DNA from: a virus
Lineage: Duplodnaviria > Caudoviricetes
DNA length: 51,578 nt
Direction: 5' to 3' (one strand)
IMG/VR virus record: IMGVR_UViG_3300011420_000010
Coordinates: 1 to 51,578 of that record
Position numbers and translations under genes: made by a program. Positions 1 through 51,578 of the stretch are shown one piece after another. The notes beneath the pieces are model-generated. The model did not search any database. It had not been told where the DNA came from and was given only the letters and a program-made list of their open reading frames with translations. The first letter of the stretch is position 1, and each line of letters starts with the position of its first letter.

Positions 1-156
1 GATCGGATCCTGAATGTTTCCTTGAACCGTCTGGTTGTAATGGAAGGGGCTGAAGAGGCAGATGTTCGTCCGCGACTGGCATAGACCGCAGATGCGGTTG
101 ACGACAGCCAGCTCCCGCTCATTGAAGAACGGAGCGGCAAGGTACAGATCACGCAT
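1..156 (-). CDS. Nucleoside 2-deoxyribosyltransferase (NDT)-family protein, N-terminal part; runs off the window start
   Basis: Manual translation from ATG at 156 (SD CCAGGAG upstream): MRDLYLAAPFFNERELAVVNRICGLCQSRTNICLFSPFHYNQTVQGNIQDPI. YLAAPFF and FSP are the typical NDT N-terminal motifs. Confidence 0.8.
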   Translation of the reverse strand, partial: MRDLYLAAPFFNERELAVVNRICGLCQSRTNICLFSPFHYNQTVQGNIQDPI

Positions 157-180
157 GGTGATTCTCCTGGAAAGTGAAAG

Positions 181-236
181 ACCGCGGGCCGGTCTTCGTC
201 GGGTCGTTTCAATCCGGCGTCGAGCCGGCCCGCGGT
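181..236 (-). terminator. Long GC-rich hairpin, possible terminator or processing site
   Basis: Perfect 12-bp inverted repeat ACCGCGGGCCGG (181-192) / CCGGCCCGCGGT (225-236), followed on the minus strand by CTTTCACTTTCC. Confidence 0.5.
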
Positions 237-254
237 GAAACTAACGTAACGAAA

Positions 255-1361
255 CTAGTCGAGGACTTCGACGTCTTCGACGGGCACCTTCTTCACCTTG
301 CCCTTGAGGCTGCCCTTCGAGGTGACCTTCACCTTGCAGGACTCCTCCTTGTCGTTGGTGGAGACGATCGTGCCGGAGTAGGGCTTGTCGTCGATAGTCA
401 CTTCGACCTTCGTCCCCTTCTCCAGCTTGGCGAACTCCTCCTCGTCGTCGTCCTCGTCGCCACCGTCCTCGTCGGCCGCCAGCTCCAGCAGCTTGAGCTT
501 GACCGGCGCGTCGAGCTTCTTCCCCTTGCTGTCCTTCAGGATCGCGGTCTTCTTCTTCTCGTCGACCTTGACGACCGTGAACTCCAGCTGCTTCTTCCCC
601 TTCGGAGGCTTGTAGAGGACGGTCACTCCCTTGGAGATCTCCGCCTCCTCTTCCTCCTCTTCATCATCGTCCGAATCCTCGTCCTCGTCGTCGTCCTCTT
701 CCTCCTCCTCGTCGTCCTCGTCTTCGTCGTCCTTGCCCTTCTTGCTCTTCTTCCCTCCCTTCTTGCCGCGCTTGGGCTTCTCGTCTTCATCGTCGTCGTC
801 CTCGTCTTCGGAGTCTTCGTCCTCGTCATCGTCCGAGTCCTCGTCCTCCTCGGCATCGTCGTCGTCATCGTCGTCGTCGCCACCGCCACCGGCCTCGACG
901 AGTTCGTTGACCCAGACGTTCTGCCACTGGCCGTCGTCGGAGATGTTGACGGTCACCGCCGCGGTCGGCTGGTTGGTGGTCAGCTCCTTGAGCACCTGCT
1001 CCAGGTCGTCCGCCAGATCCAGCTCGTCGACCTCGACCTCCGGGAGCAGCGTCGCCAGGTCCTTCTTCAGGAAGCCCTGGTTCTTGTCGGACTCCAGCCC
1101 GGTGTGCACCGTGATCTGCGGTGCCTTCTTGAACTTCTTTCCGGACTCCGTCCCCTTCTTCCCCTTCAGCTCGGGGAACTCCCAGGTCCAGGCCACCATG
1201 AGCCCGCCCTTGCCGCGCTCGGTGAGCTCCGCCTTCCGCAGGATCGCCTCCTCGAAACGACCTTCGATGTCGCGGTTCACGTTCGAACCCGCGGTTGCGG
1301 CCTCGACCTTCTTCCAGTTCTTGCCCATCTTCTTCAACTTGTTGCGAAAGTTCTTCGCCAT
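255..1361 (-). CDS. SSB-like protein with long acidic linkers and two C-terminal SH3/KOW-like domains
   Basis: Lies directly after the Sak4-like ATPase, the usual SSB position. It has a beta-rich N-terminal domain, D/E tracts and two ~55-aa beta modules (ISKGVTVLY..., LEKGTKVEV...). An alternative in-frame start at 1496 also has an SD. Confidence 0.55.
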   Translation of the reverse strand: MAKNFRNKLKKMGKNWKKVEAATAGSNVNRDIEGRFEEAILRKAELTERGKGGLMVAWTWEFPELKGKKGTESGKKFKKAPQITVHTGLESDKNQGFLKKDLATLLPEVEVDELDLADDLEQVLKELTTNQPTAAVTVNISDDGQWQNVWVNELVEAGGGGDDDDDDDDAEEDEDSDDDEDEDSEDEDDDDEDEKPKRGKKGGKKSKKGKDDEDEDDEEEEEDDDEDEDSDDDEEEEEEAEISKGVTVLYKPPKGKKQLEFTVVKVDEKKKTAILKDSKGKKLDAPVKLKLLELAADEDGGDEDDDEEEFAKLEKGTKVEVTIDDKPYSGTIVSTNDKEESCKVKVTSKGSLKGKVKKVPVEDVEVLD

Positions 1362-1508
1362 GAAACAGTACCTTCCTAATGGAACCGGCCCGTTTGAAAA
1401 CATGTCATGAGCGGCTGGGCCGAGCTGCCGCCGATGAACTCCTTTGGGATACTCGTCGACCCAGATACCGAGGTTGGGACGACGACGCGCACGCATTCCG
1501 AATCTCCT

Positions 1509-1718
1509 TTACGTTCGGGAACGGTTGAACGGGTGCCGCTTCGACGCGAACTGCTCGATCTCCTCCTGGAGAGCATTGGCCGTTTCGAGCGGCAGCTGCA
1601 ACGCCGGGAGAATTGCACGCAAGCAGATCGTGTTGACCGAGACGTCGGTCGACTCACTCTTAGCCGCCAGCGCCGCGTGGACGTTGTCCGGCATCCGCAC
1701 TGTGATGACCCTCATCAC
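1509..1718 (-). CDS. Ribbon-helix-helix (HicB/Arc-like) DNA-binding protein
   Basis: ITVRMPDNVHAALAAK...VSVNTI matches the RHH pattern; the start overlaps the upstream stop. Confidence 0.65.
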   Translation of the reverse strand: MMRVITVRMPDNVHAALAAKSESTDVSVNTICLRAILPALQLPLETANALQEEIEQFASKRHPFNRSRT

Positions 1719-2578
1719 TTCCTCCTTCCTTTCTTCGGGATCTTCCGCGGCTTCGGCGCGACGAGCTCGTTGCGGAAAGCCGCCATGATGTTTGCCACCG
1801 CCTCCTCTTCATCTGCTCCCATCGGAATCTTCTTGATCCGCTTCCCGTTGGTGTAGCGGAACTGCCGGGTCGGGCGGCACTTCGCTGTGGCGAAGGCGTC
1901 CGGCCGGATCTGCATGACGTTGCCGTCGCCTTCCTCATGGATGTAGCCGATGAGGTCGACCTGCGCCTGAAGCCGCTCGAAGAGTTTGTCCTTGAGGGCC
2001 GGGCGGAGTTCGTCGTACTCGATACCCTTCATCGGCTTGAAGGTCTTCTCGGAGACGTGTGAAAGGAAGATCGTCCCCTTGCCCTGGAGATCGATGGCCC
2101 GGAGCATCTGCCGCATGTACTCCGTGTAGATCTCATTCCAGGACTTGCCGTAGTCCTCGACGTCCGACGGGTCGTCGATGTGCAGGACCTCGTCGCACAT
2201 GAAATCGAAGCACAGGTCGTACGCACCTTCGGGCGTATCGATGACCGTGAACTTGAACCGGTCGTCCTTCTCCAGCTGGTCGAGGTACGCGACCCACTCC
2301 AGCCAATGGTGGACGCGGCGCTGGTGCTTCTCCAGTGCCTTTCCTCCCCGCTCCTTGAACGAGAAGAGGTGGGCGTCCGGGAACTCCATGGCGGTGGTGG
2401 TCTTACCCATGCCGGGTCGGCTGTACCACCACTGCACGTAGTTCTCGATCCGCCGCGCAGCCTTCGACACCTTCGTTGACAGCTTGACGTCGGGAAGATC
2501 AAGCTGCTTCGTCACAGACGATCGCCGATTAGGCTTCGCCTTGAACGGTTTCTTACCGACGCGCTTTGCGATTGCCAT
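1715..2578 (-). CDS. AAA_24 / Sak4-like ATPase (ssDNA annealing)
   Basis: Walker A SRPGMGKTT, Walker B TVIDT and FLSH motif; lies between the nuclease and SSB-like genes. Confidence 0.8.
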   Translation of the reverse strand: MAIAKRVGKKPFKAKPNRRSSVTKQLDLPDVKLSTKVSKAARRIENYVQWWYSRPGMGKTTTAMEFPDAHLFSFKERGGKALEKHQRRVHHWLEWVAYLDQLEKDDRFKFTVIDTPEGAYDLCFDFMCDEVLHIDDPSDVEDYGKSWNEIYTEYMRQMLRAIDLQGKGTIFLSHVSEKTFKPMKGIEYDELRPALKDKLFERLQAQVDLIGYIHEEGDGNVMQIRPDAFATAKCRPTRQFRYTNGKRIKKIPMGADEEEAVANIMAAFRNELVAPKPRKIPKKGRRK

Positions 2579-2777
2579 CCTTGGCCTCCTTTACGTACTC
2601 TTCCTTGATCGCGATCAGCAAATCCGTCCCGTGCTTGAGCAGGACAGTCAACGCTTCGAAGCATTCGAACTTCGCTTCGTCGAGTTCCCGGTGCCGGATC
2701 CGGCCGAGGTGCTTCTCAGCTTCAATGTCCTCTTCCGAAGGAACCTCGACCCCATAGCCTTCTTCGTCGGTCTTCAT
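2553..2777 (-). CDS. Hypothetical protein (74 aa)
   Basis: ATGA-coupled to the upstream gene, with SD GGAGG. Confidence 0.6.
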   Translation of the reverse strand: MKTDEEGYGVEVPSEEDIEAEKHLGRIRHRELDEAKFECFEALTVLLKHGTDLLIAIKEEYVKEAKDGNRKARR

Positions 2778-3868
2778 CGCTCCACCTCCTTCTTCTTGAG
2801 CGGCTTGCGGTAAACGTCGCTGAAGTTGCCGCTCGTGATCGGACCGAACATGTCGGACCGACCGTACTTCCCGACGAGTGCGTTGGGGTTGGCGTAGTGC
2901 GGGCCGCCGTGAACCCAGTTCCAGATGTCAAGCAGAAGCGGCTGGAAGAACTTCTCCTCCCACTGCTCCAGCATCTCCGTCTTGAACTTCATCTTCCAGC
3001 GTTTGAAGTAATGGTCCTCGTCCTTGGCGATCGTCTCCGTCAACCGCTCCGTGAACGTCGGCAGGTCCTCGCCGCTCTTCTTCGAGGGCGTCGACTGCGG
3101 GTTGCGGATGACGTTGTAGAGGACGCCCTTCGGCCAAGCGCCAAACTCCAGCCGCATGCAGAGGGCGTACATCATGACCTGAAGGTCGAGGTGCATGCAG
3201 TCCTCGATCTCGAACTCATCGATGCGGCTCTTCGTCTTCGTCTCGAAGAGCCAGTATCGCTTCAGCCCCTTCGTTGGCTTAACGGACTTGCCGCTGTCTT
3301 CAAGGAAGACGCCGTCGAAGATGCCGTGGAGCGGGATCGGGAAGTTCAGTGGCCAGTGATCGTACTCGACGTCGAACGCATACTCGACGTCGACCCACTT
3401 GCGGGCCGTGTCTTCCTTGCCGTACTTCCGTTGATACGTCGGCCAGAGGGCCGCGGTCTTGGCGATGGAGAGATGAAGGTCCTCGACACGGCGGACCGAC
3501 GCCTGCGGGTTCTCCTCCTTGAAGACGCCGTCGTAGAAGTGGAGGACCTTCTCGATCCGCTTCTCCTTGCCGCGGTTCTGGTACTGCCTGCCCAGGAGCC
3601 AGTGCCAGAGTTCGCCGAAGTCGAGAGCGGCCGACGTCCGTGTCGACCGCCAGCCTTCCGCATACCGCAGGCGGAACTGCTCGCGACATTCCAGCCAGCG
3701 GCCGATGCTGCTGACCGAGAGGCCGTCGCGGCGCAACTGCCATCGCTGCGACTCCCGCTCCTGGGAGTGAATGCGCTTCGGCAGGTCACGCGCTTTTCCG
3801 CTGCTTCCCTTTTCCCTTGCCTCGCGGAGTCTTTGCATGAAGCTGCGCGTCCGTGCTTTGACGGCCAT
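2774..3868 (-). CDS. PD-(D/E)XK exonuclease (RecB/AddB/Cas4-like)
   Basis: Motifs LSVSSIGRWLECREQF, VEYAF, GIFDGV, ETKT and QVMMY. Start reassigned to MAVKAR. Confidence 0.85.
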   Translation of the reverse strand: MAVKARTRSFMQRLREAREKGSSGKARDLPKRIHSQERESQRWQLRRDGLSVSSIGRWLECREQFRLRYAEGWRSTRTSAALDFGELWHWLLGRQYQNRGKEKRIEKVLHFYDGVFKEENPQASVRRVEDLHLSIAKTAALWPTYQRKYGKEDTARKWVDVEYAFDVEYDHWPLNFPIPLHGIFDGVFLEDSGKSVKPTKGLKRYWLFETKTKSRIDEFEIEDCMHLDLQVMMYALCMRLEFGAWPKGVLYNVIRNPQSTPSKKSGEDLPTFTERLTETIAKDEDHYFKRWKMKFKTEMLEQWEEKFFQPLLLDIWNWVHGGPHYANPNALVGKYGRSDMFGPITSGNFSDVYRKPLKKKEVER

Positions 3869-4280
3869 GATATTCCCTTCTTTCAGCGTCCACGAAATCC
3901 AGAGCCGACGCCCGCGGCTGGCCCTTGTGATACTTGTAAACGATGACGACCGCTCCGGCCGCCTTCCAGAATCCGATGGCCTCTTCGACGTGTGCGCCGT
4001 CGATGAAGCCATGCCCGAGCCGATGTCGACGCCCGCCCTTCATGATGGCCAGCTCGTAGCTAATGCCGCTGAGGTTCGGCCGGTAGTCGGTGCACGTCAG
4101 GCGGAACCGCTGGCGAGTTCCCTTGCACCTCTTCCTTCGCCAGCCGTGCCGTGCCCAGTACCGCCGATCCATGTCCTTGACGTTCTCGTCCTTCGTCATG
4201 TCGACGACGGTGACGAGCTGCTCGACGGTCACGAGAGCAGCCCGCTTGACGGAGCCGGCGACTTTACGCTTCGCCTTCAT
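3786..4280 (-). CDS. Hypothetical basic protein
   Basis: ATGA-coupled start; the 3' end overlaps the next gene by ~80 bp. Confidence 0.55.
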   Translation of the reverse strand: MKAKRKVAGSVKRAALVTVEQLVTVVDMTKDENVKDMDRRYWARHGWRRKRCKGTRQRFRLTCTDYRPNLSGISYELAIMKGGRRHRLGHGFIDGAHVEEAIGFWKAAGAVVIVYKYHKGQPRASALDFVDAERREYHGRQSTDAQLHAKTPRGKGKGKQRKSA

Positions 4281-4471
4281 ACCGGCCTCCAGTCCGCCAG
4301 CGCCGCTTGCACGGTCCAGCCGTTCTGCCAGCAGGACTCGAAGTACTTCAGGTCGGCGGGCCGGAGCCGAGCCGCCCGCCGCTGCTCGTGGGCCTTGAGG
4401 TTCAGCCGGTCAACCCAGTCCCGCCAGGTCGGCCAGTCCATGTTCGTCTTCGTTGCGTTGAGTATGCTCAC
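4277..4471 (-). CDS. Hypothetical protein (64 aa, Trp-rich)
   Basis: GTGA-coupled start with SD GGAGG. Confidence 0.6.
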   Translation of the reverse strand: MSILNATKTNMDWPTWRDWVDRLNLKAHEQRRAARLRPADLKYFESCWQNGWTVQAALADWRPV

Positions 4472-4992
4472 GAGGCACCTCCTTGCAACAGGTCATGGCC
4501 GTTGATCCGCGGGAACGGCAACGTCTCCTCCGGGCCGGTCGAAGACTCCTCTTCCTGGTCGAAGTCGAGAACCTCCGTTGTCTCCTCGTCAGCCAGACGT
4601 TTGCGGACCTGCTCGTAGACTTTCGGCTCAAGGTTGTCTGCCATCCAACCAAGCGTCGCATAGAGCCAGTCCTCAACGGCCTCGACACGGAGCCGTAGCG
4701 ACGGCTGGTTGTGCCTCTGCGTTGCGAGTTTCCGATCGACCTCCTGCTTCCAATCTTCATCATCTCCGTCGCATTCCGGTTGCCCGTAGTTGAGAAACGC
4801 TTTCCAAGACATGCCGAGACTTTGACAACCGTTGTAGACGTGCGACGGGTTGACATCAAAGCCGAGAACTCGACTGCAGCGACGAGCGGACTCTTGCTGA
4901 GTCCACCGATTCGCCGCGATCGTCCCGCGGTGCTCAAGCAGCCAGCCGCGAACGAGACGACGCTCTTGAGGAGTAAGTACGAGACTCGCCAT
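4468..4992 (-). CDS. Hypothetical protein, possible HTH-like N-terminus
   Basis: SD AAGGAGG before ATG; fits the operon tiling. Confidence 0.6.
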   Translation of the reverse strand: MASLVLTPQERRLVRGWLLEHRGTIAANRWTQQESARRCSRVLGFDVNPSHVYNGCQSLGMSWKAFLNYGQPECDGDDEDWKQEVDRKLATQRHNQPSLRLRVEAVEDWLYATLGWMADNLEPKVYEQVRKRLADEETTEVLDFDQEEESSTGPEETLPFPRINGHDLLQGGAS

Positions 4993-5004
4993 CCGACACC
5001 TCCT

Positions 5005-5520
5005 TCATTTGAAAGAGAAACCCTGCGCCCATAGTCCGATGCCACAAGCATCCCAATCGTGAAGCCTCTTCGCGGAGAGGACCTCGAAAGCACGCTGCCC
5101 CAACGTCTCAATGATGCGACGCTGCATCATCTCCTTATCCATCTGCCCCTTCCACTGGTCGGCCGGTGCCGCCTCGAACGGGATCTTTCCGTGCAGCAGG
5201 GCGAGGCTCCCGACGACGCCCGCCGAGAAGGCGAGGTCGGTGAGGTCGCCGCGCACTGCAACTGCCCGGCCCGTCGCACCGTGAAACATGACCGGCGTTT
5301 CACAGACGACCCGCACCAGCTTCGCTCCGCCGGTGCCAACCTCCGCGGCCCGCTCCATGATCTGCCGGATGCACTCGTAGCGGTCGTTCTCGCCGCGGTT
5401 GGAGAAGTAGACCTCAGCCATGACGGGCGGCTTCAACTCGCGGCACCAGTGCTTGGCGTCCCACCAGCAGAAGCCCATCGCCTTCACTCCAGGATCAACG
5501 GTCAACACGTAGCTCTTCAT
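5005..5520 (-). CDS. ruvC: RuvC-like Holliday junction resolvase
   Basis: Motifs LTVDPG, VCETP, QWKG and HDWDACGIG give the RNase H-fold acidic residues. ATGA-coupled start at 5520. Confidence 0.8.
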   Translation of the reverse strand: MKSYVLTVDPGVKAMGFCWWDAKHWCRELKPPVMAEVYFSNRGENDRYECIRQIMERAAEVGTGGAKLVRVVCETPVMFHGATGRAVAVRGDLTDLAFSAGVVGSLALLHGKIPFEAAPADQWKGQMDKEMMQRRIIETLGQRAFEVLSAKRLHDWDACGIGLWAQGFSFK

Positions 5521-6854
5521 CTCGCTACCTCCTTCATCAGTTGCTGGATACGCTGCATCAATGCCCGAGCCGATCGCCGCTTCTCGTTCAGTGCCTGCAG
5601 CAGCGCCTCGTCGACGGTACCGCGGGCCACCAGATCCAGGACGAGGCTCGTCCGCTTCTTCATCGGATGCAGGATGCGGGCCGCTGCCTGCGACCGTGTC
5701 TCCCAGTCCGGATAGTTGTCGAAGAAGATGGCGACGTCCGCCTCGCTGAGATTGAGGCCGTAGCGGGCGCACCTCTCCTGGAGGAGAAGGCCGCGGCATC
5801 GACCTGCGCGCAGCCGTCGAACGCATTCATGTCGCCAGCGAAGTCGGGAGAGGCCGGTGAAGCAGTGGAGCTTGACTCCAGCTCGGCGAAGACGATCCGC
5901 CGCGAGTGCCACCTCGCGATTGAATCGGAAGAAGACGACGAACTTCTCGTTCTTGAGTTCGCCAGTCAGCAGCCGCACCAGCTCATCGAACTTGTGCGGC
6001 GAGAAGAACAGTTGATCGGATTGGAACTGCCGCGGGATGAGTCCGCTGGCGATCTGCTGGAGCCAGGAGTGGACGACCGGCGTCCACTTGGTCTCCGCCT
6101 CGCCGATGGCCCAGTCGCGGATGGCCCGGTTGTAGAGGCCTCGCACCGCGGCGGGCAGTTCGATGACGCGGCGCTGCCGCACGCACGGCATGAAGATGCC
6201 GGCTTCATCGGGCGTCATCGCGAAGCAGTGCTTGGCGAGTTCGCGGTCGAAGCGTTCCTTCGACTCGCGGCGCAGTCGCCACTCGAACCCGGCTTGGTAG
6301 GCGTGGCGGTGCCGCCACTTCCAGAAGGTGTCGCACCCCATGAAGCTTCCGTTGAGGAACAGCATCTGCGGAACAACTTCGAGGTCCGACTCCGGCCGCG
6401 GCTCCCCGGTTAGAATCGCCTTGTCCTTGACGTCCTTGAAGGCGGTGCAGCAAAGCTTCGTGATCTTCGCTGTAGGGTTCTTGATGAAGGTGGACTCGTC
6501 GAGTGCGACGACAGTCCACGGCTGATAGGCCAGCGGCCGACATGAACGCAGGCCTTCCGGGTTGAGGAGACACCAGCTGTTGGAGGGAGCGGAGTCCAGC
6601 AACTCCAGCTTTCGCTTGCTGCTCCCGACTAGAAGGACAGATGGCAGGCCTTCAGCCGCTAGCTCCTCGACCCAACCCGGAAGGACACTGAGCGGTGCGA
6701 CGACAAGCTTGCGGCCGTCGGCCGCGCGTCGCTGCGCCCATCGTATCAGGCAGAAGGACTTGCCGAGCCGCATCCGCAGCAGCAGTCCTATTGAATCTCG
6801 TTCTTGCGACCATCGCAATACCCGCCGCTGATGCGGCAGAGGTCTCCGTGCCAT
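5517..6854 (-). CDS. SNF2-family (SF2) helicase
   Basis: PLPHQ, MRLGKS (Walker A variant), VVAPLS, LDEST, LTGEP, GLNLSEA and SQAAARI. Confidence 0.85.
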   Translation of the reverse strand: MARRPLPHQRRVLRWSQERDSIGLLLRMRLGKSFCLIRWAQRRAADGRKLVVAPLSVLPGWVEELAAEGLPSVLLVGSSKRKLELLDSAPSNSWCLLNPEGLRSCRPLAYQPWTVVALDESTFIKNPTAKITKLCCTAFKDVKDKAILTGEPRPESDLEVVPQMLFLNGSFMGCDTFWKWRHRHAYQAGFEWRLRRESKERFDRELAKHCFAMTPDEAGIFMPCVRQRRVIELPAAVRGLYNRAIRDWAIGEAETKWTPVVHSWLQQIASGLIPRQFQSDQLFFSPHKFDELVRLLTGELKNEKFVVFFRFNREVALAADRLRRAGVKLHCFTGLSRLRWRHECVRRLRAGRCRGLLLQERCARYGLNLSEADVAIFFDNYPDWETRSQAAARILHPMKKRTSLVLDLVARGTVDEALLQALNEKRRSARALMQRIQQLMKEVAR

Positions 6855-7154
6855 CGTCCGCTCCCTTCGTGGGAGGTGTCGTTCCATCGCGGCCCGGTGC
6901 GACCATCACACCCGGCCGGGCCGCGGCGGCTGCTGGGCCGTGCGGCTCGAAGGCCCCAACTTGACAGCCGGACGTCTTTCTGAACTCCCCCCAATCGGGG
7001 GGACCGGCCGGAATTCGGCCTGGAGGAAGGGGGAGGGGAACCCCTTAAGGGCTGCACGGAGTGGCCGGTAGCCGGGCCGCCGCGGGCCAGCGACCCGGTT
7101 GCCGCTCGGCCCGCCCGCCGCTCGGCTGGCTGGACTACGTGCGAGGTACCAACG

Positions 7155-7189
7155 AAAAGGCCCCCCGCTCCCAACGAGGGAACGGGGGG
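7155..7189 (-). terminator. Intrinsic terminator ending the early region
   Basis: Minus-strand RNA CCCCCCGUUCCC-UCGUU-GGGAGCGGGGGG then CCUUUU. The single stem irregularity is a G-U wobble only on the minus strand. Confidence 0.7.
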
Positions 7190-7238
7190 ATCCTTTGCGG
7201 CCCGGCCGGATGGCAAGTACGACCGAGCCTGCACAACC

Positions 7239-7577
7239 CTATCGGCCCGGCCGCGGCAGCCAGCCGGAGCTGGGCAAGCCGCGGGCCGTCGCCCGGCAAA
7301 CACGACCGCCATCCCGAAGGTAGCGGTGGAACTGGACTCCGCCGCGGGCACGGTTCACCCGGCCTCGCACGCGCCGCACGTCGCGGATCGCATGCGAGGC
7401 CCGCTTGGGGAACCACGCCTTCATGCGGACGACCAGCTCCTCGTCCGTCAAGATGTCGCCATAGCGGCCCGCCGACCATGCGGCCTCGTTCCGCTCGAAG
7501 AGCAACATCCAGCATTCCATCACGCCATGTCCGCTCGACTCCGAGCGGTCAACGATCTGGCCCTTCATGTTGGCCAT
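7239..7577 (-). CDS. Hypothetical early protein
   Basis: SD GAGGAG before ATG. Confidence 0.6.
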   Translation of the reverse strand: MANMKGQIVDRSESSGHGVMECWMLLFERNEAAWSAGRYGDILTDEELVVRMKAWFPKRASHAIRDVRRVRGRVNRARGGVQFHRYLRDGGRVCRATARGLPSSGWLPRPGR

Positions 7578-7618
7578 TGCGACTCCTCATCGTGGGGGTC
7601 GCCCGCCTTCCTGGCGAA

Positions 7619-7816
7619 CTACACGGTCAAAGTCGCTTTCGTTTTTGACGCATGACGCTCCGCCGCGTCGTTCATCAAATCCGTAAGCGCACCGCGGTCG
7701 GCAACACTTCGGCCGAGCCGCTTGAACATTCGCTTCAACACACCTTCAGGAATGTCGAGGGACTCCGCGAGTTCCTTCCGTAATTCCTGCCGCTCCTTCT
7801 TCGTCATCGCCATCAT
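7619..7816 (-). CDS. Hypothetical early protein (65 aa)
   Basis: SD GGAGG; helical, charged sequence. Confidence 0.6.
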   Translation of the reverse strand: MMAMTKKERQELRKELAESLDIPEGVLKRMFKRLGRSVADRGALTDLMNDAAERHASKTKATLTV

Positions 7817-7916
7817 CCACCTCCAGTGCTGGGAAAAGGAAACACCGGGACCGCGGCCCGGCCGGTTGCAAGGAGCGTCCCATGAACACTCGCCGACCGA
7901 GCCGCGGGGAACGGTG

Positions 7917-8306
7917 CTACCCTCCCGTGAAGGCTTCGGCCTCCTCTCGCATCAAGCCGATCCCAGCCAGATCCACGGCCGGGTCGTCGAGCTTCGCGTA
8001 TGCGTCGAGCGCACTCAACGCTGCCTGCGCCGAGCCGGCGACCGCGATCAACTGGCCCGCGGCCTTCATCATCTCGACCACGCGATCACTGCGGTGCAGG
8101 AGTTCACGGACCGACGGAGCCTTCTTCAGCTTCGGCTCCACCGTCGAGGTCGGGCGGTTGTCTGCAGGGAACTGCCCATTGTTGATGCGTCGTTCACGCA
8201 CCACCTGCACTGCCTTCTTCCAGGGCAACCCGCTGGAGGCTGCCTCCGCTCGAACCTCCGCATTGAACTCCTTCAACGCGGTACCACGCTTCTTTGGTCT
8301 TGCCAT
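7917..8306 (-). CDS. Hypothetical early protein
   Basis: Start reassigned to MARPKK after SD TAGGAG. Confidence 0.6.
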   Translation of the reverse strand: MARPKKRGTALKEFNAEVRAEAASSGLPWKKAVQVVRERRINNGQFPADNRPTSTVEPKLKKAPSVRELLHRSDRVVEMMKAAGQLIAVAGSAQAALSALDAYAKLDDPAVDLAGIGLMREEAEAFTGG

Positions 8307-8431
8307 CACAATTCTCCTATCTTGGGAGACAAAGGAAACAAAGCGGCGGAACGCCCGCCGCTCAACGACGTCGGCCGACACGGCCGATTCGCATCACGAG
8401 CCGAACAACGGTCAACGCGATGCCCAACAGA

Positions 8432-8620
8432 TCACTGAGCAGTTTCACTGGGCGGCTTCTCCTGGGTAGGTAGGTTGTTGATTCGACCACACGCCGCACA
8501 CTTGACCTGCATCCGGCCGACGACGCCCGTCAGGGCGGCATCGCAGCCTCCGCAGAAATAAACGACACGCACCTCGCTGCCAACCCGGCAGTCAACTGAC
8601 TTTGCTTCGACGCCGCTCAT
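8432..8620 (-). CDS. Small zinc-ribbon protein
   Basis: Cysteine pairs CGGC and CAAC; SD TAGGAG. Confidence 0.6.
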   Translation of the reverse strand: MSGVEAKSVDCRVGSEVRVVYFCGGCDAALTGVVGRMQVKCAACGRINNLPTQEKPPSETAQ

Positions 8621-9014
8621 GGCGACACGCTCCTAACGACATCAACGCCTGGTGGACCTGGTCCGCCACGTCCGCAGGGTCGTATCCGTCATCGTGAATG
8701 GTCTTGAGTTCGAGATGCGTCAACTCCTTGACGATCTCCCGCAGCCGAGTCTCCTTCTGCCAGACGAACTGCGAGACTTGGGAGTACAGTGAACCGCGGA
8801 GCTGCGACATATCGTGGCAGACGAGGTTGCCGTTCTTCCGTCGCAGGAAGTAAAAGAACCCGTCGCCGGAGTCGAGGATCGTTCCGGCGTTGAGTGCGTC
8901 GCAGAGGCCGTTGAACACAACCTTGACGTCGGCCGCGGTGAGGTCGTAGTCTCCGCCCGCTTTGAAGATCTCCTTCGCGAGATCCTCCGCTTGCTTGTCC
9001 GTGATGGCTATCAT
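8592..9014 (-). CDS. Hypothetical early protein
   Basis: SD GGAGG; fits the operon tiling. Confidence 0.6.
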   Translation of the reverse strand: MIAITDKQAEDLAKEIFKAGGDYDLTAADVKVVFNGLCDALNAGTILDSGDGFFYFLRRKNGNLVCHDMSQLRGSLYSQVSQFVWQKETRLREIVKELTHLELKTIHDDGYDPADVADQVHQALMSLGACRHERRRSKVS

Positions 9015-9023
9015 GGCCACCTC

Positions 9024-9500
9024 CTATCGTGTTGCAGGGTCCGTCGGAAACGCGGCCTTGAATTCAGCGCAGCCCTTCCACAGCCGCTCATGGGTGAGGA
9101 CGAGTCCAGCCGCACGGAACTCGCCGATCCACGCCGCAAAGTCGGAGCCGCGGGCCGCGTGCTCCACCGTCACCGCCTGCCACCACAACCACCAGCCGCA
9201 GAGGTCGTCGGTCGTCGGCCACTTGACCTCGACGCGCGGCTCCCGCTTCTTCGCGGGCCGCACCTCCTTCGGCACCTGCGTCGTTGGACTCGTCTCCAAC
9301 GGAAGGAGGCCGATCTCCTTCGCACCCTGCAAGACGATCCTCTGCGTGATACCGAGCTTCTGACCTTCCGGCGTCCAGCCTAGGCTCTTCGCTTTCGCGA
9401 CCTGGCACTTCAGTGTGCAATAGCCTTCGAGCAGGTGCTCGATCGGCGTCATCGTCCCCGGCTCGTAGGCCCGGCGACATTCGCGGCATATGAACTTCAT
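9024..9500 (-). CDS. Hypothetical protein with N-terminal Zn finger
   Basis: CREC...YCTLKC; ATGA-coupled start at 9500. Confidence 0.6.
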   Translation of the reverse strand: MKFICRECRRAYEPGTMTPIEHLLEGYCTLKCQVAKAKSLGWTPEGQKLGITQRIVLQGAKEIGLLPLETSPTTQVPKEVRPAKKREPRVEVKWPTTDDLCGWWLWWQAVTVEHAARGSDFAAWIGEFRAAGLVLTHERLWKGCAEFKAAFPTDPATR

Positions 9501-9979
9501 GTTCGCACCTCCATCTGCTTCTCCTTCAAGATCTGCTTGACCGCGGCGAGGCCGCGTTGGTGGAACGACGCGATTGCGGACTCGAAAGCGTTCGCCGACG
9601 TCGAGCCGCAGTACTCCAGCCAGAAGGCGAGCGTCCGAATCGTCTCCGCCGACTGGAGCTGTTCGATGATCCGGACGCAACGCTCGAAGTCTTCCGCGGT
9701 CTCGACGCGGCCCGAACCCTTAAGGTCGGGGATCAGCGTCTCCTTCAGGAATCGGAGATGCGACATGGTCGAGGTCGGCGTCTCCTGACCCCAGCCGACC
9801 GGCTGCGGATCCGGCCCGCCCTTCGTCAGGTTGCCGCGGCGGTAGGTCCGAGTCTTCCCGTCGTCATGCTGGACATGGTACGGTTGAGTGCTACCCTTCC
9901 GGATCAGCGTCACTTGACCGCCACCGTACCGCTGATGCAGGACCCGGTCGCCAACCTTCAGCTTGTCAGGACTGCTCAT
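9497..9979 (-). CDS. Hypothetical protein with N-terminal SH3/KOW-like domain
   Basis: LKVGDRVLHQRYGGGQVT...YHVQHDDG; strong SD. Confidence 0.6.
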   Translation of the reverse strand: MSSPDKLKVGDRVLHQRYGGGQVTLIRKGSTQPYHVQHDDGKTRTYRRGNLTKGGPDPQPVGWGQETPTSTMSHLRFLKETLIPDLKGSGRVETAEDFERCVRIIEQLQSAETIRTLAFWLEYCGSTSANAFESAIASFHQRGLAAVKQILKEKQMEVRT

Positions 9980-10066
9980 CTTGCCATCCTCCTATCATGG
10001 GAGATACAGAAACGCAAACCAACCAGGCCGCGGTCGCAGGCACCGCGGCTAGGCAGGGCTGCGGCT

Positions 10067-10945
10067 CTAGGCCTTCTTGCCCGTCAGCTTGACGTTACCT
10101 TCCTTGTCCTCCTTGACGAAGCCACGCTCCAGGGCCCAGCGGATGTGCAGCCGGACGCGCGGCTGGGGCAGCCCGGCCCGCTTCGCGATGGCCTCCGTGT
10201 CGCCGCCCTTGGCGAAGGCCTTGTTGATGGTGTGAGCCTGGGTCCCGAGCCGGGTGCCGAACTCGTCGGTCTCGATCGGCTCCGCGGCCTTCGCGGCCTT
10301 CGCGGCCTTCGCAGCTTTCGCCTTCGCGGCCTTCGCGGCCTTAGGATCGGCAGCAGCCTTCTTGGCGGAGGCAGCAGCCTTGCGGTCAGCAGCGGACTTC
10401 TTGACGATAGCCATAGTAGCTTCTCCTTCTGATGCGGCCGGAGCCGCGGTGTGGGACGGAGACGGAACATCCGCCTCTCGCAACTTACGCTTGAACTCAG
10501 CCTCCTCCGTTCGAACCCGATCCTCTTCCGCCCGGATCCGATCCTCTTCGCGTTGTTCGGCGAGGAGCCGCTTGTGCTCAGCTCGGTCGAACGCCGCGAT
10601 GTCCTTCTTCGAGCGGCCCTCGCGGGCCTGCTTGAAGCCGCCGAGCAGAAACCGATACGGCTCCGCGGGCGGCTGCCACGAGTAGAACTCCAACCGCGAC
10701 ATAGTCATGTCCGTTCCGTCGTCGAGGTAACAGCGGAACAGGCCCGACTCCGTCCGCTCAATGCGGATGACCGCGGGCAGATCGCTGACCTTCGACGCGG
10801 CCTGGATACTCCGTCGCGACGTCTTCGTGTTGATGCGGTTCGCGTCAGCCTTCCGCTGCGCGGTCTTCACCTCCTTCTGCGTTTGAGCCTCCTTGCGTGC
10901 GAACTCCAGCTTCTTCTGCTCGGCGGTCTTGCGGGTCTTAGCCAC
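10067..10945 (-). CDS. Basic protein with histone H1-like AAK repeats and C-terminal winged HTH; internal start at 10414
   Basis: KAAKAAKAKAAKAAKAAKAA is followed by TEAIAKRAGLPQPRVRLHIRWALERGFV. An in-frame AAGGAG-spacer-ATG lies at 10414. Confidence 0.7.
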   Translation of the reverse strand: MAKTRKTAEQKKLEFARKEAQTQKEVKTAQRKADANRINTKTSRRSIQAASKVSDLPAVIRIERTESGLFRCYLDDGTDMTMSRLEFYSWQPPAEPYRFLLGGFKQAREGRSKKDIAAFDRAEHKRLLAEQREEDRIRAEEDRVRTEEAEFKRKLREADVPSPSHTAAPAASEGEATMAIVKKSAADRKAAASAKKAAADPKAAKAAKAKAAKAAKAAKAAEPIETDEFGTRLGTQAHTINKAFAKGGDTEAIAKRAGLPQPRVRLHIRWALERGFVKEDKEGNVKLTGKKA

Positions 10946-11222
10946 GGGCCACCTCCCTTCGGGCCGCGATGGCGTTGCACTCCGTCACGCCGAACTGGAA
11001 GAAGCAGCTGCCTGCATCCCAGCGGTCGTTCCGCCAAGTCAAGCCGATCTGGAACAGCTCGACTCCGGTTGGCGACAGGACCGCCACCTCCATCCGCTCA
11101 CCATTCGCGGCGAGCACGCCGACGACTGAGAAGTTGAGGCCGGTCTTGCGGTGCATGTCGTCGCACCAGTGCTGAGCCAGTGCGAGCGTCGTCGGCTTCC
11201 GCTTCTTCGCTTTCTTTGCCAT
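10938..11222 (-). CDS. Hypothetical early protein
   Basis: Start MAKKAK after the shared leader GGAGATGGCAAG. Confidence 0.6.
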   Translation of the reverse strand: MAKKAKKRKPTTLALAQHWCDDMHRKTGLNFSVVGVLAANGERMEVAVLSPTGVELFQIGLTWRNDRWDAGSCFFQFGVTECNAIAARREVARG

Positions 11223-11321
11223 CTTGCCATCTCCTATCATGGGAGCGGCCCGGCCGGAGTGGCCAAGCCAAAGGCCCGTCCAGGACGCGACTCCTGGAAT
11301 TGACGCTGCGGGCCGCGATAC

Positions 11322-11681
11322 TCAACCCATCATCGAGGGGAACTCGACGCTGGCCGTCTCCGCCTCTTCGAGTTGACTAATAGTATTCTCCAGCTCCTCG
11401 ATCGCGGAGGTCAGCTGTTCGCCTTTTTCGCCGCTTTGGAAGTTCTCAGGCAGGTTGTCGTACCAGTCCTGCAGCTCGTCGTGAAGGGACTCCATATCGC
11501 ACTTCGCGTCGCTGACCAGATTCTGCGCCGCGGCGAAGCGATCGGCTCGCGACTCCGGTGGCGTCGCATCGACGACGCTGACCGACGCTCCGTCGAACTG
11601 CGACTCCATCTGCTTGATCAGCTTCTCGACGGAAGCCTTGCGGAGACCTTTGCCGGTGATCGTGATCTTCCAAGTCGCCAT
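11322..11681 (-). CDS. Phage helical hypothetical protein
   Basis: WYDNLPENFQSGEKGE motif, recognised from other phage proteins; shared leader upstream. Confidence 0.65.
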   Translation of the reverse strand: MATWKITITGKGLRKASVEKLIKQMESQFDGASVSVVDATPPESRADRFAAAQNLVSDAKCDMESLHDELQDWYDNLPENFQSGEKGEQLTSAIEELENTISQLEEAETASVEFPSMMG

Positions 11682-11777
11682 ATTGCCATCCTCCAACAAA
11701 AGCGAACGCTGCGGAATGCAACATTCAAAGACCCGGCCGGAGCGTGACTCCCGGCTGACACTGCGGGTCGACTGAAG

Positions 11778-12098
11778 TTAAGCGGCGATCTTGACGCCGC
11801 GGCTGTTGGCGACCAGGTGACCACGGGCCACCCAGTAGCGGACATGATGCCCGACGCGGGTCACGGACAGCTTCGTCTTCGCCGCGATCTCCTTGACGTC
11901 TGCGACTCCGGCCGCGATGACGTTGTTGATCCCGAACGAGACACTGCCTTTGCGGCAGGGGTTGACGTACTTGCGAGCAGCCTTGCGGGCAGCCGAAGCG
12001 GCTTGACCCTTGTACGCGGCCTTGGCGTTCTTGCGGCGAGAGGCGACTTGCTCCGCAGCGGACTTGACGGTGCGAACGACGTTCTTGGAAGACTTCAT
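11778..12098 (-). CDS. First early gene: K/A-rich tail plus winged HTH
   Basis: VKEIAAKTKLSVTRVGHHVRYWVARGHL resembles the C-terminus of 10067..10945. Confidence 0.65.
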   Translation of the reverse strand: MKSSKNVVRTVKSAAEQVASRRKNAKAAYKGQAASAARKAARKYVNPCRKGSVSFGINNVIAAGVADVKEIAAKTKLSVTRVGHHVRYWVARGHLVANSRGVKIAA

Positions 12099-12329
12099 CT
12101 TGCCATCTCCTGGAAAGAAACACAGAGGCAGCCGAAGCGGCGTCCTCAAGACCCTCGGCCGGGTGCGAAGCCGGCATACGCATTCGAGGGAAGCCAGCTT
12201 CGAGCTGGCGGTCGGAATCGCCGGGCTGAACCCGGCGTGTTGTTGCGGTGTTTGCAGGACACCTCGCGACCACTGGCCCCCTCAGGGGCTTGGCTGCCGG
12301 ACACTTCTTTCCGACGGGCCGCGTTCAGG

Positions 12330-12341
12330 TTTTCAAAGAGC
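12330..12341 (-). promoter_or_regulatory. rrn-type boxA antitermination element
   Basis: GCTCTTTGAAAA lies ~25 nt downstream of the early promoter -10 box. Confidence 0.6.
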
Positions 12342-12365
12342 CACACACCATCCGACCACACCCCT

Positions 12366-12393
12366 AATATAACAGCCTCCTGGCAAATTGCAA
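12366..12393 (-). promoter_or_regulatory. Sigma70-like early promoter
   Basis: TTGCAA-16 bp-TATATT with extended -10 TGn and an AT-rich upstream tract. Confidence 0.7.
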
Positions 12394-12576
12394 AAGGATT
12401 ATTGAAGGAAAGCCGCGGTTGAAGCCGCCGCTCTCCCGCAACCCGTGCGGCGTCTCGACTTACGGCGAAGAAATTTATTCCGGAATTCCGCAGTTTCGAG
12501 CCGCGGCCGGGCGAGCTGGTCAATTGGGAAACGGGAATTCTATCGCCGCGGCGGAGCCGTGCGAGACGAATTTAAA

Positions 12577-12649
12577 GTGCGACTTGAGGGGGTGAGGGTG
12601 GGCGGCTGCCACCCGGTGGGAAACAATACAAAAGAAAGCATTAGTTGAA
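12577..12649. repeat. Intergenic element copy 1; degenerate direct repeat of 42519..42593
   Basis: Shared blocks GTGC-N3-TTGAGGGGGT-N-AGGGTGGG, CCACC and AAGCATTAGTTGAA in the same order. Confidence 0.75.
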
Positions 12650-12692
12650 TGAAGTGAAAGGCCACCGACCCATTGGGGGTCAACCTGCACAT

Positions 12693-13010
12693 TTAATTCG
12701 TATCGGCGAAGTGCGCCGCGATGAATTGCAGCCACGCATCGTCGTCCGAACAAGCGCAGCTGGCGTCGCCGACGGCCTCCCACTGCTTCGCGAGTTCGAG
12801 CGTCGATCGCTGGAGCAACGCGGCGTATCGCTCACCGACCGGCACCGTCGCGAGTGCGAGGCCGACGGAGTTGACCGCGACTTCATCGAGCCGGTTGCAG
12901 CGGTAGAACGCGCGGCGAGGTGGGTGCGTCGTTCGAACTTCGCGGCGGCACCGGGTGCACACCAGGAATGCGCCGCGGCGCGTGAACGTGCAGAGCGTCG
13001 GGACTTCCAT
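12693..13010 (-). CDS. Small Cys-rich protein, last late gene
   Basis: Contains CTRC and CAC; starts 2 bp after the upstream stop. Confidence 0.55.
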   Translation of the reverse strand: MEVPTLCTFTRRGAFLVCTRCRREVRTTHPPRRAFYRCNRLDEVAVNSVGLALATVPVGERYAALLQRSTLELAKQWEAVGDASCACSDDDAWLQFIAAHFADTN

Positions 13011-13011
13011 C

Positions 13012-13839
13012 TTACGCCGATGACAAGCATCGGACCTCGATCTTCGCGGTGTTGTTCCGAATTTGGAAGAGGTCCATCTCGCCGAGCTTCGCGAAGAACT
13101 CGTTGGTCAACGGTTCGCTCGTCTCGCAGCAAGGCCCCGCTGTGATAGAGTTGTTTTCGAACGGGCCGACCTCGCCGTAGTCCGCTTCCGTGAACGTGAT
13201 GACGTCGGGAAGGTGGCAGTTCCGCGGTTCAAGCTTCTTGCGGAAGCTCGCCCAGAATTGCGAGTCGATGAAGTACGGCTTGTCTGGACCGAACGTGATC
13301 TGCGGGAACGTCGCGATGATGTCCGGGAAATTCCAGACGACGCGGGAGACGAGGCCGAAGTGGGCGTAGATGTCGTTGTCTTCGACCTCCGGTTGGAACC
13401 ACGTCGGTCCTCGTTCGAAACCGAAGAAGAAGCCCGCGAAGACACCGACGTTGTTGTTGAAGAACGAGCGGCCCAAGGCCGGGATGAGAATCGCGGAACC
13501 GGAGACAGCATTGTAGCAGCACCAGTTGTGCTGGTCCATGAGGTTCGGCAGTCCAGGGACTCCGCCGACATGCTGCTGCGGCGATCCGAATCCGACCGAC
13601 GAGATCCGGAAGAGGCCTTTGCCGCGGCGCTTGGAGCCGTGCTGTCGGATGCCGGAGACCGTCGGCAGCTGAATCGATACCGCTGGCCCGACGCCCGCGG
13701 GGAACGTGATCGTTGTACCTTGCAACCCGAAGTCCATGATGTTTGATTCGAACGTACAACACGCACCGCCAGACGGACTGTCGTCCTCTTGAAGGCAGAC
13801 CTCCTCACAGTCGCAGCAGCAGCAGCGTCGGTGTCCCAT
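13012..13839 (-). CDS. Putative tail-tip protein with poly-Cys N-terminus
   Basis: MGHRRCCCCDCEEVC...ACC; third gene after the tape measure. Confidence 0.55.
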   Translation of the reverse strand: MGHRRCCCCDCEEVCLQEDDSPSGGACCTFESNIMDFGLQGTTITFPAGVGPAVSIQLPTVSGIRQHGSKRRGKGLFRISSVGFGSPQQHVGGVPGLPNLMDQHNWCCYNAVSGSAILIPALGRSFFNNNVGVFAGFFFGFERGPTWFQPEVEDNDIYAHFGLVSRVVWNFPDIIATFPQITFGPDKPYFIDSQFWASFRKKLEPRNCHLPDVITFTEADYGEVGPFENNSITAGPCCETSEPLTNEFFAKLGEMDLFQIRNNTAKIEVRCLSSA

Positions 13840-14925
13840 CTACTCCTCTTCTTCCTCTTCCTCTTGCGGCTCGAAGCCACCGTTCTCGTCGTTGAGTTGC
13901 GTCCATTCGGGAACCGTCTGCTGGAGCGTGGTGGGGTAGCCGCTCAGGTTCTCGCCCTTGCACGTCTGATCGAGGCAGTGGTAGACGTCGGCTTCCGGTA
14001 CGTAGCAGGCGGTCACGATCGACGGGCCGTCGGAGTGGAAGAGGTTGCGAACCTTCACTCGCTTGTCGGCGAGGTCCGATTCCTGGGATACAGGACGCCG
14101 CGGGTCGATCCCTTCCCAGTACTCCAGGACCTTCAGCTCCGGGTACGGCGTTGTCCACTTGATGTTGACGACGCCCGCTTCTAATCGGCACATGACGAAG
14201 CGGGCCTTCTGCACCATGGAGATGACGCGGTTCCAACCACGCGAAGCATCCCGCGGCTCCTTGGGCGGATGGTCGTAGCAGCGTTGGTACATCCCGAAGT
14301 AGCCCGGCCCGCCATGGTGGTGTGCGGCGTCGGAGTAGACGAGAACCTTCTCGCCGCCCTTCCGCCAGATCTCGTCGGTGTTGAGTCCGAGCGTCGCAGC
14401 TGCCTCGCCCTTGCCGTCCTTCGGAAACAGTTCGTACGCGTAGGCGTTGTTGAACTCGACCAGCTTCTCGTCGAGCTCGAAGCGCCGCGGCGGATCGTAC
14501 CACGTCCACCACATCTCGTTCCATTTCCAGACGAGCATCCACGGACACTGCTGATGGATCCAGCCGCGCTCCGCCAGGTTGTAGACGTTGACCAGTCGGA
14601 GGCCTTGCTCCCACCCGGTCTTGATCGCGGACGCTTCTGTTCGATGGAACTTGAGGTGCTCGTACGCCCGCATCGGATACTGATACGGCAGCTCCTCGTC
14701 AACTTCTGGAGGTGAAGGGTACTCGATGTCGTCGCCGGGTTGACACGGTCGTGCGATGCAGATCTCGTCGACGTCGACGGAGAGGAGGTGGCCACTCGGC
14801 CCGCCCATCGACTCGCCGCCGATAATGCCCATGCGGCCGAGCCGTTCGATCTCCTCGAACGCAGCGTTGAAGTCTTCGCCGCGGATCTTCTTGTCGCCGA
14901 CCTTGAGTGGCGTGAGCTTGCGCAT
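13840..14925 (-). CDS. Putative tail-tip/baseplate protein
   Basis: Assigned from position after the TMP and hub genes; ends in poly-Glu. Confidence 0.5.
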   Translation of the reverse strand: MRKLTPLKVGDKKIRGEDFNAAFEEIERLGRMGIIGGESMGGPSGHLLSVDVDEICIARPCQPGDDIEYPSPPEVDEELPYQYPMRAYEHLKFHRTEASAIKTGWEQGLRLVNVYNLAERGWIHQQCPWMLVWKWNEMWWTWYDPPRRFELDEKLVEFNNAYAYELFPKDGKGEAAATLGLNTDEIWRKGGEKVLVYSDAAHHHGGPGYFGMYQRCYDHPPKEPRDASRGWNRVISMVQKARFVMCRLEAGVVNIKWTTPYPELKVLEYWEGIDPRRPVSQESDLADKRVKVRNLFHSDGPSIVTACYVPEADVYHCLDQTCKGENLSGYPTTLQQTVPEWTQLNDENGGFEPQEEEEEEE

Positions 14926-14926
14926 G

Positions 14927-15799
14927 CTATGGCTTCGGGATTTGTTTGAAGAGTTGCTTGAGGTCGCCGGTCTCGTACGGGTCTTGGCCGTTTGGATCGA
15001 GCGACTTGGCGGGCACCCACTTCAACGTCTCTTTGTCGAGGACGTTCTGCCAGCCGTGGCGGTTGTAGAGGAACTTCATCACGAGCTTCCAGCACGGCTC
15101 GCCGAAAGACATGACAGTGTTGCTGAGTTTCGGGCCGTCGAAGAGGACCGTCTCCGGTGCACCGCCAAAGATCTTGACGGTGTTGATCTTTCCGTTGAGG
15201 TCGTTCATCAACGCGTAGTCCGGCTTGAGGATCTTCGGCACCGTCAGCGTGTATGCGATCGTCGGAATGCGGATGTTCTTCTTGCCGTATGAATCCGTCG
15301 TGACGGACGACGGAGCGGACGAAGCGCTGCCATATGAAAGGTTCGTCGTCGTCGTCGTCGTCTTGACTGGGACCGTCAAGATCTCGCAGTGGTAGTCGAG
15401 CTCCTGCTCTGCGACGACCGACGGCTCCGGGTGTTCACGCTTGTCTTCGTCATCGTCCGGGTCGAACGGGAAGACTTTGTAGCTGACGATCATCTCCGTC
15501 TTACCGGTCAACAGTCCGTAGTCCCACGGCGTGTTGCCGGTTCGACCGATCGGCCGCGTCGAAACCTTGTGGGCGCAGAGCCGCTTCAAGCCGGGCCAAC
15601 GGTCCGGCCCGTACCAGTCCTGATCGCCGGTGATGGGGTTGATGAGGATGACGCCAAGCATCGCTCGGATGCCAGCGGCGAGTTGCGCCGTGTCGACTTC
15701 CGCACGGCGTACGCCGACGATGCCCGACTCCGTGTCGAACTCCATCTTCATCGTGTCTTCCATCTCGCGGAGGGAAGACGGAATTGGGTAGAAGCCCAT
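14927..15799 (-). CDS. Putative distal tail/hub protein
   Basis: Immediately follows the TMP; beta-rich, with a GKIN...FGGAPETVLFDG motif. Confidence 0.55.
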   Translation of the reverse strand: MGFYPIPSSLREMEDTMKMEFDTESGIVGVRRAEVDTAQLAAGIRAMLGVILINPITGDQDWYGPDRWPGLKRLCAHKVSTRPIGRTGNTPWDYGLLTGKTEMIVSYKVFPFDPDDDEDKREHPEPSVVAEQELDYHCEILTVPVKTTTTTTNLSYGSASSAPSSVTTDSYGKKNIRIPTIAYTLTVPKILKPDYALMNDLNGKINTVKIFGGAPETVLFDGPKLSNTVMSFGEPCWKLVMKFLYNRHGWQNVLDKETLKWVPAKSLDPNGQDPYETGDLKQLFKQIPKP

Positions 15800-15808
15800 G
15801 ACTCCTCC

Positions 15809-18355
15809 TTAGCCTACGATTGAGCCGCCCGCACCGAGTGCGTCGACCAGTTCTTTCTTCTGCCGCTCGGCATCCTGGATCTGCTGCTTCTGTTGATCAG
15901 CGATGTTGCCGAGCTTCGCGACGGTCTGCTTGCCGGTGTCGTCCTCGTCGTCGAACTGCGCCATGATGTTCTTCTTCCACAGTCCTTCGAGGTCTTCGAA
16001 CTCGGCCTTGACTTTGACCTTCGCTTTCGACTCTGCGTTCTTCATCATCTCGTTGAGGTCGACGCCGAGATCCGTCTTCGTCTGTTCGCCGATCTTCTTC
16101 GTCGCACCGCCCATCCGCTCTTCCCACTGGCGAGCGTTCTCTTCCCACTTGTCGTTGAAGTCGGTGCCCTTGAACTCCTTCCACGCCGGGCCGTCCGGCA
16201 TCTTGACGTTCTTCCCCAGGTTAACCGGCTTGAATCCTTCGAAGGCCTTGCCCGAAGCGATGTCTTTGAACGAGGAGGTGAACAGTGTCTTGATTGCACT
16301 GCCGAAGTTCTTCAGGACCTGGACCGCTCCCTGGATAGATTGAGCCACGAACCGCGGGAAGTTCTCGAACGGAAACTTGATGGCGGTCCAGACGTTCGTC
16401 GCGAACCATTTCGTCCGCTCGAAGACGGTCGTCAACGCTTGCTCGCCCGCCAGCTTGAAGGTCGCCCAGGTCAGGTCGACGTTCATAACCGCGGCGACGA
16501 AGGCCTCGATCCAGCCGATGCCGGTCTGCGTCCACTGCGCGAGTGTCTGTCCCCAGGATGCGATCGACGACTCGTGGCTCTTCGCCCAGTTGATGGCGTC
16601 CTTGGTCTTGCCGACGATCAACGTCATCGCCGGGATCAGAGCGTTGCCGATGATCACGCCGAGATCCTTGATGCCACCCCACAGCGACTTGACCTGATTG
16701 CTGAAGGAGCCGCTCGTCTTGGTCGCGTCGCCCTGCGCGTCCTTCGTCCCCTTCATGATGAGAGCCAGGCGGGCGAGGACCTTCTGCTGTTCGGTCGCCG
16801 CTTCCGTGCCGCCCTTGACGCCCATCGCCATGAGCTGCTGCTTGAGTGTGGCTTCCGTGATGACGACACCGTAGCGTCGCATCGTCTCATGGTTGCCGAC
16901 GACTGCCGACTGCAACGCTTCCATCGCGTCGCTGTCGGAAGTGTTGTAGAAGCTGCCCATGTCGACGGCCAGCTGCGTCATTTGCTGCGACAGCTGCGAC
17001 GCTTGATCGCGTGCGAATCCGAACGGGACGAAGACCGTTTGAATGTCCGCGGCCATGCTCTTGATGTCGACGCGGGAGCGGCCGACTTGGTCGGCGAATG
17101 CTTCGAGGTTCGCCTTCGCACCCTTCGCTGAACTGCCGAATGCGGTGTCGAACTTGTTCTCCATCTCCGTCGCGTCGGCAGCGAGTTTGATCGAAGCAAC
17201 GCCCGCAGCGAGGAGGCCGGCGACTGCCCACTTCGTCGTGTTCGCGATCGTCGACATCGCACCGCCGACGCCGCTCGCTGCAGAGAGAGCCAGGCCCGGC
17301 AAGCCGCCGAGCGCACCCATCGCGACCTTGCTGAGGCCACCGAGTGCGGCACCGGCGATGCCCGCACCCTTCGAGACGAGGCCACCCAGCATCCCCATTG
17401 CACCGCCCGCTCCGCTCGCTCCGGCCTTGAGGCCGTTGAACAGCCCGCTGCCCAGCCGCGACTTGCCGGCTGCGCCCGCAATCCTGGAGAAGATGCCGGG
17501 CAGCTGCTTCAACGCGGCCGGTGCCTTGACGGTCAGCAGCGTCTTCGCGAACAGTCCTACTTCGCGGGTCGCCTTGCCGAGGTTCCTCGCGTTGATCTCG
17601 ACGTTGACCGGCTTGAACTTCGGAAGCGTCGGCATCTTGATCTTCGACAGCTTGATCGGAGTGTTTCCGATCTGTCGAAGGCGGAGACCGAGCCTGCGTG
17701 CGGCGTCGCCCGTCCGACCCATCATCGCTTGCGCCGCACCGAGCGGCCCGAGGTTCAGGACGGGTGCTGCAATCGGACTCATGCGGAGCTTTGCGGAGAG
17801 CTTCTTCTTCGCAAGCCGCATCAACGCTTCGATCTTCCGGTCAACGTCCTTCGTTCCGGACAGACCGAGAGAGAGCTTCTTCGCCGCGGTTTCGACCTTT
17901 GTTGAGATCTTGACGGGCCGCGGCGGCTTGATTCGACGGAGCAAGGCGTCCGCCCGCCCGGCTTCCTTGCCGAGCAGGCGGAGACCTGCAGTAAGTGCTG
18001 CGGCCGGTGCCGCTTTGATACCAGCGAACGGACTGCTGACGCGGGCCGCTCCCGCTTTCCGGACGTTCTGCGTCCAGGAGCGGAGGCCGGCTTGCGCCTT
18101 GAGCAGCGGAGCTGTCGAGATACCCGCGAGTGGGTTTCGTAACCGCTGGTTACCGGCCCGGCCGACTTGCCGGACCCACTCACGGGCGCTCGATGAGGCT
18201 CTGCGAAAACCAGCGGTCGTCTTGTCGGCGAACTCGTCGATCGCCGAGTCAACGTCCTTGACTTGGCTGAGACCAGCGGAGATCGTCTTCGTGAATCCGG
18301 CGTCTGCCGCCTTCATCATGAAGAGAAGATTGCCGAGATCGAATCCTTCAGCCAT
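15809..18355 (-). CDS. Tail tape measure protein
   Basis: 848 aa, Ala/Gly-rich and helical, with the TMP core LAVDMGSFYN...ALQSAVVGNHETMRRYGV. Follows the chaperone pair. Confidence 0.92.
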   Translation of the reverse strand: MAEGFDLGNLLFMMKAADAGFTKTISAGLSQVKDVDSAIDEFADKTTAGFRRASSSAREWVRQVGRAGNQRLRNPLAGISTAPLLKAQAGLRSWTQNVRKAGAARVSSPFAGIKAAPAAALTAGLRLLGKEAGRADALLRRIKPPRPVKISTKVETAAKKLSLGLSGTKDVDRKIEALMRLAKKKLSAKLRMSPIAAPVLNLGPLGAAQAMMGRTGDAARRLGLRLRQIGNTPIKLSKIKMPTLPKFKPVNVEINARNLGKATREVGLFAKTLLTVKAPAALKQLPGIFSRIAGAAGKSRLGSGLFNGLKAGASGAGGAMGMLGGLVSKGAGIAGAALGGLSKVAMGALGGLPGLALSAASGVGGAMSTIANTTKWAVAGLLAAGVASIKLAADATEMENKFDTAFGSSAKGAKANLEAFADQVGRSRVDIKSMAADIQTVFVPFGFARDQASQLSQQMTQLAVDMGSFYNTSDSDAMEALQSAVVGNHETMRRYGVVITEATLKQQLMAMGVKGGTEAATEQQKVLARLALIMKGTKDAQGDATKTSGSFSNQVKSLWGGIKDLGVIIGNALIPAMTLIVGKTKDAINWAKSHESSIASWGQTLAQWTQTGIGWIEAFVAAVMNVDLTWATFKLAGEQALTTVFERTKWFATNVWTAIKFPFENFPRFVAQSIQGAVQVLKNFGSAIKTLFTSSFKDIASGKAFEGFKPVNLGKNVKMPDGPAWKEFKGTDFNDKWEENARQWEERMGGATKKIGEQTKTDLGVDLNEMMKNAESKAKVKVKAEFEDLEGLWKKNIMAQFDDEDDTGKQTVAKLGNIADQQKQQIQDAERQKKELVDALGAGGSIVG

Positions 18356-18653
18356 GATTCTCCTTCGCTTTCGCTTCTTCCGCCTTGCGACGGGCGTTCT
18401 CTTGCAGTGCCTTTAGTCCAGCCTCGTTGACGAAGACCGTCCCGCCCGTTCCGACTCGCATCGTCGGACCTTCGCGAGGCTTCACGTCCTTGCGAAGGTA
18501 CAACTCAATCTGCGGCCAGCTTAGTCGGATGACGTCCCACGGTTTCCAGTCGTACCGCTGCGCGAAGGCCCAGAAGATGAACTCCCAGTCGACGCTCGGG
18601 AAGAGGAGCGTCGTTTCCTTGGTTTCTTCTCCGCTGGGCCCTTCACGTTTGGG
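18348..18653 (-). CDS. Tail assembly chaperone gpT-like segment, reached by -1 frameshift
   Basis: The -1 frame encodes FAQRYDWKPWDVIRLSWPQI, a gpT-like pattern, and has no convincing start of its own. Confidence 0.75.
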   Translation of the reverse strand, partial: PKREGPSGEETKETTLLFPSVDWEFIFWAFAQRYDWKPWDVIRLSWPQIELYLRKDVKPREGPTMRVGTGGTVFVNEAGLKALQENARRKAEEAKAKENHG

Positions 18654-19072
18654 AAGCCACTGACCTCTCCCATCTTCTCGACGAGCGCTTTCGCTTCTTC
18701 CTCTGTCATCTGCTTGAGCACCAGCTCGCACCACTCCTTCGTGGTCTCGGGCCGCTGCGGCTTCAGCTGTTGCCAGAGGTAGAACGCGATCCCATCGAGT
18801 GAGGTCGACCACTCTTCGAGCTGCGCCTCCGCCGCTTCCTTCTTCAGCAGGATCGCATCGCGAACGAGGCGGGCCTGCAGATCCTGGGGTAGACCTTCCA
18901 GCTCCTGCTTGACCGCAGCCACCGGATCTTCCAGGAGCAACCCCTTCAGATACTCGATGGCCGCGGCCTTCGTAGCTGGCAGGATCGGGCTAAGATGCAG
19001 CATCCGCCCGTTGATGCGGTGGTAGCCGCCGATACCGGCGACGGTCGCATAATCTTTCGACACTTCCTCCAT
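18521..19072 (-). CDS. Tail assembly chaperone (gpG-like)
   Basis: Lies between the tail tube and TMP genes and contains a slippery site. Confidence 0.75.
   Translation of the reverse strand: MEEVSKDYATVAGIGGYHRINGRMLHLSPILPATKAAAIEYLKGLLLEDPVAAVKQELEGLPQDLQARLVRDAILLKKEAAEAQLEEWSTSLDGIAFYLWQQLKPQRPETTKEWCELVLKQMTEEEAKALVEKMGEVSGFPNVKGPAEKKPRKRRSSSRASTGSSSSGPSRSGTTGNRGTSSD
18647..18653 (-). other. Programmed -1 frameshift slippery heptamer C CCA AAC
   Basis: XXXYYYZ heptamer in the correct phase to join the gpG frame to the gpT frame. Confidence 0.75.
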
Positions 19073-19100
19073 GTGATCCTCCGTGAGACGCTAGTAAAGA

Positions 19101-19502
19101 CTAGAAGTACGACCATTCGCCATCGCTGAGGAAGGCGAAGGAGTACGACTGCACAGCACCCGTCGAGGGGTCCGCCTCGAAGCCGAGGTTGTTAACGTAC
19201 GCCGACGGGATGTCGATGCCGGTGTTGCCGGCTTCGTCGAAGAAGAGCTTGAGCGGGTACTTGTTGCCGCCCGCGGCGACAACTTCGATCTTCCCACCGT
19301 CGGTGCGGCGCTTGCCTTCGACCTGCCCCTTGAGCTGGCCGTTGCCGCCTTCGACTTTCTTCTTCCCATTGGTGTGCGACGTCGCGTAGGACTCCTCGTC
19401 CCACTCTTCGTTCGCACTCCACTTGCCGAACTCCGTGTCTGCACTGTCGACATGGAGAGCAGCCTTCTTGCCCGAGAGAACCGGGCCAGCTGTCTTTGCC
19501 AT
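19101..19502 (-). CDS. Major tail tube protein
   Basis: 133 aa and beta-rich (LSGK...YSFAFLSDGEW), in the canonical position. Confidence 0.75.
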   Translation of the reverse strand: MAKTAGPVLSGKKAALHVDSADTEFGKWSANEEWDEESYATSHTNGKKKVEGGNGQLKGQVEGKRRTDGGKIEVVAAGGNKYPLKLFFDEAGNTGIDIPSAYVNNLGFEADPSTGAVQSYSFAFLSDGEWSYF

Positions 19503-19512
19503 TTGGCTCCTC

Positions 19513-19932
19513 CTACTTGTTGGTCAACACGCTCCACTCGTCGAACGCACGACAGATGCGCCCGGTTTCTACCTTTCGATTGCCGCTCCGCTTGTTCATG
19601 CTGATCAGCCGACCTTCGTCGTGGATCAGTTTGCCTTCGCGGTTCGCGGCTCGGATCATGCGGCGGAACTCAGCTCGTGCGCGACGAGCGTCGTACGCCT
19701 TCTCAAAGAAGAAATGCACCTCGAAGATCTCTTCGTCAAACTCTCCGTGACTCGAACCTTCGACTTCGTCTTCGATGACGAGGTCCATCAACGCGAATGG
19801 CAAGTTGAGGTCCTCGTCCGAACCCTCAAGCTTGTCTTCGACGCGGCCGGACTCGAAGCGGGCCACGTCGAGTGCAGCCATCATCGCGGCGTCGTCCTTC
19901 CAGATCGCGCAGATGGATTCGAAGATTGTCAT
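19513..19932 (-). CDS. Tail terminator/completion protein
   Basis: Lies between the HK97 gp10-like and tube genes; LPFA motif. Confidence 0.6.
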   Translation of the reverse strand: MTIFESICAIWKDDAAMMAALDVARFESGRVEDKLEGSDEDLNLPFALMDLVIEDEVEGSSHGEFDEEIFEVHFFFEKAYDARRARAEFRRMIRAANREGKLIHDEGRLISMNKRSGNRKVETGRICRAFDEWSVLTNK

Positions 19933-20327
19933 GTGCTGTACTTTCTGAAGCCGCGACGTCCAGCCGCGGCGACCTGTTGCTTGATGATCTTTCGTCGAGC
20001 CAACACCATCGGCCGAACGAACGGCCTCGCTCCCATGAACCGCGTTCCCTTCTCCAGGAACTTCCAGTACGGTGCCTTGGGATCGATGATGACGTAGGCC
20101 TTCAGTGTCTGTCGATTGACCTTGTGTCGGACCGCTCGGTACAGGTTGCCACTGCGCCGGTGCGGCGGCTCGCCTTCATCGGACGCGGGCGGATACGGAG
20201 TCGAGATGGAACGACGGATGTGCCAGGCCAACGACCGGACAGCCTGCTCCATGCCGTCGGCGATGACCGTCCGCACCACCCAGGGTGCCCGGCCTCCGTT
20301 CCAGCTGAACTGCGACGCCCTTGCCAC
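19929..20327 (-). CDS. HK97 gp10-family neck protein
   Basis: PASDEGEPPHRRSGNL...YWKFLEKGTRFMGARPFVRP. Confidence 0.85.
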   Translation of the reverse strand: MARASQFSWNGGRAPWVVRTVIADGMEQAVRSLAWHIRRSISTPYPPASDEGEPPHRRSGNLYRAVRHKVNRQTLKAYVIIDPKAPYWKFLEKGTRFMGARPFVRPMVLARRKIIKQQVAAAGRRGFRKYST

Positions 20328-20393
20328 GTTCGACGCTCCTTTACTGAGATCAACGCTACCAGGCCCGGCCCGAGCCGGGTCGCCACCGGGCCT

Positions 20394-21065
20394 CTAGGAC
20401 TCGGCGGGCGTCCTAGCACGCTCCGCTTCGAGGACCACCAGCCCCCCAACCGTCGTCCGGCCCGTCAAGCGGCGGATCAGCAGCCGCTCGCCGGACGCGC
20501 GGCGGACCCGCATCCCGGCGTTGACTTCCGCGGACAGACCTTCGACGAAGATCTGTGTCGTGATCTTGACGCGGCGACGGTCGACTTCGACGATAGTCTC
20601 CGACTGCATCTCTTGGATCCTCGCGACGACGTCGACCTGCAGATCGGTCCACGTCGCGGTCTTCATTCCGTCCTTGTCTTTCGTGTATGTCGGCTTCTCG
20701 ATGACGATGAACTCCGACGCTTCCGGCGCACCCTCTTCCGGTGGCGGAAGTACCGCTACCTGTTTGCACCACAATCGGAGTCGTGTCCGAGCCGCGGCCC
20801 GGTCAACGCCATTGACAGTCCATGTCTCCAACCGGTCGTCTGTCTTCACGAGCGAGCCAACTCCTGGAGGAGAGTCCAGCCGCTTCGACGCGATGTTGAA
20901 GATCGTGTCAGCGGTTGTGTACGCTCCTCCAGAAGCGGCTGCTTCGCGAACAGAAATCTGATGTCGCGATGCCGGGACTTCGACTTCGACTGCGGTTCCC
21001 ACGAATGTGAGGAACACGTCTTCGACTCCGTCGACGTCGTCCAGGTCGTCCTCGATGTCTCGCAT
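20394..21065 (-). CDS. Head closure/adaptor protein, apparently two tandem FII/SPP1 gp16-like domains
   Basis: Two ~105-aa beta halves; the second has IVIEKPTYTKDKDG...TW and AGMRV. Confidence 0.65.
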   Translation of the reverse strand: MRDIEDDLDDVDGVEDVFLTFVGTAVEVEVPASRHQISVREAAASGGAYTTADTIFNIASKRLDSPPGVGSLVKTDDRLETWTVNGVDRAAARTRLRLWCKQVAVLPPPEEGAPEASEFIVIEKPTYTKDKDGMKTATWTDLQVDVVARIQEMQSETIVEVDRRRVKITTQIFVEGLSAEVNAGMRVRRASGERLLIRRLTGRTTVGGLVVLEAERARTPAES

Positions 21066-21072
21066 GGCTTCC

Positions 21073-21294
21073 TCAGTTGACTGCGGTGGTGTGCTCTTCG
21101 ACGATGTCGTCGTCGTCTTCTTCGTCGATCATCATCTTGAGCTCGCGGATCTTCGCGACGAGGTACTCCTGATAGCCAAGCCAGTCAAAGCTCTGACCGT
21201 CGAGGGAGTACCTCGTCTTCTTCCGCTTCGAACACTCTTCAAGCAGAGCCGCGTAGTTTTCACGTGCGGCGATCAGGTTTGCTTTGACGGACAT
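21073..21294 (-). CDS. gpW-like head-tail joining protein
   Basis: Helix, then YSLDGQSF hairpin, then helix. Confidence 0.6.
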   Translation of the reverse strand: MSVKANLIAARENYAALLEECSKRKKTRYSLDGQSFDWLGYQEYLVAKIRELKMMIDEEDDDDIVEEHTTAVN

Positions 21295-21297
21295 TCG

Positions 21298-21663
21298 CTA
21301 CTCCTCGTCGTCGACGTCGATCTCTTCCTCTTCCAGATCCCAGTCCTCGTCATCGAGGTCGGGCTTCTTCGCCTGCGCCTTCGCAGGCATCGGGAAGTGG
21401 CGGACGATACCGTTGTCGTCCGTTTCGCAATCCTTGCCGGGCCGCTTGAAGATCGGCTGGTGCTCCGTGGAGATGATCCCGCAGAGCTCCTTGAACTTCG
21501 CCCAGGCCTCAGCCGTACTCCTGGCGTGAACCACCGCGGCTGGGCCATGCGGCAGCTCGACGAGGACGGGTCGTTCGCGGTCGCCCATGAAGCGAAGCTT
21601 CTTTCGCTTGCGTGCGACGAGTCCGCTCGACTCCGGCTTCGTCTCTTTCTTCTTCTTTCCCAT
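21298..21663 (-). CDS. Hypothetical protein after the capsid gene
   Basis: SD GGAGGAAGG; basic N-terminus and acidic C-terminus. Confidence 0.6.
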   Translation of the reverse strand: MGKKKKETKPESSGLVARKRKKLRFMGDRERPVLVELPHGPAAVVHARSTAEAWAKFKELCGIISTEHQPIFKRPGKDCETDDNGIVRHFPMPAKAQAKKPDLDDEDWDLEEEEIDVDDEE

Positions 21664-21729
21664 ACTCGTCCTTCCTCCGTGAGAAAACGGAACGAGGCCC
21701 GGCTGCCCACCGGGCCGTGGTTCCTAAGG

Positions 21730-22920
21730 CTACGCGTTGTAGATGTAGGCAGCGTACCGCGGGTTCAGGACGACGAACGAGCCACGCTCGCTCGCCTTCC
21801 AACGCAGTACGATGTCCTGCTCGAATTCCGGCGTGCTGTTCGGCGGAGCCTGGACGACCGTGATCGGCCAGTTGTACTGCCAAGCGAACGCCTTCTTGAA
21901 GTCGCCGATGAGCCAAGTGAGCTTGGCGTTAGCCGCCGAGACTCCGCTAGCGATCAGGCGACGGTACGCGAACGAGCTGCTCAGGAGCTGGTAAGGATCG
22001 ACGCTGTTCGCGCCGTACCGCTCCTGGTTCGCCGAGTCCGTCTTCTGCACGAGGGTCGTGGCCCGCGTGATCTGGCGCCACAGGTGACGCTTGGCGGGCA
22101 TGTGCAGAATCTGCTTCGGCGTGATGACGATCGGTTCGCCGGTGTTCGGTTCGAGCATGTCAGCGAAGAGCTGCTCGGCCGCGTCCACCTGCTGCCAATC
22201 GGCGATGGTCACGCCGCTCAGCTTGTTGATCCACGGCGTCGCGGTCTGGTACGTGTTGTACGACGTACCACGCCACTTGTAGGTATTGGTGATACCCAAG
22301 ACGCCGTCGAGCACCATCTTCTCCTTCTTCCGACTCAGCACCTCGCCAACCTGGCCCGCCCTTGCGGCGACCTGACTGGTCCGGTCGAAGAAGATGGTCT
22401 CCTTGTTGACCGAGATGATGAAGCCACGCTTCGTGGTCTTCGGAGTCTCGATCCAATCCTCACCGAATCCGACCTCGGGATACTTCATCCCTTCGGCCAC
22501 CTCTTCGACGGCCTCCGTGATCCCGGTGATGCCGGGGATCTTCTCGCCGTTGGTGTTGGTCTGGTACTCGGTCACGAGCTGGGAGGCGATGAACTCCTCC
22601 TGCTGGTACCCTTCCATCACCGCACGGTAGATCAGGTTGCCCGTGATGTTGTTGAAGCCGGACAGGCTGACGCCCGTTGCGGCTTCCATCAAGAGGAACC
22701 CACCACGCTTGGTCGGGCCGAGTTGCTCGACCCACTCCTGGCCGACCGGCTGCTTATCGCCCTTGCCAACGATGAGGCATTCCGCGAGGTCGCGGATGCT
22801 CACGTCGCCAATGTTGATGTGCTTGTCGGCGATGGCCTCCGACAGGTGGCGGACCACCTTCCGGACACCCTGCCGCTCGACGCGGCGCTTCAGCTCACGC
22901 TTGTTGATCAGACGTCCCAT
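21730..22920 (-). CDS. Major capsid protein (HK97 fold, Mu gpT-like)
   Basis: EVAEGMKYPE, KRGFIISVNKETIFFD, WLIGDF and LNPRY; 396 aa in the canonical position. Confidence 0.88.
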   Translation of the reverse strand: MGRLINKRELKRRVERQGVRKVVRHLSEAIADKHINIGDVSIRDLAECLIVGKGDKQPVGQEWVEQLGPTKRGGFLLMEAATGVSLSGFNNITGNLIYRAVMEGYQQEEFIASQLVTEYQTNTNGEKIPGITGITEAVEEVAEGMKYPEVGFGEDWIETPKTTKRGFIISVNKETIFFDRTSQVAARAGQVGEVLSRKKEKMVLDGVLGITNTYKWRGTSYNTYQTATPWINKLSGVTIADWQQVDAAEQLFADMLEPNTGEPIVITPKQILHMPAKRHLWRQITRATTLVQKTDSANQERYGANSVDPYQLLSSSFAYRRLIASGVSAANAKLTWLIGDFKKAFAWQYNWPITVVQAPPNSTPEFEQDIVLRWKASERGSFVVLNPRYAAYIYNA

Positions 22921-22981
22921 TGAGGATTACCTCCAAGAAAAAACGAAAGAACTGCCCCAGGCGGATTACACACCGCCTACA

Positions 22982-23461
22982 CTAGGCCGTCGGTCCCTTC
23001 ATCAGACGCGAGAAGACCTCGACCTCCACTTCGGTCACAGCACTGCCGTAGCGCTTGGCGATACGGCCGATGGCCAGAGCCTCCGTGGCGACGGACGCCA
23101 CCTTCTGATTCTCCAGCAAGTTGCCCGACTGCTTCGCCGGGCCGACGAGCGCACCCAGTTCCCACGCCGCGGAGGCGCAGCTGAACTTGTGAACGCCCGA
23201 CGTGTTCGCACGAATCGGATCCACGTCGCCGGACCGCGAACGATCCAACGCGACACCCAGGAACCGGAGTGCGAAGGCGGTCTGCGTAGTCGCCAGGTCC
23301 GTATCCCAGGCCTGGTCGGCCGCGGAGTACGGGTCGCCCGGATCCGACGCAGCCTTCGTCGCAATCAAGTCACCACGTTCGATGACGGTCGCGGTCGGAA
23401 CCGCCTTCGTCTCGACCGGGTTCGGTTCTCCCCGTTGCCAGGGAGCAGCACGATCACTCAT
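22982..23461 (-). CDS. Head decoration/cement protein
   Basis: IERGDLI...FLGVA...AIG pattern; lies between the protease and MCP genes. Confidence 0.65.
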   Translation of the reverse strand: MSDRAAPWQRGEPNPVETKAVPTATVIERGDLIATKAASDPGDPYSAADQAWDTDLATTQTAFALRFLGVALDRSRSGDVDPIRANTSGVHKFSCASAAWELGALVGPAKQSGNLLENQKVASVATEALAIGRIAKRYGSAVTEVEVEVFSRLMKGPTA

Positions 23462-23536
23462 GTCAATCCTCCTAAGTATCTCAAGTAGGAATCTCAGCCC
23501 CATCGCCACTCTCCTGGAGGAGAATGCTGCGGCCGG

Positions 23537-24685
23537 TTAGTCGGTCAGGCCTTCCAACCAGGTCTTCGAGTCGCCATCGTCCTCGTCGTCCACGTCATGG
23601 GACGAACGACTGCGAGGCTTCACGCTCTTCTTCGACCCCTTCTTGGCGGGCCGCTCGAAGCGCTTGTCGCTCATCGACTCGATGAGCTCCTTGACTTCGT
23701 CCTTGGAGCCGAGACCCATCAGGGCCTTGAGCTCGGTGCGACGCGGCTTGAAGCCCACGCTCTCGCACAGGTCGAGAACGCGGCGCTCCTTCTTCATCGC
23801 CTTCAGTTCACTGGCAACGTCGGCCACGCTCTCCAAGAGGCGACCCTTCTTCTTCTTCGTGGCCACGCGGCCTCCTTTCTTCCGCGGTCGTTCGCCGCGG
23901 TCTTCAGGGACTTCCTTCTCCTTCTCGCCGGAAGGTTCGTCTCCATCGCCTTCGTCGCTGGAGACATCCTCTTCCATGTCGAGGAGCTTGTTAATCTTGT
24001 CCTTCCGCTGCTTGGCGTCCAGACTGTCGTCCATGAAGATGGCCATGACCATCTTCGCCATCGCCTCACGCGGCGTCGGCACGGACGAACCTTCCTCTTC
24101 TCCCTCCGCCGCGATGGCTTCCATCAAGCGGCGTTGGAAAATACGCTTGCGGTCCTCCCGCGAGGTGCGCCGCTTCTTTCGAGCTCGCAGCATGCTGCGT
24201 CCTCCTTTGTCTTCGAACAGACTGACGTTGGTCGCCGGATCTGCCACGAGATCCACAGAGCGCACCTTGTCGATGGACTCCACAATGACGTCGCCGTTCC
24301 GTTTCTTGGCGGAACCGCTGGCGTTGTGCGAGAGACCACAGTTCTTCGGCTCGTGTTCAACGTCGAACTCGAACTGCTTGCGCAGTCGGTGCCCACCGTT
24401 GTAGTGAAGGTCGCCGAAGAGACCTTTGCCTTCACGATACTCAACGTTCTTCAGACGACCGAACCGATCCTCGTACCGACGCGAAGTACCGAGACCCTTC
24501 GTCGGATGGTTGACGTTGACCTGTCGGCCTTCGTACAACGGGATCGCTTCGAGCATCGCCTCTTTGGCGTACTTGTGGCCGTGCGCGGATTCATGCCCGA
24601 GGATCTTGACACCACGGACACAGCAGTTTGCCTTGTCCAACCGCGGGCGACCCAAGCCACTCGACTCACGCAAACGAATCTTCAT
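23537..24685 (-). CDS. Prohead protease-scaffold fusion
   Basis: VNVNH, GLSH and SVDLVADPAT motifs, with a charged helical C-terminal half. Confidence 0.8.
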   Translation of the reverse strand: MKIRLRESSGLGRPRLDKANCCVRGVKILGHESAHGHKYAKEAMLEAIPLYEGRQVNVNHPTKGLGTSRRYEDRFGRLKNVEYREGKGLFGDLHYNGGHRLRKQFEFDVEHEPKNCGLSHNASGSAKKRNGDVIVESIDKVRSVDLVADPATNVSLFEDKGGRSMLRARKKRRTSREDRKRIFQRRLMEAIAAEGEEEGSSVPTPREAMAKMVMAIFMDDSLDAKQRKDKINKLLDMEEDVSSDEGDGDEPSGEKEKEVPEDRGERPRKKGGRVATKKKKGRLLESVADVASELKAMKKERRVLDLCESVGFKPRRTELKALMGLGSKDEVKELIESMSDKRFERPAKKGSKKSVKPRSRSSHDVDDEDDGDSKTWLEGLTD

Positions 24686-24687
24686 GT

Positions 24688-25899
24688 TCACCTCGATACT
24701 TTCTTGGCGGTGCGTCGCCGCTTCTGGAGAGTACGGTTGATCCGGGCACGCTTCCGCTCGATCTGCTTCCTCGTGGCGTCTTCGAGGTCATCAGTGTCTG
24801 CGAGACGGCCCGTCTTCGGATCGAGGAAGTCGGCCCAGGCGGGCCGTCCCCCCTTTTCCTTTACAGCATTCCACCTCGCTTTCCCCACCACCTTCCTCTT
24901 GACTTCCTCCGGCTGTCGCCGGAACCAGGCGGAGTAGGTACGTGTGTCAATCGCGGGTCCTCCGATGAGGTCTGCGTTGGAGAGGTCGTCAAGGACTGGC
25001 GCATAAGTGCATCGACAGTTTGGCTCGTCCGGGAGTACTGGTCGCGACGCTGCGTTAGGTCGACCTTTCTTCCAGAAGATCGTCCCATGGCGAGCCGCAT
25101 GATGCGCACGAGTAACCATGTCAAGAATAGCAACGATCTGGAAACCACGAATGACTTCACTGAACTGAGCATAGGTCCGCTCCGCCATGAGGTTGCTGAT
25201 ACGTGCCGCTTCTGTCCGAATGATCCGCCGCGCACTCGACGCGAGACTCTCGACGTGTGGTCGGATGCTCTTCGCGATCTGCTCTTGTGTCTTTCCTTTT
25301 GCGACTCCGTCTGCGATCTTCTGCGCGACGAGGTCGCGGTCGGAGATCTTCTTGCTCCACTTCTTCAGCCGCCGCTTGTATCCACCTTGGTTGATGATCG
25401 AGCGGACTTCCGCCGCGGTCGGCGGCTCCTTTGCTTTGGCGATCGTCTTCTTGCTCGGCAGCTGCTTGGCGAGCCGCGGCCGGGCGGGCGTCTTCAGTGC
25501 GCGGCGTTGCAGGAAGAGGTCGTTCGCTTCGTCGTCCTCCGCTTCGAACAGCACGATCTCCGGGTCGTCCGGGAAGGCGTGCTTCCAGTAGGCCTTCGGC
25601 AACCCGTCGACCCAGCACTGGTAGGCCGTCGCGTAGCTCGCCGTAGTGGACCGTTGCAGAGCCGAGCCGACCGCGGCCTCCAGGTCGCTGCCAAGGCGAC
25701 TGAGGATCGATTGCGCCCGCCGCTGGGCCGCGGCTGGAGTCCCGGTCGCCGCAGCCAGCAGCTGCCGCCAGGCCCGGACCACAACGTCGGTGACTCGAAC
25801 CAGCTCGTTGTCCGCCTGCAACGCCGCTTCGACGTTGCGGATGGCGAACAGAGCGGCGAGGACCGCCGATGCCTTCGCGGGTTTGACGAGAGCAACCAC
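24688..25899 (-). CDS. Head morphogenesis protein (SPP1 gp7/Mu F)
   Basis: ARRIIRTE, LDMVTRAHH and PNCRC motifs. Confidence 0.85.
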   Translation of the reverse strand: MVALVKPAKASAVLAALFAIRNVEAALQADNELVRVTDVVVRAWRQLLAAATGTPAAAQRRAQSILSRLGSDLEAAVGSALQRSTTASYATAYQCWVDGLPKAYWKHAFPDDPEIVLFEAEDDEANDLFLQRRALKTPARPRLAKQLPSKKTIAKAKEPPTAAEVRSIINQGGYKRRLKKWSKKISDRDLVAQKIADGVAKGKTQEQIAKSIRPHVESLASSARRIIRTEAARISNLMAERTYAQFSEVIRGFQIVAILDMVTRAHHAARHGTIFWKKGRPNAASRPVLPDEPNCRCTYAPVLDDLSNADLIGGPAIDTRTYSAWFRRQPEEVKRKVVGKARWNAVKEKGGRPAWADFLDPKTGRLADTDDLEDATRKQIERKRARINRTLQKRRRTAKKVSR

Positions 25900-27600
25900 C
25901 TATGCAGCCTTCCGTTTCTTGCGTCGTGCTCGAAGACCTTCCATGACGGGCCGCGGCTTCGACAGTCCTTGCATGCCGACGAGCTTGATCGCCGACTCTT
26001 CCGTCAGCCGGTAGAACATCATGAACATCTGGATCGCGGACTCGCGGCTGATCGTCTGCTCCTTCACCGCCTTCATGATCTCGACCGCTCCGGTGATGCC
26101 GCCCGCCATGCTGAGCAGAGCCGCTTCCGGTTCTGCGTCCGCCGCGGTTACGGTTCCGTCGACTGCGCCGGGCATCGGCATCGCCATTGCGTCCGGGTTG
26201 CTGTCGTCGAACTCGGACCAGTTCCGCTGCTCTTGGCCAGCGTCGAGCCCAAGCTTTCCGGCAACGGTCTGCGGAGAGATGACTCGGTTCCGCATGTACA
26301 CCTCGTCGGCCTTCGACTGTTCGTCGATATTCCTGGAGATCAAGGTCGGTGCCTCGACGTTGATCTCGACGAAACGCTTGAGGTCGGCTGGGAGCAGGCC
26401 CGCGTCGATGGCGACCTGGATGCTCGTCCAGATCAACTCCAGGTCTGCTTCGATCTGCTCCGCTTGCTCTTGCTCGAAGAAACGTACTGCTGGCGACTCG
26501 GCGACCATCGTACTCGAATAGTTCGCGTTGCTGGCGTCGCTGCCAACCATGTACTCCGGCAACGCCTTCGACGCCGCGACGGCCCGAAGCTCAGCTCCAA
26601 GCACAGCGACAGGAGCAGAAGGGTTAAGACCCACCGAAGGAAACTCATGCTCGACTCCATCTTTCGAATCCAGGATCGTGCCCGGCCTCCACTTCTTGAA
26701 GTTGCGTGTCTCGCCCGTTACGGAGTTCGATGACTGGATCGTTGCGTTTCTCGTCGCGAAGCTCTTCACCGCACCGCTCGTCTTCTTGTGCTTGCGGATC
26801 ATCGCGATCGCCGACTGCGTCTGCACCAGGATGCTCATGTTCCGGAGCAGCTTCTCGCCGCGTTCAAGGTTCTGACCGACGCAGTACAACGAGGACAAGC
26901 CGCGTTTGCAGTTCATGTCGACGTTGGTTTTGCGGTGCTGAATCTCGTGCGGCTCGACTTCTTCTTCGTTGATGAAGTACCACTCGACCGTCTCGACGTC
27001 GTCCGGGTCCGTCTTGATCCCGAACGTCGCCGAATGGTCCTGCGCCCAGCGTTGCGGCGTCGTGACTTCGTGCGGTTCGACGAACCGGAAGAAGCAATAG
27101 CCGTTCTCCTGGGGAAAAATCCGAATGAAGCACTCGCCATCGCGGTGCTTGCGTCGGCAAATCTCTTGCTGCCGCCGCTGCCACTTGTTGATCTTCAGCA
27201 GGCGGTCGATGTACAGCTGCGTCTTCCGTGCGTACTCCTTCGAGGTGTGGTTTCGACGCATCGACTTCTTCGGCTCGACGCAGTACTTGTGCCCGGAGCC
27301 GACCGTGAAGGAGACAAGGTTGACGATGAGGTTCTCCGCGTAGCTGTTCCGTCGGCAGATCTGCCGCGACTTGCGGCGGATGACGCCAAGCTCTTCTTCG
27401 TCCGTGAACGGCTCCGAGTCCTCGTCGGAGAAACCCTCGAACGTCCCGACTGGACGCCATCGTTCGCCGGTCACCTCGTCCATGTACCGGTCCCGCGGAT
27501 CGACGATCGTGTCGAGCCAGTTGACTTGCGCCTCCAGGAGCTTCCGCTCCAACCGCCGCTCCATCGAACGGATGCTGCTTCGCTTGCGAGCCTTAATCAT
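25900..27600 (-). CDS. Portal protein (lambda-like family)
   Basis: SRQICRRNSYA, DGECFI, RGLS and GDASNANYSS-like motif; follows TerL. Confidence 0.88.
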   Translation of the reverse strand: MIKARKRSSIRSMERRLERKLLEAQVNWLDTIVDPRDRYMDEVTGERWRPVGTFEGFSDEDSEPFTDEEELGVIRRKSRQICRRNSYAENLIVNLVSFTVGSGHKYCVEPKKSMRRNHTSKEYARKTQLYIDRLLKINKWQRRQQEICRRKHRDGECFIRIFPQENGYCFFRFVEPHEVTTPQRWAQDHSATFGIKTDPDDVETVEWYFINEEEVEPHEIQHRKTNVDMNCKRGLSSLYCVGQNLERGEKLLRNMSILVQTQSAIAMIRKHKKTSGAVKSFATRNATIQSSNSVTGETRNFKKWRPGTILDSKDGVEHEFPSVGLNPSAPVAVLGAELRAVAASKALPEYMVGSDASNANYSSTMVAESPAVRFFEQEQAEQIEADLELIWTSIQVAIDAGLLPADLKRFVEINVEAPTLISRNIDEQSKADEVYMRNRVISPQTVAGKLGLDAGQEQRNWSEFDDSNPDAMAMPMPGAVDGTVTAADAEPEAALLSMAGGITGAVEIMKAVKEQTISRESAIQMFMMFYRLTEESAIKLVGMQGLSKPRPVMEGLRARRKKRKAA

Positions 27601-29194
27601 ATTCGAGCTCCAGTTGACCTGCTTCGTGATCGTCGTCGCCGCTCTCCATGACTTCAGCTGCGATCCTCGTCGCCATCTCCAAGGCGTCCGGCCCGTCGTC
27701 GAAGTCGCCGACTGGGAAGTCTCGCAACTGCTGGACGAGGAGGGCCGCTCCCTCGCTGCCGCGGCGGAACCGCAGACGCTTCTGCGCCAGCAGTGGCGAG
27801 AGTCGACGGATACGCATCGACTTCTTCACGCGGTTGTCCAGCTCCACGATGTCTACGTTGACGTCGCGGGCCGTCGCCTCGTCCATGAACTCTTCCGCCA
27901 GCAACGACTGAAACTGGTTGGTCTCGAATCCGATCTTCGCCGGGCGGAAGCGGCGATGATGTTCAAGTGCGTCGGTGACGATCTGATCTGTCGGTCGACG
28001 CTTGAGGTCGGCATCGACGAACCAGACGCCGCGGTGGTCGCACGCTACCTTGACGATGGCGGAGTAGTCTCCTCGCTTCGCGTCCTTGCCCTTCGACGGG
28101 TCGACGGCCATCGTCCGGATGGCGGTCTGCGCGTCCTTCGGCCAAGCGTCGAACCAGAAGTCTTCGTGCGTGAAGTACTTCTCCGGCCATTCGCACGACT
28201 CCGGGTTGATCGGACTGCCTTGCTTCTCTGCCTCGAACGCCTGGTGCCCGATCTGCGCCCGATGCTGCATCAGGTAGTAGAGCGGCTCACGGTCAGGCCA
28301 AAGGACAGAGGATCCGCGAAGCATGTCCTTGCGATTGCTGCGAAAGAACTTCGACGCCCGCTCTTCGGAACCGACTTTGACGACATCCTGGTAGACACGC
28401 TCCCATTCTTCCCAGAGATCCATCCGAGTCGGCCAGCTCGTGATCGCTTGGAACGGAGCCGGGCGTCCATGCGGCCGGTACGTTTCCCAGCCAGCAGTGT
28501 TCAACAGCTGCAGCATCAGGCACTCGCGGTGCAATGCGGTACCGAGAGCGAGGACGTTGGTGTTGGCGTCGCCCATGGACATCAGCGTCTGGTCGAACCA
28601 GGTTCGAGTCTGCTTCCGCATGCCTTCCGAACGAATGTGTTGATCGTTCTCCGGGTCGTCGAGAACGATCAACGAAGGTCGATGCTGTGCGTTGCGACGA
28701 CCACGAATCCTGGAGAGAGTACCGTGCGCTCGGATCAGGACACCGTTCCGCAGCTGGATCGCGTTGGCACGCCACAGCGGCCCTTCGCCCGTCGCATGCG
28801 GGTAGGCTTCGGCGAGTGCGTCGTTGCTCTCCAGCTCGATCTTCACGGCGCGAAGGTGGTCCCACGCCTGCGATGCGGTGTCGGAGATGATCATGATGTT
28901 CGTCTCACTACCTTCGCAGGCCCGCTTGAGGACACACGCCAAGGTGCCGATCGTTGACTTCGCTCCGCCGCGGGGACCAATGGCTGCGATCTTCTTGCCG
29001 CGGTCGTTGAAGCCTTCGTCGATCTCGTCGGCCAACCAACGATGCATCGCGCTCGGGCCGTGAACAAGGTAGTGCGGCAAGTACTCCTGCGCCCACTCAA
29101 GGAGCGGACGTTGAACGTTCGACAGGTACGAGGAGAACCTCGCGGCCATCTTCCGCTTCACGTCGAACAGGGTACAATGCCGACGCCGGATCAT
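27593..29194 (-). CDS. terL: Terminase large subunit
   Basis: Walker A GPRGGAKST, Walker B IVLDDPE, LGT coupling motif, and nuclease motifs AVDPS and DDGPDA. Confidence 0.95.
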   Translation of the reverse strand: MIRRRHCTLFDVKRKMAARFSSYLSNVQRPLLEWAQEYLPHYLVHGPSAMHRWLADEIDEGFNDRGKKIAAIGPRGGAKSTIGTLACVLKRACEGSETNIMIISDTASQAWDHLRAVKIELESNDALAEAYPHATGEGPLWRANAIQLRNGVLIRAHGTLSRIRGRRNAQHRPSLIVLDDPENDQHIRSEGMRKQTRTWFDQTLMSMGDANTNVLALGTALHRECLMLQLLNTAGWETYRPHGRPAPFQAITSWPTRMDLWEEWERVYQDVVKVGSEERASKFFRSNRKDMLRGSSVLWPDREPLYYLMQHRAQIGHQAFEAEKQGSPINPESCEWPEKYFTHEDFWFDAWPKDAQTAIRTMAVDPSKGKDAKRGDYSAIVKVACDHRGVWFVDADLKRRPTDQIVTDALEHHRRFRPAKIGFETNQFQSLLAEEFMDEATARDVNVDIVELDNRVKKSMRIRRLSPLLAQKRLRFRRGSEGAALLVQQLRDFPVGDFDDGPDALEMATRIAAEVMESGDDDHEAGQLELEYD

Positions 29195-29775
29195 TAGGCG
29201 ACCTTCCTCCGAGCACAGGTGATCTTGAACCGGAGCTTCGCTCCCGGCGCTACGAGCTTCAGGAGATGGTTCGAGCTATCGGCGACAGCCCAGGCACTGC
29301 TGTACCCGGTGAGGAACTGGATCGAGGAGTTCGGTTTCATGGCGAGCTTCGCGTCGTCATCGCCGTTGAAGAGTGAGTTCCAACATGCGCCGCTACCCTC
29401 GCCGCCGACGAGGAGAGTCCCGGTCAACGGTGTCTCGTCATCTTCGTCGAGCCGCTCCGTCGTAATCTGCAACGCCACCACCTCGTCGCACAGCTCCGAC
29501 GTGCCGAGGTTGTCGCGGCCCGGCCCGGCTCCGACGTCGAAGCCGCCCAGGTCGTAGAGGTCGATGACGAGCGTCTGTCCGACGAGCAGCGTCTGCGGGA
29601 CCTGCGTCGAGAAGATGTCATCGACACCGATGACGGGCGGCTCCGCGGTCGGATCCGCCACGTCGCGAACCTTCAGCGACCATTGTTCGCCGACGATCAT
29701 CTCCGCGGCACTGACCGCGTTCTTGTACTGCGCTTGGACCTTCGCGTTGAAGGTGCCGTTAACTGTCTTGCTCAT
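29194..29775 (-). CDS. Hypothetical beta-rich protein between the terminase subunits
   Basis: Overlaps both neighbours; 193 aa. Confidence 0.65.
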   Translation of the reverse strand: MSKTVNGTFNAKVQAQYKNAVSAAEMIVGEQWSLKVRDVADPTAEPPVIGVDDIFSTQVPQTLLVGQTLVIDLYDLGGFDVGAGPGRDNLGTSELCDEVVALQITTERLDEDDETPLTGTLLVGGEGSGACWNSLFNGDDDAKLAMKPNSSIQFLTGYSSAWAVADSSNHLLKLVAPGAKLRFKITCARRKVA

Positions 29776-30214
29776 CTTCGTCCTCTTCCATTGCTAGGTG
29801 AAGGTCCTTGGCAATCTTCGCCAGGACGACTGGGTCTCGAACATACTTCGCCACGATCCCGTGGAACCGATCGACGAGACCGTTGACCTGATCCTCCGTT
29901 ACCGCCTTGCTCTCCGTCTTGTCGACCAGCAGTGCTGTGAAGTTGTAGTCCCCCTTCAGGACTCGTTCGACAATCTTCTCCGCCAGTTCCTGGGCAAGAC
30001 ACCGCAACCGGACCTTCTGTGTCCCTTGAATCGAGTAGCCGTTGAGCGGCGGGCCGGCGAGCCGCTTCTTCAGCCAGCCGACCACGGACCCGGAACCGGG
30101 CGGGCGTCCTTTTGGGTTGCCCGACCGGCCCGGTTTCCATGGCTCACGGAGGTTCGCAAGCCGCCGCTGGCGTGCCGCCTCCTTGGCCGTCATCTTTTTC
30201 CGACGCGCCTTCAT
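29759..30214 (-). CDS. Terminase small subunit-like protein (DUF5681 motif)
   Basis: LANLREPWKPGRSGNPKGRPPG. Confidence 0.75.
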   Translation of the reverse strand: MKARRKKMTAKEAARQRRLANLREPWKPGRSGNPKGRPPGSGSVVGWLKKRLAGPPLNGYSIQGTQKVRLRCLAQELAEKIVERVLKGDYNFTALLVDKTESKAVTEDQVNGLVDRFHGIVAKYVRDPVVLAKIAKDLHLAMEEDEDEQDS

Positions 30215-30216
30215 CG

Positions 30217-30966
30217 CTACTTTCCTTCGGGCCGCTTGTCGAGGCCTTCCTTCGCCAGCACCGCTGCGACGTCGTCAACGTGCAGGCAGTCGCACATGCA
30301 GGCGTAGTCGTTCACCGGCTGAATCGCGGCGATGTTGCCGTTGCAGTAGTCGTTGCCAGGGACGGCACTGTGAAGGACGCCGTACGAGACGACCTTCCCG
30401 CCTTCCAGCTTGACGATCTTGTCACCGTTCTTCGCTTCGCGTCCATTTCGGTAATGCATCGATACCTTCTTTCGTTGAGATGCGCGGTACGACCAAGGAG
30501 GAGTCGGCCGCGGGTCCTTCCATAGACCTCGCTTCGCACGTCGAGCATCCTTCTCGAACGCGGCCAGCTCCTCGCTCCTGGAGTACTGCTTGTAATGCCA
30601 GGCCCAGCCGTCGCGCACCATCGCCGCGTTGACTGAACCCTGGAGAATAACCACAGCGACGACGCGTCCGTAGCGGTCCTTCGTCTGCACCTTGAGGTCG
30701 ACTTCCTTGTCGGCCACCTTGGAGCGAAGATAGTCGCGGGCCGCGAGGCCGTGCGGCTGCTTCAGCTCCGGTGCATCGATCTCTGCAAGACGGACGGAGA
30801 TGGGGTCACCTCCTTCTTTCTGAACCTTGATGGTGTCTCCGTCATAAACAGACAGCACGCGATAGTCACCACCCAGCAGAGCGGAGCATGGCCAAAGGAA
30901 AGCGGCGATGACGAGCATCGCGGCGGCCCGGTGCGTTTGATATTCACGCTCGGTCTTCATGCTCAT
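30217..30966 (-). CDS. Thermonuclease (SNase) with hydrophobic leader and a fused Cys-containing C-terminal domain
   Basis: VYDGDT, VRLAEIDAPE, DRYGR and GLW...PPW motifs; an extra domain starts at MHYRNG (30459). Confidence 0.9.
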   Translation of the reverse strand: MSMKTEREYQTHRAAAMLVIAAFLWPCSALLGGDYRVLSVYDGDTIKVQKEGGDPISVRLAEIDAPELKQPHGLAARDYLRSKVADKEVDLKVQTKDRYGRVVAVVILQGSVNAAMVRDGWAWHYKQYSRSEELAAFEKDARRAKRGLWKDPRPTPPWSYRASQRKKVSMHYRNGREAKNGDKIVKLEGGKVVSYGVLHSAVPGNDYCNGNIAAIQPVNDYACMCDCLHVDDVAAVLAKEGLDKRPEGK

Positions 30967-31003
30967 TGTCTTCTGGTTGAAGGTGGCTCTCGTAAGGGAC
31001 TGA

Positions 31004-31678
31004 CTACTGAACCGTCGGAACCGGAGTGTTGGTCTTGAACGTCGCGGCGTCTTGAGACGGCAACGTGCCACTCGGGATCCGGCTGCGGTTGACCTCGCCG
31101 CCGTGCACCTCGCAGATCGTGAAGAGCGCGTTGAGCAGCGAGTGCAGCATTGCGCCTTCGTACTTGGTGATCTGCAGAGTGTCGTGCCGCGAGTCGAGCC
31201 GCGTGGCTTGAACGAAGAAGTCGTCCAACCCGGCGACGAACACGCGGGCGTGCTCGTTCGGGAACAGATCGGACGTCGGCTGCGGGATGTCCTTATCCGT
31301 GCCGTCCAGGGTGTGGACGACCGGGCGGGATGCCGCGGCCGGAAGGACGAGGTCGTCGGCGTTCAGCGATCGCGAGTCGAACTCCTTGCGGATGTCTCGC
31401 GAAGTGTCGGCCGCTTCCTTCTCACGCTGCAGAGTGTTCTCCGGCGCAGGGCCGCTGGGGTTGTAGACGATCCGACGGATCGTGATGTCGAGCTCGTTGA
31501 GGCCCGCCATCATGAAGGCGTTCAGCTCGTTGTTCCAGCCGCTCTGCTGGCGGAACTCCGGACGCACGGTGAGCTGCTTCCGGAATTGGATCACCTGCGC
31601 CAACAGCGTGTGAATCCCGTGGTTGGGGAACCCGAGGTTCGCCCCAGTGAAAGTGTTTTGGATCGCGGGAGCCGGCAT
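31004..31678 (-). CDS. Hypothetical protein (224 aa)
   Basis: Strong SD TAGGAGG and GC3-rich codons. Confidence 0.7.
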   Translation of the reverse strand: MPAPAIQNTFTGANLGFPNHGIHTLLAQVIQFRKQLTVRPEFRQQSGWNNELNAFMMAGLNELDITIRRIVYNPSGPAPENTLQREKEAADTSRDIRKEFDSRSLNADDLVLPAAASRPVVHTLDGTDKDIPQPTSDLFPNEHARVFVAGLDDFFVQATRLDSRHDTLQITKYEGAMLHSLLNALFTICEVHGGEVNRSRIPSGTLPSQDAATFKTNTPVPTVQ

Positions 31679-31688
31679 AATTTACCTC

Positions 31689-33332
31689 CTAGCCAATTCG
31701 AATGTTGTGACGGACAAGGAACTCCTTCGAGACCCATCCGTCCAGCTTGTCCGCTGTCTCCTTGCCGCCAAGGCACGGAATACTTCCATCGCGGAGTAAG
31801 CCAACTGCTTCACGATATAGCGACCCGATCAAAGCTTGATGGCCGACGTTCATCCCGGCGAACTCCGCTGCCCGTTTCGCAGCGAGGGTCTCCGCGTAGC
31901 CAACGTCCAATTCGGGATAGATGTTTACGTTCTGCACTTGCGTCGGAGCAGAGATCGTCCGCTCCCCATCGCGACTTTCGTACAACGCTTCCTCCGCGGC
32001 GCAAGGGCCGTCGTGCCCTGCCTCGCGTGTGCAATACCAGCCTTCAGGTGCTTTGTCGCAGGCCCGCGGCCTAGAGAGCGGCTTCTGCCGACGCCGCTTG
32101 ACACGCTCGACGACCTTCTCCTGGATGCGATTGCCCACCTTGCGGGCGACGCGGCCCGCCAGCCAGGCCTTGATGCCGACACCACCAGCGAGGCCCGCGG
32201 CGAGTGTGCCGAGGATCGTCCCCAGGATCTGCCGCTCGTACCAAGGTTTGGTCGCCTCGATCGCGGGCGTCTCCTCTTCTTCCTGCTTCGGTTCAGCCGG
32301 CTTCGTCTCCTGCTTCGGCTCGTCCGGCCGGGCTGGTTCCTTCGGCCATGCTTCATAGCGTTGACCGCTGTTCGGTGGAGGATCGGATTCGCGGTACGTC
32401 TCCGGACCGGGCGTCGGCGAGCCTTGCTGTGGTGCCTGTTGCGGCGGTGCCTGCTGCCACCAGCCATAGCCGTTGCCTGTCGACTGCCACTTGCGGAAGC
32501 CGGCTGGCGGCTGCACGCCCGGTGGCAGGCAGTACTGCTTGCCGTCCGGCCCGAGGTAGCAGTCCGCCACCTGCTCGCCCGGTCGGACAACTGCGACGAG
32601 TGGACCGGCTGGATCGACGACGTGCTTGTCCGCCGCGGAGATCCTCCGCTCGAACCCGGCCTTGCCTTCAAAGGCGCGTGCCAGGTTCGCGATCGTCTGC
32701 GCAGTACCGGTGCCGGCTTGAGTGTTGTTCCAGGCGACGAGGCCGATGATCTTCTCCCCCTTCTCGTCGAGGAGCGGAGAGCCGCTCCGGCCCTGCGCCG
32801 GCGCAGGCGAGAAGATGACGACTCCTTCGAACGTCTTCTCGTGTGCGACCTTGACTGCGGTCGACCAGCCGCCGCTCGGGCAGCCGATCGTCACCATCGG
32901 CCGACCGTACTTCGCTTCGCCGGGTTTCGCCAACGGCACAACCCTGGGGAGGAACGCACCGAAGTGTCCGACGCTGACCTCGACAATTGCAACGTCCTGA
33001 TCCGTGGCGTCGTGCCGCCGACGGAACCGCACGCGGCCCGGGACCTTCTTCGACACAACGCCACTGACAAAGAACTCGCACTGGCACATGTCCGCGGTCG
33101 GGCCGACGACGTGTTCGTTCGTCAGGATCCGGATCGTGAACTGGTCACGATGGAAGACGGTGCCGGTGCCGCGGCCTCCGTCCAACGCCGTGATCCGACA
33201 GACCGCGTCCATTGCCTCGCTGACTCCACCGTGCACCGTCTCGCACCCGACATGGATGACAGCTGCGACCGCGATCAGAGCGATGAGCATCCACGCCGCT
33301 TCAACCGCCAACGCTTTCAGTTCTTCCTTCAT
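31689..33332 (-). CDS. Membrane-anchored trypsin-like serine protease
   Basis: Catalytic triad in LTNEHVV / DVAIV / GRSGSP, N-terminal TM, P/Q-rich linker, second TM and a Cys/His cluster. Confidence 0.85.
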   Translation of the reverse strand: MKEELKALAVEAAWMLIALIAVAAVIHVGCETVHGGVSEAMDAVCRITALDGGRGTGTVFHRDQFTIRILTNEHVVGPTADMCQCEFFVSGVVSKKVPGRVRFRRRHDATDQDVAIVEVSVGHFGAFLPRVVPLAKPGEAKYGRPMVTIGCPSGGWSTAVKVAHEKTFEGVVIFSPAPAQGRSGSPLLDEKGEKIIGLVAWNNTQAGTGTAQTIANLARAFEGKAGFERRISAADKHVVDPAGPLVAVVRPGEQVADCYLGPDGKQYCLPPGVQPPAGFRKWQSTGNGYGWWQQAPPQQAPQQGSPTPGPETYRESDPPPNSGQRYEAWPKEPARPDEPKQETKPAEPKQEEEETPAIEATKPWYERQILGTILGTLAAGLAGGVGIKAWLAGRVARKVGNRIQEKVVERVKRRRQKPLSRPRACDKAPEGWYCTREAGHDGPCAAEEALYESRDGERTISAPTQVQNVNIYPELDVGYAETLAAKRAAEFAGMNVGHQALIGSLYREAVGLLRDGSIPCLGGKETADKLDGWVSKEFLVRHNIRIG

Positions 33333-34039
33333 CGAATCATCTCCGATACTTCTACGCACTTGTCGTGGAACGCCGGGAGGTCGTCCATGTACGAGTGCTC
33401 GACTCCGTCAGTTAGCACTGTCTCCTGCTGCAGACGTGTGTTTTCCGAAAGGATGAATTGATGCCCACTCGGTCTGTTGGACGTCTGTCGAAACGCCCAC
33501 AGGTTCATCACGTTGTCCGGTACCTTGATACGAGGTCGGTACAATGAAGACAATGACAATGGATTGAATACGATCCATGGCGGGAGGATTGGGGAACGAT
33601 AGACCGCATCGCTTAAGACCATGCTCTCGACCTTCATCTGCCGCTTGCGACACTCGCGAGCGAACTCCATCGCGCCCCAGCCGCCTCCCCATGAGTAGGC
33701 GTAGACGTTGATTCTCTGGCCCTTCCCGTTTGAGGTTAGCCAGATCCACTCCGCGGCGGACCACATGCAGTCGTTCCATTGGAGCAGGACGACCCGACTC
33801 CGCGGGCCGTGTAAGTGGTTGAGTTTCTGCGAGACCTTCCACATGCCGCTCGGCTCGCCGATCCGTTGCCAGAAGCCGCTGATACATACGTGCCACTGCC
33901 ACGGGTCGGGCCGCAGCAGCTCCGCACCGCACACGTTGTGCCCAGTTAAGGAGCATACCACCGGAACCCGCTCCCTCGCCTGGGCGACGAGATCTGGAAC
34001 GAGCTTCGCTTCTCCGGAGAGGTCGACAAACCGCGGCAT
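33329..34039 (-). CDS. Alpha/beta-hydrolase-fold protein
   Basis: Oxyanion-like ISGF, nucleophile elbow AYSWGGG, SDAV and C-terminal EHSYMD. Confidence 0.7.
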   Translation of the reverse strand: MPRFVDLSGEAKLVPDLVAQARERVPVVCSLTGHNVCGAELLRPDPWQWHVCISGFWQRIGEPSGMWKVSQKLNHLHGPRSRVVLLQWNDCMWSAAEWIWLTSNGKGQRINVYAYSWGGGWGAMEFARECRKRQMKVESMVLSDAVYRSPILPPWIVFNPLSLSSLYRPRIKVPDNVMNLWAFRQTSNRPSGHQFILSENTRLQQETVLTDGVEHSYMDDLPAFHDKCVEVSEMIR

Positions 34040-34443
34040 CACTCGATCTCCAGGAGAAAGGCCACCTTGATGTTCTGATCTGACGCCACTGCTGGGGTCA
34101 ACGTGTACTCCAGCAGATAGTTTTTCCCACTCTCGCTCCAAGCCGGCTCGTCCTCGACGTCCGGTGTGTGGCTGAAGTTGTACCCGGTCTGGTCCTTCGT
34201 CCATCGGTCATCATCCGTTAAGATGTTCATCGCGTCGGCGACAGGCACGCTGATCGCCGAGTGGCCGTCGACTGGCGTCCGTACCGTGTCGTTCGACGAC
34301 AGTTTGTAGAGGCTGTACTCGACCGCATCGATGTCGGCCGCGACCAGCACCTGGTTCTGCCAGCCGACGATGCGGGCGAGGAACTCAGCCGGTTGGTTCG
34401 GCATCATCGTCAGACGATGCGGCTGTTTGGTGTTGTCAGGCAT
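34039..34443 (-). CDS. Hypothetical Ig-like structural protein
   Basis: Beta-rich, ending GKNYLLEYTLT; coupled to its neighbours. Confidence 0.5.
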   Translation of the reverse strand: MPDNTKQPHRLTMMPNQPAEFLARIVGWQNQVLVAADIDAVEYSLYKLSSNDTVRTPVDGHSAISVPVADAMNILTDDDRWTKDQTGYNFSHTPDVEDEPAWSESGKNYLLEYTLTPAVASDQNIKVAFLLEIE

Positions 34444-34624
34444 GGTTCTCGCAGACCTCCTGGACTTTCAAGAGGATCGGATGACTTGTCTCCGGGCACA
34501 TCGACCAGTGCGAATAGACCGGGTTCGGTTGCCCTTCAAACTTCTGGAAGAACAAGTCGTGACGACCACCGCATCGAGCACAGTTGTTGACCGTCAATTG
34601 CAGTGTTCGATTAAGGACTTGCAT
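34436..34624 (-). CDS. Small putative Zn-binding protein
   Basis: CARCGGRH...CP; SD GGAGG. Confidence 0.55.
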   Translation of the reverse strand: MQVLNRTLQLTVNNCARCGGRHDLFFQKFEGQPNPVYSHWSMCPETSHPILLKVQEVCENHA

Positions 34625-35651
34625 ACGCACCTCCGCCGACTCGTTGGACAGCGACCGCTCCTGGAGTGAACACCTGCGCCGCTTCGATGACGAACGGGCC
34701 GCGGGCGACCGCCATCTTCAAGTCGCCTTCCGCCGAGGATTGGGCGACGCTTGCGCCGGCGAGGGGCCGGACCAGGTTGAGAGCCGCGGCTCCCGTGCTC
34801 AGGCCGCCGCAGACGCCCGCCAGCTGCTGCTTGCGTGCGACGTTGAGGCCGCCCGCCAGCGAGGCCACTCCGCCTGCGACGCCGCGGAGGCCGCGAGTCA
34901 TCCTGGCGTTGCCCGCGGCTGTGGACATCGTCTCAACAAGTGGCGTGAAGTAGATCTCCCCGACGCAGTTCGACTGTCCGGCGACGATGCCCTGCATGTC
35001 TTGGAAGTTGAACCACTCGTCAAGCGGCAGGGCATCGCCATCATTCCAGATCTGATCCTGTTCATCTTCCAACAGGATACGCTTCCAAAAAGCAACTTCG
35101 TCGATCCGACCGTCGATGCCGTTGCCGCCCATGAAGGAGCCAAGGCAGAAGGGTCCGGCGGTATCGCTGTTGACGATAGAGCCGGTGCTTGCTTCAGCGA
35201 TCGTTCCGTTGTCGATTCGAAGGTAAAGTTTTCCGTCGGCAATAGATCGCCAGCCGAGGACGTGATGCCAGGAGCTGAGTACTCCGAGCGGAGTCGATAC
35301 CGACGGAAAAGTTCCACCGTTTTTGAAGTAGAGTCGAATGTTCGGATAGATTATATCGAAGACGTAGTCTTCCTGTCCGCCTTTCGTCAAAGGTTCGCCT
35401 GCGAAGCTCCAGGCGTTGAGCCACATCCAGAACGAGAATGTAAAGTCTCCGGTCCCGACCCGCCAGAGAGCGGAGTCGACAGCAGACAAGACGTCTGAAC
35501 CAGCGAAGGTTCGACTGCCGTTGATCTTCCCAGCAGCCGAACCGACGCCTGGTCCATTTGCGACGAGCGTAACTCCACCGACGGACGGAGGGGCATCACC
35601 CGACGCTTCGTCGAGTTTGTAGTACGCCTGCAGTAGGGAAGTCAGCGACAT
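34611..35651 (-). CDS. LamG/concanavalin A-like domain protein with C-terminal fibre-type repeats
   Basis: AYYKLDEASG, DFTFSFW, WHHV, LYLRIDNG and GRIDEVAFWKRIL. Confidence 0.85.
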   Translation of the reverse strand: MSLTSLLQAYYKLDEASGDAPPSVGGVTLVANGPGVGSAAGKINGSRTFAGSDVLSAVDSALWRVGTGDFTFSFWMWLNAWSFAGEPLTKGGQEDYVFDIIYPNIRLYFKNGGTFPSVSTPLGVLSSWHHVLGWRSIADGKLYLRIDNGTIAEASTGSIVNSDTAGPFCLGSFMGGNGIDGRIDEVAFWKRILLEDEQDQIWNDGDALPLDEWFNFQDMQGIVAGQSNCVGEIYFTPLVETMSTAAGNARMTRGLRGVAGGVASLAGGLNVARKQQLAGVCGGLSTGAAALNLVRPLAGASVAQSSAEGDLKMAVARGPFVIEAAQVFTPGAVAVQRVGGGAYASP

Positions 35652-35654
35652 CTT

Positions 35655-35969
35655 CTATCCGCGGAGTTTGGCGTAGAGTTGATCACGGGCGGCCTTCACG
35701 TTCGCCACGCTTCCGTTGCCGCTGGTCTTCGAGTAGGCGGAGTCGAGTTCCTCGAACGCGGCCCGTGCCTTGGCGTCGGAGACGAAACCGAATCGCGTCG
35801 TGACCTCCGCGTAATGCGCGTCCTGGCTGCCGTCTCCGTCCCGCATCTGGAGCATGCAGTCGCGGACGTCGGTCATCGCGTCGTCGCCTTCTTCGTTGAG
35901 GTCCAGCATGCGGCGGAGCTTCCGCCCGTACGAAGTTGTCTGGTCGTTGAAGTGAATGTGATTGAACAT
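35655..35969 (-). CDS. Hypothetical helical protein (104 aa)
   Basis: SD TAGGAGG. Confidence 0.65.
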   Translation of the reverse strand: MFNHIHFNDQTTSYGRKLRRMLDLNEEGDDAMTDVRDCMLQMRDGDGSQDAHYAEVTTRFGFVSDAKARAAFEELDSAYSKTSGNGSVANVKAARDQLYAKLRG

Positions 35970-35978
35970 CGTTGCCTC

Positions 35979-38900
35979 CTAGTAAAGGGATACGTACCGA
36001 GTCAAGCTACCTGCCGCTCCCGAGACCGCTGCGCTTGAGCCGGCGTGTTCGACATCTCGACGGACGAGACCCTGAACCGCGGCGGACGTCACGAAGATCG
36101 ATGCCGCGAAGGCCCGGTCCCTACTCAAGGAGGCCGCGGTCGATGTCGTCGATGCGCATGTCCCGCTGAACCCGGCGTGCTTCAGCACTGAACCGGACAC
36201 CGAGCTCAGTGCAGAGACGGTACCGACGAGGTCGACATTCTTTCGTAGGATGGCAGATGCCCCAGTTGAAGAAGCGATTGCACCCTGCAATCCCCATGTC
36301 GAGTTCAGGCGGCCCGTCGAGGTCGTCGTCGACGCCACCGTCCCCGTCAATGCGCGGTCGTTGCCAAGCGTACCGCCGCTCGTCGTCTGGCATGTGATCG
36401 CTCCAGAGAGTTCGACGTCTTCGCGAAGGATGCCTGCCGTGGAGGCCGCGGCCGTGCAGGTTCCCGCCAGACGCAATGGACGCTGGAAGTTGCCGGTCGC
36501 CGCGGACTGGGCCGACACCGTCTCCGACATCAGCTTGGTCGCCCGCAGGATGGCCGGCGCAGCGGACTGCACCGCGACGGTTCCGACGAGCAGACGATCG
36601 ACGTGGAGAGCAGCCGCGGCTGCGGACTGTGCGGTGACCGTTCCGACGAACGGCGGCTCTCGTCGCAGTAAGCCGGTCACATCGGCGACAGCCGCAACCG
36701 CGGCGCTCAATCCACGCTCCCGACGAGCATCCGCGGCCGCAGACGTTGTGCATGCAACCGCCCCTTCCAGACCGCTGGCACGGTCAAGCTCCGCGGTGGC
36801 GTTGCTTGCGGCCGACACGTTGCCTGCGACTTGGCGATCGACGCGAAGGTGCGCGGTCGCAGAGGAGGTGGCAGCGACTGCGCCGCTCATGGGAGTGTAT
36901 CGAGAGAGCAGACCCGCGGCAGTCGTCGTCGCCGCCAGGGCACCGACGAGTTCGCGATCCGCGTGCATATGTCCGGACACCGTCGCGGTGAATCCGGTCA
37001 CGGTCTGCAATGTATCGGTCGACTTGAGGAACCCGACTGCAGTTGTCTGCGCGTTGACCGTTCCGACCAGCTCCTTGTCTGCTGCCAGGATACCGGCCAT
37101 CGTGGAGGCCGCCGTGACCGTGCCACGCAAGGCCGGTTCCTGGAGCAGATTGGCGGTAATGGAAACCACCGCGGCGATCTCGCCTTGCAGCTCCACGTAT
37201 CGTGAGAGCAGGGCAGTGGACGTTGATGCCGCGGCGGATGTACCCGCAAGCTTACGGTCGATGGACAGTGCACCGACCGGCGTGCACACCGCAGCGACGG
37301 AGCCTTGCGACGTGCCCAGTTCGACGCTGAGGATGCTCGGCCCGACGACCGAGATCATGTCGATGCGGTCCGTCTCCATGTTCATGCCAGGTCCGTCGAC
37401 CGAGAGGCTGGCCTCGCTGAACGACTGCGCCGCGACACCGTCGGTGGGCGGGCTGGAGAGCGAGGCCTCCAGCTCGACGAAGGTTGGCGTCCACAGCGGT
37501 GTATCGTGCACGACCGACAGGACGTTGACGCCGGTGTCCTCCTCTTCGTCCCACTTGAAGAAGAGGTTCGGCATGCCGAGACCGGAGTCGAGCGATGCGA
37601 ACTGCAGCGTGCCGGTTCCGGCGTCGGTCGCCTTGATGAAGAAGACGATCTTCGTGCCGACCCATCCGGCACGGTCGACCAGCTCCTGGATGAGTGACGT
37701 GACGTCGTAGTTGAGGATCTCCGGGTCCATGCCGAAGGCACGCGACTCGATCGTCTCGGCCGTGGTCAACGCCATGCCATCGGCAGAAGCTACCGATGTC
37801 GGAGCGGCCGGATCGTCGGCATCGACCGCCTTAATGACGATGTCGACGGTGTCGGTGTTGCCGCCGACAAGCTTGAGTTGAAGGTTCGCACCGCTGATCG
37901 TCTGGCCTTGCGGCACCGCGACACCGTCAAATGTGACGAACGCATGAGTTCCCGAGCCAGTCGAATTGAGGTTGAGAGTCGAGCCAGCGACGTCGAACGT
38001 AGCTCCACCTTCAGTCCAGTAGCCATCCTCGGCAGAGGCATCGACATGGTCGTTGTAGGCATAGTATCGATTCGATTCGAGGGAGACGAAGCGGCCGTAC
38101 AGCAGGTCGCTTGGACCGACGGTCGAGACCGCGGCGACGGTGCCAGCCAATGGCATGTCTCGGCCAAGCGTTCCGTTGACCGTCGACTGCGCGGCGACCT
38201 CGCCCAGGAGCCGCTCCGGGAGTTCGAGGCCCGGTCCACTGTCCGCCACCGTCGACACAGCCGCGACGGTGCCGATCAAGGAGACGATGCGCGTCGCATG
38301 GCCCGCAGCCGTGGACACCGCGGCGACGGTTCCGTCAATGCAGTAGGGCGAGACGCTGAGTCGAGCCGCGGTGCCGCCGCTCTGCGCCGCGACCGTGCCA
38401 GAGAGTGCGCTGTTCCAGTTCATCGTGCCGCTTGCGGCGGACACGGCGTCGACTGTACCCTCCATCTTCTTCAGCGTGGTGAAGTACCCGACGCACGTCG
38501 ACACAGCGGCGACGGTTCCCGCCAACGCCTGGTAGACGGTGTAGTACGCAGTCAGCTCGCCGATGACGTCGACGAACATCGTGTCGCCGCCACCACCGGA
38601 CCATTGATGATGCACGCCAAAGCCTGCATCGTTGAGATGGACGCCTAGCAGCGTCATCGCCCAAGGGTCCGTCGGGCCGCCGTAGACCTTCGTCGTATCG
38701 CTGCCAGTCCAGGTGCCCTCGTCGCCGGCTTTGTCTTCGCTGCTGCCCGCGGCGTTCTCGATGAGGTTGACGTTCTCGTCTTGGACTCCGCCCGACTGCC
38801 GACCTTCGACCGTGTACTCCAAGCCGAGGAGCGTTGCGTCGGCGGGCAGGCTGAACCCGTAGTCGAGCATCTCCAGGGTACAGTTCGTATCACCGCCACC

Positions 38901-39011
38901 GAACAACGCAGACGCGTACGCGTCGTCGGACGCTTCGGCATTCGCGAGGTCCACGAACGCAGCTTCGCCGACGGAGTTGATCGTTCCCGGTGTTCGTGTC
39001 TGTTGCGACAT
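35979..39011 (-). CDS. Large fibre/adhesin-like protein with ~21-aa repeats and a central DNRLRE-like domain
   Basis: Many LxGTVxAxSxxxGxL units; the central region reads FDGVAVPQGQTISGANL...DVTSLIQE. TGATG-coupled start at 39011. Confidence 0.7.
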   Translation of the reverse strand: MSQQTRTPGTINSVGEAAFVDLANAEASDDAYASALFGGGDTNCTLEMLDYGFSLPADATLLGLEYTVEGRQSGGVQDENVNLIENAAGSSEDKAGDEGTWTGSDTTKVYGGPTDPWAMTLLGVHLNDAGFGVHHQWSGGGGDTMFVDVIGELTAYYTVYQALAGTVAAVSTCVGYFTTLKKMEGTVDAVSAASGTMNWNSALSGTVAAQSGGTAARLSVSPYCIDGTVAAVSTAAGHATRIVSLIGTVAAVSTVADSGPGLELPERLLGEVAAQSTVNGTLGRDMPLAGTVAAVSTVGPSDLLYGRFVSLESNRYYAYNDHVDASAEDGYWTEGGATFDVAGSTLNLNSTGSGTHAFVTFDGVAVPQGQTISGANLQLKLVGGNTDTVDIVIKAVDADDPAAPTSVASADGMALTTAETIESRAFGMDPEILNYDVTSLIQELVDRAGWVGTKIVFFIKATDAGTGTLQFASLDSGLGMPNLFFKWDEEEDTGVNVLSVVHDTPLWTPTFVELEASLSSPPTDGVAAQSFSEASLSVDGPGMNMETDRIDMISVVGPSILSVELGTSQGSVAAVCTPVGALSIDRKLAGTSAAASTSTALLSRYVELQGEIAAVVSITANLLQEPALRGTVTAASTMAGILAADKELVGTVNAQTTAVGFLKSTDTLQTVTGFTATVSGHMHADRELVGALAATTTAAGLLSRYTPMSGAVAATSSATAHLRVDRQVAGNVSAASNATAELDRASGLEGAVACTTSAAADARRERGLSAAVAAVADVTGLLRREPPFVGTVTAQSAAAAALHVDRLLVGTVAVQSAAPAILRATKLMSETVSAQSAATGNFQRPLRLAGTCTAAASTAGILREDVELSGAITCQTTSGGTLGNDRALTGTVASTTTSTGRLNSTWGLQGAIASSTGASAILRKNVDLVGTVSALSSVSGSVLKHAGFSGTCASTTSTAASLSRDRAFAASIFVTSAAVQGLVRRDVEHAGSSAAVSGAAGSLTRYVSLY

Positions 39012-39082
39012 CAGCGGTTCCGCGGGAAGTAGATGAGGAAGCAGGTGACCAGCACGACGCACACACCGAACAGCACGAGCAT
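39011..39082 (-). CDS. 23-aa hydrophobic micropeptide
   Basis: Manual translation MLVLFGVCVVLVTCFLIYFPRNR; TGATG-coupled on both sides. Confidence 0.5.
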   Translation of the reverse strand: MLVLFGVCVVLVTCFLIYFPRNR

Positions 39083-39177
39083 CACTTCATCTTCTCCGCA
39101 TGCTTGAGGATCCAGGCGGTCGCGGCCTTGATCAGGTCGACCACCGCACAGAGGAGCATCTTTACTTCCTTGTCCAT
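39082..39177 (-). CDS. 31-aa micropeptide
   Basis: Manual translation MDKEVKMLLCAVVDLIKAATAWILKHAEKMK; SD CCAGGAG. Confidence 0.55.
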   Translation of the reverse strand: MDKEVKMLLCAVVDLIKAATAWILKHAEKMK

Positions 39178-39268
39178 GACGTTCTCCTGGAGTGAGAGAG
39201 CAGCGGGCCGCGGATTTGTCGGTCCGAGACCCGCTGTGCTTCTCCCTATGACGGTCCAGACGCGCCTA

Positions 39269-39661
39269 CTAGTCGAGTGTGACGTCGAGCTCGCCGGTGT
39301 TGAACCGGGGAGTGTCGCCCGTCGTGATCGCCTTCGCGGTCGTCAGCGTGCCGTGGAACAACATGTTGCCCGCGGTCGAAGCGTCGAACGCAGCAAAGTG
39401 CGTGATCGTCCCCCAGGAGCCAGTGGCTTCCGGGAAGGTGATCTGCGCGGAGTTGCTAGTCGCACCGCCCGAGGCCGCGGCCCAGCTGTTCGCTTGGGTC
39501 CGGGCGTACGCGTTGCCCGAAGGCTCGGCGATACCGGCACCCGTGTCCAGCGGATCCGCGGTCGAGAGGGCGATGTAGATGTTCGTGGGCACCGTGAAGG
39601 CGGCGACCTTGAACACGTGGTCAAGCAGCTTGTTCTCCAAGTAGTTCGAGAACGAACCCAT
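39269..39661 (-). CDS. Conserved small virion protein (tail-fibre-associated family)
   Basis: SFSNYLENKLLDH...YAR...ITFPEATGSWGTITH...GDTPRF, a widespread phage family. Confidence 0.8.
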   Translation of the reverse strand: MGSFSNYLENKLLDHVFKVAAFTVPTNIYIALSTADPLDTGAGIAEPSGNAYARTQANSWAAASGGATSNSAQITFPEATGSWGTITHFAAFDASTAGNMLFHGTLTTAKAITTGDTPRFNTGELDVTLD

Positions 39662-39744
39662 GCGAGTCTCCTACGTAGGGGAATAGAACGGACACAACTC
39701 GCGAGGCCTGACCACCTTCACGCAACCGGGCCGCGCACCATGGT

Positions 39745-40810
39745 TTACGAAGAGGCGGAACCCGACTTATGCGTACGCTGCCGCTGGCCCAGCTTGAGGG
39801 ACTCGTTCGGCGTGGCAGCGTACTCCACCGGAGCTGCCTCGTCCTCTGGCGTCCGGTGCTCGCGGTGCTGACGCAGCCACGACGTGACACCCCAGCTCTT
39901 CCGTTCGCCGGTGTCCTTGTCGATCTCGCCGTAGATCTCTTCCTGCGACGGTAGGTACTTCGGCCGACCGTTGCTGCCATAGCCGCCGCAGTTCGCCACT
40001 GCGGTTTGTTGGACAGGGCCGGTCTCGTAGGTCTGAACGGAGATGGGGTGCAGGCGGCTGAACGTTCCGTCCGGCGTGCGGCGGAGGGGGTGGATCCGCG
40101 GGCGTCCTTGCTTGGCGGTCGGTGCAGACGCAGGAGACGTCGGTGCCGCAGTGGGCGCAGTAGGCGGAGCCGCGGCCTCCGATGGGCGGTGGGAGCAGCC
40201 AGTTTCCAGGAGGGCAACATACGGAGTCAGCGTCTCGATCGTTAGCCGCCTTCTCTCCGCACGAACAACAAGCTTCCGACGCACTGCATCCATCGACGTT
40301 GACATCGAACGCTCCTTCCTGGATGGTGAAGGAGCAGCCGGTGCACGCCAATACGAGCATGAGAATGGAACCGACCAACGCCTTCTGTGGTTTCGCTGTG
40401 AACGCTTCGAGGAACGCTCGGTTCCTTCGCTCCGCATACTCGCGGCCGATCTTCTCGCCGACCTCTTTGAACGCCTGCTCGACGCGGGCTGGTTCGAACT
40501 CGCCGCGGCCGAAGACCCAGTCCTTCATGTTGACTGCGACGGTCTTCGTATTCGCACGCCGCTCCGCCATCACCGCCTCGCGACGACCTCTGTCGAGTTC
40601 GCTGTCCTCGTCCTCGTCTTCGTCCTCTTCGTCCTCTTCGTCCTCCAGGTCGGAGTCGAGTTCGTCCTCGTCTTCGTCGTCCCAGTCCTCGTCGTCTTCG
40701 TCTTCCGCCCGGAGCCAGTCGATGAGCTTCGACCACCAGGCCCAGACGAAGATAGCCACCGCCGCAATACCTCCGCCCCACAGGATCCAAGCCGCCAGAT
40801 TGTCTCGCAT
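39745..40810 (-). CDS. Membrane protein with acidic tract and Cys-rich region; apparent frameshift near 40080
   Basis: N-terminal TM, D/E tract and second hydrophobic segment. Coding signal switches to the frame ending at 39745. Confidence 0.5.
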
Positions 40811-41164
40811 ACAAACCTCCGTGTTGAACTCGGTCCTCTCTTATATCGGCCCCACCCTTGCGAGGGGTGCTCAGGCGGGCCCTCGGTTTCAGGGGTCCTA
40901 GTTTAACCGCTAGTGGGCAAGGGGCCTTTCGGAATTTGAAGCCCGCCGATGGAAGTCCGACTGGCCACTGGCCTTATCAAATGCCACTAGGGCACTTGCT
41001 AGGACCCATTGGGCCGCGGGCAGGCCGGCTCCTCGGCCGTTCGAGTGGCCCGGTGGGAACGCGGCGGAGGCGCAAGAAGAAGGCCCGGTCGCCGCGAAGG
41101 ACGACCGAGCCAACGGCCGGGTGACAGAGGCCGGATGCGTTTAGTAGGGTATGCCTCCTTTGGG

Positions 41165-41575
41165 TTAGGGGTTGATTACCACTGCCTCCGCCATGAAGCA
41201 GATTGTATCGCCCGCGATCGGACTCCGCGGGTTCGCGACAGCGGCTTGCCCGACGAGCCGCCCGTCGTGCTTGAACAACGCGTAGCCGTGGACCGCAGGC
41301 CACGTTTGCGTCGCCTCCGGGAAGGAGATCCGTTGCGCGTTGACGAGGTGGTCGTCCTGCCATCGCCATGTACTGCACACGGCTCGACCGTATCCGGGCA
41401 CAGACAGTTCACGACCGAACACGTCGAGCAACCCGATGGACAGCTGCTGCACCGATACGTGCGGCATCTCCACCTTCGGCTTGAGGTCGGCGTCCGGTGC
41501 CGCTTGAAACACAATGCCGAACGGGATCGCCGCCGCGGCAGTCGTCTTGAGGAAGTTGCGTCGACTCGGATTCAT
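41165..41575 (-). CDS. Tat-signal protein, paralogue of 39269..39661
   Basis: MNPSRRNFLKTTAAAA signal, then YGR...ISFPEATQTW...GDTICF. Confidence 0.7.
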   Translation of the reverse strand: MNPSRRNFLKTTAAAAIPFGIVFQAAPDADLKPKVEMPHVSVQQLSIGLLDVFGRELSVPGYGRAVCSTWRWQDDHLVNAQRISFPEATQTWPAVHGYALFKHDGRLVGQAAVANPRSPIAGDTICFMAEAVVINP

Positions 41576-41609
41576 TGGTCATCTCCTGGAGGTGAAGAGC
41601 CTCGGCCGC

Positions 41610-42494
41610 TCAGTTGGTGGAACCGCCGTTGGGAACGTTGACGAGGATGCGCGGGTTCAGCCGCAGCTGGTCGTTGGTCCAGTCCTGCGCCCGCTTCAGC
41701 TGCTCCTCGTATCCGCCGTTGATGTCGCCGGTCGCCGCGAACAGCATGCCGAGCAGGCCGGAGTGCACCTGCTTCAGCCGCTTCTCCGCCGCGATGCGGT
41801 CGAGCTTCTCCCGCAAGGCCGCGGGCGTCTCTGCCTTCTCCTCGCACGTCTCCGGCTCGTCGACCAGCCGCGGCTGCCACGCACAGACGGCGTCCGTCGG
41901 AAGGTTCTCCGACCACGACGACCGCCAGTTCACGCCGTCGTACTCCGCGTCGCAGATCATCCCGTACGGTGGCATGCAGAGGACCTTGACGCGATACATC
42001 CCCGGCTCCGACGGTCGGTACTCCCTCGTTGAGACGAAGCCATCCTCATCGGCAACGCCGCGGAGAAGGACAAGGTGCGTGTCGAGGCCTTGCTGGATCA
42101 CCGCATAGGACGAAGCATCCGGGTCCGCGACGAGCGTCGGCCGCGGGTCGACGCAGCAGCCGACCTGCTTCGCATGCTCCAGCTCCTGGCGAGAACGCGG
42201 CGTCGCCACGAAGTGGGCGACGTCCGCTGCTGTCTTCGGCGGATCGGCCGCCGCACGGACGTTGTTGGCGATGCAGGCCTGAGGCTCGCCGCCCTTCGGC
42301 CATAGCGTCAGCGCCGGCCAGAAGTCTTCGTTGCCGTCGACGATGACGAACTCGTCTTCCGAATGCAGCAACGTGAACGTGTCATCGACCTCCGTTCGTG
42401 TCGGCATGCAAACCGTTTCAGAGGCCTCCTGGAAGATGCGAAGCTCGTCGAGTTCATCGGTCCGAACCAGTATCGCGAATCGTGGGTAAATCAT
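41610..42494 (-). CDS. Hypothetical protein, first gene of the late block
   Basis: 294-aa ORF with GC3-rich codons and SD TAGGA. Confidence 0.65.
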   Translation of the reverse strand: MIYPRFAILVRTDELDELRIFQEASETVCMPTRTEVDDTFTLLHSEDEFVIVDGNEDFWPALTLWPKGGEPQACIANNVRAAADPPKTAADVAHFVATPRSRQELEHAKQVGCCVDPRPTLVADPDASSYAVIQQGLDTHLVLLRGVADEDGFVSTREYRPSEPGMYRVKVLCMPPYGMICDAEYDGVNWRSSWSENLPTDAVCAWQPRLVDEPETCEEKAETPAALREKLDRIAAEKRLKQVHSGLLGMLFAATGDINGGYEEQLKRAQDWTNDQLRLNPRILVNVPNGGSTN

Positions 42495-42518
42495 GTCGGG
42501 ATTCCTAATTAATAAAAG

Positions 42519-42593
42519 GTGCAGGTTGAGGGGGTAAGGGTGGGTGGAAAACCACCGGGTAGCAGAATTAGAAGAAACGAAGCATTAGTTGAA
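42519..42593. repeat. Intergenic element copy 2; degenerate repeat of 12577..12649
   Basis: GTGCAGGTTGAGGGGGTAAGGGTGGG...CCACC...AAGCATTAGTTGAA. Confidence 0.75.
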
Positions 42594-42724
42594 CATTGTA
42601 AACTCTACTCAACGCACGCGAACTCGCTGTCCGGGCGGGCCGCGGGCACCCACCCTCCACCCCTGGTTGACGCATTTTATTCGATTCACAGTCCACCTCG
42701 TAGTTTCTAGGATGGATTGAGGTT

Positions 42725-43102
42725 TTAGCCCAATAGGAGTGGGTCCGTCTGGGAATTTGCACGGGCTGTTTTTGTCGCATTTCGGGCCAGCTCGGCAATG
42801 CAGACTGCCAGCTTCTGGACGTCCGCATGGGTGTCACTGGTGTGGGATCGGAGTGCTATCTCCATCGCCATCGACTCGATCTGTTCAAGCGAAACGTGCA
42901 TTTCGGCTCCCTTCAAATTCCCAGTACAGGTCAGTTGTATGCGATCGTCGAGACGATCCTCACGCAAGAAACGAAACGATTGCGGCCCCTGGAAACCTAA
43001 CCGAACAACACTCGGCGTGAGCCGCCCCACGCCGATCGTGTATCGCTCATCGCCGTGCACGACGAGGATGGACTGCCCGAGCTTGCGGTCGACGGCGTAC
43101 AT
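42725..43102 (-). CDS. csrA: CsrA/RsmA-like RNA-binding protein with C-terminal extension
   Basis: MYAVDRKLGQSI...VRLGFQGPQSFRFLRE matches the CsrA pattern. TGATG-coupled start. Confidence 0.7.
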   Translation of the reverse strand: MYAVDRKLGQSILVVHGDERYTIGVGRLTPSVVRLGFQGPQSFRFLREDRLDDRIQLTCTGNLKGAEMHVSLEQIESMAMEIALRSHTSDTHADVQKLAVCIAELARNATKTARANSQTDPLLLG

Positions 43103-45243
43103 CAAGGCTTCTCCCTTCCGGCCGCGGCCGAGTCGAGGTGCAGGTCGAAGGGCTTCGCGATGCTCCACAGCTGTCGCATCGTCCGTGATACACGCCACTC
43201 GTCGCCCGGTCGGCCCGGCCCGGCCGCGCGTCGAGCTGCCTTGGTGGGTGCCACCACCCCCAACAGAGCCAAGTCGCGGAGCCGCCGCTTCAACATGTCG
43301 ACGGACATGGACGACTGCTGCGCGATGTCAACGTTCCGCAAGTCCGAGCCGCCCATCTCCATCATGGCAGCCACCACATCGAGGTTGAACCCGATCGCGG
43401 TATCGAAGGCCACGCGCTCCACGAGCCGATAGACTTCATGGTCGACCTTCTTCTTGCCGCGAACCACTGCCGCGGCCATGGCCAGCTTGCTGAACTGGGC
43501 ACAGAGCCGAGTCCCGATCTCACTGACCGGGCGGTAGACAAGGTCCTCTCCGCCACTGCTGGACCAGCTCCGCTTCCACTCCACCTCGTGACGGAGCGTG
43601 GCCACGATCTCGGCGAGGCCTCCGAGTCGCAGTGCAGCCCACTCGGGCATCATCTCACGAGCCTCGCATGCGGAGACGTCGCGGTCGAGGAAGGCCAACG
43701 ACGCGGCCTTCATCCGCTTGGCCTTCTCCAGCTCATGCCCGGCCCCCATGATGATGGCGTAGTACAGCGACTGCCGCTGGCTGAAGCCCATGTCCTTCAG
43801 CTGGAACTTGAGGAAGCGTTCACCCATCGTCGCGTTGGACTCGCCGTGGATCCGGTTGGTGACGCCCGCCAAGATGTTGAAGAAGCCGCGGTACTCGCGG
43901 TACTCCCCATTGCCGAACTTTCGTTGGATGAGGCCGTCGTACGCACCACGGAAGACGCCATGGACCTGCTGCGCGTCGAAGGGGTTGAGGCCCAGGATCT
44001 CGGTCCAGTCCTTGTAGACGCAGCACATCCCGAGCATGTTGGGGATGTCCGATGGGTCCTCGCCGTTGGCTCCGAGCTTGAACCCGGAGACCAGGTTCTT
44101 CGCAGTGACCGAGCTGCGGTAGAACACCTCCTGCACCTCCTCCAATGAGAGGAGGATCTCCGTCTTCCCCGAGCCGGGCGGTCCGACGAGGAAGACCCAG
44201 AGCGGCACGCCTGGCATCTGCGTGGAGAGCGTGATGGCGTACGTCAACCAGAGCGCCTCGACGAGGTCGGGCCGCATCTTGAACTCGGCCTTCTCGAACG
44301 CGGCCACCGTCTTCTCGAACGTTGGGTTGGACTTGGGCCGCGGCCTCTTCTCCTTCTTCCGCATGTCCTCCGGTGCCGCTTGATCCGCCCGCCTGTGCTG
44401 GCGTTTGATCATCTCCTTGAACTCAGCGTACACCGTTGCGGTCGAAGCCTCCTCGTCGATGCATCGCTTCACGATATGGTCGCGGACGTCCCACTTCTCT
44501 GGGTAGGTTTCGGGCCAGCATTGGAACCGCTGCTTGAACACGACACCGTTCAAGGTCTTGACCGAGTGCTTCAAGCTGTAGGTGTCGCCATCCGCGTCGT
44601 TGTCATACCGCCAGATGACGGTGCGGTTGCGGAAGTACGGTGCCCATTCCGGCTTGAAGATGCGGGCACCCGGAACTGCGACGACGATGGCCTTGCGTTT
44701 GATGCGGCGGTTGAGCCATCGCATGGCGCCTCCATCGAACTCGCCTTCGCAGATGTCGACGGGCCAGTCCTTCTTCTTGGGGTCCAGCAGCTCGGGCAGG
44801 TTCCAGAGCGAGACCTGGCAGTCCGACGTCGACCGCGGCTTGCCGCCCGGTCGCCAGCGCCGCAGGTCGCAGACGCGGCCCTTGGCGTTGAAGTGCGGGA
44901 TGAGCCAGTCGCCCGTCAACTCGTTGAAGGCCATGCCCATGCCCTTGAAGCAGGACGCTGGCATGCCGCCGCGGGCCTTCGAGAGAGCCGCCCAGTGGCG
45001 GTCCTCCGTCTCTCCGCGGCAGTGCTCCAGCCACTGCTCAAGGAAGGTCACGAGGTTACCTGACCGTCCGCACGTGTCCGGACTCGACGAACACACCCAC
45101 TGCGTTGACTCCGGCTTCACATGGAACGACCGCGTCTTCCCGCAGAAGGGACAGTCCGACTGCATGGACTGCCCACTCCTGGAGGTGAACTCAACGCCGT
45201 GCTCCTTGAAGGGCCGGAGAGGATCCTTCTCCTTATCCGGCAT
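43102..45243 (-). CDS. Primase-helicase: Zn finger, TOPRIM, MCM-like AAA+ and wHTH
   Basis: CPFC...C...C, ICEGEFD, YDNDADG, GPPGSGKT, ERFL and GTRL. Confidence 0.8.
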   Translation of the reverse strand: MPDKEKDPLRPFKEHGVEFTSRSGQSMQSDCPFCGKTRSFHVKPESTQWVCSSSPDTCGRSGNLVTFLEQWLEHCRGETEDRHWAALSKARGGMPASCFKGMGMAFNELTGDWLIPHFNAKGRVCDLRRWRPGGKPRSTSDCQVSLWNLPELLDPKKKDWPVDICEGEFDGGAMRWLNRRIKRKAIVVAVPGARIFKPEWAPYFRNRTVIWRYDNDADGDTYSLKHSVKTLNGVVFKQRFQCWPETYPEKWDVRDHIVKRCIDEEASTATVYAEFKEMIKRQHRRADQAAPEDMRKKEKRPRPKSNPTFEKTVAAFEKAEFKMRPDLVEALWLTYAITLSTQMPGVPLWVFLVGPPGSGKTEILLSLEEVQEVFYRSSVTAKNLVSGFKLGANGEDPSDIPNMLGMCCVYKDWTEILGLNPFDAQQVHGVFRGAYDGLIQRKFGNGEYREYRGFFNILAGVTNRIHGESNATMGERFLKFQLKDMGFSQRQSLYYAIIMGAGHELEKAKRMKAASLAFLDRDVSACEAREMMPEWAALRLGGLAEIVATLRHEVEWKRSWSSSGGEDLVYRPVSEIGTRLCAQFSKLAMAAAVVRGKKKVDHEVYRLVERVAFDTAIGFNLDVVAAMMEMGGSDLRNVDIAQQSSMSVDMLKRRLRDLALLGVVAPTKAARRAAGPGRPGDEWRVSRTMRQLWSIAKPFDLHLDSAAAGREKP

Positions 45244-45487
45244 ACCGGGTGCCTCCGTTCTTGCGGTACAACCCCTCGTACACGTAGATGAGGTGGCGGT
45301 CTTCATTGCCGCCGCTCCACCCACCGATGCTGTACACGTGCTGCCATTCGTTGCAGTACGTCCGTTCGCATGCGATGGTCTCCAGTGGCGGCTCCGCCAT
45401 CTGCATCTCGATGAGCTCACATAGCCCGTCGAGTGGTCCGCGATAGTAGCGAACGTACACCATACCGACTTCGGTTTGACCGTTCAT
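45233..45487 (-). CDS. Hypothetical protein
   Basis: SD GGAGG; YYRGPLDG motif. Confidence 0.55.
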   Translation of the reverse strand: MNGQTEVGMVYVRYYRGPLDGLCELIEMQMAEPPLETIACERTYCNEWQHVYSIGGWSGGNEDRHLIYVYEGLYRKNGGTRYAG

Positions 45488-45501
45488 AGGTCCTCCGTTG
45501 G

Positions 45502-47619
45502 TTAAGCTGCCGTAGCCCAATGGCACTTCCGTTTGTCAACCCAACGCTTGTCGACCGCCTCGCACGTCGTCAGCATGGGGATGCTGAAGACTCCACCGTC
45601 GTCCTCCATCAAGCGGCAGAGGTTCTTGACGTGCTCCATCCGCGGCTGCCCACGTTCGAACTCGAAGATGATCTCGTCGTGGATCGTCATGACTATCCAT
45701 CCGCGGACATCGTTGTCGCGGAGGTACGCTTCGCAAAGCCGCAGCGCCCGCTTCATCAGGTCTGCTGCCGAGCCTTGCACACGGTAGTTCACGCCGCGGT
45801 AGGCGAACTCCGGGTCGACCGCGATGCGTCGCCCGAAGGCCGTCCAGACGCAGCCTTCGCGCCGACCGTCCGCAGTGGTCCGTCGCATGAACGGCTCCAT
45901 GTCTGGGAAGGCCAGCGTGTACTCCTTCAGGAACTGGGCCGCGTAGTCGCGGCTGCACTTCATGAGGTTCATGATCGCAGGGATTCCGCCACCGAAGATC
46001 TTGGTGAAGATGGCGAGTTTCCCCTTGTTCATAGTGTTCTTCTTCTTGCAGTCCTCCTCCGCCTTGACGATGTCGAAGTCGTAGGCTTCGAGCCAGTTCT
46101 TGGCGGTGTGCCAGTCGGTCTTGCCCTTGTACTTCGCACGCATCTTCGCCATCAACATCGAGGCCTCTGAGTCCTGGGCCTTGTCGTCCACTCGCCGCAT
46201 GCCGAGGGCGTCGATGGCGTTGTCGATGGCGACGTCCGTGTTGCCGCCCCACACGTGGTTGGCGCAAGCAGAGTGGACGTGCACGCCGCTGTTGATGATG
46301 CGGAGCAGCTCCCGCTCCTGTGCCAAGTCGGCGAAGATCCGCACCTCCAGCTGGCTGTAGTCCGGACAATACCAGATGCAGCCGGGCGCTGGACCGAAGG
46401 GTGCACGGACATCGATGGGGTTCTTGGCACGGCCCGCCGACTTCGAGGCCACCTGGTGGAGTGCTGGGGTCCGGCAACTGTAGCGGCCGGTGCGAGGGCC
46501 CACCTGGTTGAAGTCGGCGTGGAGCTTCCAGTAGTGCAGCTCCTCATCGTCCACCATGTACGACCGGTACGACGCGAGGAACTGCCGAGCCTTCACTGCG
46601 CCGCGGTGCTTGAGGATGTGGTCGGGCAGCTCGCTCGACGCCGACAACTCCAGGAGAGCGTCGGCGTTGGTGGGCCGGGCGGCTTGGCTCTTGCCTCGCT
46701 GCGCGGGTGGCTTGAGCTTGAGGTGGTCGTAGATGACGGACGCCAGCTGGGGGTGGCTGTTGGGATTGAACGCGGCCAGCCGCTCGCCCTTCTTGTTGCG
46801 AAGGACGCCCGCCTTCAACGCGGCCCGGCCCGCTTCCTGGATGAAGTGGTCGTGCTGCTCCTCGTCGATGCGGTACGCCTTGTCCAGCTTCTTCAGTTCG
46901 TCCGGGTCGATGCGGACGCCACGCTCCTCCATGGCGTAGGTGGTGGGCCAGAGCCGCATCTCCTGTCGGTACGTCTTGCGGACGCCAAGCTCCTTCATCT
47001 TCTCGTTGAAGAAGATCCAGAGCAGCATCGTCCGCTCAGCGTCGCCGACCGCGTACTTGCGGCAGAGCCGCAGGATCCGGTGGGCCTCCTCGCAGTCGCC
47101 CAGGAGTTCGACCGCGTACATGCATAGCCAGTAGTCCTCCGAGACCTTTGTACCGATCTTCCAGCCCAGCTTCTTGGCTTTGCGGCGGAGCTTGACGATG
47201 GCCGACTGCAACTCCTTCTGGTCCTTGTCCGGGTAGTCGGCGTACTTCTTCGCCAGCGGCTTGAGGCCGAGGTTCAGCTCGCCGCTGTTGCAGCAGTGCA
47301 CCGCGAACATCGTCTCTTCGAGCTGGCAGCGGAAGACGCCGACGTTGTACCGGATGTGCCGCACGTCGAACTTCGCGTTGTGCATGACGATCGTCACGTT
47401 CGGATCAGCATGCAACCGACGGAGCGCTCGCCACTCCGCCGGTCGCTTGCTGTACTGGACCGTCCGCGTCCATGGGTCCACCGGGAACTCGAAGTACTCC
47501 GTATCCCCTTCGTCATTGCAGAAGCTGAAGGCGAACGGCGCAGCACCTCGCCAGACACTGAGGCCGGTGGTCTCAGTGTCTTCCGCGATGTACTTCCCGG
47601 TGATGAAGTGCTTCTTCAC
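45502..47619 (-). CDS. polA: Family A DNA polymerase with 3'-5' exonuclease
   Basis: Exo motifs DTETTG, HNAKFD and YAVGD; polymerase motifs DYSQLE, NYRVQGSAAD and IHDE. GTGA-coupled start. Confidence 0.95.
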   Translation of the reverse strand: MKKHFITGKYIAEDTETTGLSVWRGAAPFAFSFCNDEGDTEYFEFPVDPWTRTVQYSKRPAEWRALRRLHADPNVTIVMHNAKFDVRHIRYNVGVFRCQLEETMFAVHCCNSGELNLGLKPLAKKYADYPDKDQKELQSAIVKLRRKAKKLGWKIGTKVSEDYWLCMYAVELLGDCEEAHRILRLCRKYAVGDAERTMLLWIFFNEKMKELGVRKTYRQEMRLWPTTYAMEERGVRIDPDELKKLDKAYRIDEEQHDHFIQEAGRAALKAGVLRNKKGERLAAFNPNSHPQLASVIYDHLKLKPPAQRGKSQAARPTNADALLELSASSELPDHILKHRGAVKARQFLASYRSYMVDDEELHYWKLHADFNQVGPRTGRYSCRTPALHQVASKSAGRAKNPIDVRAPFGPAPGCIWYCPDYSQLEVRIFADLAQERELLRIINSGVHVHSACANHVWGGNTDVAIDNAIDALGMRRVDDKAQDSEASMLMAKMRAKYKGKTDWHTAKNWLEAYDFDIVKAEEDCKKKNTMNKGKLAIFTKIFGGGIPAIMNLMKCSRDYAAQFLKEYTLAFPDMEPFMRRTTADGRREGCVWTAFGRRIAVDPEFAYRGVNYRVQGSAADLMKRALRLCEAYLRDNDVRGWIVMTIHDEIIFEFERGQPRMEHVKNLCRLMEDDGGVFSIPMLTTCEAVDKRWVDKRKCHWATAA

Positions 47620-47996
47620 TTCTTGTGTCCTCCGCATCCGACGTGTCCACACTTAGGGCAGCAGACGCCATGGACGACGTCGCCAACCGTCACAGCTTCG
47701 AGATGCCGACCGTGGCATCGAGCCGCTCGCATCTCGAACAGCAGAAGTGCGGTGTTCAACAGACCAATCGCCGCTTCCGTTTCCGGACAAGGCGTCTGCT
47801 TATTGACGTACTTCGCTCGGTCGATCAAAGCCCGCAGTACCTCCTGCGAGGTCGTTCCGCTGTGGGCACCGGTGTTGCCAGGGTACTTCGAACCCTCCCG
47901 CTTGACGAACATGAGGATCGACTGCGGCTCCTGATCAACATACGGCCAGTCGAGGACCCGCAATCCATACGAGTGGCCAGGGTCTAATACCTTCAT
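47616..47996 (-). CDS. Tad1/Acb2-hairpin-like candidate anti-defence nucleotide sponge
   Basis: GHSY...LMFVK...HSGTTSQEVLRALIDR...PCPE...ALLLFEMR parallels the Tad1 motif order. Ends in CCPKCGH..C. Confidence 0.55.
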   Translation of the reverse strand: MKVLDPGHSYGLRVLDWPYVDQEPQSILMFVKREGSKYPGNTGAHSGTTSQEVLRALIDRAKYVNKQTPCPETEAAIGLLNTALLLFEMRAARCHGRHLEAVTVGDVVHGVCCPKCGHVGCGGHKK

Positions 47997-49057
47997 GGGT
48001 TCATCCTCAAACCGGTCCAAACGTTGCGGTCCCACAGTGACTCGTACGCTTCCTGGAGTTCAGCGAAGCGCTGCCGATCGGCCGCGGCCTCCGTGTCCCA
48101 GGTCTGGTGCGTGCGGTCCGCTGGGAAGTACTTGACGAGGTTGGCGTCCGGCACCGCGGCCATCTCCTCCGCACCGTGGTGGTGGAGGAAGAGCGGGCAA
48201 GGCGGCTCCGGGTCCTTGCCGAGCATCCGCTGAACATTGTCCGGGATGAACGGGCACCCGGCGAACCGCTCGTTGTGGATGCACGGTGGGTTGATGAGCG
48301 AGCGGAAGCAACCGTCGACGTGCTCGCAGAGCTCGTTCACGATGTCGGTGATGATCGGCCTCCACATGCCGAGCTGCGCGATCCAACAGCCGCGGCGTCG
48401 GACGATGTGCTTGAGAGCCTGGTAGTTCATCTTCCAGGTCAGCCGGCTGGACGCAGCCAGCGGCAGCACCTGCCGCGCGTCCTCCGGTGGGACGCCCGCC
48501 TTCACCAGCATCTGGTAGGCCCGCTGGCTGATAAGCATGAACTGGCTGTAGAGCTCCTCCGCCTTCATCAGCACGCCACCGTCGGCGTTGTCGACCGCCC
48601 GGTCGTCGATGCTGTCCGGCTTGAAGTAGTCGCCGTTGACTGCGAACTGGCCCATGTCCAGGACACGCATCGACTGCGACCACCAGCTGGACTGTACGTC
48701 GCCCGGCACGATGTCGACCGCGTAGTTCTCGCCGAACCGGTGGCCGATGCGGTGCCGAACGATCTGCTCCCGGAGGGAGACCGGAACGTTCTCCAACAGG
48801 AAGATGAAGTCGAGGTTCTCGGCGACCGGGATGTCCGACTCGATGACCTGCGAGAAGACCTCTCGGATCTCGTCGGCCAACGCAAGGTCGCAGAGAGCCG
48901 CTTCGTGGTACTGCTCCGGTGTCATGATCGTGTCGCGTGAACGACTCGCATGCCACAGTGCATAGATCGTCTCCACCGGGTATCCGATGGTGGAGAGGAG
49001 CCGAGCCGTCGGACGCCGCGGTCCGACCATTCGTTCGGTGATGCTGAACTCTTGCAT
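47993..49057 (-). CDS. thyX: Divergent flavin-dependent thymidylate synthase-like protein
   Basis: EQIVRHR, SQSMR, GVPPEDARQVLP, KMN and AQ motifs. Confidence 0.8.
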   Translation of the reverse strand: MQEFSITERMVGPRRPTARLLSTIGYPVETIYALWHASRSRDTIMTPEQYHEAALCDLALADEIREVFSQVIESDIPVAENLDFIFLLENVPVSLREQIVRHRIGHRFGENYAVDIVPGDVQSSWWSQSMRVLDMGQFAVNGDYFKPDSIDDRAVDNADGGVLMKAEELYSQFMLISQRAYQMLVKAGVPPEDARQVLPLAASSRLTWKMNYQALKHIVRRRGCWIAQLGMWRPIITDIVNELCEHVDGCFRSLINPPCIHNERFAGCPFIPDNVQRMLGKDPEPPCPLFLHHHGAEEMAAVPDANLVKYFPADRTHQTWDTEAAADRQRFAELQEAYESLWDRNVWTGLRMNP

Positions 49058-49065
49058 TGGAACTC

Positions 49066-50118
49066 CTAGGGCATTGAGAGGGTTGAAGTGGAAGCGGCGT
49101 GCGCCGCAAGGTTGACCTGCAGTTGCTTGTACTGGCAGATCTCCGAACACGGCATGTCCGCCTTGCCGTAGTGGCAATGCGGACGATAGCGGTCAAGCAA
49201 CCGCCGAGCTGCACTCATCGCAGGGGAGTGGGCGACTTCCTGGAAGTAGTTCCCGATGCGAAGCTGCGGGTACGTCGTGATGGCCTCGCCGCCCGCCAAG
49301 CAGCACGGGTACCAGTCGCCGTTGGCCTTCGCGTGGAAGCTGATGTTGCCCGCGTAGCAGGGCACCGACTTCGCAGCGTCGGACTCGCAGAACTGCCGCG
49401 TCTCCCAGACGTCGTCGGCGAAGGACGTTGGCACACTCCAGGACTTCGCGTCCTTGGCCAGCTCCCGGTACCGACTCCAGAACCCGTCGTCGCGGCCGAC
49501 CCGCGGCCCGATGCCTGCCATGAAGACGGCTTTGCGGATTGGCGTCTGCCGATGCAGCACCTCCAGCGCGTCGAGGATGGCGTAGCAGTGGCCGAGGTTC
49601 TCGGGCATGACGGTCGTCCGAGTGGCGAGGCCGCGGTGCCCGAGGTGCTTCATCCGGCGAAGCACCTCATGCGGGTCGGTCTGCTTGTCGCCGCGGATCT
49701 TCGCGTAGATCTCAGGTTGCACGGCGTCGAGCGAAACGCAGACGTCGTCGAAGATCTGCCACTGCGCCGGGTCCGGGTCCTGCGTAAGAGCCGTGTTGAT
49801 CTGCAGCTTGAAGCGGCTGTAGGTCGTCTCGCCCGCCCACCAGTTGAGGAAGGCGTCGAGGTACGGCCAAGCCTGCGGGTCGCCGCCCGTCAAGGTGAGG
49901 TGCTCGAATGGATGCGTCCGCATCAGCTCGACGCAGAGCGCCTGCAAGGTCGGCAGCTCCCACATGCCACGAACGACGCCGCTCAGATCGTCACGCCAAG
50001 ACTCGCAGGCCCGGCAATGCTGGAAGCACTTCGAGCTGACCTCGACCTGCCCGGAGACGTACCCGGTGCGAAGCAAGGCCAGCTTCGCGTACTGCTGGAT
50101 GTCGGATCGGATCTCCAT
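49066..50118 (-). CDS. Radical SAM enzyme with SPASM/twitch domain
   Basis: CFQHCRAC (CxxxCxxC), LTGGDP, VSLDA, CYAG...ANGDWYPCC and CSEIC. Confidence 0.92.
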   Translation of the reverse strand: MEIRSDIQQYAKLALLRTGYVSGQVEVSSKCFQHCRACESWRDDLSGVVRGMWELPTLQALCVELMRTHPFEHLTLTGGDPQAWPYLDAFLNWWAGETTYSRFKLQINTALTQDPDPAQWQIFDDVCVSLDAVQPEIYAKIRGDKQTDPHEVLRRMKHLGHRGLATRTTVMPENLGHCYAILDALEVLHRQTPIRKAVFMAGIGPRVGRDDGFWSRYRELAKDAKSWSVPTSFADDVWETRQFCESDAAKSVPCYAGNISFHAKANGDWYPCCLAGGEAITTYPQLRIGNYFQEVAHSPAMSAARRLLDRYRPHCHYGKADMPCSEICQYKQLQVNLAAHAASTSTLSMP

Positions 50119-50571
50119 CTACTCTTCCTCCTCTACCGCGACTGCTCCCGCGGCCTCTTCAGCCATCGCGAAGTACGCCCGACCATCGACGTAATGGTCG
50201 AGTCCCTGTGGGTCGACGGCCACCCGGTTCGCCTTGTTAAGGGCCATCATGATCTCGACGAGGTGCGCCGGGATCGGATGAGCGAGCTGGATGCCGTAGT
50301 GGTTCTGCAACAACCCGGTCCACATGAGGCCGAGGTTGCCGTGCCCAGCTTTGTGGTCCGGGCCGTACCGCAATGACCGCACCTCGCGGATGTGGTCCTC
50401 CGCCGCGGGCCGCGTCGAAGGGTCGACGAGAAGTTCCGACATGAACTTCGAGTCGTCTTGATGCGGTTCGACTTCGACCTTCCTCTTCTGTCCGTGCCCT
50501 CGCCGCGTCCGAGTCAATGGCTCTTCGTCCGCGGTGAGCTTCTTACCAGAGACGCCTCTGCTTCTCTTCAT
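50119..50571 (-). CDS. DUF6378-like all-alpha protein, putative dNTP pyrophosphatase-related
   Basis: R...YG...W...MMALNKANR...DHYVDGRAY pattern. Confidence 0.7.
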   Translation of the reverse strand: MKRSRGVSGKKLTADEEPLTRTRRGHGQKRKVEVEPHQDDSKFMSELLVDPSTRPAAEDHIREVRSLRYGPDHKAGHGNLGLMWTGLLQNHYGIQLAHPIPAHLVEIMMALNKANRVAVDPQGLDHYVDGRAYFAMAEEAAGAVAVEEEE

Positions 50572-51178
50572 TGCAGATCTCCTTCATGATGCGGGCCGCT
50601 TGCGTAACGAGCGGCCGGATGAAATCGCACTTGGACTGTTCGAACTCGCCGAAGTATGCGTCGAGCTTCTCGATGTGCTCGACTGCGTTTCGGTTGCCGC
50701 TCTCGATCTCCTGGATAACGTACGAGAGCACGCTGAGGAAGTCGGCGAAGGAAACGACGAGGCCTTCCGGCGAGTTGTCCTTCGCTGTCTTCCAGGAATC
50801 GGCCAGCTCCACCTGCCACTGACCTTCAACCAGGTTGTCGGCCAGCTGCCGCATGGCAGTCGCGGCCACCCGGTCCAGCTCCGCCCGCAGCGTCGGGTCG
50901 GAGTGCTTGAAGTTGCGCGGCCAGTCGCCCGATCGCGACTCCTCGACATCGTGGATGACGGTCTTCGACATGAGCTTCCGCCAGTTGAGCGGCGTTCCAT
51001 GCCAGAACTCGTACCACTGGCCGATGAGCGTCGCGTACAAGGCGACGAAGAAGCTGTGCTCCGCGACGGTCTCACGGTGGTTGACGCGGCACGTCGAGTA
51101 GCGGTCGACGTATCGAAGTCGAACGAGGTCGCCGCGCAGCATCTCGCGGATGTTCAGCTCGTGCTTCGGCAACGTCAT
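50543..51178 (-). CDS. HD-domain deoxynucleotide phosphohydrolase (YfbR/DatZ-like)
   Basis: VDRY, ETVAEHSF, IHDVEESRSGD and FAD motifs. Confidence 0.88.
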   Translation of the reverse strand: MTLPKHELNIREMLRGDLVRLRYVDRYSTCRVNHRETVAEHSFFVALYATLIGQWYEFWHGTPLNWRKLMSKTVIHDVEESRSGDWPRNFKHSDPTLRAELDRVAATAMRQLADNLVEGQWQVELADSWKTAKDNSPEGLVVSFADFLSVLSYVIQEIESGNRNAVEHIEKLDAYFGEFEQSKCDFIRPLVTQAARIMKEICNEEKQRRLW

Positions 51179-51578
51179 TCAACACCCCCTGTCCAGCCGG
51201 CTCCGACGAGCGGCATCTCGTGGGCCTTGCGGTTGAGGTAGTCTTCGAGCTGCTCCCAGCCGTGGATCACCTCGACCGCGGCTTCCGTCAACATGAGGTT
51301 GAGGTTGCCGGGCGGCTCCAACGTGAAGAGGGCCGTCCGCTTCTGGAGTGCGTACCCGTAGCCCAGCTCCCACACCGTGCCGAGATCCGGCTGGCAAAGC
51401 GGCCCCTTGATCGGCTCAAGGTTGCGGGCGGAGATCTGCCCTTCCCCAGTCGGCCGCAGCAGCCGCGGGTTCAAGCCTGGCGTCGTGATCTGGCAGTCCT
51501 TCTCTTCGCAGAGATAGACTCCGATCTCGTTCGACGGCTGCAGTCGGTCGATCCACGCCAGGATCTCGGTGCAGTCGC
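51175..51578 (-). CDS. NDT-family protein, C-terminal part; open to the window end
   Basis: DCTEILAWID...PDLGTVWELGYGYAL...NLML gives the DxGTxxExG catalytic motif and the NxM motif. Confidence 0.85.
   Translation of the reverse strand, partial: DCTEILAWIDRLQPSNEIGVYLCEEKDCQITTPGLNPRLLRPTGEGQISARNLEPIKGPLCQPDLGTVWELGYGYALQKRTALFTLEPPGNLNLMLTEAAVEVIHGWEQLEDYLNRKAHEMPLVGAGWTGGVE

Follow-up and report, generated by a model that had tools for sequence, protein, structure and literature searches.

A facultative radical SAM gene beside NDT, HD, DUF6378, and ThyX genes in a replication module of uncultured phages

Introduction

Several described systems share features with the locus analyzed here, which lies in a 51,578-nucleotide phage contig (the window, meaning the whole stretch of DNA that was analyzed). 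Thymidine hypermodification clusters are known from phages M6, ViI, and PaMx11, and combinatorial gene sets in metagenomes have been noted (PMC8989533). Like the window, these phages have an operon near replication genes that combines a C5 one-carbon enzyme with variable tailoring enzymes, in M6 including a radical SAM enzyme (PMC8989533). However, those clusters start with a ThyA-type dUMP hydroxymethylase, whereas the window lacks PF00303 and its C5 enzyme is a ThyX; they also use a kinase and an aGPT-Pplase on DNA (PMC8989533). M6 gp53 is described as spore-photoproduct-lyase-like (PMC8989533), whereas the window radical SAM protein (rSAM) matches SPASM/twitch enzymes, and no spore photoproduct lyase entry was among the 50 Foldseek matches listed for it. 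The Bacillus phage SP-15, a 222-kb myovirus, has a pair of ThyX-family proteins alongside an HD 5'-nucleotidase, and one ThyX paralogue is hypothesized to make a modified dUMP (PMC5977210). The window likewise has a ThyX-family protein and an HD enzyme that matches the SP-15 nucleotidase, but tblastn with the window rSAM found nothing among 50,697 phage records.

The Z-genome system (PurZ, DatZ, and MazZ), like the window, has genes for an HD hydrolase and for an all-alpha protein beside the polymerase gene. The window has no PurZ, however, its HD protein is closer to YfbR than to DatZ, and its DUF6378 protein matches nothing MazG-like, either by Pfam or by fold. A YfbR-like HD phosphohydrolase and a radical SAM enzyme acting on a deoxynucleotide also occur together in oxetanocin A biosynthesis, where OxsA reportedly pairs with the B12-dependent rSAM OxsB; the window HD protein matches OxsA at only 2e-3, and Pfam shows no B12-binding domain in the window rSAM. 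MoaA, BtrN, BlsE, DesII, SkfB, and anSME resemble the window rSAM in having a radical SAM core followed by a C-terminal Cys-rich domain, but the identity of the window protein to the PDB matches listed is 10 to 16%, and it belongs to a block of its own.

Gene layout of the locus

The minus strand of the window encodes, in order, NDT, a YfbR-like HD hydrolase, DUF6378, a twitch-type rSAM, and a long ThyX, followed by a small open reading frame (ORF), PolA, and a primase-helicase (Table 1). NDT and HD overlap by 4 nt, and HD and DUF6378 by 29 nt, while the gaps are 0 nt between DUF6378 and rSAM and 8 nt between rSAM and ThyX. An earlier note on this DNA had described five tightly packed or coupled genes leading into polA. 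The packing and the five gene identities were confirmed (by Pfam, and for rSAM with a structure model), and all five genes lie on the minus strand where the note had placed them, but NDT is split by the contig ends and a sixth, small ORF intervenes between ThyX and PolA. This ORF is not conserved in relatives: it had no tblastn match in related loci except in L079, a metagenome contig with 99.8 to 99.9% identity that joins both window ends.

Table 1. Positions of the module features in the window
Feature	Coordinates	Strand	Evidence or remark
NDT, N-terminal part	1..156	-	First 52 codons (MRDLYLAAPFF...); extends past window position 1 and picks up again at the opposite window end
Module upstream half	255..6887	-	Pfam; order shared with relatives
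Conserved 413-aa protein without family	255..1496	-	Order kept in relatives
AAA_24	1715..2578	-	Pfam
PD-(D/E)XK nuclease	2774..4012	-	Pfam
SNF2 helicase	5517..6887	-	Pfam
Primase-helicase, 772 aa	43102..45420	-	phrog_47, CHC2 zinc finger; last gene before terminator-like site
Family A DNA polymerase with 3'-5' exonuclease domain, 716 aa	45502..47652	-	PF00476 175 bits, PF01612 44.8 bits
Small ORF between ThyX and PolA, 139 aa	47616..48035	-	phrog_2428 5.8e-5
Long ThyX variant, 354 aa from ATG	47993..49057	-	PF02511 71.3 bits (cut-off 24.8)
rSAM with twitch-like C-terminal Cys domain, 350 aa	49066..50118	-	CX3CX2C; AF2/Foldseek SPASM/twitch
DUF6378 protein, 150 aa	50119..50571	-	PF19905 36.4 bits (cut-off 27.1)
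HD phosphohydrolase, YfbR-like 5'-deoxynucleotidase type, 211 aa	50543..51178	-	PF12917 84.6 bits (cut-off 25.9)
NDT, C-terminal part	51175..51578	-	133 codons, DLGTVWELG catalytic-Glu motif

L079 supplies the 40 nt that the window lacks at the contig junction, equal to about 13 codons between the two NDT pieces. Across the junction the operon continues upstream with the 413-aa protein, AAA_24, the PD-(D/E)XK nuclease, and the SNF2 helicase, and NDT is contiguous with these upstream-half genes in L079. Tblastn matches of the two NDT parts also adjoin each other in relatives. The NDT rebuilt via L079 has 199 aa and scores 45.9 bits against PF05014 (cut-off 28.8), whereas the window fragment alone stays below the cut-off at 21.3 bits. 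Between positions 43000 and 51578, no promoter-like site was found on the minus strand and the only terminator-like site on that strand (43035 to 43012) lies 3' of the primase-helicase; the number of promoter- and terminator-like sites in this region is not above that in shuffled sequence. PolA showed at most 26% identity to GenBank phages among the matches listed.

Distribution of the module and of rSAM

The module is common to many otherwise unrelated uncultured phages, in the order SNF2, PD-(D/E)XK, AAA_24, 413-aa protein, NDT, HD, DUF6378, a variable slot, ThyX, PolA, and primase-helicase. All 14 rSAM-anchored viral loci fall within this one module type with the same order, and the gene arrangement therefore goes beyond chance. 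Anchoring on ThyX gave 62 loci, comprising 14 of the module type with rSAM, 19 of the module type without it, 2 that could not be judged, and 27 with ThyX and no other module gene. The 19 module loci without rSAM keep NDT, HD, and ThyX, and usually DUF6378. Of the 34 rows in a PolA tree, 14 have rSAM, 18 lack it, and 2 are unlabelled; the window clusters there with 99% support with its nearest relatives, L017 and L018, both of which lack rSAM. The presence of rSAM on this tree takes at least eight changes, and six are forced by the starred branches alone. Whole-record searches found rSAM in none of five module records lacking it at the locus and in none of five large ThyX-only records, with a positive control of 5/5. 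Thus rSAM is a facultative occupant of the variable slot, and NDT, HD, and ThyX stay regardless. With 19 module loci lacking rSAM against 14 having it, the earlier view of the five genes as a single co-inherited pathway does not hold. Conserved synteny of the five genes, which the earlier note had named beforehand as the point to look for, gave a divided answer: the order is conserved wherever rSAM anchors the locus, but the gene is missing from the nearest relatives.

The spacing between rSAM and ThyX was counted in 35 rSAM lineages (95% nucleotide identity), 29 of them evaluable downstream. A long ThyX follows rSAM within 500 nt in 17 of the 29 and at 0.7 to 2.6 kb in 6, so that it lies no more than 2.6 kb downstream in 23; in the remaining 6 there is none, and rSAM is located elsewhere, before PolA, SNF2, or PD-(D/E)XK. 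In 8 of 24 evaluable lineages, a second ThyX paralogue is found on the upstream side of rSAM. The slot holds an SDR gene in seven loci, all of them rSAM-free, and further occupants in relatives are class I methyltransferases, NADAR, DUF488-N3a, and a second rSAM with a B12-binding-like region. The position of rSAM beside ThyX may merely reflect an insertion hot spot. It is conceivable, though on the unlikely side, that rSAM is an accessory gene outside nucleotide supply, a protein or peptide maturase or a counter-defense enzyme, in a permissive insertion slot. Its patchiness on the PolA tree, its place beside SNF2 or PD-(D/E)XK in three lineages, and the NADAR and DUF488-N3a genes in the equivalent slot of three closely related contigs are consistent with such a role. 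The frequent position upstream of ThyX argues against it, as does the window itself, which has no small ORF beside rSAM in its tight flanks. Moreover, comparison of two near-complete relatives with rSAM and three without it revealed no window gene outside the module that co-occurs with rSAM.

The radical SAM family

The window rSAM falls slightly under the Pfam cut-offs (PF04055, 24.0 versus 29.5; PF13186, 18.6 versus 21.5), and PF04055, with or without PF13186, is precomputed in most of the 84 homologues listed. In 36 homologues, C31, C35, C38, GGDP, C254, C272, C273, C324, and C328 are invariant or nearly so; the pattern CX9-15GX4C is the SPASM/twitch signature. The family comprises 87 representatives among 1.84 billion (E value of at most 1e-30), and its edge is sharp, with full-length members above 235 bits and generic rSAMs below 135 bits. 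Judged from these sequence searches, the family is small, sharply bounded, and almost confined to phages. It has no named member among the homologues listed, and no description of it was found in the literature searched, which upholds, for rSAM, the earlier note's view that the operon is undescribed.

The AF2 model of rSAM (pLDDT 92.5) matched SPASM/twitch structures in Foldseek with probability 1.0 and TM scores by query of 0.54 to 0.66, the matches including SuiB, CteB, SkfB, BlsE, DesII, MoaA, anSME, and viperin. Since the closest structures mix peptide and protein maturases with nucleotide and sugar enzymes, the fold does not pick a substrate class. The accessory role gains from the RiPP and protein maturases SuiB, CteB, SkfB, and anSME being among the top structures, and from matches of family members to maturase models of NCBIfam (W_rSAM_matur in 34/36 and mycofactocin maturase in 25/36, beside MoaA in 33/36). 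All NCBIfam scores of family members fall far short of the respective cut-offs. Against the accessory role, there are only about 20 residues ahead of the cluster motif, which leaves no space for a peptide-recognition domain.

The long ThyX

The window ThyX scores 60.7 bits against TIGR02170, under the cut-off of 87.9. Its motif layout runs from RHR through a 19-residue insert to SWWSQSMR, and its C-terminal extension carries four invariant cysteines (C224, C259, C268, and C287); both the insert and the cysteines are missing in the aligned stretch of Thermotoga maritima ThyX. These features could mean chemistry beyond plain dTMP synthesis. The earlier note had this divergent ThyX building a non-canonical nucleotide with rSAM, a proposal that fits poorly with the catalytic positions. 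At the RHR, S/R, and two Arg positions of the T. maritima enzyme, the window protein retains the aligned residues, and RHR, SxxxQSxR, and the two Arg positions are kept in 11/11 rows with rSAM and in nearly all rows without it. The best column separating phages with and without rSAM reaches only 0.71.

Alternatively, rSAM might serve ThyX by maturing the Cys-rich extension or by supplying a cofactor or a one-carbon or flavin-related intermediate under anoxia. We regard this as very unlikely. Such a service would agree with the 17 lineages in which rSAM lies immediately upstream of ThyX and with the extension cysteines. Among PDB sequences, the rSAM profile matches MoaA, a member of the pterin pathway, best (9e-11, core only), and some SDRs, the enzymes found in the same slot of seven rSAM-free loci, reduce pteridines. 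However, the Cys motif is kept where rSAM is absent (three cysteines in 19/19 rows and the fourth in 17/19), it is also present in phages of about 100 kb with no rSAM anywhere, and in two lineages rSAM lies directly before PolA with no ThyX.

HD, NDT, and DUF6378

The closest structures bear on the depleting role that the earlier note had given to the hydrolases. For HD, the PDB matches were Lin2634 (3e-9), YfbR (6e-7), OxsA (2e-3), and DatZ (7e-3), with the HD motifs inside the alignment with YfbR, and the score against the NCBIfam YfbR equivalog NF003009 was 48.3 bits, under its cut-off of 122. The likeness to DatZ that the note had drawn is therefore weaker than that to YfbR, and there is no PurZ. 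For NDT, the closest PDB entry and sole significant solved relative is 6evs, a true N-deoxyribosyltransferase (1.4e-7), with an alignment that spans YLAxPFFNE and DxGTxWELG; DNPH1, MilB, and BlsM, to which NDT had been likened, were not found among its solved relatives. The DUF6378 protein, taken earlier for a MazZ-type all-alpha hydrolase, is indeed all-alpha in its AF2 model (pLDDT 82.9), in which the C-terminal domain has four helices and the first 45 residues are poorly modeled, but Foldseek found no fold relative in the PDB (best E value, 1.1), MazG or MazZ included. In other phages the DUF6378 domain occurs fused with DUF4406.

The earlier note had joined these genes into a single base-replacement pathway, in which rSAM and the divergent ThyX make a non-canonical pyrimidine nucleotide while HD, DUF6378, and NDT destroy the canonical competitor. 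We consider this distinctly improbable, and the analysis lends no support to an obligate base-replacement pathway of all five genes. The tight coupling of the five genes upstream of PolA speaks for it, together with the ThyX insert and cysteines and the membership of HD in phrog_7076 (4.6e-19), which is labeled dATP triphosphohydrolase. SP-15, whose thymine is partly hypermodified, provides the top cultured-phage match of HD among the matches listed (its HD 5'-nucleotidase, 28% identity and 95% coverage), and one of its two ThyX-family genes is hypothesized to encode a hydroxymethyluridylate synthase (PMC5977210). Against it stand the four genes that remain without rSAM in 19 module loci, the nearest relatives included, the indistinct ThyX catalytic motifs, the YfbR-like HD, the DUF6378 fold, and an NDT that is like base-swapping NDTs and unlike dNMP hydrolases. 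A dedicated kinase, a transferase, and a second thymidylate synthase are likewise absent from the window. The absence of markers of known modification pathways, reported earlier, was corroborated by zero six-frame matches for PurZ (PF00709), ThyA-type enzymes (PF00303), QueC, PTPS/QueD, TGT/DpdA, and GT2, while the positive controls gave matches.

Proposed role

We put at about even the chance that these genes make up the nucleotide-supply arm of the replication module, providing salvage and dTMP, with an optional nucleotide-tailoring rSAM. By their sequences, rSAM, HD, NDT, and ThyX look intact. As members of their families, the YfbR-like HD enzyme would dephosphorylate dNMPs, and NDT would exchange bases among the resulting deoxynucleosides, possibly with DUF6378 as a helical partner of NDT-type enzymes. 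ThyX would convert dUMP to dTMP with flavin and methylene-folate. The rSAM is predicted to cleave SAM at its CX3CX2C cluster, and the 5'-deoxyadenosyl radical, beside the twitch auxiliary cluster, would then attack a small phosphorylated substrate, for which a pyrimidine deoxynucleotide supplied by the ThyX step is the likeliest candidate. This would yield, as an optional trait, a tailored nucleotide or a mark on the DNA. The rSAM might be a sign of a new modification of nucleotides or DNA, but the gene is missing from the closest relatives of the phage.

Among the slot occupants, the second rSAM is found in locus L092, where its B12-binding-like region scores under the Pfam cut-off. The other slot occupants in relatives are likewise small-molecule enzymes.

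Organization of the gene run

The earlier note had described a coupled run of five genes ahead of polA, and that run is present. Genes encoding a nucleoside 2-deoxyribosyltransferase family protein (NDT), a YfbR-like hydrolase (HD), a DUF6378 protein, a 350-aa twitch-type radical SAM enzyme (rSAM) and ThyX follow one another, with, in order, a 4-nt overlap, a 29-nt overlap, a 0-nt gap and an 8-nt gap at the junctions. Families in the run were assigned with Pfam, PHROGs and NCBIfam. The operon extends upstream past NDT to genes for a 413-aa protein, an AAA_24 protein, a PD-(D/E)XK nuclease and an SNF2 helicase. The coding strand is minus throughout the window, and the chosen ORFs have a third-position G+C of 0.67 to 0.89. 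Within 43000-51578, no minus-strand promoter-like sites were found, and the sole minus-strand terminator-like site comes after the primase-helicase gene; the site evidence is weak because the counts do not exceed those in shuffles. No GenBank phage matched the region by blastn.

Coordinates of the gene run in the window and of slot genes and second ThyX paralogues in related loci (L-numbers)
Feature	Location	Strand
NDT fragment	51576..51175	minus
HD	51178..50543	minus
DUF6378	50571..50119	minus
rSAM	50118..49066	minus
ThyX	49057..47993 (from ATG)	minus
139-aa ORF	48035..47616	minus
PolA	47652..45502	minus
Primase-helicase	45420..43102	minus
Short-chain dehydrogenase (SDR) in slot	L033:5992-6747
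Class I methyltransferase in slot	L030:6244-7005
NADAR in slot	L046:2801-3256
DUF488-N3a in slot	L046:4629-4994
Second radical SAM with B12-binding-like region	L092:139-1746
Second ThyX paralogue	L003:6084-6992
Second ThyX paralogue	L005:6147-7004
Second ThyX paralogue	L006:1759-2643
Second ThyX paralogue	L007:319-1227

The window (51,578 bp) is an entire IMG/VR virus record of class 'linear', with 100% completeness by the CheckV estimate; a search of it for tRNA genes found none. Its NDT fragment has no start; the first codons of the gene (MRDLYLAAPFF...) lie on the minus strand at window 156..1. A metagenome contig of 9,627 bp, L079, is 99.8 to 99.9% identical to the window and spans both of its ends, with 40 extra nt between them (L079:2423-2462) that are absent from the window. 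Since L079 joins the ends, the genome is circular or circularly permuted despite its 'linear' class. The NDT gene is split by the assembly break (window 1-156 and 51175-51578); intact in L079, it is a 199-codon ORF that matches PF05014 at 45.9 bits against a cut-off of 28.8.

A conserved replication module with a variable slot before ThyX

A locus search by single protein gave only 1 relative, and an alignment-based search was used instead. All 14 of the rSAM-anchored viral loci sit in one module with the order SNF2, u1, PD-(D/E)XK, AAA_24, the 413-aa family, NDT, HD, usually DUF6378, a variable slot, ThyX, PolA and primase-helicase. The 413-aa protein of the window (255-1496) matches no Pfam, PHROG or NCBIfam family; its family keeps its position between AAA_24 and NDT across module loci and is a conserved component of the replication module.

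Searching from ThyX gave 62 loci: 14 with rSAM, 19 of the module type without it, 2 that were not judgeable and 27 with a long ThyX and no other module gene, many of these in contigs of 60 to 114 kb. The counts are not dereplicated and include near-copies (e.g., L027/L029, L046/L074, L069/L076 and L017/L018). L017 and L018, the nearest relatives of the window (56 to 57% identity in ThyX and 53 to 54% in PolA), are among the loci without rSAM, and in them about 210 nt separate DUF6378 from the ThyX gene that follows. In a PolA tree with 34 rows, rSAM presence requires at least 8 changes; starred branches force 6. In complete records, an rSAM profile found nothing in five module phages lacking rSAM or in five large phages with ThyX only, and recovered all five positive controls. 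Synteny of the five genes with PolA, which the earlier note had named as a check, holds for the module, with rSAM as an optional member. The phyletic pattern is at odds with a single five-gene base-replacing pathway, as are the nearer affinities of HD, NDT and DUF6378 described below. The loci show a conserved core with an optional rSAM gene in a variable slot.

The slot lies between HD or DUF6378 and ThyX and holds differing genes in relatives. Short-chain dehydrogenases occupy it in 7 loci, all lacking rSAM; class I methyltransferases are found in L030 and L096, in both cases between rSAM and ThyX; NADAR and DUF488-N3a occur in three closely related contigs; L092 has a second radical SAM gene with a B12-binding-like region; and a family of 270 to 370 aa without assignment is also present. 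With metagenome contigs added, there were 35 rSAM lineages at 95% nucleotide identity, 29 of them evaluable downstream. A long ThyX lies within 500 nt downstream of rSAM in 17 of the 29 and, with genes inserted between, at 0.7 to 2.6 kb in 6 more. The remaining 6 have no ThyX downstream: two run directly into PolA, three adjoin SNF2 or PD-(D/E)XK, and in one rSAM comes after a second radical SAM gene with a B12-binding-like region.

When the window was compared by BLAST with five near-complete relatives (G+C of 47 to 59%), only the replication module was recognizably common, and 18 out of 20 other window ORFs (7239-19502 and elsewhere) fell into no PHROG family. The module therefore appears to be a replication cassette common to phages whose remaining genes are unrelated or unrecognizable.

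A discrete radical SAM family

The window rSAM has a CX3CX2C motif (KCFQHCRAC, residues 30 to 38) predicted to bind the SAM-cleaving 4Fe-4S cluster, and an alignment of 36 homologues shows C31, C35 and C38 to be nearly invariant. It scores 24.0 bits on PF04055 against a gathering cut-off of 29.5; most homologues carry a precomputed PF04055 match. We take the SPASM domain, with two auxiliary clusters, to be marked by a seven-Cys pattern including CX2CX5CX3C, and the twitch type, with one auxiliary cluster, by CX9-15GX4C with further Cys after it. A full SPASM domain was rejected: the protein has five conserved C-terminal Cys only (C254, C272, C273, C324 and C328), a CX3C pair stands in place of the full motif, and PF13186 gives 18.6 bits against a cut-off of 21.5. 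The twitch pattern is present as C254-X12-G267-X4-C272. Conserved along the family are CX3CX2C, GGDP, the five C-terminal Cys (C-X12-G-X4-CC ... C-X3-C) and an invariant terminal Pro.

No NCBIfam model came near its cut-off on rSAM; NF033640 gave a partial match at 2.7e-6, far under its cut-off. A word-indexed search found 84 homologues (32 to 100% identity), none with an informative name, and when 1.84 billion representatives were searched exhaustively with a profile, 87 matched at an E value of ≤1e-30, with scores dropping from >235 bits for full-length members to <135 bits for generic radical SAM proteins. A tblastn search of 50,697 GenBank phage records gave no match. Scanning 185,579 species, one genome each, gave a single match; it lies on a MAG contig of 3.7 kb, itself a piece of this phage module. 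ESM Atlas returned generic radical SAM clusters only, and a BFVD fold search returned uncharacterized phage radical SAM proteins only. Identity in rSAM compared with that in PolA, HD and ThyX (11 loci) gave rho values of -0.06, 0.55 and 0.16, respectively, which are uninformative with saturated distances. A full-text literature search, which did not extend to the supplementary tables of PMC8989533 and PMC5977210, found no description of the rSAM family or of its pairing with ThyX.

The AF2 model of rSAM (pLDDT 92.5) matched radical SAM structures at a probability of 1.0. Its PDB neighbors SuiB, CteB, SkfB, BlsE, DesII, MoaA, anSME and viperin are SPASM/twitch proteins of many substrate classes (TM by query of 0.50 to 0.66, identity of 10 to 16%), and the best sequence match among solved structures was MoaA, at 9e-11 and over the core only. 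Alternatively, rSAM may be a maturase or a counter-defense gene that does no more than occupy the slot; against this reading stands the placement of rSAM upstream of a long ThyX in 23 of 29 lineages.

A long ThyX with four invariant cysteines

ThyX matches PF02511 at 71.3 bits against 24.8, covering profile positions 52 to 172 of 191, and scores 60.7 bits on the NCBIfam equivalog TIGR02170, under the cut-off of 87.9. In T. maritima ThyX we take the relevant roles to lie with RHR, a downstream Ser/Arg motif and two substrate-binding Arg. The window RHR aligns with that of T. maritima, whose two Arg positions are matched by ARxVLPL and by the second Arg of RRRG. After RHR and before SWWSQSMR there is a 19-residue insert, and a C-terminal extension has four invariant Cys (C224, C259, C268 and C287), which may form a metal or Fe-S site. 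A full-text literature search found no description of a Cys-rich ThyX extension. The long Cys4 ThyX was found in 62 viral loci (L017-L077 among them), including complete phages of ∼100 to 114 kb with direct terminal repeats and no other module gene.

The motif positions are kept across 30 orthologue rows, and motifs, insert and four Cys are equally conserved in rows with and without rSAM. One row was misgrouped: L077, the second ThyX paralogue of an rSAM-carrying locus, was counted in the group without rSAM. A column scan for rSAM-linked residues that included this row found no perfect discriminator, the best reaching 0.71. Less probably, rSAM may serve ThyX itself; their adjacency is in keeping with this reading, and the equal conservation of the ThyX features where rSAM is missing speaks against it. 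A predicted complex of ThyX and rSAM, run without controls, had a score of 0.00 (mark, 0.32) and is uninformative.

Another occupant of the slot is a second ThyX paralogue, present in 8 of the 24 rSAM lineages that could be evaluated for it and seen only in rSAM-carrying loci. This paralogue has Val or Thr instead of the first Arg of RHR and Gln instead of the SxR Arg. It retains the four Cys, and a CCxxGCxGC tail is added in some copies.

HD, NDT, DUF6378 and known modification pathways

HD scores 84.6 bits on PF12917 against 25.9 and aligns with YfbR (2paq) across residues 17 to 189, including the EHS and HD motifs; on the NCBIfam equivalog NF003009 it reaches 48.3 bits, under the cut-off of 122. 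Its matches to Lin2634 (3e-9) and YfbR (6e-7) are better than those to OxsA (2e-3) or DatZ (7e-3). Matches in cultured phages, SP-15 first, are 23 to 32% identical, and those with an annotation mostly carry the label 5'-nucleotidase or 5'-deoxynucleotidase. The NDT motif DLGTVWELG, whose Glu is presumably the nucleophile, aligns with DDTGTAWELG of 6evs, and both motif regions align. At an E value of ≤1, a PDB search with NDT found the NDTs 6evs and 1s2d, two chance Hsp70 matches and nothing else; 6evs, an N-deoxyribosyltransferase, is the sole significant solved relative.

The DUF6378 protein has PF19905 as its only Pfam match, and ESM Atlas returned generic DUF6378 clusters only. Its AF2 model has four helices and no PDB match better than an E value of 1.1 and a TM of 0.25. 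In other phages DUF6378 is fused to DUF4406, which we take to be a member of the NDT clan. In L051 (4146-5867), a DUF6378 domain lies inside a 573-aa protein with long low-complexity flanks. According to PMC13432834, DUF6378 adjoins ThyX in a Faecalibacterium phage.

The suggestion that the hydrolases are of the base-depleting type finds no match in these relationships. HD is nearer YfbR than DatZ; DUF6378 has no MazG-like Pfam or fold match, so that it was rejected as a MazZ/MazG all-alpha NTP pyrophosphohydrolase; and NDT, with only true NDTs as relatives in the PDB search, was rejected as a DNPH1/MilB/BlsM nucleotide N-glycosidase. The reported lack of known-pathway markers held up. Six-frame searches, in which controls worked, gave 0 matches for PurZ (PF00709; controls 14/14), for QueC, QueD and DpdA/TGT of 7-deazaguanine DNA modification (PF06508, PF01242 and PF01702), for GT2 glycosylation and for ThyA-type enzymes (PF00303), the sole family tested for 5-hmdU-based, M6/ViI-type thymidine hypermodification. 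A Z-genome system was rejected on the PurZ result together with the affinity of HD and the lack of a MazG-like fold match for DUF6378; 7-deazaguanine modification, M6/ViI-type hypermodification and GT2 glycosylation were rejected on the zero matches in these searches.

In the papers cited here, known phage pyrimidine hypermodification pathways all start from a ThyA-type enzyme; the SPL-like radical SAM protein gp53 of the M6 thymidine pathway (PMC8989533) is their only radical SAM step, and it belongs to another radical SAM lineage than the window rSAM. The same papers include a hypothesized ThyX-family hydroxymethylase in SP-15 (PMC5977210) and ThyA homologues that can make 5-hydroxy-dCMP (PMC13326640). 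An analogy of HD plus rSAM to OxsA/OxsB is only a lead.

Possible functions and significance

Judged by its protein families, the core would serve deoxynucleotide supply, with HD yielding deoxynucleosides, NDT swapping bases and ThyX making dTMP, and rSAM would tailor the nucleotide coming from the ThyX step. A more elaborate proposal, which we regard as rather unlikely, is that rSAM and the long Cys4 ThyX, with the second ThyX lacking two Arg in eight lineages, extend or rearrange the pyrimidine C5 substituent by radical chemistry to give an undescribed thymidine-derived base, the methyltransferase, SDR and other slot genes being alternative tailoring steps in one combinatorial ThyX-based hypermodification system.

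In the replication operons of these sediment phages, a discrete rSAM family adjoins a ThyX of distinctive type. If rSAM acts on nucleotides, this would be a ThyX-based, oxygen-sensitive route to modified DNA, and rSAM could serve as a marker in searches for phages of this kind. Otherwise, the tidy five-gene 'operon' still resolves into a conserved core and a swappable slot, a caution against deducing pathways from one genome alone. In its own right, the long Cys4 ThyX is a candidate enzyme variant of interest.

Other genes in the window

Two paralogues at 39269-39661 and 41165-41575 resemble the podophage GP4 fiber protein gp80 (PF23140; one at 162 bits, the other at 24 bits, which is below the cut-off). 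The one at 41165-41575 also matches a twin-arginine signal (PF10518) at 23.4 bits, the cut-off being 22.7. The presumed structural region encodes a 556-aa protein with a trypsin-like peptidase domain (31689-33359) and a 346-aa protein with a concanavalin/Laminin_G_3 domain (34611-35651).
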